Below are positions 1 to 64,000 of a stretch of 64,000 nt of DNA, in pieces. The stretch is from an uncultured Gammaproteobacteria bacterium (lineage in GTDB: Bacteria; Patescibacteriota; Patescibacteriia; UBA1558; GWA2-36-10), in the NCBI GenBank assembly GCA_964424615.1, contig CAYRIU010000033.1, positions 247 through 64,246 of the forward strand, given 5' to 3'. A program made the translations under genes and the position numbers. Positions within the stretch are counted from its first letter, which is position 1. The number at the start of each line of letters is the position of its first letter. Under the pieces are notes generated by a model. It was not told where the DNA came from and made no database searches. It saw only the letters and a program-made list of their open reading frames with translations.

Positions 1-138
1 GAAAACTGTGGAACTCGTAAGAGCTCTTTGGCTTTCGCAATTAAGTTTGTTGCACTTATGAAGCAGACGTTTTTTAGGAGTTCGTCGACTCCACTTGCCA
101 TTTATCAAAGAATTTAACGTCGAAGATAAAACATCCCC
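1..138 (-). ncRNA. ssrA: tmRNA (ssrA), 5' portion only; the rest lies beyond the window start
   Basis: Minus-strand read from 138 downward is GGGGAUGUUUUAUCUUCGACGUUAAAUUC..., matching the conserved tmRNA 5' end (GGGG-N~10-UUCGACG). It sits 5 nt downstream of the smpB stop, the common smpB-ssrA arrangement. Tag ORF and T-arm are outside the window, so unverified. Confidence 0.45.
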
Positions 139-143
139 ATAAA

Positions 144-593
144 TTAATAACTTTTCAGCTTTTGCTGAATACTACGGTTTATATCGCGCTTTTTGATGTC
201 AGCGCGCTTGTCAAATTTCTTTTTTCCCTTAACTAAGGCCAATTTTACCTTAATTAATCTTCGGCTAGTATACACGGAAATGGGTATTATTGTCAAGCCC
301 TTATTGTCGGTTTTATTGGCTAAACTCAGCACTTCTTTGCGGTGGAGTAGTAATTTACGGTCACGTATAGGATTATAGCTTTTGAGGCTTAGGCCAGCCT
401 TGCTATAAGGGGGGACAAAGAGCTTTTTGAGCCAAGCCTCGCCATGGCGTATAGAAATGAAAGAACCCTTGAAATCCACATGTTTATTCTTGAGAGATTT
501 GACTTCTTGACCAGTCAAAACCAAGCCAGCCTCGAATTCTTCGAGTATTTGGTAGTCACGGCTGACTGTTTTGTTGGTACCCAAAATTGACAT
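144..593 (-). CDS. smpB: SsrA-binding protein SmpB
   Basis: Translation MSILGTNKTVSRDYQILEEFEAGLVLTGQEVKSLKN... with a Lys-rich C-terminal tail is typical SmpB. Start chosen at the internal Met (593) rather than the longer ORF start at 671. Confidence 0.85.
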   Translation of the reverse strand: MSILGTNKTVSRDYQILEEFEAGLVLTGQEVKSLKNKHVDFKGSFISIRHGEAWLKKLFVPPYSKAGLSLKSYNPIRDRKLLLHRKEVLSLANKTDNKGLTIIPISVYTSRRLIKVKLALVKGKKKFDKRADIKKRDINRSIQQKLKSY

Positions 594-694
594 AATTGGC
601 AAACAATATACACTTATAGTTGACAATGAGTTATGGTCAACAGCTTGACTATAACACAATTTTCGGCTCATTTCAAAGAAGGGAGGTGCTTTTT

Positions 695-1015
695 ATGTCT
701 ACGGAAGAGAAACGGAAGCAAAACAGACGTCTGTGGCTAGCCTGGGCTTTGTGGGCTTTTTGGACTAGCGATGAGTGTCTGCAATTCTTGCGTTTGCTCA
801 ATCCCCAAGCCGGTTGGCAAGACCTGCGCTTGTCTTTTGACTTGTTTGGCAGATTGCCAGAACAATTGGCAGAAGACTTGTATGCTCGTCTGCATGGCAG
901 GGGAGCGACAGAAGCATGTCGACTGACAAACATATGGTATGATTTGTCTCGTGCCCTAGAAGAGCAGACGGTCTTGGATGATGAGTGGCGAGGGAGATTG
1001 AAGTTTTCTGCCTAG
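695..1015 (+). CDS. hypothetical protein, compositionally atypical (about 50% GC, Trp-rich N-terminus)
   Basis: Strong SD GGGAGGTG 7 nt upstream of the ATG at 695. GC well above flanking genes. No recognisable domain. First gene of a two-gene cassette closed by the terminator at 1336. Confidence 0.5.
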   Translation: MSTEEKRKQNRRLWLAWALWAFWTSDECLQFLRLLNPQAGWQDLRLSFDLFGRLPEQLAEDLYARLHGRGATEACRLTNIWYDLSRALEEQTVLDDEWRGRLKFSA

Positions 1016-1045
1016 AAAACATTGTCACACACTGGAGGTTTTTTT

Positions 1046-1306
1046 ATGAGCCTTAGTCGCCAAGAACTGGAAGCTGAACTGAAGACCTTGGTCGAATGCA
1101 ATCATTTGACCAATCTCTTGAAGGCAGATGCCCTGACATCCATGTCCGACAGCAATGTGCGTGCCTTGCTGATGCAGGTGCGTGCACATCGTGACATCGA
1201 GCTGTGCTTGGCTCGTGATGCCTTGAATCACGGCGAAGATGTGATCGATGACTTCACTGCCGAGGAGATGGCTGCCAACATCAGGGCTTGGGGTGGCATT
1301 AGTTGA
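1046..1306 (+). CDS. hypothetical protein, compositionally atypical (about 52% GC), helical/acidic
   Basis: SD CTGGAGGT upstream of the ATG at 1046. GC3-rich codons. Second gene of the cassette. No domain recognised. Confidence 0.5.
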   Translation: MSLSRQELEAELKTLVECNHLTNLLKADALTSMSDSNVRALLMQVRAHRDIELCLARDALNHGEDVIDDFTAEEMAANIRAWGGIS

Positions 1307-1335
1307 GTTGCATTCACAACAGCACATTCGCACTT

Positions 1336-1372
1336 AGAGCCCTGACGCTATGCTTCAGGGCTCTAATCTTTA
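1336..1372. terminator. intrinsic terminator hairpin between the convergent cassette and mfd
   Basis: Perfect inverted repeat AGAGCCCTGA-CGCTATGCTT-CAGGGCTCT followed by a T-rich run; flanked by an A-rich run on the other side, so plausibly bidirectional. Confidence 0.6.
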
Positions 1373-4321
1373 TAAGGTATCAATGACTGATTCCAAGTTT
1401 GTGAGTAAATTTTTAGTCAAATAATCAAATTCAATTTTTATTTGTAGATTTTGGTATAGCCAATGGGGATTTTTTTCTTGGAGTAAAGAAATATTTTTGA
1501 GATTTGGTTGTTTGATAAAATTGATTGTCAGCCAATGTTTTGTCTGACTTTTTTGATTGCTGATATTGATAATATCTTTGTTTTGGCAAAGTATTTTTAT
1601 TTTTTGTAAATGCCAGAGATTAGCAATATTTTTTTCAGCTGCTTGATGTATGTTGTTTTCAATTTTTTCTAAGCTCCGTTCTTGGCTAATTTTTTGGTAA
1701 AAAATTATTTTTTCAGCAATACTTTTTTTGAAGTCAGTTGGCAGACTAGTATCAATCGGTAATTTTATCTCTACATCGCGCCAGTATTTGACTGGCTGAC
1801 CTTTGATTTCGCGGATAGTTTCAGAGATGAGCTGTTGGTAGAGTCCGAGGCCTATGGTTTTTACTTTGCCAGATTGGGCTTGGCCCAAGATTTGTCCGAC
1901 GCCACGCAGCTCTAGATCTTTGTTGGCTACTTTGAAGCCTTCGCCCAAGTTACTAGCTTGCTTCAAGAAACCTAGTCTTTGGCTAGCTAGTTTTGGTAGT
2001 TTTTCTGAGCTATGCATGAAATAGGCGTAGGCTTGGCGGTCAGAGCGACCGATGCGTCCGCGTAGCTGATGTAGCTGTGATAGACCAAAGCGATTAGCTT
2101 TGTGGACTAGTAGGGTGTTGGCGCGTGGTATGTCTAGGCCATTGGCAATGATGGTCGAACACAATAAGACATCAATCTGTCCAGTATCAAAATCATGCAT
2201 GACTTGGGCTAATTTTTCGTCTTCCATTTGGCCATGAGCAATAGCTACTTTTATTTTTGGTAAGAGTTTGGTTAATTTTTTGTAAGCTAAATCAATAGTC
2301 TCTACTTGATTGTATAGGTAGTATACTTGACCTTGGCGAGCTAATTCTTGCTGTATAGCCTCCACTACAATTTGGTCATTTTCTTCGACTACTTTGGTGA
2401 TGATATTTTTGCGATCTTTGATTGGGTCATTGATCAGACTGATATCTTTGATCATAGATAGAGCCATGTTGAGAGTGCGGGGGATTGGTGTGGCAGTCAG
2501 TGTCAATAAATGTATATTAGCGCGATGTTTTTTGAGCTTTTCTTTGTCTTTGACACCAAAATTTTGCTCTTCGTCAATGATTAGTAGCTGTAATTTTGGA
2601 AAATTGATATCCCGTGATAGTAAGCGATGAGTGCCAATGATAATATCAGCTGTACCATCGCTGATGGCTGATAAATTTTTTTTTATTTCTTTTTCTTTTT
2701 GCCAACGAGTCATCAGCACTACTTTGACACCAGATTTTTCAAAACGACTGATAAAATTATCATAGTGTTGTTGAGCTAGAAGCGTAGTCGGACAGAGTAG
2801 GGCGACTTGGAAGCCATTGGCGACTACTCTGGCTGCTGCTCTCATTGCTACTTCAGTTTTGCCAAAGCCCACATCACCACAGACTAGGCGATCCGATGGA
2901 TATGGTCGACTGAGATCGTCCAAAGTTTCTGTGATAGCCTGGGCCTGAGAAGGAGTGAGAGTATAGGGAAAACTTTTAGCTATTTCTTCTTCTATTTTTT
3001 GTATTTTCAAAGCCGGACTTTTTTGTAATTTGCGGGTAGCCTCAACCAATAATAGCTGATTAGCTAGTTCCCAGGTTTGGTCTTTTATTTTTTTGAGGGT
3101 TTGGGGCCAGGTATTACCGACGGATAGCCTATGTATTTTTGGGTTAGCAGGACCTATGTATTTTTCTAGTTTGTCAGCTAGGTCCACTGGTACAAAGAGC
3201 GTGTCATTTTCAGCATAGGACAAGACAAAGTATTCGCGAGTCAGGCCGTCGACAGGCATCGTGGTCATTTCTTTGAGTAGAGCAATACCATGATCACGAT
3301 GGACTACCAAGTCACCGATAGTAAAGTCCGAACGAAATTCTTGGGCTACATAGTCAGTATTTTTGTCCTCAGCAAAAAACAAAGAATCATTGACTAGGAT
3401 TATTTGTTGTTTTTCAGCATAGATAGCTTGTGGCCAGCTCAAAGCTTGCTGCCAATCATAGAGCGAACACTGAATATTATTTTCTTTGATCAATTTTTGG
3501 GCTAGTGTTTTATTTTTAGTGAGCCAGATTATTTTTTCTCCTTTTTTCTGCTCTAAGAAGTAATAATAATTTTTTTGTTGACCTAATATATTATCAATTG
3601 ACTCAGTTTTGAAGTAATCTTTGCCCAAGGGGTCAAAAATAATTTGGTGGTTATTAATATTATTGTCTAGGGCAATATCTGTATCAGCTATCAGTAAAAC
3701 TTGCTCTGGCAAAGAAGTGATAAATTTTTCTTTGTGAAAGCTAGACTTTGGCCAAATATCCAGCTCATTTATTGGGTGTTCGGCATAGATTTGGTTGCTA
3801 GCAAAATAAACTATTTTTTCTATTTTATTTTCATCATAATTGAGACGAAATATTTTGTTGTCTTGGAAAATATCAACAATAGAGCCACGGATACTAAAAG
3901 TAAATTCTGTAAAAGCTTGGGAGTGTCGCTCAAAACCAATTTTTATCAAATCTTCAGTCAAAGTATGGAGATGATAGTATTCGTTGGTATGCAGAGTGAT
4001 TTTATTTTCATTGAGATCTGACCACTGTGGCGTCAGGCTATCGAGGTTGTTTTTGGTGGTCAAAACAATACTATCCTGAAGGCGATGGAGGGCGATGAGT
4101 GTTTCTAGGCTAGCATCGTCTGTATCTGGCCAAGCAATCACTTTTTTTTGATCAATATTTAATTCTTGAGACCAGAGTTTGAGTAAATCCAACCAAGTTT
4201 TTATTTCTTTATTATTTTCCAAAATACACAAAACCGCCCTATTTTCCTGAAAGAGGGGGGTGTGAAATAGAGCTAGACTAAGACTTGCACTATCTGCTGC
4301 TGTAGCAATGCGGACTTTCAC
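1370..4321 (-). CDS. mfd: transcription-repair coupling factor Mfd
   Basis: 983 aa. Superfamily-2 helicase motifs (GDVGFGKTEVAMRAA, DEEQNFGV, HGQM...) and TRCF-like C-terminus. About 150 aa shorter at the N-terminus than E. coli Mfd. Confidence 0.9.
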   Translation of the reverse strand: MKVRIATAADSASLSLALFHTPLFQENRAVLCILENNKEIKTWLDLLKLWSQELNIDQKKVIAWPDTDDASLETLIALHRLQDSIVLTTKNNLDSLTPQWSDLNENKITLHTNEYYHLHTLTEDLIKIGFERHSQAFTEFTFSIRGSIVDIFQDNKIFRLNYDENKIEKIVYFASNQIYAEHPINELDIWPKSSFHKEKFITSLPEQVLLIADTDIALDNNINNHQIIFDPLGKDYFKTESIDNILGQQKNYYYFLEQKKGEKIIWLTKNKTLAQKLIKENNIQCSLYDWQQALSWPQAIYAEKQQIILVNDSLFFAEDKNTDYVAQEFRSDFTIGDLVVHRDHGIALLKEMTTMPVDGLTREYFVLSYAENDTLFVPVDLADKLEKYIGPANPKIHRLSVGNTWPQTLKKIKDQTWELANQLLLVEATRKLQKSPALKIQKIEEEIAKSFPYTLTPSQAQAITETLDDLSRPYPSDRLVCGDVGFGKTEVAMRAAARVVANGFQVALLCPTTLLAQQHYDNFISRFEKSGVKVVLMTRWQKEKEIKKNLSAISDGTADIIIGTHRLLSRDINFPKLQLLIIDEEQNFGVKDKEKLKKHRANIHLLTLTATPIPRTLNMALSMIKDISLINDPIKDRKNIITKVVEENDQIVVEAIQQELARQGQVYYLYNQVETIDLAYKKLTKLLPKIKVAIAHGQMEDEKLAQVMHDFDTGQIDVLLCSTIIANGLDIPRANTLLVHKANRFGLSQLHQLRGRIGRSDRQAYAYFMHSSEKLPKLASQRLGFLKQASNLGEGFKVANKDLELRGVGQILGQAQSGKVKTIGLGLYQQLISETIREIKGQPVKYWRDVEIKLPIDTSLPTDFKKSIAEKIIFYQKISQERSLEKIENNIHQAAEKNIANLWHLQKIKILCQNKDIINISNQKSQTKHWLTINFIKQPNLKNISLLQEKNPHWLYQNLQIKIEFDYLTKNLLTNLESVIDTL

Positions 4322-4435
4322 TATATTTATATTATTTGTGCCCTATCATAACAAAAAAATTCTATTTTGACAACCTATAAATGCTAAAACTAGATGTTTG
4401 TTTGCGTTTATTAAGAGAAAATAGAGTTTAAGTAT

Positions 4436-4466
4436 AAAAAAGACTTATTTACTTAATAAGTCTTTC
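4436..4466 (-). terminator. intrinsic terminator downstream of the NYN-domain gene
   Basis: Hairpin AAGACTTATT-TACT-TAATAAGTCTT with T-run on the minus strand. Confidence 0.5.
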
Positions 4467-4473
4467 TAATAAG

Positions 4474-5025
4474 CTATTTTTCGTGAGGCGGGAAAAAATT
4501 CAATAGATCTTCTTTTCTTAATAACAGTAAGTCATCAGCCACTTTACTCAAGCCAAACGATTGATTGCTAGGAAAACCAATATATTTAACTTTCTTTTTG
4601 AAAGAATGCACTTCTTCAATAGCTGGCACTAAATCAGTATCAGAACTTATTAAAATAGCTTGGTCATATTCATTAAGACGAGCCATCCTTATCATCTCTA
4701 CAGCAATTCTGACATCCACGCCTTTTTCATGAAATGATTTGTCAGGATGTTTTATAATAGTGCCTAAAACAGTAGGGATATTATGCTGTTGCAAGCAAGC
4801 AATCAATCTTTGTTGGTCAGCATACATTGTTTCTGATTTTTTATCGCCAGCATGCCTTTTTATAGCGCCAATATAATATCTAACTCCAACCAACTCATTA
4901 TTTTGGCAGAGGAATTTTCCAAAAGCAGTATAGTCAAATTTTAATAAGCTAATTGACTTATCATTTATCAATTTTTTCCCGCCTCGATAGAAATTACTGC
5001 CGTCTATAAATACAAAACATCTCAT
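4474..5025 (-). CDS. NYN/LabA-like domain protein (predicted RNase fold)
   Basis: MRCFVFIDGSNFY...VRIAVEMIRMA...ILISSDTDLVPA pattern typical of NYN/LabA (PF01936-like). Start at the internal Met. Confidence 0.6.
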   Translation of the reverse strand: MRCFVFIDGSNFYRGGKKLINDKSISLLKFDYTAFGKFLCQNNELVGVRYYIGAIKRHAGDKKSETMYADQQRLIACLQQHNIPTVLGTIIKHPDKSFHEKGVDVRIAVEMIRMARLNEYDQAILISSDTDLVPAIEEVHSFKKKVKYIGFPSNQSFGLSKVADDLLLLRKEDLLNFFPPHEK

Positions 5026-5315
5026 ATTTTTTTCTCTAAAAAACTGCCATCCCAAGGATCTTGAGAGGGCAGTGAGATTAAGTACTTTCAATATATAGTA
5101 GGAGCCAATATTTGTCAAGAAATTGAGATATATCTTAATATTTCAGCAATTCATAGTTTTTATTCAGAGGATTAATAGAATAACATCTCGCCCCGCTACT
5201 AGTGAGTAGCGGGGTCAATATAAAGTAAATGTGTATATTTTGGCTAAAATAAGTCTAAAGATTATACATTTTACCTAATATTAGCCAAAATATATATTGT
5301 TACCCCCCCAAGACC

Positions 5316-5344
5316 TTGACAAATTTTGCCAAAAGGAGTATAAT
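5316..5344 (+). promoter_or_regulatory. sigma70-type promoter (TTGACA-17-TATAAT) driving the structured leader and GC-rich ORF
   Basis: Perfect consensus -35 TTGACA (5316-5321), 17-nt spacer, perfect -10 TATAAT (5339-5344). Confidence 0.65.
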
Positions 5345-5384
5345 TATATATTAATTAGATCATTTAAATATTACTTGCGAAACA

Positions 5385-5545
5385 ATGTAGTCATAGCCAA
5401 AAGTGACCGAAGGTCACCCTGAACTTGTTTCAGGGTCTAGTTTGAAGAGATTCTGAATCCGCCGGTTGGCGGATTAGAATGACGACGTAAGTCGGTTATT
5501 TCTGGCTATGACTACCAAACTGGTAGCCCGCTAGCAGTGTACGGC
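5385..5545 (+). promoter_or_regulatory. highly structured GC-rich 5' leader RNA (multi-hairpin junction closed by a 10-bp long-range helix); candidate riboswitch or cis-regulatory RNA
   Basis: GUCAUAGCCA (5390-5399) pairs with UGGCUAUGAC (5503-5512). Inside are hairpins GUGACC-GAAG-GGUCAC, CCCUGAA-CUUGU-UUCAGGG, AUUCUGAAUCCGCC-GGUU-GGCGGAUU-AGAAU and CGAC-GUAA-GUCG. A further GGCACAUGUGCC palindrome precedes the SD. Confidence 0.5.
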
Positions 5546-5571
5546 ACATGTGCCAAACAAGGAGTGAAGAC

Positions 5572-6147
5572 ATGTCTTCGTATTCCGAAGGTCAGACCCA
5601 TCAGCTGATGAATAGCTTGGAAGCTGTCGGCTACACCGCCGACGACATCACCAAGCTTGGTCAGTCCAAGCACCTGCCGCAGATCAAGGATGTGCTTTAC
5701 GGCCACGCTGTCATCAGTTACCACCAGCCCATCATCGACTGCGACGCCGCGCCCTTCCTGCCCAACGGCTGGAGTGTGGAGAAGCATACCAAGGGCGGTC
5801 AGTTCGAGTGGAACCCCACGCGGGTGAAGCTCTATCTGGCCAAGAGCCAGAAGCCCGGCAAGTTCGTCGAGGGCAACCAGCTCCGCAAGGAGCTGGAAGG
5901 ACAAAAGGTCCTGAACGCTAACGTTCTGGACGACCTGCTCGCCAACCCCACCTTCATCCCCGAGGAGTGGAAGGGCAAGGCGGTCTTCTTCTGGGGGACC
6001 ATCTACCGCAGCCGCGCTGGTCTCTTCGTGTGCTATCTCGGCTGGAACGACGGCAAGTGGGGCCGGGGCTGTAGTTGGCTCGGCGACAACTTCTACGATA
6101 ACGGTCCCGCCGCGGTTCTCGCAAGTATCCCCGCCTGCAACGTCTGA
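5572..6147 (+). CDS. hypothetical protein encoded by a high-GC (about 60%, GC3 >80%) foreign-looking gene
   Basis: SD AAGGAGTG before the ATG at 5572. Strong third-position G/C bias with aag/gac/ggc/ctg/atc codons. Protein composition is protein-like, whereas the opposite-strand ORFs are Arg/Pro/Ser junk. No known domain recognised. Confidence 0.6.
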   Translation: MSSYSEGQTHQLMNSLEAVGYTADDITKLGQSKHLPQIKDVLYGHAVISYHQPIIDCDAAPFLPNGWSVEKHTKGGQFEWNPTRVKLYLAKSQKPGKFVEGNQLRKELEGQKVLNANVLDDLLANPTFIPEEWKGKAVFFWGTIYRSRAGLFVCYLGWNDGKWGRGCSWLGDNFYDNGPAAVLASIPACNV

Positions 6148-6250
6148 GCGTAGTGATGGCGGGCAGGTAAGTCCTTTGGACTTTGTCCGCCAGCTGGCGG
6201 ATGGATCTCCTTAGATCTTTAGACCTTAGTCCTTGGGCTGCGTTTCTCTC

Positions 6251-6297
6251 AAGCTCCGTGTTCACCTCGTGTGGATGCGGAGCTTCTTCTTTTTTTA
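6251..6297 (+). terminator. intrinsic terminator of the GC-rich cassette
   Basis: AAGCTCCG...CGGAGCTT stem followed by CTTCTTTTTTT. Confidence 0.6.
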
Positions 6298-6434
6298 ATT
6301 TTATTTTTTTCTCTTAGGCTTAATTAGATATCTGATAATCTTGTTTTATCTAGGTTTAAAATCCTCTAAGTCTTCCCTTTTTTAAATAATTTGCTATAAT
6401 ATAGGCCTTATAATTAGTATAATTTAAAAATAAG

Positions 6435-7733
6435 ATGCAAAAGTTTAAATCACTTATCTTGTTTCTTTTGGAAATTGCTGTTTTATCGGCAGTTTTATTT
6501 TTTTTACGAGACAAGCTAGTACACAGTCACAATCATGAAATCAAAGAATATATGACTATGCTGGTAGACATTGCCTTTTTGGCTTTGTTTGCTTCTTTTG
6601 GTGGACGCTTGGCAAAGATGTTAAAGATTGCTCCAATGGCTGGCAAGATTATCATGGGTATAGTGGCTGGCCCGGCTTTGTTGGGGGTGATAGATCCCTA
6701 TGCTCATGGTGTGGAACTTGCGCGTTTAGCCGGTGTATTGTTTATTTTGTTTGAAGCTGGTTTGCATTTTGATATGGAGCTACTCAAGAAAAATTTTCTT
6801 ATTTCTACCATCATTGCTTTTGTCGGAGTTTTGATACCCTTGATTAGCTTTGCTTTACTAGGACATTATGTGATACATCTAGCTTGGGTACCAAGTATTT
6901 TCTTGGGTGGTATTTTTACTGCTACTTCCGTTGGTTTATCAGTCGAGGCTTTGAAACGGGCTGGTAAGCTAGAAACCAATATCGGTAATCAGATAGTGGG
7001 AGCAGCGGTGATTGATGATATCTTGGGCGTTATTGTTTTGACTGTGCTAGCCAAGCTATCATCTACTGAAGAAGTAGTCGGGGGCATCAACCCTTTTGTG
7101 TTGCTGGCTATCAGTGTTGTTGGTTTTGCTTTGGCTACATATTTCTTGTGGCAGTGGGGCGTAGCTCACAAGATTGCTACTTATCTTGGCAATAAGTATT
7201 CTGATAATAGCACAGGCATTTTTACTAGATTTTTCTTTGGTATGCTGATGCTTGGCGGATCATTGGCTGCGGTCATTGGTCTAGAGCCAGTTTTGGGAGC
7301 TTTTGGTATGGGTGTAGTCTTGTCCAAAGTTGATAATGAGATCAAGCATCACACTTGGGAAAAAATTGAAGGCTATATGCATATTTTTGTTGGTGGCTTT
7401 TTGGTCAGTATTGGTACTATGTTACCAAAATCAGCTGTCACGGATTACAGAGTGTGGCTCTGGGCCATCTTGTTTATGATCATAGGTTTTGGTGGCAAAT
7501 ATCTGACAAAATATTTGATAAAGGATAAGCATGAGGGTGTGTTGGTTGGCTTGGCTATGACTATTCGTGGTGAAGTGGGCTTGGTCTTCGTGGCCGTAGC
7601 TCTAGCTAACAAAGCCCTAGATGAGACCATGGCTTCGGCTGCACTACTCGCGGTTATTCTAGTTACAGTTGTTGGTGCTATTTTGTTTGAAAAAGCAGTC
7701 ATGAAAGAAAAACAACCAGCAGCAGTAGTTTAG
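6435..7733 (+). CDS. cation:proton antiporter (CPA2/Kef-type Na+/H+ exchanger family)
   Basis: 432 aa, about 12 TM segments; MAGKIIMGIVAGPALLGVI and later glycine-rich helices typical of CPA2 transporters. Confidence 0.7.
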   Translation: MQKFKSLILFLLEIAVLSAVLFFLRDKLVHSHNHEIKEYMTMLVDIAFLALFASFGGRLAKMLKIAPMAGKIIMGIVAGPALLGVIDPYAHGVELARLAGVLFILFEAGLHFDMELLKKNFLISTIIAFVGVLIPLISFALLGHYVIHLAWVPSIFLGGIFTATSVGLSVEALKRAGKLETNIGNQIVGAAVIDDILGVIVLTVLAKLSSTEEVVGGINPFVLLAISVVGFALATYFLWQWGVAHKIATYLGNKYSDNSTGIFTRFFFGMLMLGGSLAAVIGLEPVLGAFGMGVVLSKVDNEIKHHTWEKIEGYMHIFVGGFLVSIGTMLPKSAVTDYRVWLWAILFMIIGFGGKYLTKYLIKDKHEGVLVGLAMTIRGEVGLVFVAVALANKALDETMASAALLAVILVTVVGAILFEKAVMKEKQPAAVV

Positions 7734-7798
7734 TCTTTTCTTTTTCTTTTCTCACAAAATGTACTATAATTAAAGCCTAATCATTAATTTTATTCATT

Positions 7799-8008
7799 AT
7801 GATGTTTGGTTATTTTCTGATTATTTTAGGCATTTTTATCTTGCTCAAGGCTATGGGCATCATTGTTGCTAGCTTTTGGGGTTATTTTTGGGGCATTGCC
7901 TTGGTAGTCTTGGGTTTTAGCATGATCAACAAAAAAGGTGATCGTTGCTGCTGGGGTTGGTGTAGTCACAAAAAAGATCATCAACACAAAGACCAGAATC
8001 AGGCTTAA
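7799..8008 (+). CDS. small two-TM membrane protein with Cys/His-rich tail (hypothetical)
   Basis: 69-aa ORF; two hydrophobic helices then CCWGWCSHKKDHQHKD. Confidence 0.3.
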   Translation: MMFGYFLIILGIFILLKAMGIIVASFWGYFWGIALVVLGFSMINKKGDRCCWGWCSHKKDHQHKDQNQA

Positions 8009-8394
8009 TGCAACAAGTAAAAAGTGATAAAATTATTGAATTGGTCATAAACAAGTCCAAGTTTGTTGGCTTGGCTTGTTTTGTTTTTAGTCGCACGGAA
8101 ATTGAAAATAGATTAGCTTTGCTCAAAAAAGAATTTTCTGATGCTAGTCATATTGTCTATGCTTATCGGGTGATGGAAGATGGGTGTTTAAGAGAAAAAT
8201 TTTTTAATAGTCACGAGCCCAATGGCTCGGCTGGTAAACCGCTGCTTTATCTTTTGCAAAAAAAAGAATTGATGAATAGTATGCTAGTTGTAGTGCGATA
8301 CTTTGGTGGTAAAAAATTAGGCGTCGGTGGCTTGGTGCGAGCTTATACTCAGAGTGCCCAATTGGCTCTTGAAGATAATATAAAAGAAGCGTAA
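8008..8394 (+). CDS. IMPACT/YigZ family (UPF0029) N-terminal domain protein
   Basis: NKSKFVG...HIVYAYR...EPNGSAGKPLL...VVRYFGGKKLGVGGLVRAY matches the YigZ/IMPACT signature. Confidence 0.65.
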   Translation: MQQVKSDKIIELVINKSKFVGLACFVFSRTEIENRLALLKKEFSDASHIVYAYRVMEDGCLREKFFNSHEPNGSAGKPLLYLLQKKELMNSMLVVVRYFGGKKLGVGGLVRAYTQSAQLALEDNIKEA

Positions 8395-8960
8395 TGCCGA
8401 TAATCAGTAAAAAAATAAAACACCAAGGGCAAGAATTGGTTTTTAATATCAAGAGGCGAGCGAGGATAAGGTATGTGCGTCTGTCTATAGATAGTGCTGG
8501 TACTCTGACACTGACGGCCCCAAAATCTTATCCGTTTTTTTTATTAAAATTATTTGTGACTAAAAAATGGTCTTGGATCCTAGAAAAAAGTGAACAGAAA
8601 AAAAATAGCAAAAGTTTATTAGCTATCAAACATACTAAAGCGGAAATAAATCATTATAAAAAAATTACTAAACTTTTAGTTTTGGAGCGTTTAAAATATT
8701 TTAATCAATATTATAATTTTAATTTTAAAAATATTTCCGTGCGTGATCAAAAAAGTCGCTGGGGCTCTTGCTCATCGAGAGGTAATTTGAATTTTAATTA
8801 TCGCCTGAGTTTGCTACCTTTAGAATTAGCTGATTACATCATTGTGCATGAATTGTGTCATCTGCAAGAAATGAATCATAGTAATAATTTTTGGCAACTA
8901 GTGGCTCAAACTCAGCCAAACTATCAGCAGCTAAAAAAACAATTAAAAAGTCTTGTTTGA
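8394..8960 (+). CDS. YgjP-like metal-dependent hydrolase (DUF45/SprT-like, HExxH)
   Basis: C-terminal HELCHLQEMNHSNNFW motif typical of DUF45/YgjP; start codon overlaps the upstream stop. Confidence 0.55.
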   Translation: MPIISKKIKHQGQELVFNIKRRARIRYVRLSIDSAGTLTLTAPKSYPFFLLKLFVTKKWSWILEKSEQKKNSKSLLAIKHTKAEINHYKKITKLLVLERLKYFNQYYNFNFKNISVRDQKSRWGSCSSRGNLNFNYRLSLLPLELADYIIVHELCHLQEMNHSNNFWQLVAQTQPNYQQLKKQLKSLV

Positions 8961-8991
8961 CATTGGTTTTTATTTTTGTTAATCTCTGAAA

Positions 8992-9207
8992 GTCAAAATA
9001 TTGTTCATCGTCTGGGCACCGTAGGGTCATGCCTACTCCGCCGGGCTGGTAGCTGGTATTTTCTTGGCATGTCACGAGCACTGCTTGCTGATGTCTCAGG
9101 ATATGGCTCTGCTACTGCCCAGAGCCAACAAATCAACTACCTACCTTACGGTGCCTCAAATTTTCCAACCGCTCAAGTCGATACTTGGGCGGTTTTCTTA
9201 TTTTTTT
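8992..9207 (+). ncRNA. candidate small structured RNA with own promoter and intrinsic terminator (identity unknown; 6S-like long closing helix)
   Basis: Promoter TTGACA (8957-8962)-17-TAATCT. 12-bp long-range helix GGCACCGUAGGG (9017-9028) with CCUUACGGUGCC (9143-9154). 3' hairpin CCGCUCAAG-UCGAUA-CUUGGGCGG plus U-run (9169-9207). Embedded ORFs lack an SD and are GC-skewed. Confidence 0.4.
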
Positions 9208-9310
9208 AAATTAGATAATGTATATAACAATATAAATTATATAAATTGTCAAGAGCTGGTTAAGCTCTGTTTATTTTGGTAAAATTAGAACAATTATTTG
9301 TAAAAAAATT

Positions 9311-9844
9311 ATGTCAGAAAAAAAATATCAAAGACCAAATTGGGACCAGTATTTTATTGCTATTACCAAGATTATTGGCACACGCAGTTCTTGCGATCGT
9401 TTGCGAGCGGGCGCAGTTTTAGTCAAAGATAATCGTATCATTGCCACAGGATACAACGGTGCGCCTCAGGGCTTGCCAAACTGTGATGAAGTCGGACACA
9501 TGATGGAGGAGGGGCACTGTGTGCGTACTATTCACGCTGAGCACAATGCTATTTTGCAAGCGGCTAAACTATCTGGCACTAGTACAGATGGCACTACTCT
9601 ATACATGAAATATTTACCTTGCATCCATTGTTGTAAATATATAGTAGCTGCTGGCGTCAAACGCATTGTCTATGTAGCTGACTATCGAGCCTCTATAGCT
9701 ACAGAATATTTGAAGAGTGCTGGTATTGATGTTGATCAATATCAAGAAAATCACGACTGGAATAATATGATAGTTGATTTATTTTCTAAAGATATAGAAG
9801 TCATGCACCCCAAAGAGGGTGATGTAAAAATTGAAGAAGACTAA
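9311..9844 (+). CDS. dCMP deaminase (ComEB-like cytidine/deoxycytidylate deaminase)
   Basis: HAEHNAI...PCIHCCK zinc-binding CDA motifs. Confidence 0.8.
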   Translation: MSEKKYQRPNWDQYFIAITKIIGTRSSCDRLRAGAVLVKDNRIIATGYNGAPQGLPNCDEVGHMMEEGHCVRTIHAEHNAILQAAKLSGTSTDGTTLYMKYLPCIHCCKYIVAAGVKRIVYVADYRASIATEYLKSAGIDVDQYQENHDWNNMIVDLFSKDIEVMHPKEGDVKIEED

Positions 9845-10388
9845 AATGGAAAAAAGAATTTTTGGTTTTATCGGCATGATAGCTAGTGGCAAAGATACAG
9901 CGGCAGATTATTTAGTAAAAAATTATCAAGCTCAGCAAATAAAATTTTCTAGTAGTTTGACCGATGTGTTGAATCGCCTATATATACCCACCGTTCGAGA
10001 AAATTATCAAATACTTTCCAAAAGTTTACGAGAAAATTTTGGTCAAGATTTGTTTTCTAAAATAGTAGCTAGCGATGTCAGCAGTGCCACAGCAAGTGTA
10101 GTAGTAGTTGATGGTGTCAGACGACCAATGGATATTGAAAATTTGAAAAATATTCCAGGTTTCAAACTAGTAGCTATCGAAGTGGATGCCAAAACTAGAT
10201 TTGAACGCATCAAAAATAGAAAAGAAAAACAAGATGATGCTACCAAGACTTGGGAAGAGTTTCAAGCTGAGGATAAAGCTGAAGCAGAGATAGCTATCCC
10301 TGATCTCATGCAACAAGCTGATATAAAAATTGATAACTATGGCACTTTAGAAGATCTATATAAACAACTTGATAATTTGCTAAAATGA
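9831..10388 (+). CDS. P-loop nucleotide/deoxynucleotide kinase-like protein
   Basis: Walker [12 protein letters not shown] near the N-terminus, about 180 aa; embedded in a dNTP-metabolism cluster. Exact specificity unknown. Confidence 0.45.
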
Positions 10389-11281
10389 AACAATATTTAG
10401 ATCTGTTACAAAAAATAATGGACGAAGGTGTCGATAAAGGTGATAGAACTGGCGTCGGCACTAGGAGTGTTTTTGGTGCGCAGGCTAGATTTGATCTGGC
10501 TGATGGTTTCCCCTTATTGACTACCAAAAAAATGTTTTTAAAGGCCATCATCCATGAATTGATTTGGTTTGTCAGAGGTGATACCAATTTGAAATATCTG
10601 GTAGACAATGGCGTGCGTATCTGGAACGAATGGCCATTTCAAAAATATTTGGAAGCCAATAATTTGGCTACTAAGTATCCAAAGTATACACCAGAGTGGG
10701 AAGAGCAGATGCAAATTTATGTTGAGAAAGTAAAAACTGACGAAAAGTTTGCTAAAGAGTGGGGCGATCTAGGGCCGATCTATGGTAAGCAGTGGCGTGA
10801 TTTTGGTGGCGTTGACCAGCTCAAAGATGTCATTGAACGCATCAAGACTAATCCAAATGATAGACGTATGATAGTATCAGCTTGGAATCCGCCAGAAATA
10901 CCCAAGATGGCCTTGCCACCTTGCCATTGTTTTTTTCAGTTTTATGTCGCTGATGGTAAGTTATCTTTACAAATGTACCAAAGAAGTTGTGATACTTTTT
11001 TGGGTGTACCGTTTAATATAGCGTCTTATTCATTACTATTGATGATGGTAGCGCAAGTGACTGGACTGAAGCCCGGTACCTTTGTTCATGTTTACGGTGA
11101 TTTGCATATTTATCAAAATCATTTTGAGCAAGTCAAAGAGCAATTGTCTCGTATCCCTAGGAAATTGCCAACTATGAAAATAAATTCTAACGTCAAAAAT
11201 ATAGAGGATTTTAAATTTGAGGATTTTACTTTAGAAGATTATGATCCGCATCCTACTATCAAAGCACCGATCGCTGTATAA
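10385..11281 (+). CDS. thyA: thymidylate synthase
   Basis: [15 protein letters not shown]...[11 protein letters not shown]...[11 protein letters not shown]... classical ThyA. Confidence 0.95.
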
Positions 11282-11283
11282 AT

Positions 11284-11787
11284 ATGAAAAAAACAACTAT
11301 TAGTATCATAGTAGCTATTGCTCGCGACAGGGGAATAGGCTATCAAAATAAATTATTGGTGCATTTGCCACCAGACTTGAAACACTTCAAAGCTATCACT
11401 TCTGGTCATGCAATCATCATGGGTCAAAACACTTTTGTGTCTATCGGTAAATCTTTGCCCAATAGAGAAAATATTATTTTGTCTTTGGATAAAAATTTTC
11501 AAGCTGACGCTTGTCGAGTTTTTGATAATATAGAAACTGCCTTAGAATATGCTAAACAGTCAGAGCAAACAAAAAATCCAGAGAATCCAGAAATATTTTT
11601 TATTGGAGGTGCTTCTATCTATAAACAAGCCATCCAATATGCTGATAAATTGTATGTTACTTTGATTGATGCTCAATATCCGGCCGATACTTTTTTTCCA
11701 GATTATAGCGATTTTAAAAATATCATCAAAGAAGAAGAGCAAGAATATGAGGGCTTAAAATTTAAATTTTTGGAATTAATAAAATAA
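11284..11787 (+). CDS. folA: dihydrofolate reductase
   Basis: ISIIVAIARDRGIG...LPPDLKHFKAITSGHAIIMGQNTF DHFR signature. Confidence 0.9.
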   Translation: MKKTTISIIVAIARDRGIGYQNKLLVHLPPDLKHFKAITSGHAIIMGQNTFVSIGKSLPNRENIILSLDKNFQADACRVFDNIETALEYAKQSEQTKNPENPEIFFIGGASIYKQAIQYADKLYVTLIDAQYPADTFFPDYSDFKNIIKEEEQEYEGLKFKFLELIK

Positions 11788-11809
11788 TAATATTGAGCGT
11801 AGCCGAAAT

Positions 11810-12232
11810 ATGAAAATTAAAATAAAAAAATTAGTACCAGAAGCTATATTACCACAAGTTTCTCGCGTGGGTGATTGTGCTATGGATCTGGTGTCTTGTA
11901 AAGATTATTCATTAAATCCTGGCGAAAAAATATTGGTTTCTACTGGTATTGCTGTAGAGATTCCAGCTGGCTTCTGGGGTAATATTAGAGACAGGTCGGG
12001 ACTAGCTGGCAAACATGGCTTGCATACTCTAGCTGGAGTTATTGATCCAAATTATCGTGGTGAAATTTTGGTAGCGATTATTAATTTGGGTAAAGAATCT
12101 TATCAGATCAAATGTGGTGATCGGATTGCTCAGATGTTGATTCAAAAATTTGAAGATATTGAAATAGAAGAGGTGCATAATTTGGAGGAGAGCAATAGAG
12201 GGGCTAATAATTTTGGCTCTAGTGGATATTAA
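11810..12232 (+). CDS. dut: dUTP diphosphatase
   Basis: RSGLAGKHGL...IDPNYRGEI...GDRIAQM dUTPase motifs. Confidence 0.9.
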   Translation: MKIKIKKLVPEAILPQVSRVGDCAMDLVSCKDYSLNPGEKILVSTGIAVEIPAGFWGNIRDRSGLAGKHGLHTLAGVIDPNYRGEILVAIINLGKESYQIKCGDRIAQMLIQKFEDIEIEEVHNLEESNRGANNFGSSGY

Positions 12233-12240
12233 AATAATAT

Positions 12241-12618
12241 ATGCCATTTTCATCAAAAAATATTATTGCTATAGTAGGTGCTTCCAATAATCCAGAAAAA
12301 TATGGCCATAAAGTTTTGGCTGATTTACAGGCGGCCGGTTGGCAGGTAATCCCTATCAACCCAAAAGAAGAAAATATTTTGGGTCTCAAAGTTTATCATT
12401 CTATTTTGGATGTACCAAAAAAAATAGATGGTGTAGTTTTTGTGACACCACCAGTAGTAACCAAACAAGTTTTGACGGAGGTGAATAAATTGTGCATTCA
12501 AGATGTCTGGTTTCAGCCTGGTTCTGCCAATCAAGCAATTGTAGATTTTTGTCAGGTCAATGACATGCATTGTATCAATGACGCTTGTATCATGGTACAA
12601 AAAAATAATTTAAAATAA
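12241..12618 (+). CDS. CoA-binding domain protein (YccU/YneT-like)
   Basis: IIAIVGASNNPEKYGHKVLADLQAAGWQVIPINPK typical of the CoA_binding_2 family. Confidence 0.6.
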   Translation: MPFSSKNIIAIVGASNNPEKYGHKVLADLQAAGWQVIPINPKEENILGLKVYHSILDVPKKIDGVVFVTPPVVTKQVLTEVNKLCIQDVWFQPGSANQAIVDFCQVNDMHCINDACIMVQKNNLK

Positions 12619-12644
12619 AAATTGTATTAAGAAAAGCGATTTTT

Positions 12645-12929
12645 ATGAAACAATATTTTGTTTATATTTTAGCCAGTAAGAATAATAAAGTTATCTATAT
12701 TGGTATTACTGATGATCTAGTGGGAAGAGTTTGGCAACATAAAAATGATGTAGTTGAAGGCTTTACCAAAAGATATCAAGTGCACAAGTTGGTATATTAT
12801 GAAATTATAGAAGATGTGACGGAGGCAATTTTAAGAGAAAAAAGAATGAAGAAATGGAAGCGTCAATGGAAAAATAATGTGATAAATGGATTTAATCCTA
12901 ATTGGGATGATTTGTATGATCAATTATAA
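12645..12929 (+). CDS. small GIY-YIG nuclease family protein (UPF0213-like), copy 1
   Basis: N-terminal YFVYILASKNNKVIYIGITDDLVGRVWQHKN GIY-YIG motif, 94 aa; followed directly by a palindromic repeat element. Confidence 0.7.
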   Translation: MKQYFVYILASKNNKVIYIGITDDLVGRVWQHKNDVVEGFTKRYQVHKLVYYEIIEDVTEAILREKRMKKWKRQWKNNVINGFNPNWDDLYDQL

Positions 12930-12962
12930 CACAATATATTATTAGATTTTGCATTTTATTTT

Positions 12963-13063
12963 GTCATTCCTGCGAAGGCAGGAATCTAGCTTGAGTAATG
13001 TTTAAGCGAGATCCCGCAACAAGTGCGGGATGACAGGTATAAAGCTGCGGATTCCAGAATGAC
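12963..13063. repeat. palindromic multi-hairpin repeat element, family A, copy 1
   Basis: GTCATTCCTGCGAAGGCAGGAATC (8-bp stem, GAAG loop), spacer, GATCCCGCAACAAGTGCGGGATGAC (8-bp stem), then a degenerate third module; terminal GTCAT...ATGAC. Confidence 0.75.
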
Positions 13064-13075
13064 AATAGAAACATT

Positions 13076-13690
13076 ATGCCAGGAAAATTCATAGTATTTG
13101 AAGGCGGAGAAAAATCAGGTAAAAGCACACAAATAGAGTTGCTGCAAAAATATTTGGAAAACAAAAATTACCAAGTAGCTTTGACGCGCGAGCCGGGAAG
13201 CAAGCTATCAGAAATCACGCAGAGCATTAGAGAAATTATTTTGAATAATAAAAATACTAGTTTGACGGCTCGCGCTGAATTATTACTTTTTTTGGCTGAT
13301 CGTGCCCAGCATACTGAGGCAATTGTTCGGCCAGCTTTGGCCAGCGGGCAGATTGTCTTGAGTGACAGGTTTGATGGATCTACATTTGCCTATCAGGGGG
13401 CAGCACGCCACTTGGAGCTTGAAGAGATAAAACCCCTGAATAATTGGGCAAAAAACGGACTAAATCCTGATTTAGTGGTATACTTAGACATAACACCAGA
13501 TCAAGCTGCTGAGAGATCGCGAGATGATAAGCATGACCGTCTGGATGCAGAAAGTCGAGCCTTTCATGAGGCTGTGCGTGCTGGCTATCTAGAGCAAGCC
13601 AAGCAGCCAAATTGGTTTACAGTTTCAGCACTTGGTGACATCCAAGACATTGCTGTGAAAATTCAAGAAGCAGTAGATAAGATAATTTAA
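13076..13690 (+). CDS. tmk: thymidylate kinase
   Basis: FIVFEGGEKSGKSTQ P-loop, DRF motif, LID region. Confidence 0.9.
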   Translation: MPGKFIVFEGGEKSGKSTQIELLQKYLENKNYQVALTREPGSKLSEITQSIREIILNNKNTSLTARAELLLFLADRAQHTEAIVRPALASGQIVLSDRFDGSTFAYQGAARHLELEEIKPLNNWAKNGLNPDLVVYLDITPDQAAERSRDDKHDRLDAESRAFHEAVRAGYLEQAKQPNWFTVSALGDIQDIAVKIQEAVDKII

Positions 13691-13693
13691 TAT

Positions 13694-15199
13694 ATGTCAA
13701 AATACGAAACAATTATCGGTTTAGAAATTCACTTGCAGCTTAAGACCAAGAGCAAGATGTTTTGCTCATGCTCCAATGATGGTGAAAATCAAAAACCCAA
13801 TACTACAGTCTGTCCAATTTGTTTGGGGCATCCTGGTACTTTGCCAGTGGTAAACAAAGAAGCGATAAAATTAGCTGTGCTTTTGTCTACGGCTTTGGGA
13901 TTTAAAATAAATAAAAAATCTAAATTTGATCGTAAGAATTATTTTTATCCAGATTTACCAAAGGGCTATCAGATTTCTCAGTTTGATGAGCCATTGGCCT
14001 CCGAGGGACATCTGATCATCGAACACAATGATAAAAAAATAAGGATTGGCATCGAGCGTTTGCATGTCGAGGAAGACTCCGCCAAAAATATTCATCACAA
14101 AAATGAAACCTTAGTAGATTTTAATCGAGCTGGTACGCCACTCGCTGAGATAGTGACCAAGCCAGATTTTCGTGATCCAGCCCAAGCTAAGATATTTGCT
14201 CAAGAGCTACGTCTGATTGCCCGCTACCTTGGTGTCTCTGATGCTGATATGGAAAAAGGTCATATGCGCTGTGATGCTAATATTTCATTGCGACCAAAAG
14301 GTGATACCAAGCTTTATGCTAAGACAGAAATTAAAAATATCAATTCTTTCAAGTCTTTAGAAAAAGCTTTGCTCTATGAAGTAGAGCGTCAGACCAAACT
14401 ATGGGATAAGAAGCAGGCACCAAAAATCACTGCTACTCGTGGCTGGGATGATGATCAGCAGATTACTGTCGAGCAGAGGACCAAAGAGGGCTCGGCTGAT
14501 TATCGCTATTTCCCAGAGCCTGATTTACCACCTCTAATTATTGATAAAGAAATTTTAGATTTTGCTAAACAAAATTTACCAGAGCTGCCCTTAGCCAAGC
14601 AATTTCGTTTTCGTAAAGAGTATGGTCTCAATGCTGAGGAAGCTAGATTTTTGGTCAATGAAAAATTTTGGTCAGGCTACTATGAAGAGGTGATGAGTGA
14701 ATTACGCGCTTGGCTCTGTCGCGATGAGAAGATCCACCCCGATAGTGATGAGGCTGATAAAATTTGGGATGAGCACAAAGCTAAATTTGCTCGCCTTACT
14801 TTTACTTGGCTGAGCAATGAATTGTTTAAATTGCTGGGTAATTATTCGGATTTTCATAAAGTAAAAATCAGCCCGGAAAATATGGCTGAATTAATAAAGC
14901 TAGTTTATCAAAAGAAAATCAATAATCCGAGTGCGCAAAGCATCTTGGTGAAGATGGTAAAAACTGGCGATGATCCATCGGTCCTAGCTGAAAAGATGGA
15001 CATAGCTCAGATCGATGATGCTGGCACGCTAGAAGATATGGTGATGAAAGTTATCATGCTCCATCCTCAGCAAGTAGAGCAATATCGCTCTGGTAAAATA
15101 GCTCTATTGCAGTTTTTCTTGGGCCAAGTGATGAGAGAAAGTAAGGGTAAAGCTAATCCACAGAAGATAGAGGAGATAATAAAAGAGAAGTTAAAGTAG
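13694..15199 (+). CDS. gatB: Asp-tRNA(Asn)/Glu-tRNA(Gln) amidotransferase subunit B
   Basis: MSKYETIIGLEIHLQLKTKSKMFCSC... canonical GatB N-terminus and GatB/YqeY C-terminal domain. Confidence 0.95.
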   Translation: MSKYETIIGLEIHLQLKTKSKMFCSCSNDGENQKPNTTVCPICLGHPGTLPVVNKEAIKLAVLLSTALGFKINKKSKFDRKNYFYPDLPKGYQISQFDEPLASEGHLIIEHNDKKIRIGIERLHVEEDSAKNIHHKNETLVDFNRAGTPLAEIVTKPDFRDPAQAKIFAQELRLIARYLGVSDADMEKGHMRCDANISLRPKGDTKLYAKTEIKNINSFKSLEKALLYEVERQTKLWDKKQAPKITATRGWDDDQQITVEQRTKEGSADYRYFPEPDLPPLIIDKEILDFAKQNLPELPLAKQFRFRKEYGLNAEEARFLVNEKFWSGYYEEVMSELRAWLCRDEKIHPDSDEADKIWDEHKAKFARLTFTWLSNELFKLLGNYSDFHKVKISPENMAELIKLVYQKKINNPSAQSILVKMVKTGDDPSVLAEKMDIAQIDDAGTLEDMVMKVIMLHPQQVEQYRSGKIALLQFFLGQVMRESKGKANPQKIEEIIKEKLK

Positions 15200-15222
15200 T
15201 TAAAAAAACATTTACTCAGACT

Positions 15223-15305
15223 GTCATTCCCGCGAAGGCGGGAATCTACCATTATTTTGCCGATTGGCCAATCAGTGGTAGATCCCGCATCAAGTGCGGG
15301 ATGAC
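15223..15305. repeat. palindromic multi-hairpin repeat element, family A, copy 2
   Basis: GTCATTCCCGCGAAGGCGGGAATC, central hairpin containing the perfect palindrome GATTGGCCAATC, then GATCCCGCATCAAGTGCGGGATGAC; same architecture as the copy at 12963. Confidence 0.8.
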
Positions 15306-15324
15306 AATAAAGTAAATGGTTTTT

Positions 15325-16230
15325 TTATTTTAAGAATTTATTTATCTCTTTTTCTATATCCACAAGGTTTAAATTCCAATGTATTTTGATACCTTGTTTT
15401 TCCATACGGCGAAACCAAGTCATCTGACGCTTGGCATAGTGACGAGTATTTTTTTTGATGAGCTCGGTAGCCTCAGTTAGGCTGATCAAGCCATCTAGAT
15501 ACTGGATGATTTCTTTGTAGCCAATACCACTCAAGGCATGATTGTCTTTGTCCTGATATTGGGCATAGACTTTTTTTACTTCGTCTATGAGTCCAGTGGC
15601 TATCATCTGCTCCACACGCTGATCAATTTTTTTGTACAGCGCTTCACGCTCTTGGTCAAGTCCAAAAATCAAATAGTCAAAAGGACAATTTTCAGTTTTT
15701 TGATCATTTTTTAAACTAGCCCTGAAAGCCAAAGTATATTCTAGGGCTCGTAAAACGCGAACTTTGTTTTTGGTATCAATACTGTTTAAAATCTCAGGGT
15801 CAGAAATTTCTAATTGCTTGATCAATTGCTCCAAAGTGTAGTGATCCAATTCCTTGCGTAAAGCTAGATCAGTTTTGGGTAATTGGTAGTTTTGTAAAAT
15901 AGAGGAGAGATAGAGGCCAGTGCCACCGCAGACTATTGCTAACTTGTGATTTTTATTGATTTCTTCAATTGTTTTGAAAGCCGCTTCTTGCCAATCATGC
16001 AGAGAATATTCTTGATCGGGTTTTACTATATCCAGCAAATAATGTTTGATGCCATCCTGTTCTTCTACGGTAGTCTTATTGCTACCAATATTTAGCTCTT
16101 GGTAGATTTGTCGGGAATCAGCAGATATTACTTCGCCATTAAATTTTTTGGCAATATCAATAGCCAAGGCCGATTTGCCAGAAGCAGTCGGACCAAGGAT
16201 GATTATGATTTTGGATTTAATATTAGGCAT
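15325..16230 (-). CDS. miaA: tRNA dimethylallyltransferase
   Basis: IIIILGPTASGKSALAIDIAKKFNGEVISADSRQIYQELNIG canonical MiaA N-terminus. Confidence 0.9.
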   Translation of the reverse strand: MPNIKSKIIIILGPTASGKSALAIDIAKKFNGEVISADSRQIYQELNIGSNKTTVEEQDGIKHYLLDIVKPDQEYSLHDWQEAAFKTIEEINKNHKLAIVCGGTGLYLSSILQNYQLPKTDLALRKELDHYTLEQLIKQLEISDPEILNSIDTKNKVRVLRALEYTLAFRASLKNDQKTENCPFDYLIFGLDQEREALYKKIDQRVEQMIATGLIDEVKKVYAQYQDKDNHALSGIGYKEIIQYLDGLISLTEATELIKKNTRHYAKRQMTWFRRMEKQGIKIHWNLNLVDIEKEINKFLK

Positions 16231-16413
16231 CTAATTTTTTGTGACAGGTGAATATATAAAATTAAACATAAATAGATATAATGAAATTATAACATCATAG
16301 CTACGAAGGGGCAATTTACAAAAACAGCCCTGAGCAAGGTTGAAAGGCTGTTCATGGTTTTGTTTACCGTAATAAAAATTTTCTCTATTGTTATAGAATA
16401 ATTTGGCAGTTTA

Positions 16414-16827
16414 TTAAGATAATTCTTTGGGGTGGTAGTACTTATTAACATTAAAATATTCACCAGGCTCTGCAAAACGCCATATTAGCCAATCTTCATA
16501 TGTTCCATTCCATTTTTTTGCTCGCAAAACACCATATCTTCCATTACTAGGAGTATGTGTGTGGTATAAAGTCCTGTCAGGACCCAAATATAATTCTTCG
16601 GTTGATCCATAAATGTCTCCCGCATTTCTACGATCATAAGCAATACTTTTTGATCCCTCTGGAAGCTCTACTATTTCATTACCACCAATGCATCGGTTAA
16701 AAATAGCCTCTATTTCCTCGGCGTTGTATACATTTTTAATTTCACCCTCCTGAATAGTTGTATTACTATCAGGTATTTTTGGTCCATTAACTTCTGCTTC
16801 TGGCGTTTCAAATTTTTCTTTCGGCAT
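16414..16827 (-). CDS. hypothetical protein (AT-rich islet gene A)
   Basis: 137-aa ORF, no recognisable family; in a very AT-rich segment between miaA and miaB. Possible terminator hairpin AACAGCC...GGCUGUU downstream on the minus strand. Confidence 0.4.
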   Translation of the reverse strand: MPKEKFETPEAEVNGPKIPDSNTTIQEGEIKNVYNAEEIEAIFNRCIGGNEIVELPEGSKSIAYDRRNAGDIYGSTEELYLGPDRTLYHTHTPSNGRYGVLRAKKWNGTYEDWLIWRFAEPGEYFNVNKYYHPKELS

Positions 16828-17023
16828 AGTTTTATAGTTAATTATTTATATTTTATATACTCATAATAGTTTTTTATTACGGCGTACAACAGGACAGCGT
16901 ATGCTAGGTCGCCAATGAATGGGACACTATATTTATGACTAAGTCGAGCACCCAATAGAGCGAGGTATGTAGGAATAAACTTATATATTATTAGATTATA
17001 TAAATTTTATCTGGATTAATAGA

Positions 17024-17599
17024 TTATGATGTAGCTTCTAGACGATTGATAGCTTCTTCAAATTGTTCAATAACTACGGAAACTTCCTTAGCTAGCTCTT
17101 CTTCTGTGAGCATATCTTCCTCATGTGGACCTTGTGCGTTCGTACTCTGATGAGAACCTGTGGCCGTTGGTTCATTATCCGTCCAAAATCGGATACTTCT
17201 TATATCATGATTGAAGCCTGCTGGCCAAGCGTCATAAGTGCTAATTTCTCCGATTTTTTCTTTTTCTAAATATCGCAGAATCCTTTTTATTGTTAGGGCA
17301 CCTGGTTCTTTGGCTACAAATTTGAAGATAGTAGCTTCTTCATCTTCGTTAAAATTAGTTTTTACCTTTTTTTTCTCTTCGTCAGTCGAGTCTAAAGTAA
17401 GTTTGCCAGCCTTTTTTAATTCTCGGAGTCTTTCAAAGATACGAGTTGACATTTCAAATAATTGTCTAGCACATTGCTCACGGACAGTGGTACTTTCTGG
17501 TCGTTTATTTAATTCCGCCTCATGTTTAGCAGCGTTTTCTCTGAGACGCTGTTCAATATCGGCGGGATTCGTGTAGATGCTTTCTCTTTCCATCCCCAT
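17024..17599 (-). CDS. hypothetical acidic helical protein (AT-rich islet gene B)
   Basis: 191-aa ORF rich in E/K and predicted helix; no recognisable family. Confidence 0.4.
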   Translation of the reverse strand: MGMERESIYTNPADIEQRLRENAAKHEAELNKRPESTTVREQCARQLFEMSTRIFERLRELKKAGKLTLDSTDEEKKKVKTNFNEDEEATIFKFVAKEPGALTIKRILRYLEKEKIGEISTYDAWPAGFNHDIRSIRFWTDNEPTATGSHQSTNAQGPHEEDMLTEEELAKEVSVVIEQFEEAINRLEATS

Positions 17600-17777
17600 A
17601 CTTTTATAAGTAATTTATTAATAATATATGTTAGTATAACATAATAATTTATAATTTTCAACTTGCTTTAAAGATAAAATTTACTTCATTTTATCAGTGT
17701 ATATTTGCACTATACCTTCAGTTTATCTCCAATCAGCCAAAAAGTAAATACAACAAAATGCCCGCTGGCTTTTTACC

Positions 17778-17873
17778 ATGTCATTGCGAGCGAACGGAGT
17801 GAGTGCGGCAACCTATAAACTCGTAGATTGCTTCGTCGTCTTTCGACTACGCTCGAGACTCCTCGCAATGACA
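17778..17873. repeat. palindromic structured repeat element, family B (GTCATTGCGAG...CTCGCAATGAC termini)
   Basis: 13-bp terminal inverted repeat ATGTCATTGCGAG/CTCGCAATGACAT enclosing about 70 nt with nested CGTAG...CTACG and TCGTCG...CGAC stems. Flanked by imperfect direct repeats TATCTCCAATcAGcCAAAAAGTAAAT at 17719 and 17899. Confidence 0.65.
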
Positions 17874-18032
17874 TTAATAAGTCATCAGCTGGCTTTTATT
17901 GCCTATCTCCAATTAGTGCAAAAGTAAATTAAGTAACCTTGACATTTATTTAAATTAATATTATGATATACTGTTTGTGAAGATTCACGTGTTCCGGCCT
18001 TGAAAGAGTGTCTGAGTAGTAAGGGGGTCTTC

Positions 18033-18227
18033 ATGGAAAAGAGGAGTAGGAATTGGGACGCGCTCGTGACTGCTGTCAACGAGCTGCATGGTGTGTTGCA
18101 GGAGAAGCCTGACGACAAGAAGTTGCCCTTTCAAAGAAGTCCCGGTGGTATCTTGAATGCCTATCGGGAAGGCGACCTGAGCTTCGATGATGCAGTAATG
18201 CATCTCGAAGATTGGGCTGGCAAGTAG
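18033..18227 (+). CDS. small hypothetical protein, compositionally atypical (about 53% GC)
   Basis: Own promoter TTGACA (17939)-17-TATGAT and own terminator at 18256-18305. GC3-rich codons. 64 aa from the ATG at 18033. Lies between two palindromic elements. Confidence 0.45.
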   Translation: MEKRSRNWDALVTAVNELHGVLQEKPDDKKLPFQRSPGGILNAYREGDLSFDDAVMHLEDWAGK

Positions 18228-18255
18228 CTAGCTCGATCCAGAGTTTGGTGATGCT

Positions 18256-18305
18256 AGAGACCTTGGTAGTATCACGTCAGTGAGTACCAGGGTCTTTTTT
18301 ATTTC
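18256..18305 (+). terminator. intrinsic terminator of the small GC-rich gene
   Basis: GACCTTGGTA...TACCAGGGTC stem followed by TTTTTTATTT. Confidence 0.5.
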
Positions 18306-18313
18306 ATGACAAA

Positions 18314-19642
18314 TTAATGGGATTCCCGCCTGCGCGGGAATGACGTGGAGATCTCTGCTTCCACACCCCAATTCAAAGCTTTGGTAATTTTTATTTTGAC
18401 AAATCCACCAATAGCTAGTGGTTTTTTGCTGGATATTTTGACAGTAGTGTAGTTAGCCAGTTTTCCCATATTGAGGTAATTTTGGCCTATTTTTTTATTT
18501 TGGTCAATCAAAACCAATGCTGTTTGATCAACTAATCTTCTATTAAAAGCCAAAGATTGTTGCCCAATGAGTTTATTGAGTTCTTGCCAACGTTTTTTCT
18601 TTTCTAGCTTCGGCACATCATCTTTGAACATTTTGGCAGCAGCTGTGCCTGCTCTACTAGAGTATTGAGCGAAGTAGGCGGTGTTGTAGTTTACTTCTTT
18701 TACTAAGTCCAAAGTTTCTTGGAATTGCTTGGCTGTCTCAGTTGGGAAGCCGACAATGATATCAGTGGAGATAGCTATATCAGGAATACTGGTGCGTATT
18801 TTTTTTATTAATTTTTTGTAATGAGTGATAGTGTAGTGACGATTCATTTTTTTGAGGATGACATCAGAGCCAGATTGTACTGGTAGATGTAGATAGTGCG
18901 TCAGATTTTTGGCTTTGGCCATCACAGCGATCAGATCATCTGACATGTCATAGGGGTGGGAGGTCAAAAATTTTAGCCAAAAATTATCACCCAATTTATC
19001 AATTTTTTTTAGGAGCTCGGGAAATTTGATTTCAACTTTGATATCTAGTCCGTAGCTATTTACATTTTGACCCAACAAAATTATTTCTTTGTAATTGGCT
19101 TGCAATAATTTTTTGACCTCAGCAATTATATCTTTACTTGGGCGAGAGGTTTCACGGCCACGAGTATGGGGCACAGCGCAGTAGGTACAAAATTTATTAC
19201 AGCCAGTCATGATTGGCACATAGGCACGATAGCTAGAGTAGTAGCTAGGGTCAATACTAAAAAAGCTAGGCAAGGATAATTTTTCTTCTGGTTGGATGTT
19301 TTGTAAATCTGAGGTTAGATTTTCTAGGTGATTGATATCAATAAACAAATCAAACTTGCCAGCTAATTTTTTGCGGTCAGCCGGTAAGACACAGCCAGAG
19401 AGTAAGGTGACTAGTGGTCTTTTTTCTTTGACTAGTTGCCATTCGCGCAGTTTGCCGTAGATGCGATCAACGGCTGCTTGGCGAACTGAGCAGGCGATAA
19501 TGCCAATCAAATCAGCTTCGTTTTCATTTTTAGTTTCTTTGTAACCCAAACTAGTCAAAACTGTGGCTAGTCTTTCAGCATCAGACATGTTCATCTGACA
19601 GCCAAAGATTATTAAATGAAATTTCTTCGTATTTTTTTTCAT
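18314..19642 (-). CDS. miaB: MiaB-family radical-SAM tRNA methylthiotransferase
   Basis: N-terminal MTTase domain (FHLIIFGCQMNMSDAERL), radical SAM CxxxCxxC (CNKFCTYCAVP), C-terminal TRAM. Last 9 codons derive from repeat copy 3. Confidence 0.85.
   Translation of the reverse strand: MKKNTKKFHLIIFGCQMNMSDAERLATVLTSLGYKETKNENEADLIGIIACSVRQAAVDRIYGKLREWQLVKEKRPLVTLLSGCVLPADRKKLAGKFDLFIDINHLENLTSDLQNIQPEEKLSLPSFFSIDPSYYSSYRAYVPIMTGCNKFCTYCAVPHTRGRETSRPSKDIIAEVKKLLQANYKEIILLGQNVNSYGLDIKVEIKFPELLKKIDKLGDNFWLKFLTSHPYDMSDDLIAVMAKAKNLTHYLHLPVQSGSDVILKKMNRHYTITHYKKLIKKIRTSIPDIAISTDIIVGFPTETAKQFQETLDLVKEVNYNTAYFAQYSSRAGTAAAKMFKDDVPKLEKKKRWQELNKLIGQQSLAFNRRLVDQTALVLIDQNKKIGQNYLNMGKLANYTTVKISSKKPLAIGGFVKIKITKALNWGVEAEISTSFPRRRESH
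18320..18343. repeat. palindromic repeat module, family A, copy 3 (single module) embedded in the miaB 3' end
   Basis: GATTCCCGCCTGCGCGGGAATGAC; same 8-bp stem as the copies at 12963 and 15223. Its reverse complement encodes the last residues SFPRRRESH of the miaB ORF. Confidence 0.7.
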
Positions 19643-21060
19643 TAGATTACTTCGTTGTCATGCGATCCGGACTCTATCTGTCCGGAGTGAGTGATGCGGA
19701 TAAATTCGGCATTGGCTCTTAGCTCATTGAGATTTCTGGCATTGCCATAGCTCATACCAGAGCGTAGACCACCAACAAAAGTATTGATGATATTTTGGAC
19801 TGGTCCACGATAGGGGACTCTAGCTTCTATACCTTCTGGCGTGATTTGGTTTATTTTTTCTTTGGCATCTGGTCTGGATAGCGCAGCGGTGAGTGAAGCC
19901 ATGCCACGAGAGATTTTGTATTGACGGCCTTTGTAGTTGAGAGTAGGGCCGGGAGTTTCCTCAGTGCCAGCAAATTGTCCGCCTATCATGACACTGTCAG
20001 CACCAGCTGCCAATGCCTTTACTAGATCAGCAGGTTGCTTCACACCACCATCAGCAATCAGTGGTACTCCGGTAGCTTGGCAGATAGGAGCGATATTAAA
20101 AATTGCAGTCAATTGAGGTACACCAAAGCCAGTGGTAATTCTAGTGGTACATATAGAGCCTGGTCCGATACCGACTTTGACACCTTGGACACCAGCGGCG
20201 ATCATGTCTTTGGCTGCTTGAGCTGTTGCAATATTGCCACCAATGATATTGATATTGGGGTAAGTGTTGCGGATTTGTTCGATGGAGCGTAGGGCGTTGA
20301 TGGAGTGTCCATGAGCAATATCCATGACTAGGACATCTACTTCAGCTTCGATCAAAGCTTTGGCGCGCTCCAAAAATCCATCTCGGACACCGATAGCCGC
20401 ACCGACCAAAAGTCGGCCCTTGCTATCTTTGCTAGCTTGGTGATTGTTCAAATTGCGACTAATGTCAGTAGCGGTCATCAGTCCCATGATGTTGAATTCG
20501 GCATCTACTAGAGGTAGCTTTTCTATCTTGTAGGTCTTCATCAAGTTTTTAGCTTCTTCTGGGCTGATGGACTGAGCAGCGGTGATGAGTTTACTTTTGG
20601 GAGTCATGAGCTCTGATACAAGAGTATTGTCATTGTAGGCAAAGAGCATATCACGGTGAGTGATGATACCTAGCAATTTGCGTCCATCATCAGTGACCAA
20701 AAAACTAGTGCAGTTCAATTCATTTATTTTAGCCTTGACTTCCGCTAGAGTGTTGTGGGATTTGACAGTAAAAGGGTTGTCTATGATGACATATTGTTTT
20801 CTTTTGACTTTGATTACTTCTCGTGCTTGGGTCTCTATATCACAAAAACGATGGATGATACCGATGCCACCAGCTAGCGACATGGCAATAGCCATACGAC
20901 TCTCAGTGACAGTGTCCATATTGGCACTGACTAGAGGTATTTTCAAAGATATGTTTTGTGTCAGTTTGGTAGTGATATCGACATCTTGTCTAGATTCTAC
21001 GGTAGATTTTTTTGGCACCAATAAAACATCATCGTAGGTAAGCGCGGTCTTGATTTCCAT
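19642..21060 (-). CDS. guaB: inosine-5'-monophosphate dehydrogenase
   Basis: TIM-barrel IMPDH motifs ([11 protein letters not shown] catalytic Cys loop) with inserted CBS pair. Confidence 0.9.
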
Positions 21061-21075
21061 ATTATTTTTCTTTCT

Positions 21076-22872
21076 TTAGAGACTTAGATCACGATTTTTG
21101 ATTTGGGTTTTTATTTTGTCGATGAATTTTTGTTTTTCTATATTGAGTAAATCTTTTTGTCCGCGTACTCTGACTGCCAAATCTTCAGAGCCCATTTCTT
21201 TGTCACCAATGACTAGAGTGTATGGTACTTTTTCGTGGGAAGATTTGCGTATTTTGTTGCCGACTGTTTCTGCACTTTCATCAATTTCTACACGGATGTT
21301 TTCAGCTTTAAAATCTTCAGCAATTTTGTGACAAAAATCTATATGATTTTCACCGACGCTGATGATTTTGACTTGGACAGGGGAGAGCCAGACCGGGAAA
21401 TTACCAGAGTAGTGTTCAATCAAGAAAGCAATGACACGTTCTAGAGCTCCGACTGAGGAGCGGTGTATGACCACACCTTTTTTCTCCTGACCATTTTTAT
21501 CAGTGTGTACTAGTTTGAATCTTTCCGGCATGACAAAGTCATATTGGACAGTGAAAGCTGTATCTTCTTTACCGATGACATTTTTCATTTGGATGTCGAT
21601 TTTTGGTCCATAGAAAGAAGCTTCGTCTGCTACCGCCACAAAATCACGTTTTATTTCTTGTAAAACTTCTTTGAGAGTATTTTCAGCCTGATCCCAAGCT
21701 TGGTCATCTTTGTAGTACTTTTCTTCATCTTGTCTGTTGCCTAGGGACAAGCGATAGGTGAAATCCTTACCAAATTCTAGACCAAAAGTATTGGCAATAT
21801 ATTCGATCAAGTCCAAAGCACCCTTGACTTCTTGTTTGGCTTGTTCAGTATCAGCGCAGATAATATGAGCATCAGCCAAGCAAAAACTTCTGACACGAAT
21901 GAGTCCAGTAAGCTCACCAGATTGCTCATAGCGATAGAGCTTGGCCAGCTCAGCAATACGCATTGGTAATTCACGATAGCTTCTTGGTTTGCTCAAGTAC
22001 AGTTCAAAATGATGAGGACAGGACATTGGTCTGAGCATGAACTCCTCATCGTCAATTTTTATAGGGGCGTACATGGAATCTTTGTAGTAGGGATAGTGTC
22101 CGGATTTTTTGTATAAATCAACTTTAGCAACATCGGGAGTATAGACGTGTTGGTAGTTGCGTTTTATTTCCTCATCTACTATAAATCTTTCTAATTCACG
22201 TCTGATAGCTGCACCTTTGGCAGTCCATAGTGGCAAACCCTTGCCGATTATTTCAGAAAAAGTAAACAAATCTAAATCTTTGCCGAGTTTTCGGTGATCG
22301 CGTAATTTGGCTTCTTCCAACATTTGTAAGTGTACGCGCAAATCTTTGGCATTGGCAAAAGCTAAACCGTAGATACGAGTCATCATTTCGCGTTTTTCAT
22401 CACCATGCCAGTAGGCACCAGCTAAGTGGGTCAACTTGAAACCATCGAGCGGTATGTCTTTGGAATTTTTGACATGTGGTCCAGCACACAAGTCTTCAAA
22501 ATCACCAGAAGCATAAAAAGTAATTTCTTCGTCAGCTGGCAAGTCATTGATCAGTTCTTCTTTGAAGTCTTGATGTTTAGCTTGCATTTTTTTGAGAGCC
22601 TCAGGACGATCAGCAGAGGAGCGAGTAAAATCAATATTTTGCTTAATGATCTCACGCATGCTGGCTTCTATTTCTGGTAAATCAGTGTCTGACAATTTTT
22701 CTGGTAAAATAAAGTCATAATAAAAACCATTGTCAATCACTGGTCCGATACCTAGTTTGGCATTAGGAAATTTTTTTAAAACGGCCATAGCCATGATGTG
22801 AGAGAGGGAGTGGCGAATTTGATGTAATTGTTCTCCCTCGACTTTGCTCGGGACATTCTGTTCTTTGTTCAT
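21076..22872 (-). CDS. thrS: threonine--tRNA ligase
   Basis: Class II aaRS motifs and ThrRS catalytic core (HRKLGKDLDLF..., ...HRSSVGALERVIAFLIEHY). Start set at the Met at 22872 because the longer ORF start would overlap the T-box terminator. Confidence 0.9.
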   Translation of the reverse strand: MNKEQNVPSKVEGEQLHQIRHSLSHIMAMAVLKKFPNAKLGIGPVIDNGFYYDFILPEKLSDTDLPEIEASMREIIKQNIDFTRSSADRPEALKKMQAKHQDFKEELINDLPADEEITFYASGDFEDLCAGPHVKNSKDIPLDGFKLTHLAGAYWHGDEKREMMTRIYGLAFANAKDLRVHLQMLEEAKLRDHRKLGKDLDLFTFSEIIGKGLPLWTAKGAAIRRELERFIVDEEIKRNYQHVYTPDVAKVDLYKKSGHYPYYKDSMYAPIKIDDEEFMLRPMSCPHHFELYLSKPRSYRELPMRIAELAKLYRYEQSGELTGLIRVRSFCLADAHIICADTEQAKQEVKGALDLIEYIANTFGLEFGKDFTYRLSLGNRQDEEKYYKDDQAWDQAENTLKEVLQEIKRDFVAVADEASFYGPKIDIQMKNVIGKEDTAFTVQYDFVMPERFKLVHTDKNGQEKKGVVIHRSSVGALERVIAFLIEHYSGNFPVWLSPVQVKIISVGENHIDFCHKIAEDFKAENIRVEIDESAETVGNKIRKSSHEKVPYTLVIGDKEMGSEDLAVRVRGQKDLLNIEKQKFIDKIKTQIKNRDLSL

Positions 22873-23090
22873 ATGTTTGATGTTTTTAAATAAAAAAACC
22901 AAGACTATTTAGTCTTGGGACCGCGTCAAACGCGGCGGTTCCACCCAAGTTTCCCTCGACAAGCTCGGGACACTTAATTATTTAGACTTAGGCGAGTTTA
23001 ACTCGATCTGACCCGCCTTCGTCCCTCGTTTATTCTCGGGACTTTGGCGAGGTAAAGAATAGCTGGTAGCTATTCCAATCGTCTAAAGCG
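22873..23090 (-). promoter_or_regulatory. T-box riboswitch leader (Thr specifier) upstream of thrS-guaB-miaB
   Basis: Minus strand contains the T-box consensus AAACUUGGGUGGAACCGCCGCG (22931-22952 on plus coordinates). It is followed by terminator CCAAGACUAAAUAGUCUUGG plus U7 (22892-22918) just before the thrS ATG. Stem I (GGCGC...CGCC) carries ACC codons. Confidence 0.75.
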
Positions 23091-23096
23091 CCTATA

Positions 23097-23126
23097 ATTA
23101 TAGCTCAAAGGTATAAGATTTGTCAA
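23097..23126 (-). promoter_or_regulatory. sigma70-type promoter (TTGACA-18-TATAAT) for the T-box/thrS operon
   Basis: Minus-strand TTGACA (23121-23126) and TATAAT (23097-23102) with 18-nt spacer. Confidence 0.55.
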
Positions 23127-23128
23127 AA

Positions 23129-24259
23129 TTACTCAATAATAATATGATCTTTGAGTTTTGGGGCGGTATGTACCCAAAATGGGAAAAATTTTACTTCTAC
23201 TTCATTGATATTAAACTCTCCTTGTAAGTATTCTTTGATTTGTTCAGCATTGAGGCCCACCAATTTTTCCTTGTCTATCAGCCAAGGGTGGCTACTAGAT
23301 TTTATTTTGGCATCGAGATTGACTTCGATGATAGCTGTATTTTTTTCTACATCGATTTCTGATATTTTGTAGCTATAGTTGTCTGGTAAAAATTCTACAA
23401 TACTTTGGTCGCTGGCTAGCTGTGAGGTAAATTTGTTTTCGGCTAGCTTGTACATATCAGTGACAGAAAAGACCAGTCCGTATACTTTTACTTTTTCTTT
23501 TATTTTGGCCGTAGGACTATTGTCGCCTAAGGCACTGGAGCTTAAGATTTCTTGTTTTACAAATAGACGATTTTCATCTATTCGTAAGTCACTAGCTAAT
23601 AATTCGTTTATTTTTTCTAGGCCTTGTTTTTTAGCTTCATTGATTAGATTGTTTTGGGCTGTATCAATATTTTCTTTGGTGACACTGTATCCTGGGCGAC
23701 TTTCTTGTTTGAAGCCGTCAGGCGCTTGGGCAAATATTTGGTCTTGTAGTTGTGGCCATAGACCGGGTATAGTCATTTTGTCCTGAGGATCTGCAGTGTA
23801 GTCGCTACCTGCTTGGTCAGCTTCAGCCCAGACTTTGACTTGTCCGTGAGTTGGGACATTTATATTTTCGCTAATGCGGTATATTTTGCCAGTGCTAGAT
23901 AATAGGCGAGTAGTTTTGACGAGAGTCTGATCTTTACTGTAATTGTTAATGATAGTGACGGTACCACCGGCCTTGTCGGCTGGTATGCTTTCACTGTTGC
24001 TGGGTGCACTAGCTTCTAGCTCTAGATCGACATTGATAATTTTGCCTATCAAGAAGTCGGTACTGACATTGTCTGTGCTTTCGGCTTGCAGGGCAATGAT
24101 TATTTGTTTGTTTTGGTTTTCATCACGACTAAATATACTGATAGTAGCTTTGGAAAGGGCAAAATGTAAGATCAAAAAAATAGCTCCAATAGTCAAGATC
24201 AAAAAGAAGCTAATAATTTTTACATAGATGTTATTTTTTGTTTTAGTTGTACTGGTCAT
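23129..24259 (-). CDS. hypothetical membrane-anchored secreted protein
   Basis: N-terminal TM helix (IISFFLILTIGAIFLILHFAL) then 340-aa extracytoplasmic region without recognisable domain. Confidence 0.45.
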   Translation of the reverse strand: MTSTTKTKNNIYVKIISFFLILTIGAIFLILHFALSKATISIFSRDENQNKQIIIALQAESTDNVSTDFLIGKIINVDLELEASAPSNSESIPADKAGGTVTIINNYSKDQTLVKTTRLLSSTGKIYRISENINVPTHGQVKVWAEADQAGSDYTADPQDKMTIPGLWPQLQDQIFAQAPDGFKQESRPGYSVTKENIDTAQNNLINEAKKQGLEKINELLASDLRIDENRLFVKQEILSSSALGDNSPTAKIKEKVKVYGLVFSVTDMYKLAENKFTSQLASDQSIVEFLPDNYSYKISEIDVEKNTAIIEVNLDAKIKSSSHPWLIDKEKLVGLNAEQIKEYLQGEFNINEVEVKFFPFWVHTAPKLKDHIIIE

Positions 24260-24319
24260 TGTTTTTGTAGTATTGATTGTTGATATTATAGCAAAAAAAA
24301 TAGCTCAAGGCTATTTTTT

Positions 24320-27300
24320 TTAGTTTAGTTCCCAAGCATTGGGGCCGAGGAGATCGCAAATTTCTTTTTTTAATTTTTCATCTGGCAATACTTTGAGGTT
24401 GGTTTTTAATTTTCGTGTTTTACCATTATTTATTTCTAGATAGACTGGCGTATTGCCTGGTTTGGTTTCTAGTATTTTTTTGATGATAGCTAGACCCTCT
24501 TTTTGAAAAGCAGCTGGTAGTTTTATCCAAAGTTTGTGGTTGGCTAGCTTGCCAGAGTGCCACTGACTGACTATTTTGTCATTGATTGGCTCTACGCCTT
24601 CAGCCAAGATTTTTGGCTGACCATCTTTTTCTGAAACTTTGCCACGGACTAGTATGCGCGCTTCGTCTTGCCAGAGACCAAAAGTTTTTTCTAAAGTTTT
24701 TGGAAAGACTAGGACTTCAGCCGAGCCAAAAGAGTCTTCTATACTGACAAAAAGCATATTTTGTCCTTTGTGAGTGATTTTTTTCTGGATAGCAGTGATT
24801 ACACCAGCGACAGTAATATCTTGTCCGTCACGATTTTTTAGCTGGGATAATTTGACAACATTATTTGGTAAGATATTTAGGTATTCCTTGAAGGGATGGT
24901 TGCTGATATATAGTCCCATCAGCTCTTTTTCCCAAGTTAGCTTGATATTTTCTTCAGCATCTGGGAAGTCATTGAGCTTGAGGGAGAGTATAGGGGCAGC
25001 CAATGGCAGGTCAGCAAAGAGGTTGTTTTGGCCTGTGGAGTGATCGTTTTGTATGCGTTTGTGAAATTCTAGTAGTTTTTCTAGATTGCCTAGGGCTTTG
25101 CCACGCGTAATGAATGAATCCAGAGCGCCAGCCTTGATCAAACTTTCTAGAGATTTTTTGTTGAGATCTTTGTCTTTGATGCGAAGTAGAAAATCCTCTA
25201 GTGATTTGTAAGGACCGTTTTCTTTTCTTTCATGAATTATTTCTTTGGCAATATGTTGTCCGACATTCTTGATAGCCTTGAGACCAAAACGCATTTTATT
25301 TTTTATTTTTGGATCTTTACCCATGACCACAGTAAAATCCCCAAAACTTTCGTTTATATCTGGTGCCAATACTTCGATGCCCATTTTGCGACATTCGTTG
25401 ATCTCTATGGTGATGCGGTCGATGTTGTTTTGGTCGGAGGTGAGGAGTGCAGCCATGAAAGCTTCAGGGTGATTGGATTTTAGGTAGGCAGTCTGGTAGG
25501 CGATCATAGCATAGCAAGCAGCGTGTGAACGATTGAAACCATAGCGAGCAAATGGCAAGATAAATTCCCAGATTTTTTCAGCTGTTTTTTTATCAATGCC
25601 ATTTTTGGTCATGCCATTGATCATGGCTACTTCTTGCTCCTGGAGGAGTTCTTTATTTTTTTTACCTACAGCTTTACGCAAGACATCAGCTTGTCCATAG
25701 CTAAAGCCAGCCAAGTCTCTAGCGATGCGCATGATTTGCTCCTGGTAGATAGCAATACCATAGGTGTTTTTCAAAATTGGTTCTAGGCGAGGATGGAGAT
25801 AGTTGATTTTTTTACGACCATGTTTACCCTCGACAAAGTCAGGAATAAATTCCATAGGACCAGGGCGATAGAGTGAGACCATAGCGATGATGTCTTCAAG
25901 CTCTGTGGGTACTAGTTGCTTGAGGTAGCGTTTCATACCGCCAGATTCTAGCTGGAAGACGCCAGTAGTTTCTCCGCGTTGTAGTAGAGCAAAACTTGGA
26001 GCGTCATCCAAAGGTATGTTATCAAGGTCTATTTTTATACCTTTGGTAGCCTCTATGACTTCCATAGCATGTTCTATGATACTCAAATTTTTTAGACCCA
26101 AAAAGTCCATTTTGAGTAAACCTAGATCTTCGATGGGGTGGAGAGAGTATTGAGAGATGATAGTTTTGTCATCAGAGCTAGCGTATTGGATAGGCACATG
26201 GTTGACTAAAGGTTCTTTGGTGATCAAGACACCGCAAGCATGAGTAGAGGTGTGGCGAGCTAGGCCTTCTAGTTTTTTGGCCATATCTAGTAGTCTTTGG
26301 GCCTCAGGATCTTCGCTATAGACGCGTTTTATATCTTCGACAGTCTCTAGTGTCTCTGCTAGAGAGGTAAACATAGGGATCATCTTGGCTATTTGATCGC
26401 AATAGCTATAGCTATATCCCAAGACTCTACCGACATCACGGACAGCCGCACGAGCAGCCATAGTTCCAAAAGTGATGATCTGAGCTACATGATCTTTGCC
26501 ATATTTATTTTCGACATAGTGTATGACTGCATCGCGTCCGGTGTCGGCAAAGTCCATATCGATATCAGGCATGGATACACGGTCAGGATTCAAAAATCTT
26601 TCAAAGAGTAAATCATATTTGATGGGGTCTATATTTGTGATACCGATTAAAAAAGACACCAAGCTACCAGCCGCTGAGCCTCTGCCAGGTCCTACTATTA
26701 TTTTATTGTTTTTGGCCCAATTGACGAAGTCTTGGACAATCAAGAAATAAGCAGCATAGCCAGTGCGTTCGATGATGGACAGTTCGTATTTCAGGCGTTC
26801 CGATATATTGCTTGGGAGTTCAGCTAATTTTTTGCCATATCTTTTTTCTATACCTAGTAGGGATAGTCTCTCTAGTTCGTTTTCGGGCGTGACACCATCT
26901 GGTAAATCATATTTTGGTAATTGGATTTTGCCTAATTCTATCTCTACATTGCAACGCTCAGCAATTTTATTGCAATTGTCTATGACTTCTGGGGTATCAG
27001 GAAAAAGATTTCGTATTTTTTCTTCGTTGTACATGGAGAAATCTTCTCCTAGGTAGGACATGCGATCTTGGTCGGATTGTTTTTGTTTTGTCTGGATGCA
27101 GAGCAAAATATCTTGTGCCTGATTATCTTCACTTTTGACATAGTGGATATCATTGGTAGCAATCAAAGGCACATTATATTTTTTGGCTAAATTGATCATG
27201 CCACGATTAGCCATGCCTTGCTCAGCATTATGTCTGTTTTGTAGCTCAATAAATAATCTATTAGGACCAAAAATATCTAGTAAAATTTGGAGATTTTTTT

Positions 27301-27754
27301 CAGCAGTATCATTTTGTTGGGCTAAGATATGACGAGCTAGAGGTCCATTGAGACAGGCAGTAGAAGCCAGCAAGCCATTGGCGTATTTTTTGAGAGTAGG
27401 CCAATCAATACGTGGTTTGTAATAATATCCTTCCAGATGAGCAATGCTGGTGAGTTTGAGTAAGTTTTTGTAGCCTTCATTGTTTTCAGCTAGCAGTATC
27501 AGATGATAGGGTTTTTCTTTGGAGCTTTTGTCAGTCAATGAGCCAGGAGTGACATAGGCCTCCACACCGATGATAGGTTTGATCCCAGCTTTTTTACATT
27601 TTTGGTAAAATTCAATAATACCATACATTGATCCATGATCGGTCAAAGCTAGAGCTGTCGCTCCTTGATTTTTGGCTTCAGCAATCAAAGAGTCGATAGT
27701 GCCGAGACCATCGAGGAGGCTATAGTGAGAATGGGTATGTAGGTGGATAAACAT
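24320..27754 (-). CDS. dnaE: DNA polymerase III subunit alpha
   Basis: PHP domain N-terminus MFIHLHTHSHYSLLDG..., 1144 aa, polymerase core and OB-fold C-terminus. Confidence 0.95.
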   Translation of the reverse strand: MFIHLHTHSHYSLLDGLGTIDSLIAEAKNQGATALALTDHGSMYGIIEFYQKCKKAGIKPIIGVEAYVTPGSLTDKSSKEKPYHLILLAENNEGYKNLLKLTSIAHLEGYYYKPRIDWPTLKKYANGLLASTACLNGPLARHILAQQNDTAEKNLQILLDIFGPNRLFIELQNRHNAEQGMANRGMINLAKKYNVPLIATNDIHYVKSEDNQAQDILLCIQTKQKQSDQDRMSYLGEDFSMYNEEKIRNLFPDTPEVIDNCNKIAERCNVEIELGKIQLPKYDLPDGVTPENELERLSLLGIEKRYGKKLAELPSNISERLKYELSIIERTGYAAYFLIVQDFVNWAKNNKIIVGPGRGSAAGSLVSFLIGITNIDPIKYDLLFERFLNPDRVSMPDIDMDFADTGRDAVIHYVENKYGKDHVAQIITFGTMAARAAVRDVGRVLGYSYSYCDQIAKMIPMFTSLAETLETVEDIKRVYSEDPEAQRLLDMAKKLEGLARHTSTHACGVLITKEPLVNHVPIQYASSDDKTIISQYSLHPIEDLGLLKMDFLGLKNLSIIEHAMEVIEATKGIKIDLDNIPLDDAPSFALLQRGETTGVFQLESGGMKRYLKQLVPTELEDIIAMVSLYRPGPMEFIPDFVEGKHGRKKINYLHPRLEPILKNTYGIAIYQEQIMRIARDLAGFSYGQADVLRKAVGKKNKELLQEQEVAMINGMTKNGIDKKTAEKIWEFILPFARYGFNRSHAACYAMIAYQTAYLKSNHPEAFMAALLTSDQNNIDRITIEINECRKMGIEVLAPDINESFGDFTVVMGKDPKIKNKMRFGLKAIKNVGQHIAKEIIHERKENGPYKSLEDFLLRIKDKDLNKKSLESLIKAGALDSFITRGKALGNLEKLLEFHKRIQNDHSTGQNNLFADLPLAAPILSLKLNDFPDAEENIKLTWEKELMGLYISNHPFKEYLNILPNNVVKLSQLKNRDGQDITVAGVITAIQKKITHKGQNMLFVSIEDSFGSAEVLVFPKTLEKTFGLWQDEARILVRGKVSEKDGQPKILAEGVEPINDKIVSQWHSGKLANHKLWIKLPAAFQKEGLAIIKKILETKPGNTPVYLEINNGKTRKLKTNLKVLPDEKLKKEICDLLGPNAWELN

Positions 27755-27784
27755 TTATCTTTTTATTTTTTAACGCAAACAATA

Positions 27785-27833
27785 AAACCCGATAATTTGT
27801 CGGTAGACAAAATCTTATCGGGATTTTTATTTT
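27785..27833. terminator. bidirectional-looking terminator hairpin upstream of dnaE
   Basis: AAAACCCGATAA-N22-TTATCGGGATTTTTATTTT; A-run on one side, T-run on the other. Confidence 0.45.
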
Positions 27834-27843
27834 GGTTTTTGTT

Positions 27844-28146
27844 TTATTCCGGCCCGGCGCTTTTTTTGCTACGACGAGCGGCTCTTTTGTTTTGGACCAT
27901 TTCCAAGATTTGCTGTCCGGTCTTCAATACTACGGTGAGGTAGGTGGCAATGTTGCTGGTCTTGTCTTTAAATTTTTCGATACTTTCTTCAATAGCGCTG
28001 ACGATTTTTTCTAGTCCAGTAGTCACACGATTGATAGCGTGTAGAGTTTTGGCTAGCTGATAAAACAGCCATGACAAAGTAGCGGCAACCAAAAATATGG
28101 AGATACTGAGCACAAAATTTAATACGTCTTTTGAAGTTTCGAACAT
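27844..28146 (-). CDS. small membrane-anchored coiled-coil protein (DUF948-like)
   Basis: N-terminal TM helix, helical body, basic tail; 100 aa. Confidence 0.35.
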   Translation of the reverse strand: MFETSKDVLNFVLSISIFLVAATLSWLFYQLAKTLHAINRVTTGLEKIVSAIEESIEKFKDKTSNIATYLTVVLKTGQQILEMVQNKRAARRSKKSAGPE

Positions 28147-28260
28147 GAAAGTATTTTTTAAGTGTTTAGCAAGCTAATTATAACATAATTTTTGAAGCGT
28201 TGCCAAATATTTGTATTGAGTGTGAATTTTTAGTATACTAATAGTATTAGTTATGTTTTA

Positions 28261-29139
28261 ATGATGGACTATTTTCAACCATTATCTCAAAAAGATTTAG
28301 ATCGTGGCATGTATTTTTTGCAACACAAAGCCCTTTTTATTCGTTTGGCTTGGGCTTTGGCTATTTTGATCATATTGAGCATTTATGGTGTTTTGGTTTT
28401 TAATCTAGTCAGCTATTTACGCGCCCCTAGCTGGTCTAATCTGGCACAGAGCATCAAAACTGATAGCTTGTGGTCGTCTTATCACTCTCAAAAAGCACCA
28501 CTAGATATAGAGCTTGGTCAGGCTCGCGCTTTGACTTTGGGTAATAGCGTCTATAATTTAGTTGCGACTATCAAAAATCCAAACAGTGATTGGTTGGTTT
28601 CATCTATGGACTATAGATTTATCGTCAATGGACAAAATCTACCTACTCGGACAGCTTTTTTGAATGCGGCTGATCAGCATCTATTATTACAGCTAGGATA
28701 CAAAACAGATTTGCCTGTTTCTAGCGTCAATGTAGAGATAGATAATATCCGCTGGCAGCGTTTGACTAGCGATACGCCGCAAATATCTTGGCCAATCACT
28801 GATGTCAAATATCAAGCAGCTGGCATGACACAAGTCGGTGGAGTGTTAGTCAATTTACCAGCGCAGGTCAGCTGGCAAGCTCAAAACAAATCACTGTTCA
28901 ATTTTTGGGAGGTGGCTTGGCAAGTAGCCTTATTTGATAATGACAATATTATCGGGGTAGCGGAGATCAATGAAAGAGATTTCAAATCTTTGGAGATTAG
29001 AAATATCGAAGCTACCTGGGCTTACAATTTACCTCGTGCTACTAGAGCTGAGGTTTGGCCAATCCTCAATTGGTTGGATAAAAATAATTTCAAATCTACT
29101 GAGCTGACTCCAGATAGTCAAGATAGACTAAGATTATGA
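28261..29139 (+). CDS. hypothetical membrane-anchored protein
   Basis: N-terminal signal anchor (LAWALAILIILSIYGVLVF) then extracytoplasmic region; stop overlaps the SEDS gene start. Confidence 0.4.
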   Translation: MMDYFQPLSQKDLDRGMYFLQHKALFIRLAWALAILIILSIYGVLVFNLVSYLRAPSWSNLAQSIKTDSLWSSYHSQKAPLDIELGQARALTLGNSVYNLVATIKNPNSDWLVSSMDYRFIVNGQNLPTRTAFLNAADQHLLLQLGYKTDLPVSSVNVEIDNIRWQRLTSDTPQISWPITDVKYQAAGMTQVGGVLVNLPAQVSWQAQNKSLFNFWEVAWQVALFDNDNIIGVAEINERDFKSLEIRNIEATWAYNLPRATRAEVWPILNWLDKNNFKSTELTPDSQDRLRL

Positions 29140-30230
29140 GGAATTTTTTATTTTCTTTGCGCCGTTTGGATTGGCTGCTTTTTTTCGCTATGCTTTTTTT
29201 GTTGTTTTTGAGCGCCAGTATTTTGTATAGTCTGAACCTCAATATAGAGGCTTCAGATTTTTTGATTTTCAGAAAACAAATTATTTTTATTTTGTTGGGC
29301 TTGTTTTTATTTTTTGTGGTCTCCAATATCAATTATCGTGTGTGGTTTACTTTTAGTAAGTTGATATACATTTTGTTTGCTTTGGTGCTGGTGGCAGTGG
29401 TAGTTTTTGGTAGAGAGCTCAAAGGTACCACTGGTTGGATCATCATCGGTCCTTTTAGCTTGCAACCTGTAGAGTTTGCCAAAGTAGCTTGTCTAGTTTT
29501 ATTGGCTCGATATTTTTCTGATAATGCCAGAGAATTTTATATGCTAAAACATATTATAATTTCTGGTTTGATAGTTTTATTTTATGTTGGCTTAGTCATG
29601 TTGCAGCCAGATTTGGGTTCAGCTTTGGTGATGGTCGGCATCTGGGTAGTGATGATTTTATTTACTGGTTTACCCAAAAAATATTTATTATGGTTGTTGG
29701 CTATTTTTGTGGTCACTGTGACCTGTGCTTGGTTTTTTGTTTTTGCTCCTTATCAAAAAGCTAGAATCATGGTTTTTTTGAATCCTGGTCTTGATCCTCA
29801 GGGTAGGGGCTACAATGTCTTGCAATCCATCACGGCTGTGGGTTCTGGCCAGCTTTTTGGTCGTGGTTTGTCTCTTGGTTCGCAGAGTAGTTTGCGTTTT
29901 TTGCCAGAGCCAGGGACTGACTTTATTTTTGCTGTTATTGCTGAAGATTTGGGGTTTTTTGGTGTTTTGCTGACAGTCGGGCTATTAGCTTTTATTATTT
30001 ATCGCCTTTTTGGCATCATGTCTTTATCACAGGATGATCAGGGCTCTTACCTGATTTTGGGTATTGTGGCTATGATTTTGGTCCAGTCTTTTATCAATAT
30101 AGGTATGAATATGGGCATATCCCCAGTGACCGGCATCCCTTTGCCCCTGGTTTCTGGTGGCGGTAGTTCCCTGTGGTCTATGATGATAGCCCTGGGTATG
30201 GTACAGAGTGTTTATGTGAGGAATAGGTAG
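29136..30230 (+). CDS. SEDS-family peptidoglycan polymerase (FtsW/RodA)
   Basis: 10-TM profile, conserved PEPGTDFIFAVIAEDLGFFG and GGSS motifs. Confidence 0.85.
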   Translation: MRNFLFSLRRLDWLLFFAMLFLLFLSASILYSLNLNIEASDFLIFRKQIIFILLGLFLFFVVSNINYRVWFTFSKLIYILFALVLVAVVVFGRELKGTTGWIIIGPFSLQPVEFAKVACLVLLARYFSDNAREFYMLKHIIISGLIVLFYVGLVMLQPDLGSALVMVGIWVVMILFTGLPKKYLLWLLAIFVVTVTCAWFFVFAPYQKARIMVFLNPGLDPQGRGYNVLQSITAVGSGQLFGRGLSLGSQSSLRFLPEPGTDFIFAVIAEDLGFFGVLLTVGLLAFIIYRLFGIMSLSQDDQGSYLILGIVAMILVQSFINIGMNMGISPVTGIPLPLVSGGGSSLWSMMIALGMVQSVYVRNR

Positions 30231-30296
30231 TATTGACTTTTAGCTGGTATTATGATTAAATAGTACCACTATATTTATTTTTTAAGAGCAAAAATT

Positions 30297-30956
30297 ATGT
30301 CCGAAATGAAATTAACCGTAAAAGCTAGAAGCAAAGGTAAGGCTAGTTTGTTGTCTTTCTTGAGAAACAACAGCAGTGTGCCCGGCGCTGTATATGGCTT
30401 GAAAAAAGAATCAGTTTTGTTTAGCGCTGACTATAATACTTTGGTAAAAGTTATTAATACTGCTGGCACTAGCCAAATTGTTGATTTGGATTTGGATGGC
30501 AAAACTATCCCAGGTATTATCCGTGAGTTTCAAAAAGATCCAGTGAGCGATAGGTTGATTCACGTTGATTTTTTGGCTGTTGATGAAAAACAGGAGTTTA
30601 CTACTATGGTACCATTGAAATTTAGTGGTACTTCCAAAGCTGTTCGTGAGCAAGGTGGTAAATTGGAAATCAAGAAACAATCTGTCAAAGTCCGCTGTTT
30701 ACCAAAAGATTTACCAGCTTTTATTGAAGTCAATTTGAGTGAATTGGCTGATATCGGTAGTGATATTACAGTAGAGCATTTAGTGGTATCCAAAGATGTC
30801 AAAATTTTGGATAATAAATTCGACAAAGTTGTAGACGTCATCGTGCCTAGAAAAGAAGTGATCACAACAGCTACTACTGCCGATGCTGCTGCTCCAGCTG
30901 CCGAAGGTGAAAAAGCTGCTACTGATGCTGCTGCTCCAGCTGAAGATAAAAAATAA
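30297..30956 (+). CDS. rplY: 50S ribosomal protein L25/general stress protein Ctc, with Ala/Glu-rich C-terminal tail
   Basis: N-terminal L25 fold (MSEMKLTVKARSKGKAS...AVYG) plus beta-barrel domain. Confidence 0.8.
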   Translation: MSEMKLTVKARSKGKASLLSFLRNNSSVPGAVYGLKKESVLFSADYNTLVKVINTAGTSQIVDLDLDGKTIPGIIREFQKDPVSDRLIHVDFLAVDEKQEFTTMVPLKFSGTSKAVREQGGKLEIKKQSVKVRCLPKDLPAFIEVNLSELADIGSDITVEHLVVSKDVKILDNKFDKVVDVIVPRKEVITTATTADAAAPAAEGEKAATDAAAPAEDKK

Positions 30957-30974
30957 TAATTTCTCAAATTTTCC

Positions 30975-32030
30975 ATGCTTAGTCGCCAAAGAAAAATTTA
31001 TTTGGCAATAACTGTCATTGTCTTGGCAGTTATTTTGATTTGTGCTGGATTGGTGAAATTATTTTTTAGTTCACGTCACAAAACTATCGATCAGCAAGAA
31101 ACGGGGCAGGATACGACTAGTACACAATACTCACCTCGTCATCCTCTCAGTGGACAAATAGTCAGCAATGAAAATTGGTCTTATTTTCCAGTAGCTATCA
31201 TGATCGACAACTCTTATACTGCTAGACCGCAAGCTGGATTGGCTCAGGCTGATATTATTTATGAAGCTTTGGCCGAGAGTAATATCACTAGATTGCTAGC
31301 TATCTTTGACAAAAATAATTCAGTAGAAAAAGTTGGACCAGTGCGTTCCGCTCGTCCATATTTTATGGACTGGGCCGAAGAGTATGGTGGTGTCTATGTC
31401 CATGTTGGTGGTAGTCCTCAAGCCTTGGCTGCTATCACAAAATATAATTTTACCAATGTTGATCAGATTGGTTCTGGTGAAATATATTTTTGGCGAGATC
31501 AAAAGTTAAAAGCACCAAGTAATGTTTTTACTTCTACGACCAACTGGTTGCGTATAGGGGAGATAAAAGAAGTAGCGACTCGCAATGCTAGCTCTAGTCT
31601 CAATATATTATGGCATTATATCGATGCCCCAGAGACAGATGAGACTATAGTCAAGCCAGAATTTACTATCAAATATTCTGAAGATTATTATAAAGTTGAT
31701 TGGCGTTTCAATGAAGCTCTACAGCAATATCAGCGTTGGCAAGGTGGTGAAAAATTTGTTTTTGATACTGGTGATCAGGCAGCCGTCAGCAATGTCGTAG
31801 TACAAATGGTAGACACCAAGTTGATTGATGTTGAGCGTCGATCTATGGACACTCACGAGGGTGGTAAGGTTTATATTTTTAATGCTTTGGGTAAGCAAAT
31901 AGGTCAATGGAAGTATATCAATAACCGCACTAGATTTTTTAATGAAGATGGTACTGTAGAATTGAATTTGTTGCCAGGCCATACTTGGGTGCAGATAGTA
32001 GATGATGAATCTAGACTAGAGATAAAATAA
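30975..32030 (+). CDS. hypothetical secreted/membrane-anchored protein (possibly DUF3048-like)
   Basis: N-terminal TM helix; conserved-looking SARPYFMDWAEEYGG segment. Family assignment tentative. Confidence 0.35.
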   Translation: MLSRQRKIYLAITVIVLAVILICAGLVKLFFSSRHKTIDQQETGQDTTSTQYSPRHPLSGQIVSNENWSYFPVAIMIDNSYTARPQAGLAQADIIYEALAESNITRLLAIFDKNNSVEKVGPVRSARPYFMDWAEEYGGVYVHVGGSPQALAAITKYNFTNVDQIGSGEIYFWRDQKLKAPSNVFTSTTNWLRIGEIKEVATRNASSSLNILWHYIDAPETDETIVKPEFTIKYSEDYYKVDWRFNEALQQYQRWQGGEKFVFDTGDQAAVSNVVVQMVDTKLIDVERRSMDTHEGGKVYIFNALGKQIGQWKYINNRTRFFNEDGTVELNLLPGHTWVQIVDDESRLEIK

Positions 32031-32080
32031 AAAAAACATCCGCCATCCGCCAAGCGGTGGAAGCAGATGTTTTTTTATTT
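32029..32080. terminator. GC-rich terminator carrying the CCGCCATCCGCCAA-N-CGG.GGA core module
   Basis: A8-CATCCGCCATCCGCCAAGCGGTGGAAGCAGATG-T7; lies between convergent genes; shares its core with terminators at 38187 and 42856. Confidence 0.55.
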
Positions 32081-32746
32081 ATGTTCAATTTTTAAGAGGC
32101 GAGATTTATTAGAAAGGTCTTTGATGATTTGTAGTTTAGTTTTTGGTAAAAATTTTTCAGCTATTTTTTGTATGGTGAGCTCCTGTTCAGGGTCTATCTC
32201 CAGTAATATCAAATATTTTTTATTTAAATACTTTGGTAATTGTTTTAGTAATTTTTCATAAAAATATAGACCATTATTTCCACCATAAAGAGCGTTGCGC
32301 GGCTCTTTTTTTATACTTGGTTCTTTGAGCTGATCTTGAGTCAGGTATGGTAAGTTGGCTAGCACCACATCAAATGTGCCAGGCTCTACATTTTGTAATA
32401 AATTGGATTTATAAAATGTAATTTGTTTTTTTAGAGCATGTTTTCTAGCATTAGTTTTGGCTACTTTGAGTGCCTGACCAGAGTTGTCTGCAGCATAAAA
32501 CTTAGCTGGATTTTTATAATTTTTGGCTAGAGATATGATGAGGCAAGCACTGCCAGTGCCTATGTCTATTATTTTTGGTAGAGATATTTTATTGTTTTGT
32601 AAATATTTGATAGCTTCTTCTATCATGATTTCGCTATCAGGGCGGGGGATGAGAGTATGTTTGCTGACCAAAAAATTCAAACCATAAAATTCTTTGTTGC
32701 CTAGCAAGTAGGCAACACTATAATTATTTTGGCGTCTATCTACCAA
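32075..32746 (-). CDS. prmC: release factor glutamine N5-methyltransferase (PrmC/HemK)
   Basis: IIDIGTGSACLII SAM motif and NLPY-type motif (LANLPYL); adjacent to prfA. Confidence 0.75.
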   Translation of the reverse strand: MVDRRQNNYSVAYLLGNKEFYGLNFLVSKHTLIPRPDSEIMIEEAIKYLQNNKISLPKIIDIGTGSACLIISLAKNYKNPAKFYAADNSGQALKVAKTNARKHALKKQITFYKSNLLQNVEPGTFDVVLANLPYLTQDQLKEPSIKKEPRNALYGGNNGLYFYEKLLKQLPKYLNKKYLILLEIDPEQELTIQKIAEKFLPKTKLQIIKDLSNKSRLLKIEHK

Positions 32747-32907
32747 TCTTCAGAAAGTTGATTGACTAGAACGATTTAATATTTTGTCGGGATTTTTGTA
32801 GAGATAGTTTAGCGAACGATGTAGGCTTTTGGCCATTAGCAATTCTATATCTTCTAGTGGTATGAGAGGATATTTTTTTTGAGCAGTTTGTAGTATTTGA
32901 TGGATGG

Positions 32908-33960
32908 TCATGAATTTGCACGAGCTGCTTGTTGCAGCGGGGTGATGACTGGCAAGAGGTCGCCATCTAGGATCATAGCTAGGTTGTGTAATGTGAGCTT
33001 GATCCTATGATCAGTCAATCTATCTTGAGGAAAATTGTAAGTACGGACTTTTTCGCTACGATCGCCAGAGCCTACCTGATTTTTTCTTTCGGCAGCAAGC
33101 TTTTCATGATGATCGGCTTCCATCTTATCTAGTATTCTAGATCGTAAGATCGCCATGGCTTTTTCTTTGTTTTGGCCTTGGGATTTTTCATCTTGGCAGG
33201 AGACTACTGTACCAGTAGGTAGATGGGTGATGCGAACTGCGGACTTGGTAGTATTGACTGATTGACCGCCGTGTCCAGAGGCACAAAAAGTGTCAATGCG
33301 TATGTCTTTTGCTTCGATGACTAGATCTACTTCTTCAGCCTCTGGCATGACAGCGACTGTCGCTGCTGAGGTGTGGACGCGACCAGCTTTTTCAGTCTCT
33401 GGTACGCGTTGGACGCGATGGACACCACTTTCAAATTTGAGATTTTTGTAGACATTATCGCCAGTGATTTCGGCGATGATTTCTTTAAAGCCTCCTAAGC
33501 CTGTACGATTGGATGACAAGATTTTGACTTGCCAGCCCATTTTTTCAGCAAAGCGAGCATACATACGATATAGTTCAGCTGCAAAGATAGCGGACTCGTC
33601 TCCACCAGTACCGGCGCGTATTTCTAAAATAATATTACGCTTGTCCCTGGGGTCCAAGGGATGGATGATTTCATCTAGCTCAAAAGTATCTTTGGACAGC
33701 TGTTGTTGTAGTTGGTCGATTTCTTCTTGAGTCATGACTATCATTTCTTCATCACTTTCTTTGCTCAGTGAGGCTTGCAAACTTTCTAGATCAGATTTTG
33801 TCTTATTGATTTTTTCAGACAAATCGAAAATATACTTGGTTTCACTATATTTTTTACCAAGCTCTATGATTTTTTTGCTGTCAGACATGACTTCTGGTAG
33901 CTGCATCTCAGCTTCCATTGTCTGTAAGTCTTTTGTTAGTTGTTCTATATTGTTTTCCAT
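32908..33960 (-). CDS. prfA: peptide chain release factor 1
   Basis: GGQ motif ([10 protein letters not shown]), PxT-type recognition region, 350 aa. Confidence 0.9.
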
Positions 33961-34042
33961 ATTTTTTTAGATTTTGTTCGAATATATTTTTTTGTTCGAG
34001 CGCAGTAGAGAACTCGAATCTAGTTGAAGATTTAATATGTTA

Positions 34043-34519
34043 TTATACTGATTTTTTCCTACCTCGTTTGATTTGTTCAACACACTCATGTTGAAGTAAT
34101 ACATTTTCAATACTTACTTTATTTTTTGATTTTTTAGCAATATCAAACACCGTCAAATATGGATCCATATTTTTTTCGGCAGGAGCACCAAAATAAAAAT
34201 GAGTAATACCAGCTTTAATAGCAGCAGATAGACACATTGAGCACGATTCTGCGTTGCTAATAATATAATATTTTTTTAAAATTCTAGTTTTTAGTTTTTT
34301 GCCAGCTTTGCGTAAAAGATTTATTTCAGCATGGGCGGTCGGGTCATTATCGGTTTTTGAGGTATTGTGGGCTACTGCTACAATTTTGCCATTTTTATCT
34401 GATAAGATAGCACCAAAAGGAGAATTATTTTTTTTAATTCCTTTTTCAGCTTCAGCCATCGCTAGTCTTATTAAATGTTCTTTAGTTTGTTTATTCATAT
34501 TATTTATAGTTAGGCCCAT
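34043..34519 (-). CDS. tRNA-specific adenosine deaminase-like (CDA-fold nucleoside deaminase)
   Basis: HAEINLL...CSMCLSAA zinc-binding deaminase motifs. Confidence 0.65.
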   Translation of the reverse strand: MGLTINNMNKQTKEHLIRLAMAEAEKGIKKNNSPFGAILSDKNGKIVAVAHNTSKTDNDPTAHAEINLLRKAGKKLKTRILKKYYIISNAESCSMCLSAAIKAGITHFYFGAPAEKNMDPYLTVFDIAKKSKNKVSIENVLLQHECVEQIKRGRKKSV

Positions 34520-34616
34520 ATCTATATAGGGATGAATATACTAATTATACCAAAAAATTTTATCCTAACAAAAAAACTCCTATTAAAAAAAGAGTTTTTT
34601 GTTACTTAGAGAGTAG

Positions 34617-34985
34617 CTATTTTTTAGTAGTAGATTTTTTGGTAGTCTTGGCTGCGGCTTTTTTAAGTTTGACTTCTGGAGCATTCATTTCAGCCTTAGC
34701 TTTGGCACGCTCTTTTTCTAGTTTTTTAGCAGTAGAAGCTTGACGTTTGGCTGTGCGACCACGACGAGTGGCGCCAACAGTTTTCTGTAGCTCTTTCATC
34801 TTTTTGAATCTATCGACACGACCAGCAGTATCTATAAGCTTTTCTTTACCAGTATAAAAAGGATGGCAAGCAGAACAGATTTCCACACGGATTTCTTTGA
34901 GAGTGGATCCAGTGGTCATGATATTGCCACAAGCGCAAATAATTTTGGCATCAGAATAATAATTTGGGTGTATTTCTTTTTTCAT
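34617..34985 (-). CDS. rpmE: 50S ribosomal protein L31 with long Lys/Ala-rich C-terminal extension
   Basis: [10 protein letters not shown]...CACGN...[12 protein letters not shown]31 zinc-ribbon signature. Start at the internal Met; the upstream ORF extension likely reflects the leader. Confidence 0.8.
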
Positions 34986-35197
34986 AATAAATTTTTTCCC
35001 TATAAAATTTGGGAGTTTTTCTAATAAATGCCCCCACACAATATCAAAATATAAAGAAAATGTCAAGATTTATGATTTGGCTTATTTTTAGCTTTTTTTG
35101 GCCTTTCTTTATATCAAGTGAAACCCTTGCCAAATACAAACTTTTGTGTTAATATGTCCCTACCTTTAAGGTTTATTTGAGCCTTAATTTTAATTAA

Positions 35198-35253
35198 TTC
35201 ACCCTGTTAAATGCCCGCTATGCGGGCAACCCGAAGGGTTATTTAACAGGGAC
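35198..35253. mobile_element. 56-bp MITE-like solo element: the same 15-bp terminal inverted repeats as the GIY-YIG element at 39213, enclosing only a 28-nt GC hairpin
   Basis: TTCACCCTGTTAAAT (35198-35212) ... GCCCGCTATGCGGGCAACCCGAAGGGTT ... ATTTAACAGGGAC (35241-35253). The 17-nt AATTCACCCTGTTAAAT is identical to the left end at 39211. Sits in the rpsB 5' leader. Confidence 0.65.
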
Positions 35254-35377
35254 ATCAAGTATTTTGTCTTTTAGTCCAAGATCCTTCTCTCATAAAAGAG
35301 AGCGCTTGGGCCACAAAATACGGGTTTATATCCACCAATGTTCAATGCTTGGCGGATTAAAGAAAGGAAAGAATAAT

Positions 35378-36067
35378 ATGGTTACTATTCCCTCATTAGA
35401 GGAATTGTTGAAGAAGGGTGTCCATTTTGGTCACAAGACTTCCAAACGTCATCCCAAAGCTAGTCGCTACATTCACACTGATCGTAATGGTGTGCATATC
35501 ATCGACTTGCAAAAAACTGTCGACTCCTTACCAATGGTTTTGCAATTTGTTGAAAAGATTGTCAAAGCCAATGGTCAGATTTTGTTTATCGGTTCCAAAA
35601 AACAAGCTCGCGAAATTGTAAAAAATGCTGCTGAATCTTGCCAATCACCATACATCATTGGTCGTTGGTTGGGTGGTACTTTTACCAATTTTGAAAACAT
35701 CGTCAAATTGACTCGCAAGTTAGAGAAAATGGAAAAAGACGAGGAAGATGGTGTCTGGGAGCTTTATACCAAAAAAGAACAAGTCAATTTTCGTAAAGAA
35801 CTAAATAAATTGAGAGAGAATGTCGGTGGCATCAAGGCTATGAAACGTCTACCACAAGCTATCTATGTGGTGGATATCATCAAAGAAAAAACTGCTGTCA
35901 GCGAAGCTCGCAAGATGAATATTCCTATCATTGCTATGACTGATACCAATGTCAATCCAGAGTTGGTCACTCATGCAATACCTGCCAATGATGACGCTAT
36001 CAAATCTATAGAGACTATCACCAATCTATTGGCAGAAACCATCAAAGAGGCTAAGGCTACAAAATAA
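35378..36067 (+). CDS. rpsB: 30S ribosomal protein S2
   Basis: MVTIPSLEELLKKGVHFGHKTSKRHPK... canonical S2; start at the internal Met. Promoter TTGCCA-17-TAATAT at about 35119-35148. Confidence 0.9.
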   Translation: MVTIPSLEELLKKGVHFGHKTSKRHPKASRYIHTDRNGVHIIDLQKTVDSLPMVLQFVEKIVKANGQILFIGSKKQAREIVKNAAESCQSPYIIGRWLGGTFTNFENIVKLTRKLEKMEKDEEDGVWELYTKKEQVNFRKELNKLRENVGGIKAMKRLPQAIYVVDIIKEKTAVSEARKMNIPIIAMTDTNVNPELVTHAIPANDDAIKSIETITNLLAETIKEAKATK

Positions 36068-36108
36068 AATATTATATTAGTTAGCTGTAATTAAAATAAA
36101 ATTATATT

Positions 36109-36885
36109 ATGTCAAATTTAGAATTAGTTAAAAAAATCCGCCAAGCCACTGGTGCTGGTATGTCAGATATTAACAAAGCTTTAGCAGAAGCCAATGGTGA
36201 TGAAGCCAAAGCTGTAGAAATATTACGCAAAGCTGGACAAAAGATTGCCGCCAAAAAGGCTGATCGTGAAATCAAAGAAGGTGCCATTGCTTTTGCTGAA
36301 GATGCTGGCAAATTAGCTGTAGTAGCTTTGGGCTGTGAAACTGATTTTGTAGCTCGCAACCCAGATTTTATCGCCCAGGTCCAAGAGCTCGCCAATGAAT
36401 TATTAAAACGAGGCAAGGATGATTTTAGTGTTTGGGCCAATGACAAAATTCAAAATGATTTGATTGTCAAAATTGGTGAAAATTTACAGCTAGTGAGTTT
36501 TGAGTTGATAGAATCAGCTGTCATGGGTCACTATCTACACTCCAATCGTAAAGTCGCTGCTGTAGTCACTTTGAAATCTGGTACTCAGGAAATTGCTAGG
36601 GATATTGCTATGCATGCCGCTGCTATGTCACCAAAGTATTTACAGCCAACCGAAGTACCAGCTGAGCTAGTTGATAAAGAAAAAGAGATCTATACCGAGC
36701 AATTGAAGAATGAAGGTAAGCCAGAAGCCATGTGGGATAAGATTATACCTGGTAAGGTTGCTAAGTTTTATTCTGAGATTTGTTTGCTTCAGCAAGCCTA
36801 TGTCAAAGATGATAAGCAGAGCGTTGAGCAATATCTGAAAGCCAACAACGCCGAGATTGATAAATATTTTTACTTCTCATTATAA
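36109..36885 (+). CDS. tsf: elongation factor Ts
   Basis: N-terminal UBA-like MSNLELVKKIRQATGAGMSDINKALAEANGD... and dimerisation domain; follows rpsB. Confidence 0.9.
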   Translation: MSNLELVKKIRQATGAGMSDINKALAEANGDEAKAVEILRKAGQKIAAKKADREIKEGAIAFAEDAGKLAVVALGCETDFVARNPDFIAQVQELANELLKRGKDDFSVWANDKIQNDLIVKIGENLQLVSFELIESAVMGHYLHSNRKVAAVVTLKSGTQEIARDIAMHAAAMSPKYLQPTEVPAELVDKEKEIYTEQLKNEGKPEAMWDKIIPGKVAKFYSEICLLQQAYVKDDKQSVEQYLKANNAEIDKYFYFSL

Positions 36886-36922
36886 GAAAAAAGCCACCCT
36901 ATTTGTCGGGGTGGTTTTTTGG
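36886..36922 (+). terminator. intrinsic terminator after tsf
   Basis: AAAAAAGCCACCC-TATTTGTCG-GGGTGGTTTTTTGG. Confidence 0.65.
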
Positions 36923-36955
36923 TATACTTAGGATGTTTAATATTAAATTGAAAGT

Positions 36956-38179
36956 ATGGAAAAACAAAAATTTCAACTTAGTCTAAAAAGAAGCTTAATA
37001 CTCATTACTTTTCTCAGCGTCTTTTTAATTATTTTTATGAGTGTAGCAAACTATAAAAATGTTAATAATTATAATTATTTATCTGGTAAACAGCAGAATA
37101 ATAATGTTAATACGGATGTTCCAACTAATTTAAATGTTAATACTCCAGTCAGTACCACTACTAATAATAGCGAAAAGAATAAAAGTGATGAATGGTTTTT
37201 GTATACGAATATAAGATATGGTTTGCAGTTTGTATACCCGGGTTACTGGACTCCATCTGGTAGTGCCGAAACAGGCTATTATCAGCTCTTAGAAGACAAA
37301 GAATGGGGTGCTTCCGGTGGTGCTTTTATTAAACCCCTTGTTAAACAATCCGTTGATTCATTGCTAGTTGATCTGCAAAAGAGAGCCGAACAATCACGGA
37401 AATATTATCAAGAGCATCCAGATGGACCAGCGACTAAATACGGCGAACCGGAGTTAATTACTATAGCTGGCGAAACAGCAATAAAACAGATTTATCAACC
37501 TTATGAAATTACACCATCTGGTGTGATGTATTTTTTCCCGAACAAAGGTGTTGAAATAGATTTGACTAATTTGTATAGCTCTGGTAGCGATGTTGAACAA
37601 TATACCAATCTTGTTCATAGTAAAATATTAACATCTTTAAAATTTTTAGGTAAATTAACCTATCTAGACTATGGCTATTATTCAGATGGTAAGGATATTT
37701 ATTATAATCATTTAGAATTTATTAAAAATATTTCAAGTAAAGAATTAGAAAACTTTGATCATTTTGCGGAAAAAAATAGGAGTTTTTTTGATGACAGTAG
37801 TGCATTTATAGTAGTGGGTGTAGATCTGAATAGTTTTGTGACTCTTAATAAAATATGTGGTATGGGTGGATGTGAAGGTGTGGCAAAAGATAAAAATTAT
37901 ATATATGTCGGTAATATGCCGTACAGTACGCCAGAATACGGTCTTAGTAAGGCAGATGTAAAAACATTTCAATATCTAAAATATAATTTTTATAAAGATA
38001 AAAATGCCTTATATTATTATGGTTATGGATGGGGTAGAGCAGATTTTGTAGATTTAGATACTTTTGAATTTATAGACCACATGTACAGCAAAGATAAAAA
38101 TAATGTTTATCAATTTATGGACGGTTTTAATATAGTTAAAGGTGCTGATCCAAAAACTTTTAAAGTGCCAGTATATTAA
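36956..38179 (+). CDS. secreted/membrane-anchored DKNYY-repeat family protein
   Basis: N-terminal TM anchor, Asn-rich linker, C-terminal repeats of DKN.(I/V)YY type (GKDIYYNH, DKNYIYVGN, DKNALYYYG, DKNNVYQF). Confidence 0.5.
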   Translation: MEKQKFQLSLKRSLILITFLSVFLIIFMSVANYKNVNNYNYLSGKQQNNNVNTDVPTNLNVNTPVSTTTNNSEKNKSDEWFLYTNIRYGLQFVYPGYWTPSGSAETGYYQLLEDKEWGASGGAFIKPLVKQSVDSLLVDLQKRAEQSRKYYQEHPDGPATKYGEPELITIAGETAIKQIYQPYEITPSGVMYFFPNKGVEIDLTNLYSSGSDVEQYTNLVHSKILTSLKFLGKLTYLDYGYYSDGKDIYYNHLEFIKNISSKELENFDHFAEKNRSFFDDSSAFIVVGVDLNSFVTLNKICGMGGCEGVAKDKNYIYVGNMPYSTPEYGLSKADVKTFQYLKYNFYKDKNALYYYGYGWGRADFVDLDTFEFIDHMYSKDKNNVYQFMDGFNIVKGADPKTFKVPVY

Positions 38180-38186
38180 TACATAG

Positions 38187-38243
38187 AGCCACTCTATTTC
38201 CGCCATCCGCCAACCGGCGGAGGCGGACGGGGTGGTTTTTTGT
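38187..38243 (+). terminator. GC-rich terminator with the CCGCCATCCGCCAACCGGCGGAGGCGGA core
   Basis: Nested stems GAGCCACTC.../TCCGCC-AT-CCGCC-AACC-GGCGG-A-GGCGGA.../GGGGTGG then T6. Confidence 0.6.
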
Positions 38244-38268
38244 TTGCCCTTGTCATTATCGCTAGTAT

Positions 38269-39177
38269 TTGCCATACTATGAGCATATTATTATATATAT
38301 GCGTCTTGCTAAGATAAAATTTCATAAATTAGATAAAGAGTTTTTTTTCTTACCCGAGTTTACTAATGACCATCGCTCGGAGATCAAGATCGGTGAACAG
38401 GTGATTGTAGATACGGCCATGGGTCGTGATTTGGGTGAGTTGCTAGATATTGCTGAATATACTGATAGTGAAGTAGAAAAAATCCAAGCTAATCAGATAA
38501 AAAGCCTAGGTGAATTGAAAGGTTTGAGTTGTCTGGCTAGCGACAGTGATATAGCCAAAGCTCAGTCTTATCAATCTAGCTATGAGCGATATCTCAAAGA
38601 AGCTAGAGAGATGTGTCAAAAACACAAGCTCAAAGAAATGAAGCTAGTGGATGTTTCGCTGTCTTTGGATGGCACCAGATTGACCATTTACTTTATCTCC
38701 AATACTAGAGTCGATTTTCGTGAGCTAGTCAAAGACATGGCTGCTATTTTTCACAAAAAGATTCGCTTACAACAGATCGGTGTCAGGGATGCCGCCAAGA
38801 TCGGCGGTGACTGGGGGCCTTGTGGCTTACCGCTTTGTTGCAAGGCGTGGCTATCAGAGATTGGCAAAGTCAGTCCTGATACTATAAAAAAACAAGAGTT
38901 AATGCATCGAGGAGTTGACCGTCTGACTGGTGTCTGTGGTCGTTTGAAGTGCTGTCTACGCTTTGAAGAAGATCAACAACGTTGGGTAGAGGGCAAAGCT
39001 CCAAAAATAGGTGATATTATCCAAATAAAAACTGGGCAAGCAAAGGTAATAGCTGTATATCCAGACAAAAAAACAGTTGATCTAGAAGTTGATGGTGCAG
39101 TGGTAGAATATCCATATACTGAGGGTAATAAGTGTAAAGCAGATTGTCAGTCTGGCTGTCCGTCAAACTGTCAATAA
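38269..39177 (+). CDS. PSP1 C-terminal domain protein (YaaT/RicT-like)
   Basis: RVDFRELVKDMAAIFHKKIRLQQIGVRD...GPCGLPLCC...GVCGRLKCCLRFE matches the PSP1/RicT signature. True start may be the Met at 38299. Confidence 0.7.
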   Translation: MPYYEHIIIYMRLAKIKFHKLDKEFFFLPEFTNDHRSEIKIGEQVIVDTAMGRDLGELLDIAEYTDSEVEKIQANQIKSLGELKGLSCLASDSDIAKAQSYQSSYERYLKEAREMCQKHKLKEMKLVDVSLSLDGTRLTIYFISNTRVDFRELVKDMAAIFHKKIRLQQIGVRDAAKIGGDWGPCGLPLCCKAWLSEIGKVSPDTIKKQELMHRGVDRLTGVCGRLKCCLRFEEDQQRWVEGKAPKIGDIIQIKTGQAKVIAVYPDKKTVDLEVDGAVVEYPYTEGNKCKADCQSGCPSNCQ

Positions 39178-39212
39178 TTGTATAATGACCTTTTAGGAAT
39201 AATTTGCTATAA

Positions 39213-39507
39213 TTCACCCTGTTAAATAAATTTAAATTTTCTTTAGTTATGCTATACTATACTTATGTATTACTAAGTAAAAAAGTTAATAAATTTTATA
39301 CTGGCTATACAAAAAATTTAAATTTAAGATTTAAGCAACACAATAAAGGTAAGGTAGAGTCTACTAAAGATAGAAGGCCCTTAAAGTTAATTTATTATGA
39401 AGCTTGCTTAAATCAACAGGATGCAACTAAAAGAGAAAAATATTTAAAAACGTATTTAGGCAAATTATTTATACATAATAGGCTTAAATCTTATTTAACA
39501 GGGTAAA
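39213..39507 (+). mobile_element. candidate GIY-YIG-encoding mobile element bounded by 15-bp terminal inverted repeats
   Basis: Left end TTCACCCTGTTAAAT (39213-39227). Right end ATTTAACAGGGTAAA (39493-39507) is its reverse complement, 13/15 match. A related solo copy exists at 35198-35253. The ends occupy the whole ricT-gap intergenic space. Confidence 0.6.
39249..39506 (+). CDS. small GIY-YIG nuclease family protein, copy 2 (element cargo)
   Basis: YYTYVLLSKKVNKFYTGYTKNLNLRFKQHN GIY-YIG motif, 85 aa. The last codons (LTG-stop) lie inside the right inverted repeat. Confidence 0.7.
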   Translation: MLYYTYVLLSKKVNKFYTGYTKNLNLRFKQHNKGKVESTKDRRPLKLIYYEACLNQQDATKREKYLKTYLGKLFIHNRLKSYLTG

Positions 39508-39513
39508 AAAAAT

Positions 39514-40518
39514 ATGGCAAAAAAAATTAAAGTAGCAATCAATGGTTTTGGTCGTATCGGTCGAGCTTCGTTTAAAATAATGCTCGATAGTTCAAAATAT
39601 AAAGTAGTGGCTATCAATGATTTAGCACCGGCAGAGAGTTTGGCTTATTTATTGAAATACGACACTATGTATGGTCGCTACAACAAAAAAATAGATGCCA
39701 AAGATAACTATATTATCGTCAATGGTAAAAAATATTTAGTCACAGCTGTGCCAGAGCCAGAGAAACTGCCTTGGAAAAAATTAGGAGTTGATGTGGTACT
39801 GGAGTGCACTGGTCGCTTTGTTAAAGGTGAACAAGCAGCTTTGCACATCAAAGCCGGAGCCAAAAAAGTGATTATTTCTGCTCCAGCCAAGGGCGGCGAT
39901 GTCATGACCTATCTACTGGGTGTCAATGAAGATAAATATAAACAAGATAAAGTAATTTCCAATGCCTCTTGCACTACCAATTGTATTGCGCCGGTAGCTC
40001 AAGTGATGGTCACAAATTTTGGGGTGGAAAAAGCCATGATGACTACTATCCACTCCTACACCGCTGATCAGCATCTAGTTGATAGTCCACACAAAGATCC
40101 ACGACGTGGTAGAACTGCAGCTCAAAATATCGTGCCAACTACTACTGGCGCTGCTATTGCTACTGGCCAAGTGATTCCTGAAATGGAGGGTTTGTTTGAT
40201 GGTTTGTCTATCCGTGTCCCAACCGCTGTGGTCTCTTTGGCAGACTTTACATTTGTGTTGAAAAAAAATGTGACTGTCGAGCAGGTCAACAAAGCTTTGA
40301 CTAAGGCCAGCATATCACCCAGAATGAAAAATATTTTAGGCGTCACTAGTGATCCGGTGGTTTCATCAGATTTCATCAAAGATCCTCGTAGCTCTATAGT
40401 GGATTTATCCTTGACCAAGGTAGTAGGTGGCAATATGGTTAAGATCATTGCCTGGTATGACAATGAGTGGGGATATTCATGCCGTTTGGTCGACATGATT
40501 GGGCAAATTAGTAAATAA
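39514..40518 (+). CDS. gap: glyceraldehyde-3-phosphate dehydrogenase
   Basis: INGFGRIGR NAD-binding motif, active site SNASCTTNCIAP. Confidence 0.95.
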   Translation: MAKKIKVAINGFGRIGRASFKIMLDSSKYKVVAINDLAPAESLAYLLKYDTMYGRYNKKIDAKDNYIIVNGKKYLVTAVPEPEKLPWKKLGVDVVLECTGRFVKGEQAALHIKAGAKKVIISAPAKGGDVMTYLLGVNEDKYKQDKVISNASCTTNCIAPVAQVMVTNFGVEKAMMTTIHSYTADQHLVDSPHKDPRRGRTAAQNIVPTTTGAAIATGQVIPEMEGLFDGLSIRVPTAVVSLADFTFVLKKNVTVEQVNKALTKASISPRMKNILGVTSDPVVSSDFIKDPRSSIVDLSLTKVVGGNMVKIIAWYDNEWGYSCRLVDMIGQISK

Positions 40519-40525
40519 ATTGAGA

Positions 40526-40552
40526 AAAATCGCCTTTAGGGCGATTTTTTGA
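40526..40552 (+). terminator. intrinsic terminator after gap
   Basis: AAAAATCGCC-TTTA-GGGCGATTTTTTG. Confidence 0.65.
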
Positions 40553-40582
40553 TATTATTATAAAATATGTTAATATTTTAGT

Positions 40583-41965
40583 ATGTCTATTTATTTTTAC
40601 AACAGTTTAACTAGGAAAAAAGAAGAGTTTGAGCCTATTAAAAAAGGTCAAGTTGGTTTGTATACTTGTGGACCGACAGTCTATAGCTATCCCCACATTG
40701 GTAATTTTGTCAGCTATTTGTATTGGGATATCTTGAAGCGTTTTTTGCAATCCCAAAAATACAAAGTAAAGCATATCATGAATATCACGGATGTTGGGCA
40801 TTTGACTAGTGATGCTGATGATGGTGAAGATAAGATGGAAAAAGCCAAAGTCAGCGAAGGCAAGTCAGCTTGGGAGATTGCTGAATATTATCTAGATATT
40901 TTTCAAAAAGATGCCAAAGCATTAAATATTTTACCAGCCACCAAGACTTTGCGGGCAACTAAGACTATCAAAGAGCAGATTGCTTTTGTCAAAATTTTGG
41001 AGCAAAAAGGTTTTTTGTACAAAACAGCTGACGGCATGTATTTTGATACTAGTAAGATCAAAGATTATGGTACTTTGGGTAATTTACAAAATGTCGATCT
41101 ACAAGAGGGTGCTCGCGTAGAAAAAAACACTGAGAAAAAAAATCCTACTGATTTTGCAGTTTGGAAATTTTCACCTAGTGATTCACAGCGTGATATGGAG
41201 TGGGAGAGTCCTTGGGGCTTGGGATTTCCAGGTTGGCACCTGGAGTGTTCGGTCATGAGTCGCCTGACTTTGGGTGATACTTTTGATATTCATACTGGCG
41301 GCATGGATCATCTGACTGTCCATCACCCCAATGAAATGGCCCAATCAGAGGCAGTGACTGGTAAATTGCAAGCTCACTACTGGCTACACAATGCTTTTAT
41401 GAAGTTTGACAATCAAAAAATGTCAAAGTCTCTGGGCAATATCATCACTGTGTCAGATTTAGAAAAAAAACACATTTCTCCACTAGCTTATAGATATTTA
41501 CTATTACAAAATAATTATCGCACACCTTTGAATTTTTCTTGGGAGTCTTTGGAAGCTGCTCAAAATGGCTTACAAAATATTATCAAAAATATTGTTACTT
41601 TTGCTAAAGCTACTAAAGTAAATCAAAAATATGTAACAGATATTTATACTGCTTTGAGTGATGATTTGAATACTGCCAAGGCTTTGGCGGTCTTACAACA
41701 GCTTTTGGCAAGTCATGAAGATGGTGGAGTAAAATTAGCGACTGTTTATAAAATGGACGAAGTGTTGGGTTTGGATTTGAAAAATTTAAAAAATAAAGCG
41801 CTAAAAATACCAAAAGAAGCTCAAAGTTTATTAAAACAACGTCAGCAAGCTCGGGTAGACAAAAATTATAAACTATCAGATGATTTACGTGCGCAACTCA
41901 AAGATTTGGGAGTAGAGGTAGAGGATACAAGTGCTGGTCAGCAAGCGATGAATATTAAATTATAA
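40583..41965 (+). CDS. cysS: cysteine--tRNA ligase
   Basis: HIGN (YPHIGNFVSY) and KMSKS motifs, zinc-binding Cys residues, 460 aa. Confidence 0.9.
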   Translation: MSIYFYNSLTRKKEEFEPIKKGQVGLYTCGPTVYSYPHIGNFVSYLYWDILKRFLQSQKYKVKHIMNITDVGHLTSDADDGEDKMEKAKVSEGKSAWEIAEYYLDIFQKDAKALNILPATKTLRATKTIKEQIAFVKILEQKGFLYKTADGMYFDTSKIKDYGTLGNLQNVDLQEGARVEKNTEKKNPTDFAVWKFSPSDSQRDMEWESPWGLGFPGWHLECSVMSRLTLGDTFDIHTGGMDHLTVHHPNEMAQSEAVTGKLQAHYWLHNAFMKFDNQKMSKSLGNIITVSDLEKKHISPLAYRYLLLQNNYRTPLNFSWESLEAAQNGLQNIIKNIVTFAKATKVNQKYVTDIYTALSDDLNTAKALAVLQQLLASHEDGGVKLATVYKMDEVLGLDLKNLKNKALKIPKEAQSLLKQRQQARVDKNYKLSDDLRAQLKDLGVEVEDTSAGQQAMNIKL

Positions 41966-41969
41966 GATT

Positions 41970-42845
41970 ATGAGTTTTGAGCAGGTGAATCCCAAGCTGA
42001 CGCTTGAACAGCAGTTTCAACGCAGAGATGTTATTGAGCTACCTGGTAGAGATATAGAGGTGGTAGATATTGATCCAGAGGACAAGAAAACAGAAGTGCC
42101 TGTTGTTTTGGGAGTTGGTTGGGGTGGAGAACCAAATGCCTACAAAAATAATTTATTATATTTGGCTTCCAAGGGTAGACGCACTATTGCTCTAGATGCG
42201 GTGCATGGTATAGAGACAGAGAATCAAGATGATATAGAAAATATTTTTCCAGATGCAGAAATGCGCAAGGTAGCAGCTCTACTAGAGGTTTTGACCAATA
42301 AAAATATTTCCAAGGTCGATGCGGTAGCTTATTCTGAAGGCGGTATTTATATTACTTTGGCAGCTATTTTGTATCCAGAAAAATTTAGAAATTTAGTTTT
42401 AGTAAATCCTGGTGGTTTAGTTGGCAAGGATAATGAGTTTCGCCTGACAGCTGGCTTTTTGAAAGATCTAGTCAAGCATTTTATAGATGTAGTAAATAAC
42501 AAAGAATTTTTAAAACGTTTTGCTATTTTTTATGGTGGTATGGTGAGATCAGCAGCTATCGATCTGCCCAAAGCTATCAGAGAGATATCGGCTATTTCAG
42601 AGGCGCAAATACAAGATTTTTTGAAAGATTTGAAATCGCAAGGCATGGGCATATCTATCATCCATGGAGTTGATGACAATGCCTTTCCTATGGACAAAAT
42701 GCAGCAAGTGGTCAAACCAGATCAGGTGGATGGTTTTTATTCAGTCAAAGGTGCACACGGAGATTTTGTGATCCAAGCTGAAAAATATACTGAGGTTGTA
42801 GACCAAGCTTTGGATGCTTTAGAAAAAAAGAAGAATAAATTATAA
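41970..42845 (+). CDS. alpha/beta-hydrolase fold protein (hypothetical)
   Basis: Nucleophile elbow-like AYSEGG; 291 aa; no specific family. Confidence 0.4.
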   Translation: MSFEQVNPKLTLEQQFQRRDVIELPGRDIEVVDIDPEDKKTEVPVVLGVGWGGEPNAYKNNLLYLASKGRRTIALDAVHGIETENQDDIENIFPDAEMRKVAALLEVLTNKNISKVDAVAYSEGGIYITLAAILYPEKFRNLVLVNPGGLVGKDNEFRLTAGFLKDLVKHFIDVVNNKEFLKRFAIFYGGMVRSAAIDLPKAIREISAISEAQIQDFLKDLKSQGMGISIIHGVDDNAFPMDKMQQVVKPDQVDGFYSVKGAHGDFVIQAEKYTEVVDQALDALEKKKNKL

Positions 42846-42855
42846 GGTGATTTAT

Positions 42856-42920
42856 CCGCCCAGTCCCGTCCGCCATCCGCCAATCGGCGGAGGCTAACGG
42901 GACTGGGTGGTTTTTTATTT
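42856..42920 (+). terminator. long GC-rich terminator containing the CCGCCATCCGCCAATCGGCGGAGG core
   Basis: CCCAGTCCCGT-CCGCCATCCGCCAATCGGCGGAGGCTA-ACGGGACTGGG then T6. Confidence 0.65.
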
Positions 42921-42972
42921 GAATGGATTATTGACAAAAATCTAAGGTTTGCTAACATATTTTAGCTATAGT

Positions 42973-43052
42973 CCCACTGTAGCTTAGCCGATGAAAGCAC
43001 CCAGGTAATAAGAGCTGGGAGATCGTAGGTTCAAATCCTACCAGTGGGACCA
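42973..43052 (+). tRNA. tRNA-like gene with encoded CCA and a non-canonical 10-nt anticodon loop (identity undetermined; could be an unusual tRNA or a pseudogene)
   Basis: Acceptor CCCACUG/CAGUGGG. D-arm GCUU-AGCCGAUGA-AAGC. Anticodon stem CCCAG/CUGGG enclosing GUAAUAAGAG. Variable AGAUC. T-arm GUAGG-UUCAAAU-CCUAC, discriminator A, CCA. Own promoter TTGACA (42931)-16-TAACAT and terminator at 43086. Confidence 0.55.
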
Positions 43053-43085
43053 AGTTCTTTCGTGGCCATTTGGCCAAATTAACGA

Positions 43086-43117
43086 CCCCGCTATCAATTT
43101 TGATGGCGGGTTTTTTG
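43086..43117 (+). terminator. intrinsic terminator after tRNA-like gene 1
   Basis: CCCGCTATCAA-TTT-TGATGGCGGG then T6. Confidence 0.6.
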
Positions 43118-43187
43118 TATTTATTTCTGTGCATAAGTATATTATTGACAAAACTATTGCTGGTGCTATTATTTTCTTCTACAGACT

Positions 43188-43294
43188 AACCCCGTAGCTC
43201 AACTCGATAGAGCAGTAGGTCATCCACGAGTGCCTACTACGGGCGCTGATAAAAAAGTGCCCGTGTGGTGGTTCGAATCCACCCGGGGTTCCCA
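43188..43294 (+). tRNA. tRNA-like gene (104 nt plus CCA) with 13-nt anticodon loop and about 29-nt variable region (identity undetermined)
   Basis: Acceptor AACCCCG/CGGGGUU. D-arm GCUC-AACUCGAUA-GAGC. Anticodon-position hairpin GUAGG-UCAUCCACGAGUG-CCUAC. Long variable arm ACGGGC-N14-GCCCGU. T-arm GGUGG-UUCGAAU-CCACC, discriminator C, CCA. Own promoter TTGACA (43145)-16-TATTAT and terminators at 43305-43359. Confidence 0.5.
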
Positions 43295-43304
43295 GTTCTT
43301 TCCG

Positions 43305-43359
43305 GGGCGCTTATGCGCCCCTCGGCCCAGGCCGTTATCAACATTGATAACGGTTTTTT
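43305..43359 (+). terminator. tandem hairpins and terminator after tRNA-like gene 2
   Basis: GGGGCGC-TTAT-GCGCCCC followed by GGCCGTTATCAA-CA-TTGATAACGG and T6. Confidence 0.6.
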
Positions 43360-43436
43360 ATACTTTGTCTATTCGACTAAAATACCAAAAAATTCTATAT
43401 TTATATTGCGGACGGCTTAAATAATAAGACGGCGTT

Positions 43437-44825
43437 ATGACATTAGACACTTTAATTTTATTAGTTGTTTGGTTGATTAATTTAGGTTTATTATTTTTTA
43501 TACTTTTTAATAAGAATAAAAAAAGACGTTGGCCTATCTTTACGATGGTTTTTTTGTTGTGGCTCTGGCAGAGTAGTGAGCTGGTTAATATTTTATTTTT
43601 ACTCAAAAGTCCTTATATACTATTAGGAGTCAGAGCTGGATTGTTGCCAACCTTGTATATTGCGCCAACTTTTGTTGTCTTAAGCTATTCTTTAGTTCAT
43701 CAATGGAACAATGTCCGCAAGTGGCAACATCTTTTTTTCCTGCCAGCTTATCTGATGTCACCTTTTGTTTTTAGTAAATACAATGTCAGTAATATCATAG
43801 TCGGTCCGAGTAGTGTCTCTTATGAGCCAGGGCCGATTTATTTTGTTTTTGCTATTTATTTTATCACTTTGATGTCTTGGGGTTTGGTAGTGTTGATTCG
43901 TCAGCGTAGTCGCTACGATCAGATAGTCAAGACACAGATTGATTATATTTTTGTAGCCACTGCTCTGACAGCAGCTTTGGCTCTTTTGTTTATTTTTATC
44001 TTGCCACTCTTGGGCGTGACAGCTTTTTACTACATGGGGGTCAATAGTAGTGTCATCTTTACGGGCATTGTCACCTATGCTTTGTTTCGTTATCGCTTCT
44101 TGGATTTGAGAATCAGTTTTTACAAAACTTTGGTCAATTTTGTGCGCTTGCTTTTGACGGGCTTGGTCTACGCTGTGCTTTATGTGGTATTGATTGGTCC
44201 AGTGCAAGTAGATTTTTCCGATACCATAAATAGTATTTTGTTTTTGGTATTTTTTGGTTTGACTGCACCGCTAGTCTTTGGTCTAGCTAGCTCGGCTGCT
44301 AAATTTTTTATTTATCATCCTTTGGAGCGTATCTTTCAAGCCGAAAATAATATTGCCACGATCTTGCGCTCTAGTCGCGATCTCAATCGCCTGATGTCCT
44401 CTCTGTCCAAGGAGATTGCCCAAGTGATTGATTACAAGGAAATATTTATTTATCTAGCCAAGCGTGGTGATGCTAATTTTTTTCATCAAGTTTATCCAGT
44501 CGGGGAGAGGACATTGCACATGGAGCATGATGTTTTGTTGCAGTATCTAGCCAAAAAACAAGATTTATTGCATAGTGCGGAGGTGCATTATCTTGATATT
44601 GATTCGAAGCTTAGCCAAGAGTTAGTAGATCATCATATTGACATATCTTTCCCAATATACTATAATAATCAGCTTTTGGGAGTATTGATGCTAGATAATA
44701 ATAAAAAGCTCCTTTATCAGCAACAGTTGGATTTTTTGCGAGAAGTAAATAAATATTTAGATATTGCTATTGGTAGTCTTCTGCTTTATCAGCAGGCCAT
44801 GGCCAATAGGGAAGAAAATAAGTAA
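43437..44825 (+). CDS. 7TM sensor-domain protein (histidine-kinase-type 7TM N-terminal region) with C-terminal GAF-like domain, no kinase domain
   Basis: Seven predicted TM helices in the first about 290 aa, with similarity to the N-terminus of the HK at 51938; C-terminal 170 aa looks GAF-like. Confidence 0.5.
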   Translation: MTLDTLILLVVWLINLGLLFFILFNKNKKRRWPIFTMVFLLWLWQSSELVNILFLLKSPYILLGVRAGLLPTLYIAPTFVVLSYSLVHQWNNVRKWQHLFFLPAYLMSPFVFSKYNVSNIIVGPSSVSYEPGPIYFVFAIYFITLMSWGLVVLIRQRSRYDQIVKTQIDYIFVATALTAALALLFIFILPLLGVTAFYYMGVNSSVIFTGIVTYALFRYRFLDLRISFYKTLVNFVRLLLTGLVYAVLYVVLIGPVQVDFSDTINSILFLVFFGLTAPLVFGLASSAAKFFIYHPLERIFQAENNIATILRSSRDLNRLMSSLSKEIAQVIDYKEIFIYLAKRGDANFFHQVYPVGERTLHMEHDVLLQYLAKKQDLLHSAEVHYLDIDSKLSQELVDHHIDISFPIYYNNQLLGVLMLDNNKKLLYQQQLDFLREVNKYLDIAIGSLLLYQQAMANREENK

Positions 44826-44833
44826 TTAAATCT

Positions 44834-45529
44834 ATGATTTTTACAGATTCTCAAAATTTAATATTATTAATTGCGGCTTTGATTAATTTATCGATGAGTT
44901 TATTTATTTTTAGCAGAGGAGCAAAAAATAAGGTAAATTTCTACTTTGGTTTAGTGACTTTGTTTAATTTTTTCTGGGCTACCTGTCTAATAGTTATTAA
45001 TTCAGCGATTAGCTATGAACTTACAAGGTTTTTTGGTAGCTTTGTCTACCCAATAGCTTTGATGGTAGTAATTAGCTTATTTTATTTTTCTATTTATTTT
45101 CCTTATGAATCTTTTAGGGTGAATAAAATTTATAAATGGTTAATTAATTTTTCTATAATTTTTTATTCTATTTACTGTAGTTTATTCTATAAATTTTTTG
45201 TCCCTAAAGTCGATTTACTGCCAAAGGTGATTGTTTATTATGAACCAGTAGTTTACACAATTTTTAGTGTCATTTTGATTACACTGATGTTATTTGCTAT
45301 CCATATTATATACAAGAAATATAAAATAGCCACGGGCATATTTAGAGTACAATTGATGTTGATATTAATTGCTGTTATTATTGGCACGGCAGCTGGTTGT
45401 TATTTCAATTTGATAGCCATGTATTATAACAATTTAGCTTATAATCACTTAGGTCCACTATTTACTTTGTTTATTAATTTAGTAGTATTTGGTTTCATTA
45501 TTTCTTCTAGAGAAAAAATAAGTAATTAA
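44834..45529 (+). CDS. standalone 7TM sensor-domain paralog 1 (HisKA_7TM-like)
   Basis: 231 aa, about 7 TM helices; N-terminus and C-terminal SREKISN tail conserved with the next two genes. Confidence 0.55.
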   Translation: MIFTDSQNLILLIAALINLSMSLFIFSRGAKNKVNFYFGLVTLFNFFWATCLIVINSAISYELTRFFGSFVYPIALMVVISLFYFSIYFPYESFRVNKIYKWLINFSIIFYSIYCSLFYKFFVPKVDLLPKVIVYYEPVVYTIFSVILITLMLFAIHIIYKKYKIATGIFRVQLMLILIAVIIGTAAGCYFNLIAMYYNNLAYNHLGPLFTLFINLVVFGFIISSREKISN

Positions 45530-45533
45530 ATAT

Positions 45534-46232
45534 ATGATTTTATTCGCTTGGCAAAATATTGTATTAATTATTACTGGTTTGGTTAATCTAGTCATGGGCA
45601 TTTTTGTATTAAAAAGAGGCTTGAGGAGTAAAATTAATTTATATTTTTCTACTTTGGTATTTTTTAATTTTTTGTGGAGTATTTTTATAGTGGGGGCTTT
45701 TTCATCTAATAATCTATCGATGGTTAATTTTTTTGATAAAACAACTAATTTATTTGGCATTGGTATTATTTTATCATTATTTTACTTTACTTTATATTTT
45801 CCATATCAGTCAGATAAAATAAGCAGTTTTAAGACAAAATTAATTTGGTTTTCTTCAATAGTTATTTCTTTTATGATTTACACCAAATGGTTTGTCGTTA
45901 ATACTATTTGGGTTGCAAGGCCATTTAGTTATATTTCATATTATAATAAATACGGTTATTTTGTTTATACCTTATATTTTTTTGTTTTTGCGTGCTGGTC
46001 AATATACTTTTTATTTAAAAAATATAGGAAAGTAGAAGGAGTTACTAGGTTGCAGTTAAAACGATTAATGTTATCAATTGTGGTGGGTTTGATTTGTGGA
46101 GCTTACTTTAATTTAGTATTGAACTACCTCGGTGTTTTTAATCTTGGTTGGCTTGGGCCGTTTTTTACCTTATTTATGAATATAGTAGTTTTTCAAACTA
46201 TTAGATCACCTAAAGAAAAAATAAGTAATTAG
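45534..46232 (+). CDS. standalone 7TM sensor-domain paralog 2
   Basis: 232 aa; same architecture; ends SPKEKISN; intergenic junction AAAATAAGTAATTAAATATATG conserved. Confidence 0.55.
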   Translation: MILFAWQNIVLIITGLVNLVMGIFVLKRGLRSKINLYFSTLVFFNFLWSIFIVGAFSSNNLSMVNFFDKTTNLFGIGIILSLFYFTLYFPYQSDKISSFKTKLIWFSSIVISFMIYTKWFVVNTIWVARPFSYISYYNKYGYFVYTLYFFVFACWSIYFLFKKYRKVEGVTRLQLKRLMLSIVVGLICGAYFNLVLNYLGVFNLGWLGPFFTLFMNIVVFQTIRSPKEKISN

Positions 46233-46236
46233 ATAT

Positions 46237-46935
46237 ATGAGTATTTTTTCAACACAAAATTTTATTTTATTGGTTGCTGCTTTTGTAAATTTATTTATGA
46301 CATTTTTTGTCTTTAGACGTGGCATCAAAAATAAAATAAATTTATATTTTGGATTGTTAACCTTTTTTAATTTTACTTGGAGTTTAGGATTGTTAATTTC
46401 TAGATCCATTGAGAATATTAGTTTGGTAGCTATAGTAGCTAGAAGTACTTATATTTCAGCTTTAGCTATAGTTATTTTTTTATTTTACTTTGTTCACCAT
46501 TTTCCCTATCAGGCGGAAAAATTAAAAATTTATACTCATATTTTCATTTTATTTCCGGCTATTATTTTATCGTTTATAGTTTATACAAAATTTTTTATTC
46601 TTGATACAGTTAGAGCTTATAGTAATTTAGAGTACATATCTTATTACAATAAGTCTGGTTTTTTTCTTTATGCTATTTATTTTGTTATTATAGCTATTTT
46701 AGCTTTAAAGAAGTTATTTAAAAAATATAATTTATCAGAAGGTTTATTAAAACAGCAAATAAAAATGTTATTAGTCTCTATCATAATTGGTTTATTATTT
46801 GGTAGTTATTTTGATTTGTTTATCCAATATTTTAATGATTATAGATTTAATTGGCTGGGTCCTATATTTACCGTATTAATGAATTTTATTGTTTTCTTTT
46901 TTGTTATTTCCCCTAAAGAAAAAATCAATGGTTAA
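46237..46935 (+). CDS. standalone 7TM sensor-domain paralog 3
   Basis: 232 aa; same architecture; ends SPKEKING. Confidence 0.55.
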   Translation: MSIFSTQNFILLVAAFVNLFMTFFVFRRGIKNKINLYFGLLTFFNFTWSLGLLISRSIENISLVAIVARSTYISALAIVIFLFYFVHHFPYQAEKLKIYTHIFILFPAIILSFIVYTKFFILDTVRAYSNLEYISYYNKSGFFLYAIYFVIIAILALKKLFKKYNLSEGLLKQQIKMLLVSIIIGLLFGSYFDLFIQYFNDYRFNWLGPIFTVLMNFIVFFFVISPKEKING

Positions 46936-47899
46936 AGCAAGAAAAAAAATTACCCTACTTTTGGCTGGTGGCACAGCTTTACTTGATCAAAACAAGCGAC
47001 TTTTGACAGTGCAGAATCCAGAAGATATTGAAGCATGGTTAAAGCAAGTGCCAGAATTAGGTCTCTTGGCTGACATTGAGCCAATCTTTATATCAGCTGA
47101 AGATGATATTGTGACTCCTCAGCATTGGCAAGCAATGGCCAAGAACATCATTCAGCGCCTAGACTCTAGTAGTGGTTTTGTTGTAGTTTCTAGAGCTGAT
47201 CAGCTGACCATGACTGCTAGTGCCTTGAGTTTTTTGTTACAAAATATCAAAAAAACAATAGTACTGACAGCAGCTGTCCGTAGTGGTACTACAGAGCTAA
47301 AAAATAAAAATATTTTTGGTCAAAAAAATGATCTGGGTTTAAGATCGAATTTGATTAATGCTTTTCAGGTCCTAGACTATACCTTACCAACACCAGCCAT
47401 TATGTTTGGCACTAGATTGATACCAGGGGTTCGAGCGATCAGTGATAATGATGAGGGCTTAAATATATTTGCCAGCTTGGATGCTAGCTATTGGGGTAGA
47501 GTGGACTTTGGTATCAGTATCAAGTCTGGCCTAGCTTATCATACAGCCAAAGCAAAAATGTATGAAAAAATACAGTCTAATATTTTTGTTTTTGATGATG
47601 TACCAGGTTTAGCTTGGGATCTGGATTTGACTAAGCTCAAAGCTTATGAAGCCATTTTTATCAAGCTCAATCACCAAAATAAATTAGAAGCTAGTAAGAT
47701 TAAGCAAATCAAAGAATCTATTTTGCCGGTATTTCTTTATCATCCTAGTCAGGTCCAGGGCCCTGATGAGGCTATAGCTATGAGCAATTGTACTTTTGAG
47801 GCAGCCTTGACCAAGGCTATGTGGGCAATAGCCAATCAAGATACTTTGAGCCAATTTAGACAAGTTGGTGAACAAAATATTATTGGTGAGTTAATATAA
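46928..47899 (+). CDS. asparaginase/glutaminase-family protein (divergent)
   Basis: ITLLLAGGTAL near the N-terminus and FVVVSRADQLTMTASAL resemble the asparaginase TGGTIAG and HGTDT regions but are degenerate; start at the Met at 46928. Confidence 0.4.
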   Translation: MVKARKKITLLLAGGTALLDQNKRLLTVQNPEDIEAWLKQVPELGLLADIEPIFISAEDDIVTPQHWQAMAKNIIQRLDSSSGFVVVSRADQLTMTASALSFLLQNIKKTIVLTAAVRSGTTELKNKNIFGQKNDLGLRSNLINAFQVLDYTLPTPAIMFGTRLIPGVRAISDNDEGLNIFASLDASYWGRVDFGISIKSGLAYHTAKAKMYEKIQSNIFVFDDVPGLAWDLDLTKLKAYEAIFIKLNHQNKLEASKIKQIKESILPVFLYHPSQVQGPDEAIAMSNCTFEAALTKAMWAIANQDTLSQFRQVGEQNIIGELI

Positions 47900-47913
47900 A
47901 ATCCAAGAAAATT

Positions 47914-48495
47914 ATGCATATTTATTTTTATAGCAACACCAGTGACAATGATCAAAATAGTCAGCATATTGCACAGTATTTGCGTCGAGTGGGAGCGACT
48001 GTCATCAGTGAAACAGCTAGCAAAAAAATAGCTAGTGAGGGCAGTGCTTTGCCAATGGACAAAGTAGACGCCTTGATTATTTATGGTCAAAAGTTAGATG
48101 CACAAGCTGGCTATTGGCTAGCTTGGGCCGTGTCCAAACACAAAGATGTATTGTGCCTATTACCAGAGGGTGCCAAGCTTGATAAAGCTCTGGAGCACTT
48201 ATTGGCAGATCAAGTAGCTAGCCAAAAAATATATCTTGAGCGTTATGAGACAAGTGATGCATTAGAAAAAGTGGCTAATTTTTTGGAAGCATTGGGTCAA
48301 GAAAATTTAAACGAACTATACAATATCAAATATACTTTACGTCTATCTCGCAAGATCAATGAGTATCTGGACTGGAAGAGTACAGCTACCAGTATTGATA
48401 AGGCCACTTGGCTCAGAGAAAATATTCAAAATTTAATGGACTCTGATAAAGATTGGCAAAAATATTTGACTACTAAGTTTAAAATCAAAGAATAA
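47914..48495 (+). CDS. hypothetical protein with weak similarity to nucleoside 2-deoxyribosyltransferase-like fold
   Basis: DALIIYGQKLDAQAGYWLAWAVSKHKDVL resembles the NDT core block, but the catalytic Glu is not evident. Confidence 0.25.
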   Translation: MHIYFYSNTSDNDQNSQHIAQYLRRVGATVISETASKKIASEGSALPMDKVDALIIYGQKLDAQAGYWLAWAVSKHKDVLCLLPEGAKLDKALEHLLADQVASQKIYLERYETSDALEKVANFLEALGQENLNELYNIKYTLRLSRKINEYLDWKSTATSIDKATWLRENIQNLMDSDKDWQKYLTTKFKIKE

Positions 48496-48497
48496 TT

Positions 48498-49313
48498 ATG
48501 GAAAAAGTACCAGTCTCCAAGAATTTCACTTTTTTAGCAGATGTTTCACCAAAGGCTCAGCCTTTTGTAGTACGATCAGGTTCTAGTGATACTTTAGCTA
48601 TTTTGATACATGGTTTTTCTAGTTCACCGTATACTTTTCACGAATTAGCTGAATATCTTGGTCAGCGGGGTATTGATTCTGAGACAGTGCTTTTAGCCGG
48701 TCATTGTAGAGATTTCAAAGCACTACAAAAAAGTACAGCCTTGGATTGGTATCAGTCAGCCGAGAGAGTAGTGCACAAAAATCAAGCTAAGTATAAAAAC
48801 ATTTTTGTGATTGGCGAATCTTTTGGTAGCAATGTCGCTATCCATCTGGCCGCTCACTATCCCAAGCTAAGAGGAGTAGTGACCTTGAGTTTGCCAGTTT
48901 TTTTGTTTAAAGAAAAAACTATCAGATTTTTTTTACCACTAGCAGCACTGGTAACCAATAAGTACAAAAAACGTTGGTTTGATACCAAAGATATGTATCA
49001 AATAAAAGAATTTGGTCGTCATCTTTATTTGCCGATTGCCAGTATCAAAAATTTTTATAAATTCATAGACACCTTTACCAAAAAAGAAGCTCACAAAGTG
49101 CGCATTCCAGCTTTGATCATGCACTCACGTAATGACAGGGTGTCACAAGCCAGAAGTTCACAGTGGCTCTTTGAGGAAATCAAAAATAAGCATAAAGAGC
49201 TCTATCTCCTTGATAAAGAAAATCACCACCTCATCTACAAGACTCGTAGTGATTTAGTTTTTGAAAAAATTGCTACTTTTATAGAAAAAAATCGACAAAG
49301 TTTTGACGATTAG
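48498..49313 (+). CDS. alpha/beta-hydrolase (carboxylesterase-like)
   Basis: GESFG nucleophile elbow, HG oxyanion motif (ILIHGFSSS), C-terminal His. Confidence 0.65.
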   Translation: MEKVPVSKNFTFLADVSPKAQPFVVRSGSSDTLAILIHGFSSSPYTFHELAEYLGQRGIDSETVLLAGHCRDFKALQKSTALDWYQSAERVVHKNQAKYKNIFVIGESFGSNVAIHLAAHYPKLRGVVTLSLPVFLFKEKTIRFFLPLAALVTNKYKKRWFDTKDMYQIKEFGRHLYLPIASIKNFYKFIDTFTKKEAHKVRIPALIMHSRNDRVSQARSSQWLFEEIKNKHKELYLLDKENHHLIYKTRSDLVFEKIATFIEKNRQSFDD

Positions 49314-49352
49314 GGCTATTTTTGTTAGACTGGCTACTTAGCATAAAACAAA

Positions 49353-51017
49353 ATGGAAAAGAAAAAAAACAACATATTTATTGGTTTGGCTTGGCCCTAT
49401 GCCAATGGCTCTTTACATTTGGGTCATTTGGCTGGTCTTTTGGGTGGCGATATAGTGGCTCGCTACTACCGTCTAGCAGGACACAAGGTCTTGATGGTGT
49501 CTGGTAGTGATTGTCATGGCACGCCCATTGCCGTAGAGGCTGACAAGCAGGGGGTAGAGCCAGCTAGTATCGCCGCCAAGTATCACGCGGAGTTTGAAGA
49601 TATTTTTTTGAATAAACTGAATTTTTCTTTTGACTGCTATACTACCACCACTACTGAAAATCATAAGCAAGCTGTGCAAGAGTTTTTTTTGGATCTACAA
49701 AAAAAAGGTTACATATACTCTAAATTTGAAGAGCTAGCCTATTGTGAGACTTGTCAGAGATTTTTGCCTGATCGCTATGTAGAGGGCGAGTGTCCAAAAT
49801 GTCACTTTACTTCAGCGCGTGGTGATCAGTGTGACAATTGTGGCTCTCTACTAGATGCTAATCAGTTGATCAATCCTCGTTGTAAGACTTGTGGCTCTAC
49901 GCCAGTCTGGAAGCCTTCTGAACATTTCTTTTTGAAGCTATCAGCTTTTCAAGATCAGCTGATAAAGTGGGTCCAAGCTAGTAAGGGTTGGCGTCCAAAT
50001 GCCAAAAATTTTACTACTAATTTTTTGCAAGAGGGTTTACATGATCGTGCTATCACTAGAGATACCAATTGGGGTATAGATATACCACTAGATGGCTACG
50101 AAGCTAAGAAGATTTATGTCTGGTTTGAGGCAGTGATTGGCTATTTTTCAGCTAGTCGCGAGTGGGCTACTACTAGCGGTACGGCCACTGCTTGGCAAGA
50201 TTTTTGGCACGATGATCAAGCTTTGCATTATTATTTTCATGGCAAGGACAACATTCCCTTTCATACAGTCATCTGGCCAGCAATGTTGATGGCCAAAGAT
50301 GGCTTGCATTTGCCTGATCGTATCATATCTTCTGAATATTTGACTCTAGAAAAGAAGCAATTTTCCAAGAGTCGTCATTGGGCTGTCTGGCTACCAGACT
50401 TTTTATCAAAATTTGAGGCTGATACTATTCGTTATTATCTAGTCATCTCTGGTCCAGAGACTTCGGATGCCGATTTTTCTTGGTCCGAGTATCAGGTCAA
50501 GGTAAATACCGAGCTGATTGGTAAATTTGGCAATTTAGCTAATCGCGTTTTTTCTTTTATTAATAAACATCGTCCTGATGGCTTGGTGGCTACAGATATC
50601 AAGCTTGATAAATCAGCTGAAGATTTATTAAAGTTAACTGAGGAAGCTTTTGTGACTGTTGGTGAGGGTATTAGCAATGCTAAGTTTCGTGATAGTTTGA
50701 AAGTGATATTGCATCTAGCAGAAAGTGCTAATAAGTATCTAGAGGAGACTTCTCCCTGGAAGCAGATAAATACTAATAGTCAGTCAGCCGAGCGCGCTCT
50801 CTATACAGCCTCTCAGGTGATTTATAATCTCGCTAGTTTACTTTACCCTTTTGTGCCACAGTCAGCTGATAAAATTTTGGCTATGCTTGGTCAAGAAAGA
50901 AAGCAGAATTGGCAATATGAGCTTTTGCCAGCTATAAAAATTAGTAAAGTTGAGCCACTATTTACTAGGGTAGAGGATGTAGTAGTGGAGCAAGAAGTGC
51001 AGGCCCTAGGTAAATAA
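49353..51017 (+). CDS. metG: methionine--tRNA ligase
   Basis: PYANGSLHLGHL HIGH motif, zinc knuckles CxxC...CxxC, KFSKS motif, anticodon-binding domain. Confidence 0.95.
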   Translation: MEKKKNNIFIGLAWPYANGSLHLGHLAGLLGGDIVARYYRLAGHKVLMVSGSDCHGTPIAVEADKQGVEPASIAAKYHAEFEDIFLNKLNFSFDCYTTTTTENHKQAVQEFFLDLQKKGYIYSKFEELAYCETCQRFLPDRYVEGECPKCHFTSARGDQCDNCGSLLDANQLINPRCKTCGSTPVWKPSEHFFLKLSAFQDQLIKWVQASKGWRPNAKNFTTNFLQEGLHDRAITRDTNWGIDIPLDGYEAKKIYVWFEAVIGYFSASREWATTSGTATAWQDFWHDDQALHYYFHGKDNIPFHTVIWPAMLMAKDGLHLPDRIISSEYLTLEKKQFSKSRHWAVWLPDFLSKFEADTIRYYLVISGPETSDADFSWSEYQVKVNTELIGKFGNLANRVFSFINKHRPDGLVATDIKLDKSAEDLLKLTEEAFVTVGEGISNAKFRDSLKVILHLAESANKYLEETSPWKQINTNSQSAERALYTASQVIYNLASLLYPFVPQSADKILAMLGQERKQNWQYELLPAIKISKVEPLFTRVEDVVVEQEVQALGK

Positions 51018-51042
51018 TTTATATTTTCATTACTTAACAGAG

Positions 51043-51067
51043 AATGAGTGTAAAGCTCATTTTTTGT
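51043..51067 (+). terminator. intrinsic terminator after metG
   Basis: GAATGAG-TGTAAAG-CTCATTTTTTG. Confidence 0.55.
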
Positions 51068-51163
51068 TTTATTTGACTATTGTAGAATAGACTGAATTTA
51101 TGTTAAAATATAGGTGTTTATATAGTATATAGAATATAGGATTAATAATTTTTATATAGTATT

Positions 51164-51934
51164 ATGTTTTTGGATAAGGCAAATAAAATTCAACATGATG
51201 ATAATATTTTTTGGCAAAATGAAGCAAAATTTTGGAATAATTATGGTAAAATTTATCGTCATTTAGAAGCTTCGACCCCATATAAACAAATGCTTGCAGA
51301 TATTGCTAATATTATAGGTATGACAAATATCACTACATGGCTTGACGCTGGTTGTGGTCCTGGAACAATGATTGATTTGATTATAAAAAATCAAAATGAA
51401 TATAGTAAAATTGTTGGTATAGATTTTGATGGCGTAATGTTGGATCAGGCAACCAATAGATTGAAAAACAATAGTAAGATTTTTATACAACAAGGCGATC
51501 TCTCTGGTCATTTAAATTTTCAAGATGCTGCATTTGGTGGTATTGTTGCTAATTTAGTATTATCATATGTTATAATTTTTGATAAAAAATATACTGGTTC
51601 AGAAGCACTGAAAGCAGTACTTTCAGAAATGTATCGCTTATTATCACCTAATGGTTTATTTATATGGACAACACCTATTGAAAAAGTTAATTTTGTTAAA
51701 GTTTTTTTGGCATCTTGGAGGCAGGTTTTTAACCCATTAACACCAAAATATATTTATTATGGACCTCGTGTATTATCATACGCAAAGAAAATACAAAAAA
51801 AGGGGCAACTTGGTCTATATCATTTTTTAAATAAAGAGCAAATTTATTCAATAATGGATGAAGTAGGTTTTAAAAATATAAAGATAGAAAATACTTTTGC
51901 TGAACAGTCTTATTTAATATCAGCAAATAAATAA
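51164..51934 (+). CDS. class I SAM-dependent methyltransferase
   Basis: LDAGCGPGTM motif I, IVGIDFD motif II. Confidence 0.7.
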   Translation: MFLDKANKIQHDDNIFWQNEAKFWNNYGKIYRHLEASTPYKQMLADIANIIGMTNITTWLDAGCGPGTMIDLIIKNQNEYSKIVGIDFDGVMLDQATNRLKNNSKIFIQQGDLSGHLNFQDAAFGGIVANLVLSYVIIFDKKYTGSEALKAVLSEMYRLLSPNGLFIWTTPIEKVNFVKVFLASWRQVFNPLTPKYIYYGPRVLSYAKKIQKKGQLGLYHFLNKEQIYSIMDEVGFKNIKIENTFAEQSYLISANK

Positions 51935-51937
51935 GTT

Positions 51938-54757
51938 ATGCAACAGCTATTTGCAATATCTGGTTTAGTAAATTTTGCAGTTTCCATTGTAATTAGTTTT
52001 TTTGTTTTCATAAAAAAAAGAAATAATTCTAATATTTTATTTTCAATATTGACTTTTAGCACGGCCGTTTGGTCTTTTGGCTATTGGAGGTGGTTATCAG
52101 TAGTGGATAATCATGAAACAGCAATATTTTGGCTGAAATTTTTAACATTAGGCTCAATATGGATTCCAATTTTATTTACACACTGGATCTCTAGTTTATT
52201 TAATAAAATTATTGCAAAAAAAGTTAATTTTTTTGTTTTGGCATTAGCCTATTCTTTGGGAGTTTTTTTTAGCGTCATTAATTTTTTATCTGATTTAATG
52301 GTCGGTGGAGTTGAGGAAAAAATGGGCTTTATTTTTTGGCCAAACGCTGGATCATTTTATATCTTTTATATAATATTCGTTTATTTTGCATTAACTCTGT
52401 ATACGGGGTTATTATTAACAAAATATTACAAAAAATCTACAGGTGCTTTAAAGAATCAAATAAAATATGTTAGCATTGGTTGCTTAATCGCCCTATTGGG
52501 CGGAGTGTTTAATTTTTTTCTTTGGTATGATATAAACATTCCTCCTTATGGCAACCTCATAATTCCTGTGTATCCAGTGTTGATTTCGTATGCCATAGTC
52601 AAGTTTAGGTTGATGGATATCAGAATGGTTATTACTAGGAGTATCTTGTATGGTTTCCTTGTAGTCATAGTAGCTGCCTTTTTTGCTGGTTCAGTTTTTT
52701 TAACCAGTACTTACTTAGAAACTGAAAATAAATACACTACTATACTTTTATATATTTCTGCTTCCGCAGTTGTGGTTATTTTTCTAGATCCAGTCAAAAA
52801 TATTTTTGCTCGTCTCACTGATAAAATTTTTTATAAAGATAGAATTGATTATCAAAAGCTTTTACAACGAGCCAGTTCTGTAGTAGCCAAAGAAATTGAT
52901 TTAGAAAAATTATCTTTTTCTTTATGTAATTTATTAAATGAAGAATTAAAAGTCAAAGTTGTTTCAGCTATTATAGCTAAAAAAGATGAGTGGAGCTTGA
53001 TTGCTAGTTCTGATAACAATCATCGTCATTTAAAACTTAGTGATACTTTCATAAAATTTATTCAGGAGAGACATGATTTTATAGTAGTGGAGGAATTGAT
53101 TAGTAGTCAAAATGATATTAATACCGATGTTCCATATTATGAAACCTTGAATCAATTCATACAAGAAGCAGAGAGTCAAAAAGTAGAGATGATAGTTCCA
53201 GTACTGGGTGACAATGGTCAATTGACTTCTATTTTTTTGTTGAGTGCCAAAAATTCTGGTGATCTATATGGACAGGATGATATTAATTTTTTCAAAGTTT
53301 TGTCTCCCCAGATTGGTACAGCCATAGAAAAATCTAAGCTATACGAAGAAGTCCAAGAGTTCAATCGTGAATTGCAGGCCAAAGTTGATGCCAGAACCAA
53401 GAGTTTGAAAGAGGCTAATCTTGGTTTACAACAGCGTAATAAATTTTTGACAGCCATGCAGGCTGTCACCAATATGGTTAGTCGTACTATGGACTTGAAG
53501 CAAGTCAACCAAATGATTGTGAATAGCATATCTTTGGAGCTGGGCTATATTGGTGGTATTTTGAGTTTTGTAGATGATAAAAATCAAGTTTTACGCATCA
53601 GTTCTATCACAGAAAATGAACAGAGTGAAGAGGTGATCAAGATTTTGGGGCAAGATCCCAAAAATTTTGAAGCGGAAATGAAGATGCGTGATTTGTTGGG
53701 TGTCAAGACTGTCATGTCTGGTCAGATGAACACCTCTGATAAGATGTCCGATTTTTTTTCACCACCAGTAGAAAAAAACTTGATTGATCAGGTGCAAACA
53801 AAATTAGGTGTCAAAACTATCGTTGGTTTGCCAATTTTTTCTGAAGATAAAATCATTGGTATTATACATTTTTTACTCGCTGTAGAAAAAAAAGATGTCA
53901 GCTCTCTGGATACTGACATCATGATCGCTCTGGCTGACCAGGTGGGTATCGTGTCTAGAAACTTACGCTTGTATAACAATCTACAAGCTACCAACCAAGA
54001 CTTGCAGGTAGCTAATATGCGCTTGCGTGAGCTAGATCAGGCTAAGTCTGAATTTTTATCGATTGCTTCTCATCAGTTGCGTACGCCAATTTCTGCTCTC
54101 AAGGGTTATTTATCTATGATTCCTGATGGAGATTTTGGTACTGTACCACCAAAAATTGGTAAAGTAGTCAAAGATCTTTTTGAAAGTGCCGCTCGCTTAG
54201 CTAGATTGGTCAATATATTTTTGAATGTTTCACGTATTGAGTCTGGTCGACTGAAGATAGAAAAGAAACCTCTACAGATTGGCGATATGATTGAGAGTGT
54301 CATATCTGAGCTACACAATGAGTCAGATAAGAAAGGTGTGAAGTTGATTTACAAAAAGCCAAAACCAGCTTTGCCACTCGTAGCGGCTGACTCTGATAAG
54401 CTACGTGAAGTAGTCTTGAACTTGATTGACAACTCTATCAAATACACGCCAAAAGGTCAGATAGAGATCAGCGCCACAGTAGAAAATGACAATATGCACT
54501 TCAAGGTGCAAGATACTGGTATTGGTATAGATCCAGAAGAAGCCAAAAATTTATTTAGAAAATTTGTGCGTGCTAGTGGAGCGGCTCAGGTGCACACTGG
54601 TGGTTCTGGTTTAGGTTTATTCATCGCTCAGAAGATCATCAAAGAGCACGGTGGTCAAATATGGGTAGAGAGCGCTGGTAAAGAGCAGGGGAGCACTTTT
54701 CAATTTTTGATACCCATGAATGGCGGTGAGCCCAATAAAGAGGAGATGCAGTCCTAA
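51938..54757 (+). CDS. sensor histidine kinase: 7TM N-terminal sensor, GAF domains, HisKA and HATPase_c
   Basis: N-terminal 7TM region homologous to the 43437-46935 genes; H-box ASHQLRTPISALKG; N, G1, G2 boxes (DTGIGI..., GGSGLGL). No response regulator adjacent. Confidence 0.85.
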   Translation: MQQLFAISGLVNFAVSIVISFFVFIKKRNNSNILFSILTFSTAVWSFGYWRWLSVVDNHETAIFWLKFLTLGSIWIPILFTHWISSLFNKIIAKKVNFFVLALAYSLGVFFSVINFLSDLMVGGVEEKMGFIFWPNAGSFYIFYIIFVYFALTLYTGLLLTKYYKKSTGALKNQIKYVSIGCLIALLGGVFNFFLWYDINIPPYGNLIIPVYPVLISYAIVKFRLMDIRMVITRSILYGFLVVIVAAFFAGSVFLTSTYLETENKYTTILLYISASAVVVIFLDPVKNIFARLTDKIFYKDRIDYQKLLQRASSVVAKEIDLEKLSFSLCNLLNEELKVKVVSAIIAKKDEWSLIASSDNNHRHLKLSDTFIKFIQERHDFIVVEELISSQNDINTDVPYYETLNQFIQEAESQKVEMIVPVLGDNGQLTSIFLLSAKNSGDLYGQDDINFFKVLSPQIGTAIEKSKLYEEVQEFNRELQAKVDARTKSLKEANLGLQQRNKFLTAMQAVTNMVSRTMDLKQVNQMIVNSISLELGYIGGILSFVDDKNQVLRISSITENEQSEEVIKILGQDPKNFEAEMKMRDLLGVKTVMSGQMNTSDKMSDFFSPPVEKNLIDQVQTKLGVKTIVGLPIFSEDKIIGIIHFLLAVEKKDVSSLDTDIMIALADQVGIVSRNLRLYNNLQATNQDLQVANMRLRELDQAKSEFLSIASHQLRTPISALKGYLSMIPDGDFGTVPPKIGKVVKDLFESAARLARLVNIFLNVSRIESGRLKIEKKPLQIGDMIESVISELHNESDKKGVKLIYKKPKPALPLVAADSDKLREVVLNLIDNSIKYTPKGQIEISATVENDNMHFKVQDTGIGIDPEEAKNLFRKFVRASGAAQVHTGGSGLGLFIAQKIIKEHGGQIWVESAGKEQGSTFQFLIPMNGGEPNKEEMQS

Positions 54758-54783
54758 GGGAAAAAGAAAATTATTTATTTTTT

Positions 54784-54818
54784 AAGCTGTCTTAAGGAAT
54801 GCCTTGACAGCTTTTTTG
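54784..54818 (+). terminator. intrinsic terminator after the histidine kinase
   Basis: AAGCTGTC-TTAAGGAATGCCTT-GACAGCTTTTTTG; overlaps a TTGACA-16-TATAAT promoter for the next cluster. Confidence 0.6.
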
Positions 54819-54951
54819 TTTGAGCTATAATGAAAGTGTTGACATGGACGGCTATAATTCTATAGACGGCTAGTATTATTTGATTAATGTTCCCTTTGTT
54901 TGTTATTTGTTATATTATTATAGACATAATAGATATTAATCAAATTAAAAG

Positions 54952-55902
54952 ATGGAGAAATTTGACAATATGGGTAGTAAATTTAAAAGCGATAGCGTGG
55001 ATGATCAAAAAGAGTTAGATTTTGAGAGGCGTAAAATTATAGAACAATATAGGGTTGATCTTTTTAAAAAATTAGAGGCCTTTCGTATTGTGTTGGATCC
55101 AGACAGAAAAGACCAGCATCTGATTGTGAATCCCTTTGTTATTGATGACCTGATTAATTTTGGTGATATTAATAAAGATGACACTGTGTTAGAAATTGGT
55201 GCTGGTCCAGGAAATATAACGGAAAGATTAGTTGATCGAGCTGGTCATGTCTATACTTTGGAAATAGATGAAAGGTTTGAACCCATCTTGCAAGCCCTAC
55301 AGAGCGAACACCCGAATTTAGATGTTATTATGGGTGATTTCCTAGAGACAGAGCTACCAGATTTTAACAAAATTGTAGCCAATCCTCCATTTAGTATTCT
55401 AGAACCGATGATTCAGAAATTAGGTGATCAAAGATTTGAATTAGCCTCTCTGGTTATTGGTGATAGTTATTATAAAAGGACATTAGCTAGGCCAGGTACG
55501 GATAATTTTACCAAAACAAGTTTATTTACTCAGGCCCATTTTTTACCAGAATATTTGCGTGGTCTTGATAAAGAAGATTTTTATCCAAAATCAAGAGAGC
55601 GGGCTGTAATTATGAGATTAGTATCCAATGTAGGTGGTGGGGATTTTATGCTTAGGCGAATTGCTGATGCTTTTTCTGAGGTGGCTGAAAAGAGAGTTAG
55701 ATTTTTGGTGGATAATATTTGCCACATTTACGGTGGTCCTAGAGGAAAAATTACTGTAAGGAATTATGAAGAGGTGGTAAGTCCAGACTCACTTGGCATC
55801 AATCCAGTCATCTTGTCAAAACGTTTGCAGGAGTTGTCCAATAGAGAGATAAGTCAGTTGGTAGTTAAATTATTGAGCTTGTCCGGTAGAAAAAGACACT
55901 AG
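54952..55902 (+). CDS. Erm/KsgA-family (rRNA adenine dimethylase-like) methyltransferase with NPPF motif
   Basis: VLEIGAGPGNITERL motif I and VANPPFSI motif IV in RrnaAD-like spacing; target unknown. Confidence 0.55.
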   Translation: MEKFDNMGSKFKSDSVDDQKELDFERRKIIEQYRVDLFKKLEAFRIVLDPDRKDQHLIVNPFVIDDLINFGDINKDDTVLEIGAGPGNITERLVDRAGHVYTLEIDERFEPILQALQSEHPNLDVIMGDFLETELPDFNKIVANPPFSILEPMIQKLGDQRFELASLVIGDSYYKRTLARPGTDNFTKTSLFTQAHFLPEYLRGLDKEDFYPKSRERAVIMRLVSNVGGGDFMLRRIADAFSEVAEKRVRFLVDNICHIYGGPRGKITVRNYEEVVSPDSLGINPVILSKRLQELSNREISQLVVKLLSLSGRKRH

Positions 55903-55967
55903 GTATTATTTGGTTGTGATAATTGTTTGTGTGTCTGATTGGCCGGGGTATCATATTATAAAATATT

Positions 55968-57644
55968 ATGAATATATTGGGATTGAATGGTTGGAGGTTC
56001 AGATCACACGATGCAGCCGCCTGTATTGTAAAGAATGGTCGACTTATTTTTGCTGTTGAAGAAGAAAGAATAACTAGGAAAAAACATTCTTTTGATCTTC
56101 CGCCTATACAATCCACCCTTCATGCTTTGCAGTATGCCAATTTAACAATAGACGACATTGATCTCATAACTTTTGGTTGGGATATAACTAAGTTATTTAA
56201 TAAAAAACCGACCGAGAAGGAGATATTTGAAGTTTTATTGCCCAGAAAAATTTTTTTGTATAAAAAAAGACCCAAGATTATTTTTGTACCACATCATTTA
56301 GCTCATGCTTATTATGCTTATTATTCATCTCCATTTGTTGGTCAACAGACAAACATTTTAATTTTAGATGGTCAAGGAGAAGAGGAATCAATATCTTTTG
56401 GTAGTGCATCTGGCAGGGGCGTTTTTTTAGACGGCACCATACCGGCGTCCCAATCTTTGGGTTATTTTTATGGAGCTGTTTGTAGATTTTTAGGCTATTC
56501 CAATTTAGATGGTGGAAAGTTGATGGGTTTAGCCCCCTATGGTCATCACGAAAATGTAAATGTTAGCAAAAAATTTAATTATCATCATAGTCAAATATCA
56601 AATTTTCCTAAAATAGCTACAAAAGGAATTGATATTGAAGAAAAAACTATCTCCTGGTGGCTAAATTATTTTGAGAGATATTTTCATTTGAAACCTTTCC
56701 ACAAAAAATATATATTTTCCTCGTCATTTAGATTTGAAAAAGAGCGTAATGATTATATTATTAGTGCCCAAGCACATATTGCCCATACAGCTCAGCAAAT
56801 ATTAGAAAAGATTATTTTGCAAATGTCAGGGTATCTGCAAGATAGGTATAAAAATGATAGATTAGTATTAGCTGGTGGCGTTGCACTTAATTGTGCCGCT
56901 AACCAAAAAATTCAAGAAGTTAATAATATTAAAATTCACATACCATCTTCACCAGCTGATTCTGGTGTAGCTATAGGCTCTGCTATTTATGGTGCTATAA
57001 AAAATAAAGAAATATTATCTCGCATTAGTACGCCTTATTTGGGTTCAGATTATCATGGTAATCAAATAAAGGAAGTTTTAGATAAAAATAAAATTGCTTA
57101 TAAATACACAAAGAGGCCAGAAGAATTAGCGGTCCGTTTATTAAAAAAGAATTATTTAATAGGCTGGTTTCAGGGTAGGGCAGAGTTTGGCCCTCGTGCT
57201 TTAGGCAATAGAAGTATATTGGCCAATCCATTGTTTCAGGAAAATCATGAGAGGTTAAACAAACTGAAAGGCAGAGAACAGTGGCGACCATTGGGTATTA
57301 GCATTATAGAGGAAGAATTTAAAAATTATTTTGAAGGAATAGGGGCCTCTCCTTACATGATGATTACAAGCAAGGCCAATAAAAGAATGAGAAAGATTTG
57401 TCCAGCTATTATTCACGTAGATGGGACCTCTCGTCCGCAGCTCGTAAAAAAGAAAGATAATCCTTTATTTTACAGCTTGATTAAGAGTTTTGGTAAGCGG
57501 AGTACTTGCTCATTTGTTATTAATACTTCTTTTAATCGTTATGATGAGCCAATAGTAAATAGTCCAGAAGATGCCATAAGGACATTTTTTACCACTTCTT
57601 TAGATGTATTAATATTAGATCATTATGCCATATTTAAAAGATAA
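55968..57644 (+). CDS. NodU/CmcH-family carbamoyltransferase
   Basis: N-terminal MNILGLNGWRFRSHDAAACIVKNGRLIFAVEEERITRKKHS and overall 558-aa architecture typical of O-carbamoyltransferases. Confidence 0.75.
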   Translation: MNILGLNGWRFRSHDAAACIVKNGRLIFAVEEERITRKKHSFDLPPIQSTLHALQYANLTIDDIDLITFGWDITKLFNKKPTEKEIFEVLLPRKIFLYKKRPKIIFVPHHLAHAYYAYYSSPFVGQQTNILILDGQGEEESISFGSASGRGVFLDGTIPASQSLGYFYGAVCRFLGYSNLDGGKLMGLAPYGHHENVNVSKKFNYHHSQISNFPKIATKGIDIEEKTISWWLNYFERYFHLKPFHKKYIFSSSFRFEKERNDYIISAQAHIAHTAQQILEKIILQMSGYLQDRYKNDRLVLAGGVALNCAANQKIQEVNNIKIHIPSSPADSGVAIGSAIYGAIKNKEILSRISTPYLGSDYHGNQIKEVLDKNKIAYKYTKRPEELAVRLLKKNYLIGWFQGRAEFGPRALGNRSILANPLFQENHERLNKLKGREQWRPLGISIIEEEFKNYFEGIGASPYMMITSKANKRMRKICPAIIHVDGTSRPQLVKKKDNPLFYSLIKSFGKRSTCSFVINTSFNRYDEPIVNSPEDAIRTFFTTSLDVLILDHYAIFKR

Positions 57645-58296
57645 AATTTTAGTAATAGCTCCCCATCATGATGACGAAATTTTGGGTTGCGGCGGGTTTA
57701 TAAAAAAAAGTGTAGATTCTGGTAATTCGGTAGCAATTTTATTTATCACGAGTGGTTGGAGTGGTATTAAGGAGAAAAAAATGTCCACACAGGAAAAAAT
57801 AAACATTCGTGAAGGAGAGGCTAAAAAGGCCAATGGTATTTTGGGTGTTAAAAAATTAATTTTTTTAAGAAAGGAAGATCGAGCTATTTATGCTGATAAG
57901 AAGTTGCTGATAGATATAGTTAGGATCATACAGAAAGTTCAACCACAAATTATGCTTTGCCCACACAAAGATGATGCTGATTTTGAGCACAAAATAATCA
58001 ATAGATTAACCAAAGAGGCTATTTGGCTGGCTCGAGATGGTAATTTGGTTAATAATTTATCAGCGGCCAAGGGTTTAAATAAAATTTTGTTCTATGAAGT
58101 CTGGACACCAATTCTAAAACCAAATTTTTATGTCAATATTACTGATCAAATTGAGACCAAAAATTTGGCTCTGATGCAATATAAAAGTCAACTACGACAG
58201 AGGTCATATTCTGACATGGCAGTCGGTTTGAATATGTTTAGGGGTGGCTTGAAGGGTTATAAATATGCAGAAGCTTTTGTGGAACAGAAAATATGA
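57625..58296 (+). CDS. PIG-L/LmbE-family N-acetylglucosaminyl deacetylase
   Basis: ILVIAPHHDDEILGCGG zinc-binding motif. Confidence 0.75.
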   Translation: MPYLKDKILVIAPHHDDEILGCGGFIKKSVDSGNSVAILFITSGWSGIKEKKMSTQEKINIREGEAKKANGILGVKKLIFLRKEDRAIYADKKLLIDIVRIIQKVQPQIMLCPHKDDADFEHKIINRLTKEAIWLARDGNLVNNLSAAKGLNKILFYEVWTPILKPNFYVNITDQIETKNLALMQYKSQLRQRSYSDMAVGLNMFRGGLKGYKYAEAFVEQKI

Positions 58297-59120
58297 ACAA
58301 ATATCCAATCTCTATAGTTATACCATGCTCTGATGACGTACTCATTAAAAATTGTTTAGATTCTATAGACGTAGAAGTTGAGATTGTTGTTTCTTTAAAT
58401 AGGCCATCTAGAGCTGTTAGAGACATACTTATTGATTATCCCCAGGTCAAAATAATTGAAACAGATAAACAGGGCATTGCTTTGGCATATAATAATGGTA
58501 TTGAGGCAAGTGATAACGACTGGATTCTTTTGATGGATTCAGACTGTACTTTTTCTCCTGGTTCCATATTCATGCTATGGTCTATGACTAGTAATTTTTT
58601 GGTTATTAAAGGGAAAACAATTTTTTTATCCACGGATTTTGTTTCATCTATTATAGCTAAAGTGAGAGAATTTACGACCAGTGATAAAGTAAATGCTTAT
58701 TCTCCACCACTCTTGTTCAACAAAAATATCATCAAGCACATTGGTTATTATTTTCATCCATATTTGGTTTGGTCGGAGGATGGGGATTTTAATAATAGAA
58801 TAAAATCTAATAATATACCCATTGCTTATGTTCCTGAGGCAACTATATTACATAAACCATTAAAATTTAGCCAAGATATAAAGAGTGCCTTTCGTTATGG
58901 TATCGGTAGACAGATTGGAAAGGATTTAAAGGTATATAAGCCACACACCATCAAGTCATTTTTTGGTAATGTAATTTTGGTGTTAACAAATACCTTTAGT
59001 ATTATTGTTAAAAAAGGTTTTTTTTCAGCAATTTATTATTTTTTATTTTGGAATTCGGCATTTCGTTTGGGTACATTTTTGCAAAACAAATTTCATTTAT
59101 ATAAGCATAAAAAATTATGA
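58293..59120 (+). CDS. family 2 glycosyltransferase
   Basis: ISIVIPCSDD N-terminus, DSD (DxD) motif, 275 aa. Confidence 0.65.
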   Translation: MNKYPISIVIPCSDDVLIKNCLDSIDVEVEIVVSLNRPSRAVRDILIDYPQVKIIETDKQGIALAYNNGIEASDNDWILLMDSDCTFSPGSIFMLWSMTSNFLVIKGKTIFLSTDFVSSIIAKVREFTTSDKVNAYSPPLLFNKNIIKHIGYYFHPYLVWSEDGDFNNRIKSNNIPIAYVPEATILHKPLKFSQDIKSAFRYGIGRQIGKDLKVYKPHTIKSFFGNVILVLTNTFSIIVKKGFFSAIYYFLFWNSAFRLGTFLQNKFHLYKHKKL

Positions 59121-59818
59121 ATATTAAACACAAATCAATTTTACTACTTTCCGGAGGCTTGGATTCTTTTATTGCTTGGCATTATTTAAATTGTCCACCA
59201 GTTTTATTCATTGATGCGGGGCAATCTTATGTTAGAAAAGAATTAAAATCAGTTAAAAATATTGCTAGCAAATATAAAAGAATGGAGTTGCACATAGATA
59301 ATTCACTACATTTATCTAGGTGGGAAGAGAAAAATCACTATATTCCCTATAGGAATGTTTTGTTCTCCATGGTGGCTAGCTTGTATGCCCAAAAGGTTTA
59401 TTTGATTGGTGTGAAAGGTGATTCGGTTGATGATAATAATCCAAAAGCTACAAAATTAATGTCTAACTTTTTTTTGAATTTTAATGATAATAAGAAAACA
59501 GTTGTTACAAGTCCGTTTTACCATATGAGTAAAAGTCAGGTAGTAAGGTGGTATGTGAAACAGGGTCTGCCAGTAAAAAATCTTTTATTGACGCGTTCTT
59601 GTTATGATAGAAATACTCTCGGGCAATGTGGTAGATGTGGTAGTTGTTTTCGAAGATGGGTGGCTCTAGAAAATAACAATATTAAGGAAAAATATGATTC
59701 TCCGCCTTGGAAATGGTCCGAGGTCAAGCATTATGTGAGTAAAATGAAAGCCGGCCTTTATGATCAGGATAGGGTGGAGGAGACCTTTTTTGCACTTAGA
59801 AAATATATAAAAATATGA
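59117..59818 (+). CDS. QueC-like PP-loop ATPase (7-cyano-7-deazaguanine synthase family)
   Basis: SGGLDS PP-loop and C-terminal zinc cluster CYDRNTLGQCGRCGSCFRRW in QueC-like positions. Confidence 0.65.
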   Translation: MNIKHKSILLLSGGLDSFIAWHYLNCPPVLFIDAGQSYVRKELKSVKNIASKYKRMELHIDNSLHLSRWEEKNHYIPYRNVLFSMVASLYAQKVYLIGVKGDSVDDNNPKATKLMSNFFLNFNDNKKTVVTSPFYHMSKSQVVRWYVKQGLPVKNLLLTRSCYDRNTLGQCGRCGSCFRRWVALENNNIKEKYDSPPWKWSEVKHYVSKMKAGLYDQDRVEETFFALRKYIKI

Positions 59819-60135
59819 TCAAATCAATACCTTTGGACTATAAAATTTCTGGCACTAAGATTTTTTTGCCATTTAAAGCAATCTGTTCTGTGACAAATAA
59901 AAGTTTTTCCGGTAATGTTATAATAGAATATCACCCACAAGGGATGGCATTAGAATACGTTGATGCGGAGAAGGTTATAGATAATATTGCTAGTTCCAGA
60001 ATAACTGCCGAAGATTTAGCGCATTTGGTATTTAAAGAAGTGGAACAATCTATCAAGCCAAAATATATTAAAGTTACAATTGATGTTCAACACTCCGAAG
60101 CACATCGTCCGGTGGAAGTGTGGGTTGAAAATTAA
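59815..60135 (+). CDS. divergent QueF-family T-fold protein (106 aa) lacking the canonical NADPH-binding QueF motif
   Basis: Alignable to unimodular QueF around the catalytic Cys (FKAICSVTNKS vs FTSLCPKTGQPD) and the E/HED region. The E(S/L)K(S/A)hK(L/Y)(Y/F/W) motif is replaced by EYVDAEKVI. Confidence 0.45.
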   Translation: MIKSIPLDYKISGTKIFLPFKAICSVTNKSFSGNVIIEYHPQGMALEYVDAEKVIDNIASSRITAEDLAHLVFKEVEQSIKPKYIKVTIDVQHSEAHRPVEVWVEN

Positions 60136-60147
60136 TTAATTTAAAAT

Positions 60148-60846
60148 ATGAATCTAATTTTATTAGTTTTTTGGATCATTGCTATTACCAGCTTTACTTT
60201 GTTGGGCAGTTGGTATGTCAAAAAATATAATAAGCCCGATCTACTTATTGGTTTATATGTAACTTTTATTTTGGTAGCTCAAATTTTAGCATCCAAGATA
60301 GCAGTTTATGATTTGGGCTTCAAGAATTTTTTTGGTCCTAGCGGTGTTTTGGTATTCCCAATAACTTATTTACTAACAGATATTGTAAATGAAAGATTTG
60401 GTAGAAAAGAGACGCAAAAAATGATCTTGATAGCCTTTATTTCGCAGTTAGCTATGGTTTTTTTCTTTTGGTTGGGCGTGAAGCTGCCCCCGGCTTCTTT
60501 TTGGGTGATGCAGGGGGAGTGGGAGCAAATTTTTAATTTTGTACCAAGGATAACTTTGGCTAGTTGGGTGGCCTTTATAATTACAGAAAATTTTGATGCC
60601 TACGTGTATTCTTGGTTTAAAAAATTAACTCACAATAGGCATCTTTGGATGAGGAATATTTTTAGTTCTTTACCGGCATTATTATTGGATAGTGTTATTT
60701 TTATACCATTGGCTTTTTTAGGTTCAATGCCACTTTGGCCACTGATTGTTGGTCAGACAGCTGTTAAGTGGTTGGTTGGAATTATAAATGTTCCCTTTAT
60801 GTATATGAATAAAGCTATAATTGGTAAAAATGTTGTGGAGAAATAG
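60148..60846 (+). CDS. YhhQ/QueT-family queuosine-precursor transporter
   Basis: Six TM helices with VLVFPITYLLTDIVNERFG signature of the YhhQ family. Confidence 0.7.
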   Translation: MNLILLVFWIIAITSFTLLGSWYVKKYNKPDLLIGLYVTFILVAQILASKIAVYDLGFKNFFGPSGVLVFPITYLLTDIVNERFGRKETQKMILIAFISQLAMVFFFWLGVKLPPASFWVMQGEWEQIFNFVPRITLASWVAFIITENFDAYVYSWFKKLTHNRHLWMRNIFSSLPALLLDSVIFIPLAFLGSMPLWPLIVGQTAVKWLVGIINVPFMYMNKAIIGKNVVEK

Positions 60847-60882
60847 AAAATTATTTCTCCCCAAACAATTTATGATATAAAT

Positions 60883-61335
60883 ATGTCAAACCTCAATTCA
60901 CAAATCTTACACTCAATCGTAGTCAGCGCTGTGATCGAAAAAGACGGCAAAATTTTGATATCACAGCGAAGCTTTGAAGAAAAACACGAGCCTGGTAAAT
61001 GGACTATACCAGGTGGTAAAATAGAGGTTACTCCAGGAGACGTTTTTCATATTTTAGAAAAAACACTAGCCAAAGAGGTAGAGGAAGAGGTTGGTATAAA
61101 AATATCAGCGAATGTTGAATTACTGACTAATAACACCTTTATACGCTCCGATGGTACGCATGTAGTAGCTTTGATGTTTTTTTGTCACTATGAATCTGGG
61201 GATGTAAAAGCTTTGGAGGACACGCTTGATGTCAGGTGGGTAAATGAAGACGAATTATCCAATTATAATTTTTCACCAAATGTTCAAGGGTATATTAAGT
61301 TAGCCTTTAAAAAAATTCATGCCAAAAATCACTGA
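60883..61335 (+). CDS. NUDIX hydrolase
   Basis: Nudix box GGKIEVTPGDVFHILEKTLAKEVEEEVGI. Confidence 0.75.
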   Translation: MSNLNSQILHSIVVSAVIEKDGKILISQRSFEEKHEPGKWTIPGGKIEVTPGDVFHILEKTLAKEVEEEVGIKISANVELLTNNTFIRSDGTHVVALMFFCHYESGDVKALEDTLDVRWVNEDELSNYNFSPNVQGYIKLAFKKIHAKNH

Positions 61336-61930
61336 TAAAAAACTAAAATTATTTATAAAAAATATCAAAAAAGAATTTGATGTATTTTTTGATTTTAAAA
61401 TAAAAGATCCCTCTTTATACTTTGTGGCTAGTCGTCAAGATTTTGATGTAATAGTAGGCAGAAAAACTGAGAATTGGCTCGTAGGAATTGCTAGAGCCAA
61501 TAGTATTTATATTTTGGATCGTAAAATTTTCGCTAAAGAATCAAATCATAAAAAAGAAGAATTTTGGTTCATACTCAAACACGAATATAGTCATATTTAT
61601 TATACACAAATAACCAAAAGTCATTATCCTGTTTGGCTCAATGAGGGATTAGCTAGTCATCTTTCTGGAAAGAAAATAGTTATTAAAGAGAAAGATCGGG
61701 GGAAATTACTTAATGTTTTTGATTATTATAATAAAGGTGGTAAAGACCTCTACACAATTAGTCAATATTGGGTAGAATTTTTACTCAAAGAATATGGGCA
61801 GAAAAAATTAATCAAATTGATAAAATCTTTGGATATCAAAGAAGAATTAAGTAGTAATTACTTTAATAAACAATTTTATAGAATATACGGTTTTAAGTTT
61901 AATAAAAAAACTTTTGTTAAATTTTTATAG
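61319..61930 (+). CDS. putative gluzincin-type metallopeptidase (HExxH...NEG)
   Basis: HEYSHIYYTQITKSHYPVWLNEGLASH: HExxH plus a downstream Glu in M1-like spacing. Confidence 0.35.
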   Translation: MPKITDKKLKLFIKNIKKEFDVFFDFKIKDPSLYFVASRQDFDVIVGRKTENWLVGIARANSIYILDRKIFAKESNHKKEEFWFILKHEYSHIYYTQITKSHYPVWLNEGLASHLSGKKIVIKEKDRGKLLNVFDYYNKGGKDLYTISQYWVEFLLKEYGQKKLIKLIKSLDIKEELSSNYFNKQFYRIYGFKFNKKTFVKFL

Positions 61931-62525
61931 TATGCCCAGCATAGTCATCGCCACCAAAAATCCACATAAACAGAAAAAGCTAATTGAAATAGTGCAAGAT
62001 TATTTCACGCCTTTGTTGCTTGATGAGAAAATACCAGAGCCAGAAGAAAATGGTAAAGATTTTTTGGAAATTGCAGAGAATAAAGCTATTTACTATTCTT
62101 TAGCTACTAAATCTTTGGCCATTTCTAGTGATGCTGGAGCAGTGATACCGTCTGTGCCTGAGTGGGATCCATTGCATACCAAGCGTTTTGCTGATACCGA
62201 TGAAGAGAGGATAGATAAATTGTTAGCCATGATGGAGGGTAACACCGATCGCACCATTCGTTGGTTTGAAGCCATGGCTGTAGCCAAAGACGGTAAAATA
62301 CAATTTTCGGCTTTAGTTGAGGCTAGACGTGGTAAAATAGCCACTCATTTTGATAAGAGTAGATATCAAGATGGTATGTGGATGTCTTCTATCACGGAGT
62401 TCCCACAATTTGGCAATAAGAATTTTTTTGAGCTAACACCAGCAGAAAGAGCAAAAACAGAAAATTCTTGGGCTCAGCTCAAAGTAAAATTTGCTAAATT
62501 TATGGCTAAAAGTGATTTAAAATAA
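61914..62525 (+). CDS. Ham1/RdgB-family non-canonical purine NTP pyrophosphatase
   Basis: SIVIATKNPHKQKKLIEIV N-terminal motif typical of RdgB/ITPase. Confidence 0.6.
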   Translation: MLNFYSMPSIVIATKNPHKQKKLIEIVQDYFTPLLLDEKIPEPEENGKDFLEIAENKAIYYSLATKSLAISSDAGAVIPSVPEWDPLHTKRFADTDEERIDKLLAMMEGNTDRTIRWFEAMAVAKDGKIQFSALVEARRGKIATHFDKSRYQDGMWMSSITEFPQFGNKNFFELTPAERAKTENSWAQLKVKFAKFMAKSDLK

Positions 62526-62528
62526 TAT

Positions 62529-62945
62529 ATGACCACTCGCGTCCGTGCCATTATTATCAAAAATAATAAGATCCTTTTACTGAAAAGGAAAAAGGATAAT
62601 ATTGTTTATTGGGTTTTGCCGGGTGGTCAAGTAGAAAATGGAGAAATCAATGAACTAGCTCTAGCTAGGGAATGCCTAGAAGAGTTGGGCGTCCAAATAA
62701 AAGTCAAAGAATTAATTCACGAAATGCTCTCTAAATATGCAGAGCTTTATGGTCAAAGGGAGTATTTTTTTAATTGTGAAATTTTGGGTGGCACACTTGG
62801 CTCTGGTGTCGGGCCAGAATGGCGGCCCAATAGTGGCTACCAAGGAAATTATCAGATAGAATGGTTAGATTTAAATAATTTATCAGAAATTGACTTGAAG
62901 CCAGTGGAGATGAAAAAAATTATATCAAATAAATTAATCAATTAA
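62529..62945 (+). CDS. NUDIX hydrolase
   Basis: Nudix box GGQVENGEINELALARECLEELGV. Confidence 0.75.
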   Translation: MTTRVRAIIIKNNKILLLKRKKDNIVYWVLPGGQVENGEINELALARECLEELGVQIKVKELIHEMLSKYAELYGQREYFFNCEILGGTLGSGVGPEWRPNSGYQGNYQIEWLDLNNLSEIDLKPVEMKKIISNKLIN

Positions 62946-63092
62946 TCTATTGTGAGGCGGTTTTTGAGCCGCTTTTTGGCCGCACAAAAGGCGGCAAAAG
63001 ATTAAAAATTTCGTCTTCCATTTACTCTAAAAAAATGTTATAATTCCAGACACTTATAGGAGTGTAATTTTGTTAATTTTATAAAAAAATAT

Positions 63093-63485
63093 ATGAAAAT
63101 TGGTCATTCTATTACTTTTTTGGCTGTGGTCATGCTGGTAGCTTCCGGCTTTTTTTTCTTTTTTAAGCACTATGAAGCGGCGGAAAATCGTATTTTATTA
63201 CAGTCATTGGGTTGTACTTCAGAAAAAATTGATAAATCTATCACAGCTTTGGCTGCTGATACCAAGACAGTAGGTGCTCTAGTGGCTTTTGATCGTACGC
63301 CTATCAGTGACGATGTACGTAAACAGATAGATGATTTGAATATTGAGATTGATGAAGCCAACTGGGTTTTGGATTATGGTCACTTAGAGATTCCGACCAA
63401 GAGTCTGTGTGCTCTGGTCAAGCTACCTCAAGTAACGAGAATATTTATCCCTAGCCAACAATATGGAATTACGATCAATCAATAA
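63093..63485 (+). CDS. hypothetical membrane-anchored protein
   Basis: N-terminal TM helix (ITFLAVVMLVASGFFFFF), 130 aa. Confidence 0.35.
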   Translation: MKIGHSITFLAVVMLVASGFFFFFKHYEAAENRILLQSLGCTSEKIDKSITALAADTKTVGALVAFDRTPISDDVRKQIDDLNIEIDEANWVLDYGHLEIPTKSLCALVKLPQVTRIFIPSQQYGITINQ

Positions 63486-64000
63486 AGCTACCCTCAAAAA
63501 CAAAAGAGTACTTTTGCGCTTGGATCTCAATGTCCCGATCCACAATGGTCGGGTACCCAAAGATGGTCAGGAGAGGATTTTGCGGGCACTGCCGACTATT
63601 AAATTTTTGCTAGCCAAAAAAGCTAGTGTTATTATTGTCGCTCACCTAGGTAGACCAGAGGGGCAAGTAGTAGAGAAGTATTCTTTAAAACCCGTGGCTC
63701 TGGCTTTGCAGAAAATTTTGGGTAAAAAAATTATTTTTTGGTCAGGAGATTTTGCTAGTCATATTGCGGAGAGTAAAAATTTGAAACCTGGTCAAATAGT
63801 TTTGTTAGAAAATATTCGTTTTTATCCTGAGGAGCAAAAAGGTGATAAAATGTTTGCCAAAAAATTGAGTCAATTGGCTGATGTTTATATCAACGATGCT
63901 TTTGGCAATATTCATCGCTCTGATGCCTCTATGCTGGCTATTACTTATTATTTGCCTAGCTATGCTGGATTTTTGTTGCAAGATGAGATCAAAAATTTAT
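63463..64000 (+). CDS. pgk: phosphoglycerate kinase (5' partial, runs off the window)
   Basis: MELRSINQ...KRVLLRLDLNVPIHNGRV...ASVIIVAHLGRPEG canonical PGK N-terminus; no stop before the window end. Confidence 0.85.
   Translation, partial: MELRSINKATLKNKRVLLRLDLNVPIHNGRVPKDGQERILRALPTIKFLLAKKASVIIVAHLGRPEGQVVEKYSLKPVALALQKILGKKIIFWSGDFASHIAESKNLKPGQIVLLENIRFYPEEQKGDKMFAKKLSQLADVYINDAFGNIHRSDASMLAITYYLPSYAGFLLQDEIKNL

Follow-up and report, generated by a model that had tools for sequence, protein, structure and literature searches.

The ricT-gap interval of the window, which is the whole stretch of 64 kb analysed here, holds a small open reading frame (ORF) for a GIY-YIG nuclease between two inverted repeats, and a short sequence with the same ends and no ORF lies elsewhere in the same stretch. 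This raises the question of whether the arrangement is a mobile element driven by its own nuclease, a system that serves its host, or a coincidence. A preliminary description of this DNA read it as a transposable element. Comparison with homologous loci indicates that the repeat-ORF-repeat arrangement is a real, conserved module that has moved, and the nuclease is the presumed driver of the movement.

The 295-bp unit

The unit (39213-39507) comprises 295 bp and consists of an 85-aa GIY-YIG ORF between inverted-repeat arms. It lies between a PSP1/RicT-domain gene (38269-39177) and gap (39514-40518), in agreement with the flanking genes named earlier. The left arm, TTCACCCTGTTAAATAA (39213-39229, + strand), is conserved at 72 non-redundant homologous loci. 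The right arm, TTATTTAACAGGGTAAA (39491-39507, + strand), covers codons 81-85 (S Y L T G) together with the stop codon TAA and a single base beyond it. The nuclease gene (39249-39506, + strand; 85 aa; Pfam PF01541, E=4.7e-16) thus ends within this arm, which takes up its stop codon and the five codons before it. The 15-nt arm cores, TTCACCCTGTTAAAT at 39213-39227 and ATTTAACAGGGTAAA at 39493-39507, are complementary at 14 of 15 positions, with a C opposite an A as the single non-complementary position. The near-perfect terminal inverted repeats and the stop codon in the right repeat are therefore as first described. In a repeat search of the window, the arms reach 24 nt at 83%, and the comparative data give a conserved arm length of 17 nt (39213-39229 and 39491-39507), with the family consensus TTyACCCnGTnAAATAA. 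The two ends of the unit are heterotypic.

When 39205-39515 is folded as single-stranded DNA (ssDNA), the terminal stem is present in both the MFE and the centroid structures (z -4.2), and the arms are predicted to be able to pair into a 14-bp stem. In the window alone, the arm 13-mer at up to two mismatches has 5 matches against 2.2 expected, an excess of about 2-fold. The significance of the arms comes not from this count but from their presence around nearly all homologous genes elsewhere.

A promoter-like site (39185-39213, + strand; ATGACC-17 nt-TGcTATAAT, matching at 10/12 positions with a TG extension) abuts the left arm, and the first T of the arm doubles as the last T of the -10 box. 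This site is probably the host promoter of gap, and the same TTTGyTATAAT box precedes gap in the related loci L086, L088, and L089, where the site is empty. Transcription from it would run through the nuclease gene and on into gap. The predicted start point lies within the left arm, the outer part of which would be absent from the mRNA. No terminator-like site was found.

The encoded nuclease

PF01541 is the sole domain above cutoff in the 85-aa protein and covers residues 3-69. The family alignment shows no variation at the catalytic-type residues Y6, Y17, R27, H31, and E63 or in the C-terminus RLKSYLTG. The AlphaFold2 model has a compact GIY-YIG fold (pLDDT 90.6). Its nearest PDB structures are the UPF0213 protein BH0048, Slx1, and At-HIGLE, while I-TevI is distant. 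No Ssn structure was returned by the PDB search, in which UPF0213 and Slx1 were closest. The match to TIGR01453, a model of group I intron endonucleases, is weak (E 5e-4, 20 bits against a cutoff of 56).

The window encodes a second small GIY-YIG protein of 94 aa, which is flanked by NTS-like repeats. The two proteins share 38% identity over 68 aa (pairwise E 8e-11; hhalign probability 98%; phmmer 29.7 bits), and the 85-aa protein scores 28.3 bits against BH0048. The profile of the 85-aa family scores 41 bits against Ssn-like proteins and 43 bits against UPF0213. These sequence scores place the 85-aa protein in a subfamily of its own, as far from the Ssn-like proteins as from those of UPF0213. 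Since it is no nearer to the former than to the latter, the inference of its function by homology is weakened.

Conservation of the arms and the gene

In a scan of genome contigs, at least 527 loci across many phyla encode a relative. The distribution takes in at least 7 phyla, with amino-acid identities of 73-84%. The same arms bracket all but a few of 72 non-redundant homologues, which come from Patescibacteria, Desulfobacterota, Bacteroidota, Cloacimonadota, Ignavibacteria, Planctomycetota, and others. This supports a discrete, conserved repeat-ORF-repeat module, and clearly contradicts the possibility, raised at the outset, that orthologous genes in relatives lack the repeats.

The arms are under constraint at the nucleotide level, and one position of their stem covaries. 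Stem position 13-27 is T-A in 59 of the 72 copies, C-G in 7, G-C in 5, and T.G in 1, a level of pairing that is reached by 0/100000 shuffles. The G-C variant at this position turns Leu83 into Phe. Among the mismatches of the core stem, read on the sense strand, G.T outnumbers A.C by 39 to 5; this excess might hint at an RNA stem, but the reading is confounded because the right arm also has to encode protein. Codons 79-85 are frozen at synonymous sites, whereas such sites elsewhere in the gene have reached saturation (median pS 0.73, pN 0.15). The codons for K80 (AAA), Y82 (TAT), and G85 (GGG) are each invariant in 74/74 sequences, while GGG is used in only 7-19 of 74 in the other Gly columns.

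The gene itself is conserved as a protein-coding sequence, with a family dN/dS of about 0.10. Between the window and L082, pS and pN are 0.37 and 0.034 for the GIY-YIG gene, and 0.51 and 0.020 for gap. The nuclease gene is as strongly constrained as its housekeeping neighbours and has diverged together with them here. These values point to strong long-term purifying selection and to vertical inheritance at the ricT-gap site in the window and L082, which fit a role that is useful or domesticated no worse than they fit a purely selfish element. Across the family, the gene is co-oriented with its neighbours, and the next start codon lies within 15 nt in 27/68 cases.

Gene-less copies

The 56-nt version without an ORF that had been reported at 35198 is indeed present (35198-35253, no strand assigned), lies in the rpsB 5' leader, and has the ends of the full unit. 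In this solo copy, two GC hairpins side by side, GCCCGC-TAT-GCGGGC and AACCC-GAA-GGGTT, are closed by the outer stem of the unit, here CCCTGTTAAAT and ATTTAACAGGG. The copy is predicted to fold as a perfect three-way junction (dG -29.4 kcal/mol, z -4.9, 0/200 shuffles). Compared with the orthologous rpmE-rpsB spacer of L087 (TTTTAATTAAT|CACAAATATTTG), it is an insertion.

At least 120 exact solos occur in metagenomes, and with the full copies their abundance clearly rules out that the repeat is unique to the two loci of the window. Most of the 81 metagenomic solos that were read are three-way junctions with the architecture of the window solo, and identical interiors are found among them within different flanks. 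Solos are 42-66 nt long, and their interior usually comprises two small hairpins. They are palindromic at their ends and are found in both orientations. The gene is present in only 4/80 solo loci (within the DNA fetched around each), and solos, again built like that of the window, are also found in about 15 of 80 loci that carry the nuclease gene. The metagenomic solos are followed by no T-runs, and no consistent relation between end asymmetry and hairpin order was seen among them. Neither a search of the whole window at the Rfam gathering threshold nor a permissive scan of 35.1-39.6 kb gave a match at the unit or the solo. A hammerhead-like ribozyme was considered for the three-way junction of the solo and rejected, because the junction has no unpaired core nucleotides.

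Presence, absence, and relocation

Relatives with rpsB-tsf-PSP1-gap synteny show empty sites. The ricT-gap site is empty in L087 (33-nt spacer), L088 (48 nt), and L089/L090; the window and L082 carry the module there. In L087, a copy of the module is present 16 kb from the empty site. The module occurs in differing genomic contexts at 91-100% identity, and the copies at 91% identity sit between dnaE and another gene. The metagenome-assembled genome CAYRYH01 has two copies on different contigs, about 99% identical with unrelated flanks, which could stem from two organisms binned together. Their identity runs from GTTnACCCTG to CAGGGTGAA, that is, only between the arms. The exact ends of these copies and the exact insertion of the solo in the rpsB leader are signs of a site-specific process in which the arms are recognised. 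Empty and filled sites, together with identical copies bounded by the arms, are direct comparative evidence that the unit relocates.

The reading as a transposable element is therefore borne out in part. Terminal inverted repeats that bound a mobile unit, presence and absence at syntenic sites, varied contexts, and abundant solos are as in an insertion sequence (IS). In contrast, neither the target-site duplication that was to be looked for nor a defined target was found. No consistent direct repeat is present at the junctions of full copies, or in the window solo when compared with the empty site. At some metagenomic solos, isolated flanking repeats look like pieces of larger repeats. No homologue was found among 2.9 million viral contigs, so a phage vector is unsupported. 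A tblastn search of plasmids returned nothing beyond weak UPF0213 matches in Bacillota.

Relation to known systems

The closest known system is that of Ssn and NTS. The Ssn family (cd10448) comprises single-domain GIY-YIG site-specific ssDNA nucleases of ~94 aa, surveyed with a size filter of <=150 aa; on both sides of their genes lie hairpin repeats that recur throughout the genome (Chenal et al. 2025, PMC11893778). Ssn proteins bind these flanking repeats as ssDNA only and cut adjacent to them, and the characterised members do not bind RNA (PMC11893778). The IS-like NTS-ssnA-NTS architecture and the analogy with REP/RAYT have been pointed out, a host-level phenotype is known, and the mobility and diversity of nuclease-repeat pairs were left open (Chenal et al. 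2025, PMC11893778). The earlier statement that a small standalone GIY-YIG nuclease with flanking repeats belongs to no established kind is thus outdated; the kind is already described, and it is the repeat and the subfamily that differ here.

The module and Ssn share a single-domain GIY-YIG protein of about 85-95 aa, and the 85-aa protein agrees with the size expected of Ssn members (about 90-100 aa, within the filter). It has residues equivalent to Y6, Y17, and E64 of Nm SsnA, and its Y6, Y17, R27, H31, and E63 align with the catalytic columns Y7, Y18, R28, H32, and E65 of the Ssn-like alignment. Both systems have a gene between hairpin-forming inverted repeats, a cognate repeat dispersed as many gene-less intergenic copies, and a broad spread over phyla. 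In contrast, the SRM pattern HGTCWYN(0-2)YYVSBRHN(0-5)WNVSBRGN(0-2)RNCYNB has no match within or beside 39213-39507. It does match three times elsewhere in the window (about 13.0 and 15.2-15.3 kb), either adjoining the 94-aa GIY-YIG gene or 2.3 kb downstream of it. This gene (12645-12929) is a canonical Ssn-like gene with NTS-like repeats nearby, in the region 12.6-15.3 kb. The repeat of the module is TTyACCCnGTnAAATAA, while that of Ssn is of the CGTCA-hairpin-TCYRG type. An Ssn flank is a complete local hairpin, whereas a module flank is a half-site that pairs across the ORF. Unlike in Ssn, the right arm lies within the coding sequence and the solos are three-way junctions. The C-terminal 15 residues of the module protein are unrelated to Ssn. 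The module is a second nuclease-repeat pair beside Ssn, very widespread and sharply defined, with a different repeat sequence and an informative anatomy: an arm in the coding sequence, pairing across the gene, heterotypic ends, and three-way-junction solos.

UPF0213 proteins (B. subtilis YazA and E. coli YhbQ type; PDB 1zg2, 1ywl) resemble the module protein in size and fold, and include its best PDB matches in both sequence and structure. However, all 3 UPF0213 genes examined adjoin trmNF, 2/3 of them in the full housekeeping arrangement trmNF-yazA-rsmI, and these fixed operons contrast with the variable, intergenic sites of the module. UPF0213 also lacks the RLKSYLTG C-terminus, and we know of no flanking repeat for its genes.

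The pairing of REP/BIME sequences with RAYT proteins (IS200/IS605-like Y1 transposases) is similar in that one gene lies between inverted copies of a dispersed short palindrome. The presumed substrates are again ssDNA hairpins, there is no target-site duplication, and the ambiguity between domesticated and selfish is the same. RAYT, however, is an HUH tyrosine transposase with covalent intermediates, while the module has a hydrolytic GIY-YIG protein, and their sequences are unrelated. A MITE and its cognate autonomous IS also have terminal inverted repeats common to coding and short non-coding copies, as well as insertion polymorphism. The module differs in having no target-site duplication, in solo interiors that are not deletion remnants of a full copy, and in a protein outside the known transposase families.

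The core and inverse-core consensus of integron attC sites is GTTRRRY/RYYYAAC. The arm core GTTAAAT/ATTTAAC fits it, and both form an imperfect hairpin with a conserved non-paired position. The polarity is inverted, since the 5' arm is GTTAAAT in the module and RYYYAAC in attC, and the module has neither an integrase nor a cassette array. An attC identity is rejected on account of the opposite arm polarity, and the likeness is taken as a coincidence of AT-rich sequence. A literature search by the repeat sequence found only primers, and one for GIY-YIG with MITE or RNA motif found nothing relevant.

Mechanism and alternative explanations

The somewhat favoured explanation is that of a widespread nuclease-repeat module that recognises its own stem in ssDNA, nicks beside it, and spreads as a unit. 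By analogy with Ssn, the protein would recognise the sequence and the stem of the repeat in ssDNA, which may be exposed by a passing replication fork, within an open promoter complex, or when DNA enters the cell. The nuclease would nick beside the stem, and the nuclease-repeat pair would spread together, with the gene-less copies as non-autonomous relatives. Binding or cutting of the arms by the nuclease is expected on the same analogy, and the substrate is presumably ssDNA rather than RNA. Because GIY-YIG enzymes hydrolyse DNA without a covalent intermediate, strand transfer by the nuclease alone is impossible; GIY-YIG is not a known class of bacterial transposase. It is possible, if tentative, that the module is a new class of autonomous ssDNA transposon, in which the nuclease cuts the hairpin of its own ends and moves itself and its mini-elements via host replication or repair in at least 7 phyla. 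The conserved C.A/T.G wobble-type mismatch would then mark the strand, and the elements would insert where AT-rich DNA is melted, immediately downstream of -10 boxes and immediately upstream of start codons. Whether Ssn-like modules are transposons, and what they cut, becomes testable with this module, which may also offer a new specificity for the ssDNA-nuclease toolbox.

A domesticated system that serves the host like SsnA/NTS of Neisseria, cutting ssDNA at a dispersed repeat and controlling recombination or incoming DNA, is rather unlikely. The repeats that flank the gene would be two more copies of the target, and ordinary recombination or horizontal transfer would relocate the module. The low dN/dS with saturated synonymous sites, the vertical inheritance with flanking genes in the window and L082, the usual one or two gene copies per assembly, and the phenotype of the Ssn precedent are consistent with it, and so is integration into operons, as judged from the co-orientation and the closeness of the next start codon. 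However, ends as precise as those in CAYRYH01 and in the rpsB leader are unexpected from generic recombination, and the spread over at least 7 phyla at 73-84% identity needs repeated horizontal transfer. That the repeats surround the gene as an incidental local coincidence in AT-rich DNA draws on the low excess of the 13-mer in the window; the arms at nearly all of the 72 homologues, the covariation, and the frozen codons refute this and leave it a negligible probability.

It is improbable that the arms act in RNA, where the 5' UTR would pair with the coding 3' end and control translation, stability, or RNase III processing of the nuclease mRNA in host operons, with solos as small structured RNAs or processing sites. 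Covariation fits RNA pairing equally well, the sense-strand excess of G.U-type pairs in the core stem agrees with it, and the Desulfobacterota-type 5' UTR has a Shine-Dalgarno-like TTGAGGG that is complementary to CTCAA in the right arm. Against this stand the palindromic ends and two orientations of the solos, the lack of T-runs and of a terminator-like site, the absence of an Rfam match, a window promoter that would start transcription inside the left arm, and characterised Ssn proteins that do not bind RNA; insertion polymorphism bounded by the arms is left unexplained. A free-standing homing endonuclease gene, which targets a solo hairpin or an intergenic site and is copied by repair into empty sites that it has cleaved, is very improbable. 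In its favour, GIY-YIG is one of the classical folds of homing endonucleases, and the gene lies between genes of the same orientation and is present in some relatives only; the sub-cutoff TIGR01453 match points the same way. Homing endonucleases of the I-TevI/Seg type, however, have a DNA-binding domain for a long duplex target, while the 85-aa protein is a catalytic domain only and is structurally close to Slx1 and UPF0213 rather than to I-TevI. The insertions lie beside unrelated genes with no single conserved target, and no homologue was found in the viral contigs searched. Full copies hold no remnant of the interior hairpins of solos, which speaks against homing and also disfavours the earlier suggestion of a MITE that captured a homing gene.

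The copy number of the module seems low, with one full copy and one solo in 64 kb. For the genome dynamics of Patescibacteria, it is of note that a reduced genome nevertheless holds two such systems, the module and the Ssn-like gene with its repeats, within this distance.

The module in the window

The window is from a Patescibacteria (CPR) genome, as the names of its protein matches indicate. Its 295-bp unit at 39213-39507 has a PSP1/RicT-domain gene (38269-39177) on one side and gap (39514-40518) on the other. It contains an 85-aa GIY-YIG ORF (39249-39506; Pfam GIY-YIG, E=4.7e-16), and the Pfam search of the protein gives GIY-YIG alone above cutoff, with no second domain. The left arm TTCACCCTGTTAAAT (39213-39227) and the right arm ATTTAACAGGGTAAA (39493-39507) are complementary at 14/15 positions, and codons 81-85 and the stop codon of the ORF lie inside the right arm. 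An ORF-less 56-nt copy with the same ends, here called a solo, occurs at 35198-35253. Its fold is a three-way junction with zero unpaired junction bases (dG -29.4, z -4.9). The preliminary description of an inverted-repeat-bounded ORF paired with a 56-nt ORF-less copy is correct as written, and its coordinates fit exactly the conserved unit derived from the family-wide arm pair table. The AlphaFold2 model of the protein (pLDDT 90.6) has the GIY-YIG fold and a long C-terminal helix. Among solved structures, UPF0213 BH0048, the structure-selective nuclease Slx1, and At-HIGLE come closest, while I-TevI is structurally far.

Distribution and conserved arms

More than 4995 entries of the protein collection are related to the 85-aa protein, and the best 120 of these are 62-100% identical to it, nearly all at least 76%. 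Aligning the window protein with 25 of the best 120 shows an invariant C-terminus, RLKSYLTG. At least 527 loci encoding a relative were found in a scan of one genome per species, and the loci listed belong to Patescibacteria, Desulfobacterales, Desulfatiglandales, Bacteroidales, Flavobacteriia, Cloacimonadota, Ignavibacteriae, Scalindua, and Izemoplasmatales. Amino-acid identity is 73-84% among the 80 loci kept. A search of 2.9 million viral contigs gave no homologue of the nuclease.

Arms like those in the window surround 72 non-redundant full copies with almost no exceptions, and the conserved unit is TTyACCCnGTnAAATAA ... TTATTTnACnGGGTrAA. The inverted repeat is a family-wide trait, far more general than could be seen from the window. 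The pair table gives a stem of 14 bp, comprising A-T, CCC/GGG, one loosely paired position, G-C, T-A, a covarying position, AAAT/ATTT, and AA/TT, with a conserved mismatch between the two outer T-A pairs. The covarying position is T-A in 59 of the 72 copies, C-G in 7, G-C in 5, and T.G in 1, a level of pairing reached by 0/100000 shuffles. With the G-C form Leu83 becomes Phe, so the protein sequence gives way to the constraint on the nucleic acid.

The third position from each end (window 39215 and 39505) is C or T in the left arm and A or G in the right. Full copies at the 72 loci have C.A (34), T.G (21), T-A (8), and C-G (1) combinations (Fisher p=2e-9), and the 81 metagenomic solos show the same preference (heterotypic 17+10 vs 5+2). 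The ends are heterotypic, one with TTCA and the other with TTTA, and form a C.A (TTCA/TAAA) or T.G (TTTA/TGAA) mismatch. The stem therefore carries a pyrimidine-purine wobble-type mismatch on either strand. Irregular positions of this sort act as markers of the strand or of the cleavage site in other hairpin-using systems. The solo of one end type is the reverse complement of the other type's solo, and the ORF of full copies occurs in either orientation relative to the asymmetry.

Selection on the nuclease gene

Among 74 ORFs, median pS is 0.73 (saturated) and median pN 0.15, with dN/dS ~0.10. Codons 79-85 are almost frozen despite the saturated synonymous sites elsewhere: K80 is AAA, Y82 TAT, and G85 GGG in 74/74, and S81 is TCT in 67/74. 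GGG is used in only 7-19/74 at other Gly columns, and both codons are in use at other Lys and Tyr columns. The right arm is constrained as nucleic acid, and the gene is constrained as protein. At codons 27-28 (window 39327-39332), R27 is AGA in 68/74 and F28 is TTT in 73/73 copies, unlike the other Arg and Phe columns, which vary. This codon use hints that the ORF is under a second constraint at the nucleotide level, within a AATTTAAATTTAAGATTTAAG stretch with TTAAAT/ATTTAA-like motifs.

Solo copies

ORF-less units of the form CCCnGTTAAAT ... ATTTAACnGGG occur in ~15/80 gene-bearing loci. The repeat extends well beyond the window, as full copy and as solo. Metagenome contigs contain at least 120 exact-arm solo stretches, of which 81 were read. 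Most of the 81 are 48-60 nt long and consist of two abutting perfect hairpins within the outer stem. Recurring interiors are (C)CCGC-loop-GCGG(G) and AATTTCGCC-loop-GGCGAAATT, and two solos (L111 and L132) have the same interior in different flanks. Solos retain TTyA 5' of CCCTG and TrAA 3' of CAGGG without the need for a stop codon. The gene lies within the fetched DNA in just 4/80 solo loci.

Presence, absence, and evidence of relocation

Filled and empty ricT-gap sites, a comparison proposed in the preliminary description, both occur among relatives with the order rpsB-tsf-[pyrH]-PSP1-gap. The element occupies the site in the window and in L082, whose nuclease is 93% identical. L087 has an empty spacer of 33 nt there and L088 one of 48 nt, and the 191 nt of L089/L090 likewise lack the element. 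The L087 genome has its own copy ~16 kb away on the same contig (L001). Full copies 91% identical to that of the window lie between dnaE and a 376-aa gene. Compared with the L087 rpsB leader (TTTTAATTAAT|CACAAATATTTG), the window carries its solo as an exact insertion. In the MAG CAYRYH01, two full copies on different contigs agree at ~99% between GTTnACCCTG and CAGGGTGAA. One MAG bin may combine organisms; even then, the shared unit ends at the arms. The flanks of these two copies are unrelated on both sides, and no target-site duplication is present there.

Between the window and L082, pS/pN is 0.37/0.034 for the nuclease gene and 0.51/0.020 for gap, 0.56/0.061 for cysS, and 0.54/0.069 for tsf. 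With a divergence about that of its neighbours, the nuclease gene can also have resided long at one site. Small insertions appear to concentrate in the PSP1-gap spacer. In L086, a close relative of the window (Gap 89% identical), this spacer contains an unrelated 96-aa hydrophobic ORF (3196-3486) without a Pfam match, preceded by a TTTGCTATAAT box.

Insertion context and transcription

The left arm shares its first T with the end of an extended -10 box, TGcTATAAT (39206-39213), and a similar box precedes gap at empty sites. This abutment (TGyTATAAT) occurs at three independent sites (window, L081/L083, and L051) and could reflect a target preference for melted promoter DNA or selection for expression. 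A co-oriented ORF has its start codon at most 15 nt after the element in 27/68 copies, often as GGGTAAATG, and the upstream gene is co-oriented in 57/73. The module therefore occupies a narrow interval, bounded on one side by a promoter or preceding gene and on the other by the next start codon, and it is presumably transcribed together with host genes.

Relation to Ssn and UPF0213 proteins

The premise that such proteins are only orphan nucleases is overturned by the Ssn family of ~94-aa single-domain GIY-YIG proteins (CDD cd10448; Chenal et al. 2025, PMC11893778). In vitro, Ssn binds its NTS/SRM hairpin repeat (CGTCATTCCCGCGMAVGCGGGAATCYRG) as ssDNA only and cuts a few nucleotides upstream. 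At least one SRM is near 71% of ssn genes, with SRMs on both sides for 42%, and the repeats reach hundreds of copies per genome. The system restricts transformation in Neisseria, and Chenal et al. pointed out both the IS-like NTS-ssnA-NTS layout and the REP/RAYT parallel (PMC11893778). The main text of that paper mentions neither Patescibacteria nor the TTyACCCnGTnAAATAA repeat; the 85-aa protein may already be unremarked among its 22,845 listed sequences.

The window has a second stand-alone GIY-YIG gene (12645-12929), which encodes a canonical Ssn-like protein of 94 aa; homologues in Vibrio, Methylotenera, Micavibrio, and Planctomycetes share 60-66% identity with it. Two repeats in inverted orientation (12963-12986, +; 13010-13034, -) that almost match the Neisseria NTS consensus, e.g., TGTCATTCCCGCGAAGGCGGGAATCTAC, follow the gene. 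Another NTS-like pair lies between gatB and miaA (15223-15246/15281-15305), and a single copy at 18321-18344. This small Patescibacteria genome thus has a canonical Ssn/NTS-like system besides the 85-aa module. In L082, the closest relative with a filled site, an inverted NTS-like pair (GTCATTCCTGCGTAGGCAGGAATCTAG ... CTAGATCCCGC...GCGGGATGAC; 3850-3935) lies just upstream of the element and is missing from the corresponding window stretch (39178-39205); insertion polymorphism between close relatives therefore extends to the canonical repeats.

The 85-aa and 94-aa proteins share 38% identity over 68 aa (hhalign probability 98%, catalytic core only). Their catalytic columns are common, whereas their C-terminal 15-25 residues are unrelated. 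Scored like for like, the 85-aa protein is no nearer to Ssn-like than to UPF0213 proteins (phmmer 29.7 vs 28.3 bits; median for the profile of its own type-B subfamily 41 vs 43 bits), and these two groups score 10-24 bits against each other. The published SRM pattern has no match in the flanks of the 85-aa gene. Given these scores and the repeat pattern, we treat the protein as a putative distinct subfamily of analogous architecture. UPF0213 genes have a conserved housekeeping context, in contrast to the variable intergenic sites of the 85-aa subfamily. In three stretches of Bacillota megaplasmid/chromid (L211, L212, and L213), yazA is directly downstream of trmNF in 3/3 and upstream of rsmI in 2/3.

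Proposed mechanism and alternatives

The module probably, if by no means certainly, works like Ssn/NTS, with the unit and its solos spread by an arm-recognising process. Its anatomy, conservation, covariation, polymorphism, and arm-bounded duplication are observed; the substrate and chemistry of the nuclease and the agent of movement are inferred. The proposed target of the nuclease is the arm sequence and stem in ssDNA, next to which it would nick, and the process that spreads unit and solos would recognise the arms. A domesticated host function without self-mobilisation is the main rival; it is supported by the gene's long vertical residence and by strong purifying selection, and we consider it possible but doubtful. 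A role at the RNA level fits the data less well and is unlikely, since a transcript from the abutting window promoter would begin inside the left arm, which argues against a role of the full stem there. A classical homing endonuclease also fits less well and is very unlikely, and chance is a negligible explanation.

The Ssn paper (PMC11893778) already defines this kind of module, which is therefore not categorically new. What sets this undescribed variant apart is another repeat, the placement of one arm within the ORF, pairing across the gene, solos that fold as three-way junctions, and heterotypic ends. It also adds comparative evidence of mobility that the published Ssn system lacks.

Other features of the window

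The rpsB leader 3' of the solo (35254-35377) has a long-range stem, GTATTTTGTC ... ACAAAATAC, and an inner hairpin, and the L087 leader has comparable sequences (..AAATATTTGCC...GGCAAATATGGG). No Rfam family matched this stretch, which may be an S2 autoregulatory leader. ARAGORN finds a tRNA-Ser with the unusual anticodon ACT at 43201-43292, without Rfam confirmation as tRNA, and a tRNA of undetermined identity with a 4-base anticodon (ataa) at 42973-43052, which Rfam confirms as tRNA.

Follow-up and report, generated by a model that had tools for sequence, protein, structure and literature searches.

A tRNA-shaped, apparently non-decoding RNA with strongly constrained helices at a cassette locus of Komeilibacteria-like Patescibacteria

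Introduction

Look-alikes of tRNA that do not serve translation have previously been known from scattered cases, namely tRNAOther, the allo-tRNA-like genes and the Y RNAs. The allo-tRNA-like tRNAs of soil metagenomes play no part in translation, are found clustered and do not conserve their anticodon (Mukai et al., PMC5389517; PMC7609411). The tRNAOther of Bacillus cereus is tRNA-derived and non-translational, and at its variable locus it has taken on a different role (PMC3399842). YrlA ends in a Ro-binding stem, has an acceptor-like stem that is closed by a loop and is encoded beside rsr (PMC4201824). Literature searches on CPR/Patescibacteria for tRNA-like RNAs or for anticodon loops of unusual form returned nothing relevant. 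Here we describe a tRNA-like RNA gene, unit 2, that is the second of two tandem tRNA-like genes and had been noticed in an original prediction made by a model from the sequence alone.

Results

The analyzed DNA, hereafter the window, is a stretch of 64,000 nt. The genes flanking the locus are housekeeping genes (S2, RF1, TadA, PSP1, GAPDH, CysRS, MetRS, KsgA and a histidine kinase), accompanied by four tandem HisKA_7TM paralogues, and in relatives EF-Ts lies upstream of the same gene block. The CysRS is 92-78% identical to Patescibacteria MAG proteins, and those relatives that have a name belong to Komeilibacteria, Parcubacteria and similar groups. Because the flanks are housekeeping genes and the CysRS matches Patescibacteria MAGs, the window is a Komeilibacteria-like Patescibacteria (CPR) chromosome and not a phage or plasmid. 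A phage origin of unit 2 was rejected: a blastn search against 50,697 phage records gave no match, exact 25-26-mers of unit 2 were absent from IMG/VR, and the 39 viral loci with a generic T-arm...CCA-GTTCTT pattern were all ordinary tRNAs (at most 48 bits with model R1). The 3' half of unit 2 gave 0 matches in a JGI metagenome scan, and a protein-based scan with the downstream gene found 4 loci, with unit 2 in 0 of the 4.

Several further features were observed in these surroundings. The four HisKA_7TM paralogues occupy 43437-46935 and 51938-54757; the first carries a GAF domain, none has a kinase domain, and a full HisKA_7TM-GAF-HisKA-HATPase kinase is present 5 kb downstream. The direct repeat GGACGGCU-N10-11-AGACGGC occurs twice in the window (43411-43433 and 54847-54870; 0 expected), once in the 5' part of the HisKA_7TM-GAF gene and once upstream of ksgA. 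Its first copy is kept in relatives to 49% protein identity (L082-L084, L008), and the repeat may be an operator or an RNA motif. In the clade, the tRNA-His(GUG) next to hisS (L088 7994-8070) lacks G-1 and carries U73. At the equivalent locus, a Cys-Lys-UCA cluster of L083 includes a class I tRNA (2048-2122) with the anticodon UCA, C33 and U73.

The features of unit 2 and its expression signals are given below. The acceptor, discriminator, D arm, 13-nt loop and T arm were read from the sequence and the anticodon-position arm from the five-orthologue alignment.

43145-43172, plus strand: promoter with −35 TTGACA, 16-nt spacer and TG-extended −10 TATTAT (11 of 12 matches)
43179-43187, plus strand: 5' leader of ~9 nt, its start placed from the −10 position, conserved as UCUAC(A/G)AGA
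43188-43294, plus strand: unit 2, a tRNA-like body (104 nt) with encoded CCA, 107 nt in total
43188-43194 and 43284-43290, plus strand: acceptor stem AACCCCG/CGGGGUU, 7 bp
43197-43213, plus strand: D arm GCUC-AACUCGAUA-GAGC
43214-43238, plus strand: anticodon-position arm with the GUAGG/CCUAC helix
43220-43232, plus strand: loop UCAUCCACGAGUG, 13 nt, inside GUAGG/CCUAC
43239-43266, plus strand: long variable arm with the 8-bp stem ACGGGCGC/GUGCCCGU, an A-rich 10-nt loop and GU with U48
43267-43283, plus strand: T arm GGUGG-UUCGAAU-CCACC
43291 and 43292-43294, plus strand: discriminator C (C73) and CCA
43295-43302, plus strand: conserved single-stranded trailer GUUCUUUC, a putative 3'-processing site
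43304-43321, plus strand: GC-rich trailer hairpin GGGGCGC-UUAU-GCGCCCC, kept as a hairpin in relatives
43329-43356, plus strand: 12-bp stem of the intrinsic terminator, followed by a T-run to 43362

Read in order, unit 2 is AACCCCG-UA-GCUC-AACUCGAUA-GAGC-A-GUAGG-UCAUCCACGAGUG-CCUAC-UACGGGCGCUGAUAAAAAAGUGCCCGUGU-GGUGG-UUCGAAU-CCACC-CGGGGUU-C-CCA. The acceptor stem, the GUAGG/CCUAC helix with its 13-nt loop and the variable region of ~29 nt (UACGGGCGCUGAUAAAAAAGUGCCCGUGU) with a 6-bp stem were thus recovered where the original prediction had placed them. The 6-bp stem ACGGGC/GCCCGU can be extended to 8-9 bp, and the anticodon-position stem reaches 7 bp when A26-U44 and a U.G pair are added to GUAGG/CCUAC. 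The minimum free energy fold was a five-arm cloverleaf of −49.1 kcal/mol (z = −5.4), which 0 of 200 shuffles equalled. The bases for tertiary contacts are present (U8, A14, A15:U48, A21, G53:C61 and the UUCGAAU T loop). Of the arms that had been called canonical, the acceptor and T arms are so; the D arm is so only in part, since the window copy has CG in place of the universal G18G19, where relatives have GG. The loss of G18 in the window copy could reflect relaxed constraint in that particular genome.

Of the predictors to which the original prediction had pointed as a check, the Rfam models and ARAGORN were applied. In a local search the Rfam tRNA model (RF00005; gathering score 29 bits) matched unit 2 with 39.5 bits (E 8e-7) and aligned it from end to end, taking the 13-nt loop and a 26-nt hairpin as insertions. 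In the scan of the whole window unit 2 was dropped by the filters and unit 1 alone was listed (42973-43049, 55 bits), and neither of the two Rfam searches matched unit 2 to anything other than tRNA. ARAGORN labeled unit 2 as 'tRNA-Ser(act)' (43201-43292), a call that relies on a different fold with mismatched stems and was rejected as a mis-fold, and it called no gene in the orthologues L001 and L010. A protein-coding reading of the 64-aa GTG ORF at 43230-43424 was dropped because 1-nt indels separate the orthologues in both loops.

Unit 2 was present in five distinct sequences, the window copy and four from relatives, where it lies between cysS and the HisKA_7TM-GAF gene:

L001 4989-5097: unit 2 orthologue
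L086 5516-5624: unit 2 orthologue, with a truncated copy in L087
L010 1335-1446: unit 2 orthologue, identical in L135
L085 5495-5607: unit 2 orthologue

Model R1 scored the window copy at 120.6 bits and the four relatives at 126-134 bits, and its search of 55 related loci and 39 viral loci returned only ordinary tRNAs, at 48 bits or less. All 31 base pairs of unit 2 form in all five sequences, and the 7/5 acceptor/T branch is likewise found in each of them. Among the paired columns 4 of 62 vary, each by a wobble-preserving transition (C-G/U-G or G-U/A-U), versus 18 of the 51 unpaired columns (Fisher p = 2e-4), and four-fold degenerate sites of cysS in the same genomes are 38-46% different. Because the stems are almost frozen compared with the unpaired columns and the cysS four-fold sites, all five helices, the two non-canonical ones among them, are under strong purifying selection, which speaks against the degenerate duplicate that had been suggested. 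Of the four stem changes, two bring the variable-arm stem up to 8 bp and another gives the anticodon-position stem a sixth pair. Pairs 7 and 8 of the variable arm change from G.U to A-U and from C-G to U.G, and the anticodon-position stem is invariant except for U.G versus C-G. Free drift of the noncanonical helices in relatives, which the original prediction had named as the contrary outcome, was not seen, as they are kept in all five sequences. Of the compensatory changes expected in these odd helices, wobble-preserving ones were found and doubly compensated pairs were not; since none of the five orthologues has a doubly compensated pair in either odd helix, the structural support consists of invariance and wobble changes, which in a sample of five does not contradict the structure.

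The loop at the anticodon position was UCAUCCACGAGUG in the window, CCCUCACCAUAGUG in L001, CCCUUACCAUAGUG in L086, CCACACUCACAAGUG in L010 and CCACACUCAAAAGUG in L085. Its length changes in single-nucleotide steps, with 13, 14 or 15 nt on the 5-bp stem (11-13 nt above the extended stem), and most genome pairs differ at 5-7 of ~13 positions (1 for the two closest pairs). This is about the neutral rate, close to that of the cysS four-fold sites, and the divergence of the loop appears roughly neutral, drift and diversifying selection being indistinguishable here. A conserved U33, a purine 37 or a shared in-register triplet was absent among the five orthologues. UCA occurs in three copies of the loop, at different offsets, and the homologous place in L086 is UUA. 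No way of splitting the loop left a conserved 7-nt exon loop (residues 32-38) in the five orthologues. Because U33, R37, a triplet and an exon loop are all missing, a decoding tRNA, a quadruplet decoder and the intron-containing tRNA of the original prediction were excluded, and the alignment shows the loop to be devoid of the features of a decoding role. Being the least conserved part of unit 2, the loop is also a poor candidate for a base-pairing seed. A search of the window with the reverse complement of the loop at up to 2 mismatches gave no second site, and 8-13-mer loop complements had no recurrent site in five loci, the sole 9-mer, in the window, being within chance; complements of the unit 1 loop also occurred at chance level. 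The A-rich loop of the variable arm varies as well (GCUGAUAAAAAAGU, AUGAAUAAAAAAGU, ACGAAGCAAAAAAAGU; 10-13 nt), chiefly in the length of its A-run.

Judging from its conserved signals, unit 2 appears to be a separately transcribed RNA gene. Both promoter hexamers and a GTGCTA element are invariant in the five genomes. In the whole-cassette alignment the −35/−10 elements and the tRNA body were invariant, and the GUUCUUU trailer, the hairpin and the terminator were common to the orthologues. The stem of the trailer hairpin differs in relatives but pairs (GGGGGC/GCCCCC, AGGGGC/GCUCCU), and the terminator shows a compensatory change among them (CCGUUAUC/GAUAACGG versus CCGCUAUC/GAUAGCGG). The strong terminator that had been predicted is present as the 12-bp stem and T-run listed above. 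The promoter layout is also the same as that of the neighbor, as had been claimed (TTGACA-16-TATTAT in unit 2, TTGACA-16-TAACAT in unit 1), ATTATTGACAAAA is common to both units, and the shared context after the CCA was confirmed as GTTCTTTC, preceded by one extra A in unit 1. The trailer motif GUUCUUUC is found after unit 1 (43054-43061) and after other cassettes in relatives.

The features of unit 1 are:

42931-43116, plus strand: unit 1 cassette, comprising promoter, tRNA-like gene, trailer AGUUCUUUC, hairpin and terminator
42931-42958, plus strand: unit 1 promoter TTGACA-16-TAACAT
42973-43052, plus strand: unit 1 tRNA-like gene with the 10-nt loop GUAAUAAGAG

For unit 1 ARAGORN gave a tRNA of undetermined identity ('tRNA-???') and an anticodon of 4 bases. 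Relatives of unit 1 were found in L010 (15-nt loop), L133 (long stem and 10-nt loop) and L089 (normal Arg-like CUUCGGA), and in this group the cloverleaf is kept, with doubly compensated changes at 13 of 23 pairs and a loop of 7-16 nt. The odd helices and expression signals of unit 2 being conserved in relatives, and the cloverleaf of unit 1 being kept too, the earlier view that the two units point to function rather than decay is supported. It was further observed that the loops of unit 1 have GUAAU(A/C) in common in three genomes, that (G)GU of the 5' leader forms pairs with AC(C) at the 3' end, and that the 1:72 pair is often mismatched.

In L132 and L001 the promoter and the flanks from terminator to gene are identical and the cores are non-homologous, which argues for a recent cassette replacement; the core of L001 is unit 2, and that of L132 is an unrelated hairpin RNA with a degenerate tRNA-like gene. 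Between L001 4880-5262 and L132 2050-2503, ~150 nt of downstream flank is identical and a core of ~230 nt is replaced. Unit 2 is absent from L133, which has a unit 1 type gene only. Since it is replaced in L132 and absent in L133, unit 2 is accessory and exchangeable, and the alignments indicate strong constraint on it in every genome that carries it. The same place holds 8-nt-loop Arg-like genes without CCA in L004 and L091, a gene in L090 that has a 9-nt loop and resembles unit 2 in its T/acceptor region, and a tRNA-like gene with a 28-nt insertion (28-nt loop) in L008, the aberrant loops of sister genomes at the locus being 8, 9, 11 and 28 nt long. L002, L088 and L134 have a 7-nt-loop gene with the 'anticodon' GCU, GCU or GUU, its T arm being replaced in one genome, and other genomes of the clade have D-armless tRNA-like RNAs and other structured RNAs at this place. 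In several sister cassettes there is no CCA, or positions 1 and 72 are mismatched. Gene content is in flux at the locus: the window carries an abhydrolase, and relatives carry aminotransferase and EF-Tu-D2-like ORFs.

Other RNAs and elements were observed in the related loci. In a more distant relative (L006 13125-13200), an aberrant tRNA-like gene combines the D arm of unit 2 with a 9-nt loop; it follows a normal tRNA-Val and tRNA-Leu, has the leader GUUCUUCUCUACAGAA, and carries GUUCU directly 3' of the acceptor, with no CCA. A structured RNA of ~130-170 nt (L002 8600-8760, L088 6090-6235, L089 3530-3680, L090 3420-3560) had no match in Rfam and is absent from the window. Its long closing stem shows compensatory change (GGUGUUGG/CCAACACC versus GGUGCUGG/CCAGCACC), and it has the C/U-rich loop CUUUCUCCCUCCAAACCCCC and, in L002 and L088, a T-arm-like 3' hairpin. 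The D-armless tRNA-like RNA (L003 3465-3537, L089 3344-3413, L090 3235-3304) has the loop AUUCUAG (UAGCUAAA in L003) and a 3' end of AACA/AGCA, not NCCA, and a long-stem RNA with a UCCA end lies ahead of it in L003 and L089. The RNA island is followed by an ORF of ~103 aa (L089 3804-4115, L090 3685-3993, L004 5039-5353, L007 ~3976-4263) that has its own promoter, is GC-rich in L089/L090, shows sub-threshold similarity to EF-Tu domain 2 (E ~1e-3) and has no homologue in the window. A palindromic element, TTGACCCCATAAGCGACCC...GGGTCGCTACGGGGCGAGATGTGGTATTAG, resembling a promoter interrupted by a hairpin, lies between cassettes (L002 8455-8520, L010 1173-1230, L088 6362-6420, L134 197-262, L004 4655-4700, L083 1748-1812) and is absent from the window.

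Discussion

We consider it probable that unit 2 is an independently transcribed, non-decoding tRNA mimic from a lineage-specific family of exchangeable cassettes, and that it acts as a decoy or adaptor ligand of one or more tRNA-recognizing proteins outside decoding. Its tRNA fold is under selection and its decoding features are lost, which would fit the class of non-translational tRNA mimics or pseudo-tRNAs. A precursor of ~185 nt would run from the near-consensus sigma-70 promoter to the intrinsic terminator, both of which are conserved signals. By analogy with tRNA maturation, RNase P would cut before A1, an endonuclease would cut in the GUUCUUUC linker, and exonucleases would trim the 3' end to the encoded CCA. 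From the computed fold and selection, the 107-nt product is predicted to take up a tRNA L-shape with two elongated lower arms. Because the anticodon-position loop has no apparent decoding role, activity would be sited in the conserved body, i.e. the elbow, the acceptor/C73/CCA end, the variable-arm helix and the anticodon-position stem, and the RNA may be an abundant competitive ligand, decoy or adaptor, for at least one such protein. This reading is favored because unit 2 is accessory and rapidly exchanged, has a near-consensus promoter and fits no standard synthetase identity. To our knowledge, C73 with A1-U72 fits no standard bacterial synthetase identity set, and unit 2 is without G3:U70, without G73/A73 and without an anticodon. 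No partner protein is encoded beside it.

The encoded CCA and the invariance of the discriminator, acceptor stem and variable-arm stem would also suit a non-ribosomal aminoacyl carrier, charged by an anticodon-blind synthetase (e.g. SerRS via the long arm) and passing its amino acid to cell-wall, lipid or peptide synthesis. The enlarged loop would keep such an RNA off the ribosome and be free to drift, and a precedent is the non-proteinogenic tRNAGly of Staphylococcus (PMC7826273). A carrier is nonetheless unlikely, as CCA is lacking or the 1:72 pair mismatched in several sister cassettes, unit 2 is missing from the close relatives L132 and L133, and no Fem/MprF-type transferase was present in the scanned 28-61 kb. 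The identity features of tRNA-Ser are G73, G1-C72/G2-C71 and a 3-bp D stem; all are missing in unit 2, whereas the local tRNA-Ser of L026 has G73, and unit 2 offers neither G3:U70 to AlaRS nor A73 to LeuRS. A base-pairing sRNA, or a tRNA-like module in a larger regulatory transcript, whose loop or flanks pair with mRNA, seems quite unlikely. Its large single-stranded C/A-rich loops on a stable scaffold and its own promoter and terminator would serve such an RNA, a longer functional RNA is possible because the trailer and hairpin are conserved, and tRNAOther of B. cereus is a precedent (PMC3399842). The seeds of sRNAs, however, are normally their most conserved part, the opposite of the loop of unit 2, and the loci examined contain no recurrent complementary site beyond the chance 9-mer of the window.

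Still less probable is a non-functional relic, i.e. a tRNA gene inactivated by insertion, perhaps after integration of an island, and conserved via gene conversion or hitch-hiking. Unit 2 is dispensable, being absent in L132 and L133, its window copy has lost G18, tRNA genes are common integration sites and the locus shows gene-content flux; a genuine tRNA located elsewhere in the genome could also, through gene conversion, have contributed to conserving the acceptor, T and D arms. Yet the two non-tRNA helices have no conversion donor and are invariant despite the 38-46% four-fold divergence, all four stem changes keep pairing, and the promoter, trailer hairpin and terminator are maintained with compensatory changes. 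As the non-tRNA helices are frozen, a pseudogene is unlikely. A genuine decoding tRNA, with a small intron in the anticodon loop or with an expanded loop that reads quadruplet or longer codons, is very improbable. It would account for the full tRNA body and CCA, and it finds parallels in the 8-nt loops of the L004 and L091 cassettes and in known frameshift/reassignment tRNAs (PMC7609411). Against it, the five orthologues share no U33, purine 37 or triplet, loop length shifts by single nucleotides, and no split of the loop yields a conserved 7-nt exon loop. The extra 6-8 nt of the loop seem, moreover, too short for a group I intron core. The least probable reading of all is the Y RNA that had also been raised, a YrlA-like RNA tethering a Ro60 orthologue. 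Unit 2 does contain a tRNA-like module, and YrlA, too, is a mimic of the D, T and acceptor arms (PMC4201824). A Pfam scan of the genes across 28-61 kb found no Ro60/TROVE or RtcB, Rfam matched tRNA only, the acceptor is open with CCA, and a Ro-binding helix and the GNCGAAN0-1G motif are missing.

In unit 2 the body and the loop are set apart very cleanly by selection, the tRNA body and the two extra helices being frozen and the loop drifting at about the neutral rate. It is conceivable, though doubtful, that the clade keeps a locus of highly expressed tRNA-mimic cassettes that engage tRNA-recognizing factors through their conserved L-shaped bodies, with large, quickly changing loops that hold the RNAs off the ribosome or even tune their specificity, as an RNA-only conflict or adaptor system made of tRNA scaffolds. 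If so, the factor may be, e.g., a tRNA-targeting toxin or nuclease of phages, hosts or competitors, or part of an unconventional charging or transfer pathway. The known distribution of unit 2 is narrow, with five genomes of one clade. The locus would be an entry point to the roles of tRNA-shaped RNAs outside translation in reduced, symbiotic CPR bacteria, and the ARAGORN calls obtained here ('tRNA-Ser' and 'tRNA-???') put the reliability of automated tRNA counts in CPR genomes in question.

Comparison with known systems

The body of unit 2 agrees with that of a canonical elongator tRNA (RF00005), and the 7-nt loop, U33/R37 and a conserved anticodon are missing, so that this identity was rejected; an intron-containing tRNA was rejected since no exon loop residues are conserved in the five orthologues. 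Class II tRNAs and tRNA-Sec share with unit 2 the long helical variable arm, the L-shaped body and the CCA. The original prediction had set it apart from both, and rightly so. In class II terms (Ser/Leu/Tyr) the long arm is present, but G73/A73, the 3-bp D stem and the class II D loop are missing; unit 2 instead has C73, A1-U72, a 4-bp D arm of class I type with a class I D loop and an 8-bp variable stem, and no 7-nt loop. Its branch is 7/5 and not the 8/5 of tRNA-Sec, its D stem has 4 and not 6 bp, and UCA is not conserved (UUA in L086). A tmRNA was rejected as well: ARAGORN found none, position 3:70 is C3-G70 and not G3:U70, and the RNA is 107 nt long.

[quoted passage not shown] The non-proteinogenic tRNAGly of Staphylococcus resembles unit 2 as a case of tRNA genes diverted from the ribosome, and has a normal anticodon loop, GlyRS identity and a link to Fem transferases (PMC7826273), which unit 2 does not have.

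Closest to unit 2 are the irregular or allo-tRNA-like tRNAs (PMC5389517, PMC7609411) and tRNAOther (PMC3399842). With the former it shares a tRNA body, a long variable arm and possibly five-stem junctions. The allo-tRNAs have an 8/4 or 9/3 acceptor/T arrangement (12-bp branch) and 7-nt loops and often lie near toxin-antitoxin genes (PMC5389517), whereas unit 2, from Patescibacteria, has a 7/5 branch, an 11-15-nt loop, its own promoter and terminator and no toxin-antitoxin genes nearby; as 7/5 is found in five of five orthologues, allo-tRNA identity was rejected. The tRNAOther lies inside longer Fur-regulated transcripts and has a normal-sized loop (PMC3399842), and unit 2 is a compact stand-alone cassette. 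From both of these relatives unit 2 is set apart by its 8-bp variable stem with an A-rich loop, by its self-contained cassette and by its phylum.

Follow-up and report, generated by a model that had tools for sequence, protein, structure and literature searches.

Three amidine-forming archaeosine synthases are known, QueF-L, GAT-QueC and ArcS, and the archaeal QueF-L and ArcS act on tRNA-bound preQ0 (PMC5485725). In the QueC family, Y35 and the YPDC motif are essential for preQ0 synthesis by canonical QueC (PMC13329287). Two further members of that family, Cap9 and QatC, ligate CDG to amines, namely protein N-termini. Among small molecules, huimycin is preQ0 that carries a methyl group and an N2-linked GlcNAc, and its gene cluster has a carbamoyltransferase gene next to it (PMC7439116). 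Streptothricin biosynthesis combines a guanidino-N-glycosyltransferase and an N-acetyl-sugar deacetylase with a carbamoylated amino sugar. Huimycin and the streptothricin core are the nearest precedents for the product that we propose here.

The 64,000-nt stretch of Patescibacteria (CPR) DNA analyzed (the window) carries 7-deazaguanine and amino-sugar genes in one packed, co-directional block on the + strand. A sequence-only reading had described a tight block of seven genes. All seven ORFs are present at the coordinates given below, and profile and structure comparisons confirmed their families, with refinements for the QueF-like protein and the methyltransferase. Their packing is as described (overlaps of 20, 4, 4 and 4 nt and gaps of 65 and 12 nt), but the block extends further, through two NUDIX genes, a peptidase-like gene and a Ham1 gene, to 11 genes (54952-62945). 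Within the 194-nt gap 5' of the first gene lies a promoter-like site on the + strand, TTGACA-16-TATAAT (54804..54831), which matches the sigma-70 consensus at 12/12 positions and is the sole such match within 54500-63200. The region shows no enrichment of promoter-like sites as a class (34 versus 37.4 expected), and we regard this consensus match as a candidate promoter rather than a proven one.

Across relatives, the carbamoyltransferase, PIG-L and GT2 genes, usually with the KsgA-like methyltransferase gene, travel with a set of 7-deazaguanine enzymes. The first three are linked to a QueC-family gene in 13 non-identical loci with differing flanks and at least eight gene orders, and an RrnaAD-type methyltransferase is present in 10 of these 13 variants. 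The carbamoyltransferase is kept in every variant with sufficient flanking sequence, and in all variants PIG-L either adjoins GT2 or is separated from it by the carbamoyltransferase or methyltransferase gene alone. Where flanks were available for QueC-like genes whose products are ≥ 62% identical to the window's, every locus held the carbamoyltransferase, PIG-L, GT2 and methyltransferase, in four gene orders and amid unrelated flanks. Approached from the GT2 side, homologs with 35-44% identity had a QueC-family gene and a carbamoyltransferase gene in 6/6 contexts examined, with PIG-L also visible in five, and searches seeded with the QueC-like protein and with GT2 converge on the same clusters. 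Thus, the neighborhood persists in relatives rather than dissolving. Because the same set recurs in so many of them, an undescribed glycosylated 7-deazaguanine compound is the most likely product, and the searched literature yielded no published description of the cluster.

The supply of the deazaguanine precursor swaps cleanly between variants. In the window it is represented by a 232-aa YhhQ/Vut_1 queuosine-precursor transporter (60148..60846, +; Pfam Vut_1 160 bits), which scores 130.9 bits against TIGR00697, over the cut-off of 50.95. YhhQ, with or without the small T-fold, occurs in five variants and FolE/FolE2-QueD-QueE in seven; none of the cluster variants combines YhhQ with FolE, QueD or QueE. 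In several loci the de novo genes lie between the carbamoyltransferase, PIG-L, GT2 and methyltransferase genes.

Three alternative gene sets encode the step at the C7 substituent. The window has a short, divergent QueC-family PP-loop ATPase of 233 aa (59117..59818, +; Pfam QueC 63.5 bits), a genuine PF06508 member that falls below the TIGR00364 cut-off (45.8 versus 150.3 bits). It shares with canonical QueC the ATP and zinc motifs (SGGLDS, IPYRN, K139 and C162-x8-C-x2-C-x2-C) but lacks two substrate-pocket motifs, Y35 and YPDC aligning with AGQSY and DDNN. Profile searches place two solved structures nearly level, QueC (3bl5, 3.8e-11) and Cap9 (9nto, 5.6e-11); the best PHROG is phrog_1550 ('QueC-like'), and PADLOC returns QueC at 1.9e-18. 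Long QueC-like forms (347-389 aa) add QatC-like N- and C-terminal extensions, with a weak QatC match. The third version, in locus L097, pairs a canonical QueC (TIGR00364, 269 bits) with an ArcS-like DUF5591 protein (PF17884, 27.3 bits versus a cut-off of 26; NCBIfam ArcS alpha, 1.7e-5), whose gene adjoins GT2 and PIG-L where the divergent QueC-like gene stands elsewhere. ArcS itself also has TGT-like and PUA domains, whereas the L097 protein matched neither and is a stand-alone DUF5591 domain. If YhhQ imports preQ0, a QueC-like enzyme that made only preQ0 would be redundant; from the enzyme families we infer that it acts in C7 activation or ligation.

The T-fold protein (106 aa; 59815..60135, +) gives only weak T-fold matches to family profiles; in a profile comparison with solved structures the archaeosine synthase QueF-Like (5jyx, E 2.6e-5) ranked first, the Cys residues of the two proteins aligning. 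A single-sequence AF2 model (pLDDT 57) has the order beta-beta-alpha-alpha-beta-beta, and its top 13 Foldseek matches are all QueF-L. The earlier label of a divergent QueF-like protein therefore holds for the fold, with archaeosine synthase QueF-L rather than the NADPH reductase QueF as nearest relative, and neither this protein nor the QueC-like one resolves to an unrelated family. Cys24 is shared with QueF-L and invariant in the T-fold family, but where QueF and QueF-L have their catalytic Asp (Cys+7), it has an invariant Phe31, so it may work by a different chemistry or do no more than bind the base. Its family is very small, with 51 representatives among 1.84 billion, and among the cluster variants its gene was seen solely beside YhhQ.

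Two of the sugar enzymes resemble those acting on aminoglycosides and GlcNAc glycosides. The TobZ/NodU-type carbamoyltransferase (558 aa; 55968..57644, +; Pfam Carbam_trans_N 148 bits and Carbam_trans_C 205 bits) has Kae1-like and YrdC-like domains and aligns over its full length with the aminoglycoside O-carbamoyltransferase TobZ (3ven, E 9e-95). The PIG-L/LmbE-family de-N-acetylase (223 aa; 57625..58296, +; Pfam PIG-L 89 bits) has an N-terminal APHHDDE motif and stays below the BshB1 profile cut-off (112 versus 182.5 bits); its best solved structures, diacetylchitobiose deacetylase (1e-20) and BshB1 (1e-15), liken it to GlcNAc-glycoside deacetylases. The GT-A-fold GT2 (275 aa; 58293..59120, +; Pfam Glycos_transf_2 46 bits; DSD and ED motifs) belongs to a family of >300 members, mostly from Patescibacteria. 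Its AF2 model (pLDDT 95.5) retrieved generic GT-A matches alone (TM 0.5-0.67), including the nucleoside glucosyltransferase AvpGT, and by sequence the nearest solved structure is the peptide S-glycosyltransferase SunS (1e-7, covering the nucleotide-binding half); neither fold nor sequence matches point to a particular acceptor.

The first gene encodes a 316-aa SAM methyltransferase of the KsgA/Dim1/Erm superfamily (54952..55902, +; Pfam RrnaAD 102.7 bits), with NPPF as motif IV and a TIGR00755 score below the cut-off (111 versus 171 bits). Previously labeled Erm/KsgA-like, it is KsgA/Dim1-like and not clearly Erm: its best solved structures by profile are archaeal-type KsgA/Dim1 (8x3w, 3e-51; 3fyc, 5e-45 across both domains), and it keeps both domains. 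The cluster-type methyltransferases form a tight group to which a canonical Patescibacteria RsmA is just 27% identical; they are a cluster-specific KsgA/Dim1-like paralog distinct from RsmA.

We consider it somewhat probable (roughly 55% for the explanation as a whole) that the window holds the salvage-type form of a pathway conserved in Patescibacteria, in which a 7-deazaguanine base is conjugated to a sugar, a free small molecule being likelier than a nucleic-acid modification. On our best reading, the product is a carbamoylated conjugate of the glucosamine type, and its C7 position has undergone amide or amidine chemistry. Reciprocal co-conservation and the family assignments support the earlier proposal of a shared pathway tailoring a 7-deazapurine, which as a small molecule has a precedent in huimycin, a glycosylated and methylated 7-deazaguanine (PMC7439116). 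Enzyme-family precedent suggests an order of steps. YhhQ would import the base, e.g. preQ0 or CDG, and Cys24 of the T-fold could capture the nitrile as a thioimide, adapting preQ0 for the pathway. GT2 would transfer GlcNAc from UDP-GlcNAc to an acceptor, for which the deazaguanine is the simplest candidate (cf. huimycin); PIG-L would then remove the N-acetyl group, freeing the sugar amine, and the TobZ-like enzyme would O-carbamoylate the sugar. The QueC-like ATPase may next activate the C7 carboxyl or amide and join it to ammonia or to an amine, perhaps the sugar amine freed by PIG-L, to give an amide or amidine. Finally, the methyltransferase could N-methylate an exocyclic amine of the product or methylate rRNA as producer protection, while the NUDIX and Ham1 enzymes might remove stray nucleotides of the deazapurine or act on an intermediate linked to a nucleotide. 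The wide distribution of the cluster in reduced genomes could instead indicate a core function of the cell and not a secreted product.

A nucleic-acid target is possible, given a transglycosylase encoded elsewhere, because QueF-L and ArcS act on tRNA-bound preQ0 (PMC5485725) and the methyltransferase is homologous to RNA methyltransferases of the two-domain KsgA/Dim1 type. The 7-deazaguanine would then be inserted into tRNA, rRNA or DNA, turned there into an archaeosine-like amidine by one of the QueF-L-like, ArcS-like or QueC-like proteins, and further glycosylated, carbamoylated and methylated. The QueC-like protein has its nearest outgroup in phage-like DNA-modification clusters with DpdA and glycosyltransferases, and genes for MiaA and MiaB-like tRNA-modification enzymes occur in the same window. 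We nevertheless consider such hypermodification unlikely. As the sequence-only reading had reported, the window yielded neither tgt nor dpdA, here by Pfam scans of all 17 ORFs of 290-472 aa outside the cluster and by tblastn with a DpdA-like seed; a wider search found no TGT or DpdA within about 10 kb in any of the 13 variants, whereas the same seed detects DpdA-like genes beside phage-like QueC-like homologs in at least 36 loci. The lone DUF5591 of L097 also speaks against it, as do the solved TobZ-type and PIG-L-type homologs found, all of which use small-molecule or glycoside substrates.

Still less probable is a modification of proteins, peptides or surface glycans, in which the QueC-like enzyme, as a Cap9/QatC-type ligase, would place CDG on an N-terminal amine or a surface glycan, an HExxH peptidase would expose the N-terminus, and GT2, PIG-L and the carbamoyltransferase would decorate the same target. 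The near-equal Cap9 and QueC matches, the PADLOC hit and the QatC-like extensions of the long forms are consistent with it, as are the Peptidase_MA_2 genes that L093 and L094 carry between QueC and the carbamoyltransferase and the Wzy_C and GT1 genes adjoining the cluster in L094. The SunS match points the same way but covers only the nucleotide-binding half; CD-NTase, Cap10 and QatABD are absent (PADLOC and cluster-locus gene lists), and no conserved candidate substrate was noticed among the called genes. The sequence-only alternative of a Nod-factor-like amino-sugar set merely fused to queuosine-precursor salvage is disfavored by the reciprocal co-conservation. A further reading has two unrelated modules adjacent by chance or compaction, a cell-envelope set for amino-sugar tailoring (GT2, PIG-L, carbamoyltransferase and methyltransferase) and ordinary tRNA-serving salvage (YhhQ, QueC and QueF-like). 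Tight packing is usual in streamlined genomes and YhhQ passes its curated cut-off, but this reading is largely refuted by the reciprocal co-conservation and is very improbable: the linkage outlasts gene-order shuffling, flank changes and the swap of YhhQ for de novo genes set between the sugar genes and the methyltransferase, the GT2 side recovers QueC-family neighbors throughout, and the QueC-like protein is below the curated QueC cut-off without the essential motifs.

The small-molecule pathway may also involve the genes that complete the block. Two NUDIX genes and Ham1 do follow directly, as first reported, with a Peptidase_MA_2-like gene among them. The first NUDIX hydrolase (60883..61335, +; Pfam NUDIX) is a probable accessory member and the second (62529..62945, +; Pfam NUDIX) a possible one: NUDIX genes also accompany the cluster in L007 and L093, that of L007 following the methyltransferase and resembling the window's second NUDIX (46% identity over 54 aa), L096 has a NUDIX-like stretch between the QueC-like and carbamoyltransferase genes (tblastn), and in P0109 and P0139 NUDIX and GT2 form one fusion protein. 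The HExxH protein (HEYSH...NEG; 61319..61930, +; weak Pfam match), another probable accessory member, is homologous to the Peptidase_MA_2 gene product of L093/L094 (BLASTP E 1e-8). Membership of the co-directional, overlapping gene for a Ham1/RdgB-type non-canonical purine NTP pyrophosphatase (61914..62525, +; Pfam Ham1p_like 55 bits) is uncertain, Ham1 having been seen with the cluster in the window's own lineage only. Other variants variously carry APH-type kinases, GNAT, GrpB, an ABC exporter, or BpsA_C with AdoMet decarboxylase, which would suit the tailoring of an aminoglycoside-like compound or protection of the producer against it.

All seven forward-strand open reading frames claimed by the sequence-only reading are present, and their family assignments stand on Pfam and curated-model scores. 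In order, they encode an RrnaAD-type methyltransferase (MT; 54952–55902, 316 aa), a two-domain carbamoyltransferase (CT; 55968–57644, 558 aa), a PIG-L/LmbE deacetylase (57625–58296, 223 aa), a GT2 glycosyltransferase (58293–59120, 275 aa), a QueC-family protein (QueC-like; 59117–59818, 233 aa), a T-fold protein (59815–60135, 106 aa), and a YhhQ/Vut_1 transporter (60148–60846, 232 aa). These genes overlap by 20, 4, 4, and 4 nt or are separated by gaps of 65 and 12 nt, and a 12/12 match to the sigma-70 consensus lies at 54804–54831, inside the 194-nt gap 5′ of the MT gene. The co-directional block had been taken to end at 60846, but its packing continues to 62945 through a NUDIX, an HExxH Peptidase_MA_2-like, a Ham1, and a second NUDIX gene; the two NUDIX genes and Ham1 had been placed correctly after YhhQ, and the HExxH gene between the first NUDIX and Ham1 is an addition.

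The window comes from the chromosome of a Patescibacteria MAG, with housekeeping genes around the block (DnaE, ThrRS, Mfd, GatB, IMPDH, ThyA, MiaA, and RF1, among others). A riboswitch or other RNA element serving the cluster was dropped from consideration, as an Rfam scan of 54500–63500 (E up to 1) gave no credible match and no preQ1 riboswitch. Directly 5′ of the cluster lies a full 939-aa 7TM histidine kinase (51938–54757), and 43437–46935 encodes a HisKA_7TM + GAF protein and, after it, a tandem run of three stand-alone HisKA_7TM membrane proteins (231–232 aa). At 42973–43052 and 43201–43292, ARAGORN called two unusual tRNAs, one whose anticodon has four bases (ataa) and a tRNA-Ser whose anticodon is ACT; they could be mis-calls or intron-bearing tRNAs. 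Just past the 3′ end of the window, PGK and enolase are followed by a tandem pair of cofactor-independent phosphoglycerate mutase genes, of 522 and 525 aa (16779–19933 of L001, the window's own contig).

We compared 92 loci gathered from the QueC-like side by exact-protein look-ups and collection scans, using tblastn with the window proteins. The scan of genome contigs gave three loci, and taxonomic breadth therefore derives from metagenome contigs and protein searches. Every locus with a QueC-like protein at least 62% identical and flanks present carries CT, PIG-L, GT2, and MT by tblastn, in four gene orders and amid unrelated flanks: MT-CT-PIG-L-GT2-QueC-like-(T-fold)-YhhQ (the window, L006, and L013–L018); QueC-like-GNAT-FolE2-QueD-QueE-CT-PIG-L-GT2-MT-NUDIX-NUDIX (L007 and L019); MT-FolE2-QueD-QueE-CT-PIG-L-GT2-QueC-like-kinase-like (L008); and T-fold-YhhQ-QueC-like-CT-PIG-L-GT2-MT-GNAT (L011).

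Approached from the other side, a GT2 profile search returned a family of more than 300 members, mostly from Woese-, Ames-, and Daviesbacteria. GT2 homologs 35–44% identical were accompanied by a QueC-family gene and CT in all six contexts examined, and by PIG-L in five of the six. The layouts are BpsA_C-AdoMet_dc-FolE-QueD-radical SAM-QueC (379 aa)-Peptidase_MA_2-CT-GT2-PIG-L-APH-APH-MT-NUDIX-GrpB-NUDIX in L093, which L094 and L098 resemble; CT-QueC-GT2::NUDIX fusion-MT-PIG-L in L095; T-fold-YhhQ-QueC (389 aa)-CT-GT2-MT-GNAT in L096; and ABC exporter-ArcS-like-GT2-PIG-L-B12 radical SAM-CT-BpsA_C-QueD-QueE-FolE-QueC-AdoMet_dc in L097, where no RrnaAD methyltransferase is visible up to the contig end. 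L096 is the exception for PIG-L; it has a PIG-L-matching stretch beneath a minus-strand gene call and, by tblastn, a NUDIX-like stretch between the QueC-like and CT genes. The linkage of sugar genes and QueC-family genes is thus reciprocal, and the cluster, whose dissolution in relatives would have spoken against a shared pathway, stays together. 7-Deazaguanine supply, GT2, PIG-L, and CT, usually with MT, form a conserved functional unit.

The supply genes themselves alternate. YhhQ, with or without the T-fold gene, occurs in five variants and FolE/FolE2-QueD-QueE in seven, but no variant has both, a mutual exclusion expected if both supply one pathway with 7-deazaguanine. The window has none of the de novo genes FolE2, QueD, and QueE; its YhhQ scores 130.9 bits with TIGR00697 (cut-off 50.95) and 160 bits with Pfam Vut_1 and is a predicted queuosine-precursor transporter. 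QueC-like orthologs 62–68% identical adjoin FolE2-QueD-QueE in L007, L008, and L019, and the T-fold gene was seen only beside YhhQ.

The QueC-like protein retains the SGGxDS motif (SGGLDS, residues 12–17), the RN motif, the conserved Lys, and the zinc motif (C162-x8-C171-x2-C174-x2-C177), the first and last of these being invariant in our alignments. It lacks Y35 of YxQxHxxE and the aromatic YPDC (Y131), reading AGQSYVRKE and DDNN there; mutagenesis showed both motifs to be essential for preQ0 synthesis in E. coli (PMC13329287). The long forms of 347–389 aa show the same changes, whereas the canonical QueC of L097 reads YNQRHKLE and GYPDC in the same alignment. The window protein scores 45.8 bits with TIGR00364 (cut-off 150.3), against 269 bits for the L097 QueC, and profile comparison with solved structures places Cap9 and QueC equally distant from it.

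For the protein that had been called QueF-like, T-fold kinship is borne out, but the reductase QueF is not its closest relative: it scores 20.1 bits with TIGR03139 (cut-off 86.9) and is nearest to the archaeosine synthase QueF-L by sequence and predicted fold. At 106 aa it has the size of a unimodular QueF-L T-fold (about 105–110 aa). A profile search of solved structures ranks QueF-L 5jyx first (2.6e-5), and the top 13 Foldseek matches are all QueF-L (TM 0.62), for a single-sequence model with a pLDDT of only 57. FolE was ruled out, its matches reaching an E of about 0.03 as against 2.6e-5 for QueF-L. Cys24, invariant in five homologs, aligns with the thioimide-forming Cys21 of P. calidifontis QueF-L. 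The Cys+7 position, the catalytic Asp of QueF and QueF-L, is an invariant Phe31, and Asp or Asn stands at Cys+4 instead. QueF-L takes preQ0-tRNA and ammonium as substrates (PMC5485725).

In L097 the divergent QueC-like protein is absent, and a canonical QueC is present together with a 233-aa ArcS-like DUF5591 protein encoded beside GT2. This protein (9287–9988) is stand-alone and bears the motif C-x3-KPY-x2-S. The same locus encodes an ABC-2 type exporter (6336–8919) and a B12-binding radical SAM protein (11553–12941) that is TIGR04295-like at 192 bits, under the cut-off. Three enzymes, ArcS, GAT-QueC, and QueF-L, are known to make an amidine from the preQ0 nitrile (PMC5485725), and look-alikes of all three (ArcS-like in L097, QueC-like, and the QueF-L-like T-fold) occur among variants of one cluster. 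Their occurrence suggests that C7 undergoes amide or amidine chemistry, rather than mere preQ0/preQ1 production.

Among the sugar enzymes, CT has both Carbam_trans_N (148 bits) and Carbam_trans_C (205 bits) domains and matches the aminoglycoside O-carbamoyltransferase TobZ (3ven) end to end (residues 1–557, E 9e-95). A NodU identity for CT, and with it a Nod-factor-like cluster, was rejected, the NodU equivalog scoring 129 against a cut-off of 1000. PIG-L scores 89.4 bits with PF02585 (gathering 28.2), and its solved matches are GlcNAc-glycoside deacetylases (diacetylchitobiose deacetylase 8bgn, 1e-20; BshB1 6p2t, 1e-15), although it misses the BshB1 equivalog cut-off (112 vs 182.5). GT2 gave a confident GT-A model (pLDDT 95.5) that retrieved only generic GT-A enzymes from the PDB by Foldseek, pointing to no particular acceptor.

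MT has both KsgA/Dim1 domains and is nearest to archaeal-type KsgA/Dim1. The Erm-like part of its earlier label is not clearly upheld: NF000499 gives 95 bits vs 212, and the ErmC′ match (1e-20) is outscored by those to Dim1/KsgA (1e-45 to 1e-51). Housekeeping KsgA was rejected, since MT scores below the cut-off of TIGR00755 (KsgA/RsmA; 111.4 vs 171 bits), forms a separate tight subfamily, and travels with the cluster. It is 27% identical (E 8e-9) to a Patescibacteria protein named RsmA, against E 1e-44 or better within the cluster-type group. No second RrnaAD gene was found in the window or in any compared locus. One homologous protein, P0191, is a 481-aa HAD hydrolase-RrnaAD methyltransferase fusion, 35% identical to MT over 59% of its length.

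Accessory genes in the variants include APH-type kinases, GNAT, GrpB, a P-loop kinase-like gene, an ABC exporter, NUDIX, and BpsA_C with AdoMet decarboxylase, and the HExxH protein of the window has its homolog in the Peptidase_MA_2 gene lying within the clusters of L093 and L094. GT2-NUDIX fusions of about 420 aa occur in P0109 (L095 3598–4860) and P0139, tying NUDIX hydrolases to the pathway. BpsA_C, which is branched-chain polyamine synthase-like, and AdoMet decarboxylase sequence recur together in Microgenomates-type variants (L093 3313–4615; L094 3388–4374; L097 14643–15833 and 18349–18717; L098 3947–5258), BpsA_C lying between the CT and QueD genes in L097; three of the four have a called AdoMet decarboxylase gene and L094 only a short remnant. 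Their presence hints at an aminopropylated product in those variants; the window has neither gene.

The proposal that these genes share a pathway tailoring a 7-deazapurine is therefore backed by reciprocal co-conservation and by confirmed QueC-family and QueF-L-like kinship. We favor a small molecule, a deazaguanine sugar conjugate, as the product, with a probability of roughly 0.55. Going by enzyme-family precedent for the order of steps, GT2 would move GlcNAc onto an acceptor, for which deazaguanine is the simplest candidate because it is the sole non-sugar building block that the cluster supplies. PIG-L would then free the sugar amine, following GT2 because PIG-L enzymes act on GlcNAc glycosides and not on nucleotide sugars, and the TobZ-like CT would O-carbamoylate the sugar. 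The PP-loop, ArcS-like, or T-fold enzyme may turn the C7 carboxyl or nitrile into an amide or amidine, the sugar amine freed by PIG-L being a possible partner. MT may add a methyl group to an exocyclic amine of the product or, alternatively, to rRNA, protecting the producer.

The main competing reading is nucleic-acid hypermodification with a transglycosylase encoded elsewhere. The nearest outgroup of the QueC-like protein lends it some appeal: relatives 30–46% identical lie on phage-like contigs with FolE, QueD, QueE, a 296-aa radical SAM protein, and an adjacent DpdA-like transglycosylase, as in Dpd DNA modification, and tblastn with the DpdA-like protein of one of them, L009, matched at least 36 phage-like loci. 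The same search gave no match in any Patescibacteria cluster locus or in the window, and a Pfam scan of 17 window ORFs (290–472 aa, outside the cluster) found no TGT family member, so the earlier remark that the window has neither tgt nor dpdA is upheld. In effect, GT2, PIG-L, CT, and MT take in the Patescibacteria loci the place that DpdA has in the phage-like loci. We consider this reading unlikely. The archaeosine synthases of archaea also differ from their look-alikes here: they act on tRNA-bound preQ0 after arcTGT, whereas no transglycosylase is linked here; the T-fold protein lacks the aligned catalytic Asp, the ArcS-like protein of L097 has no TGT-like or PUA match, and the QueC-like protein has no fused GAT.

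A conjugate to protein, peptide, or glycan has its model in Cap9 (type IV CBASS) and QatC (QatABCD), QueC-fold PP-loop enzymes in which ATP drives ligation of the CDG carboxylate to a non-ammonia amine. In contrast to those systems, the neighbors here are sugar-tailoring genes, the altered pocket residues differ from both Cap9 and QatC, and no CD-NTase, Cap10, QatA, QatB, or QatD was found in the neighborhoods compared; such a conjugate seems quite improbable. A known anti-phage system was rejected, as PADLOC gave generic QueC, methyltransferase, and NUDIX matches without partner genes, the QueC-like protein matching QueC-type at 1.9e-18 and QatC very weakly (3.7e-4). Chance adjacency, under which the tight packing would carry no functional meaning, is very hard to credit beside linkage that recurs from both sides.

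The deazaguanine sugar conjugate has two precedents that fit the proposed mechanism by analogy, huimycin and the streptothricin core. The huimycin (and dapiramicin-type) pyrrolopyrimidine cluster of Kutzneria albida, huiA–G, yields a methylated preQ0 whose 2-amino group (N2) bears GlcNAc, and it has a carbamoyltransferase gene as its immediate downstream neighbor (PMC7439116). In gene content it resembles the present cluster, since FolE, QueD, QueE, and QueC occur together with genes for a glycosyltransferase and a SAM methyltransferase (PMC7439116), a combination found in the de novo variants L007, L008, L093, L094, and L098, whereas the window has YhhQ in place of de novo genes. It differs in having no PIG-L, a dispensable adjoining carbamoyltransferase, and a canonical QueC, 72% identical to ToyM, where ours is divergent (PMC7439116). 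It also lacks YhhQ, the QueF-L-like and ArcS-like options, and a KsgA-type methyltransferase, and its host is an actinomycete rather than a member of the Patescibacteria.

The streptothricin core is reported to be assembled by a guanidino-N-glycosyltransferase and an N-acetyl-sugar deacetylase, and its amino sugar is carbamoylated; the acceptor nitrogen belongs to a guanidine-like ring. Like the 2-deoxystreptamine aminoglycosides, it shares with our cluster, by enzyme type, HexNAc transfer, LmbE-type de-N-acetylation, and O-carbamoylation. Aminoglycoside-style accessory genes (APH, GNAT, a KsgA/Erm-superfamily MT homolog, and an exporter) likewise appear in our variants. The aglycone here would be a 7-deazaguanine instead of streptolidine or 2-deoxystreptamine, and the glycosyltransferase is a GT2, whereas 2-deoxystreptamine pathways use GT4 enzymes. 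Full-text literature searches returned nothing joining QueC or 7-deazaguanine to a carbamoyltransferase or to Patescibacteria, save huimycin, and a 2026 QueC-family survey by sequence-similarity network and neighborhood analysis does not mention the present group. The cluster is thus undescribed in the literature searched, and it departs from known 7-deazapurine tailoring pathways in gene complement, in host phylum, and in the C7 chemistry that it apparently performs.

7-Deazaguanines are known from tRNA (queuosine and archaeosine), phage and bacterial DNA, and a small number of actinomycete antibiotics; more recently they were recognized as protein tags in anti-phage immunity. To these the cluster would add a sugar-linked, carbamoylated branch, kept in the reduced genomes of several lineages of Patescibacteria, tiny episymbiotic bacteria regarded as a biosynthetically poor phylum. 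A bolder extension, which we hold to be rather doubtful, is that Patescibacteria widely encode a new bioactive class, an aminoglycoside- or streptothricin-like conjugate of 7-deazaguanine and carbamoylated glucosamine, self-protected and acting on ribosomes or nucleic acids of hosts, competitors, or phages. The deazaguanine would serve as a guanine mimic with an archaeosine-type amidine or an amide, in some lineages also aminopropylated; methylation of the producer's own rRNA would fall to the KsgA/Dim1-like paralog, and APH, GNAT, GrpB, or the ABC exporter could provide alternative protection. An antibiotic or antiviral product would bear on episymbiont-host interaction, and with a nucleic-acid modification, an archaeosine-type base would for the first time be glycosylated or carbamoylated. 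The cluster also offers candidate new activities for four families (QueC-like, QueF-L-like, ArcS-like, and KsgA-like), a natural experiment in which salvage and de novo supply alternate, as do three C7-processing enzymes, and a compact unit of 9–12 genes that could be expressed in another host.

Several minor observations concern defense-related and mobile genes. On the phage-like contigs (L009 5184–14925; also L033, L036, L040, L044, L057, L067, and L091), the DpdA-like protein corresponds to phrog_887 (1e-42) and two or three glycosyltransferases are encoded; these loci may specify a glycosylated 7-deazaguanine DNA modification. In PADLOC, the first NUDIX protein (60883–61335) resembles the candidate defense family PDC-S07 (E 6.6e-21) and MT resembles mad2 (1e-21), both probably through generic family similarity. 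Mobile and defense-type genes often adjoin the cluster loci (L093 16081–18960; L007 8933–9595; L098 12823–13558), among them a transposase, a reverse transcriptase with an HTH gene, AbiEii, and a Phd/PIN toxin-antitoxin pair.
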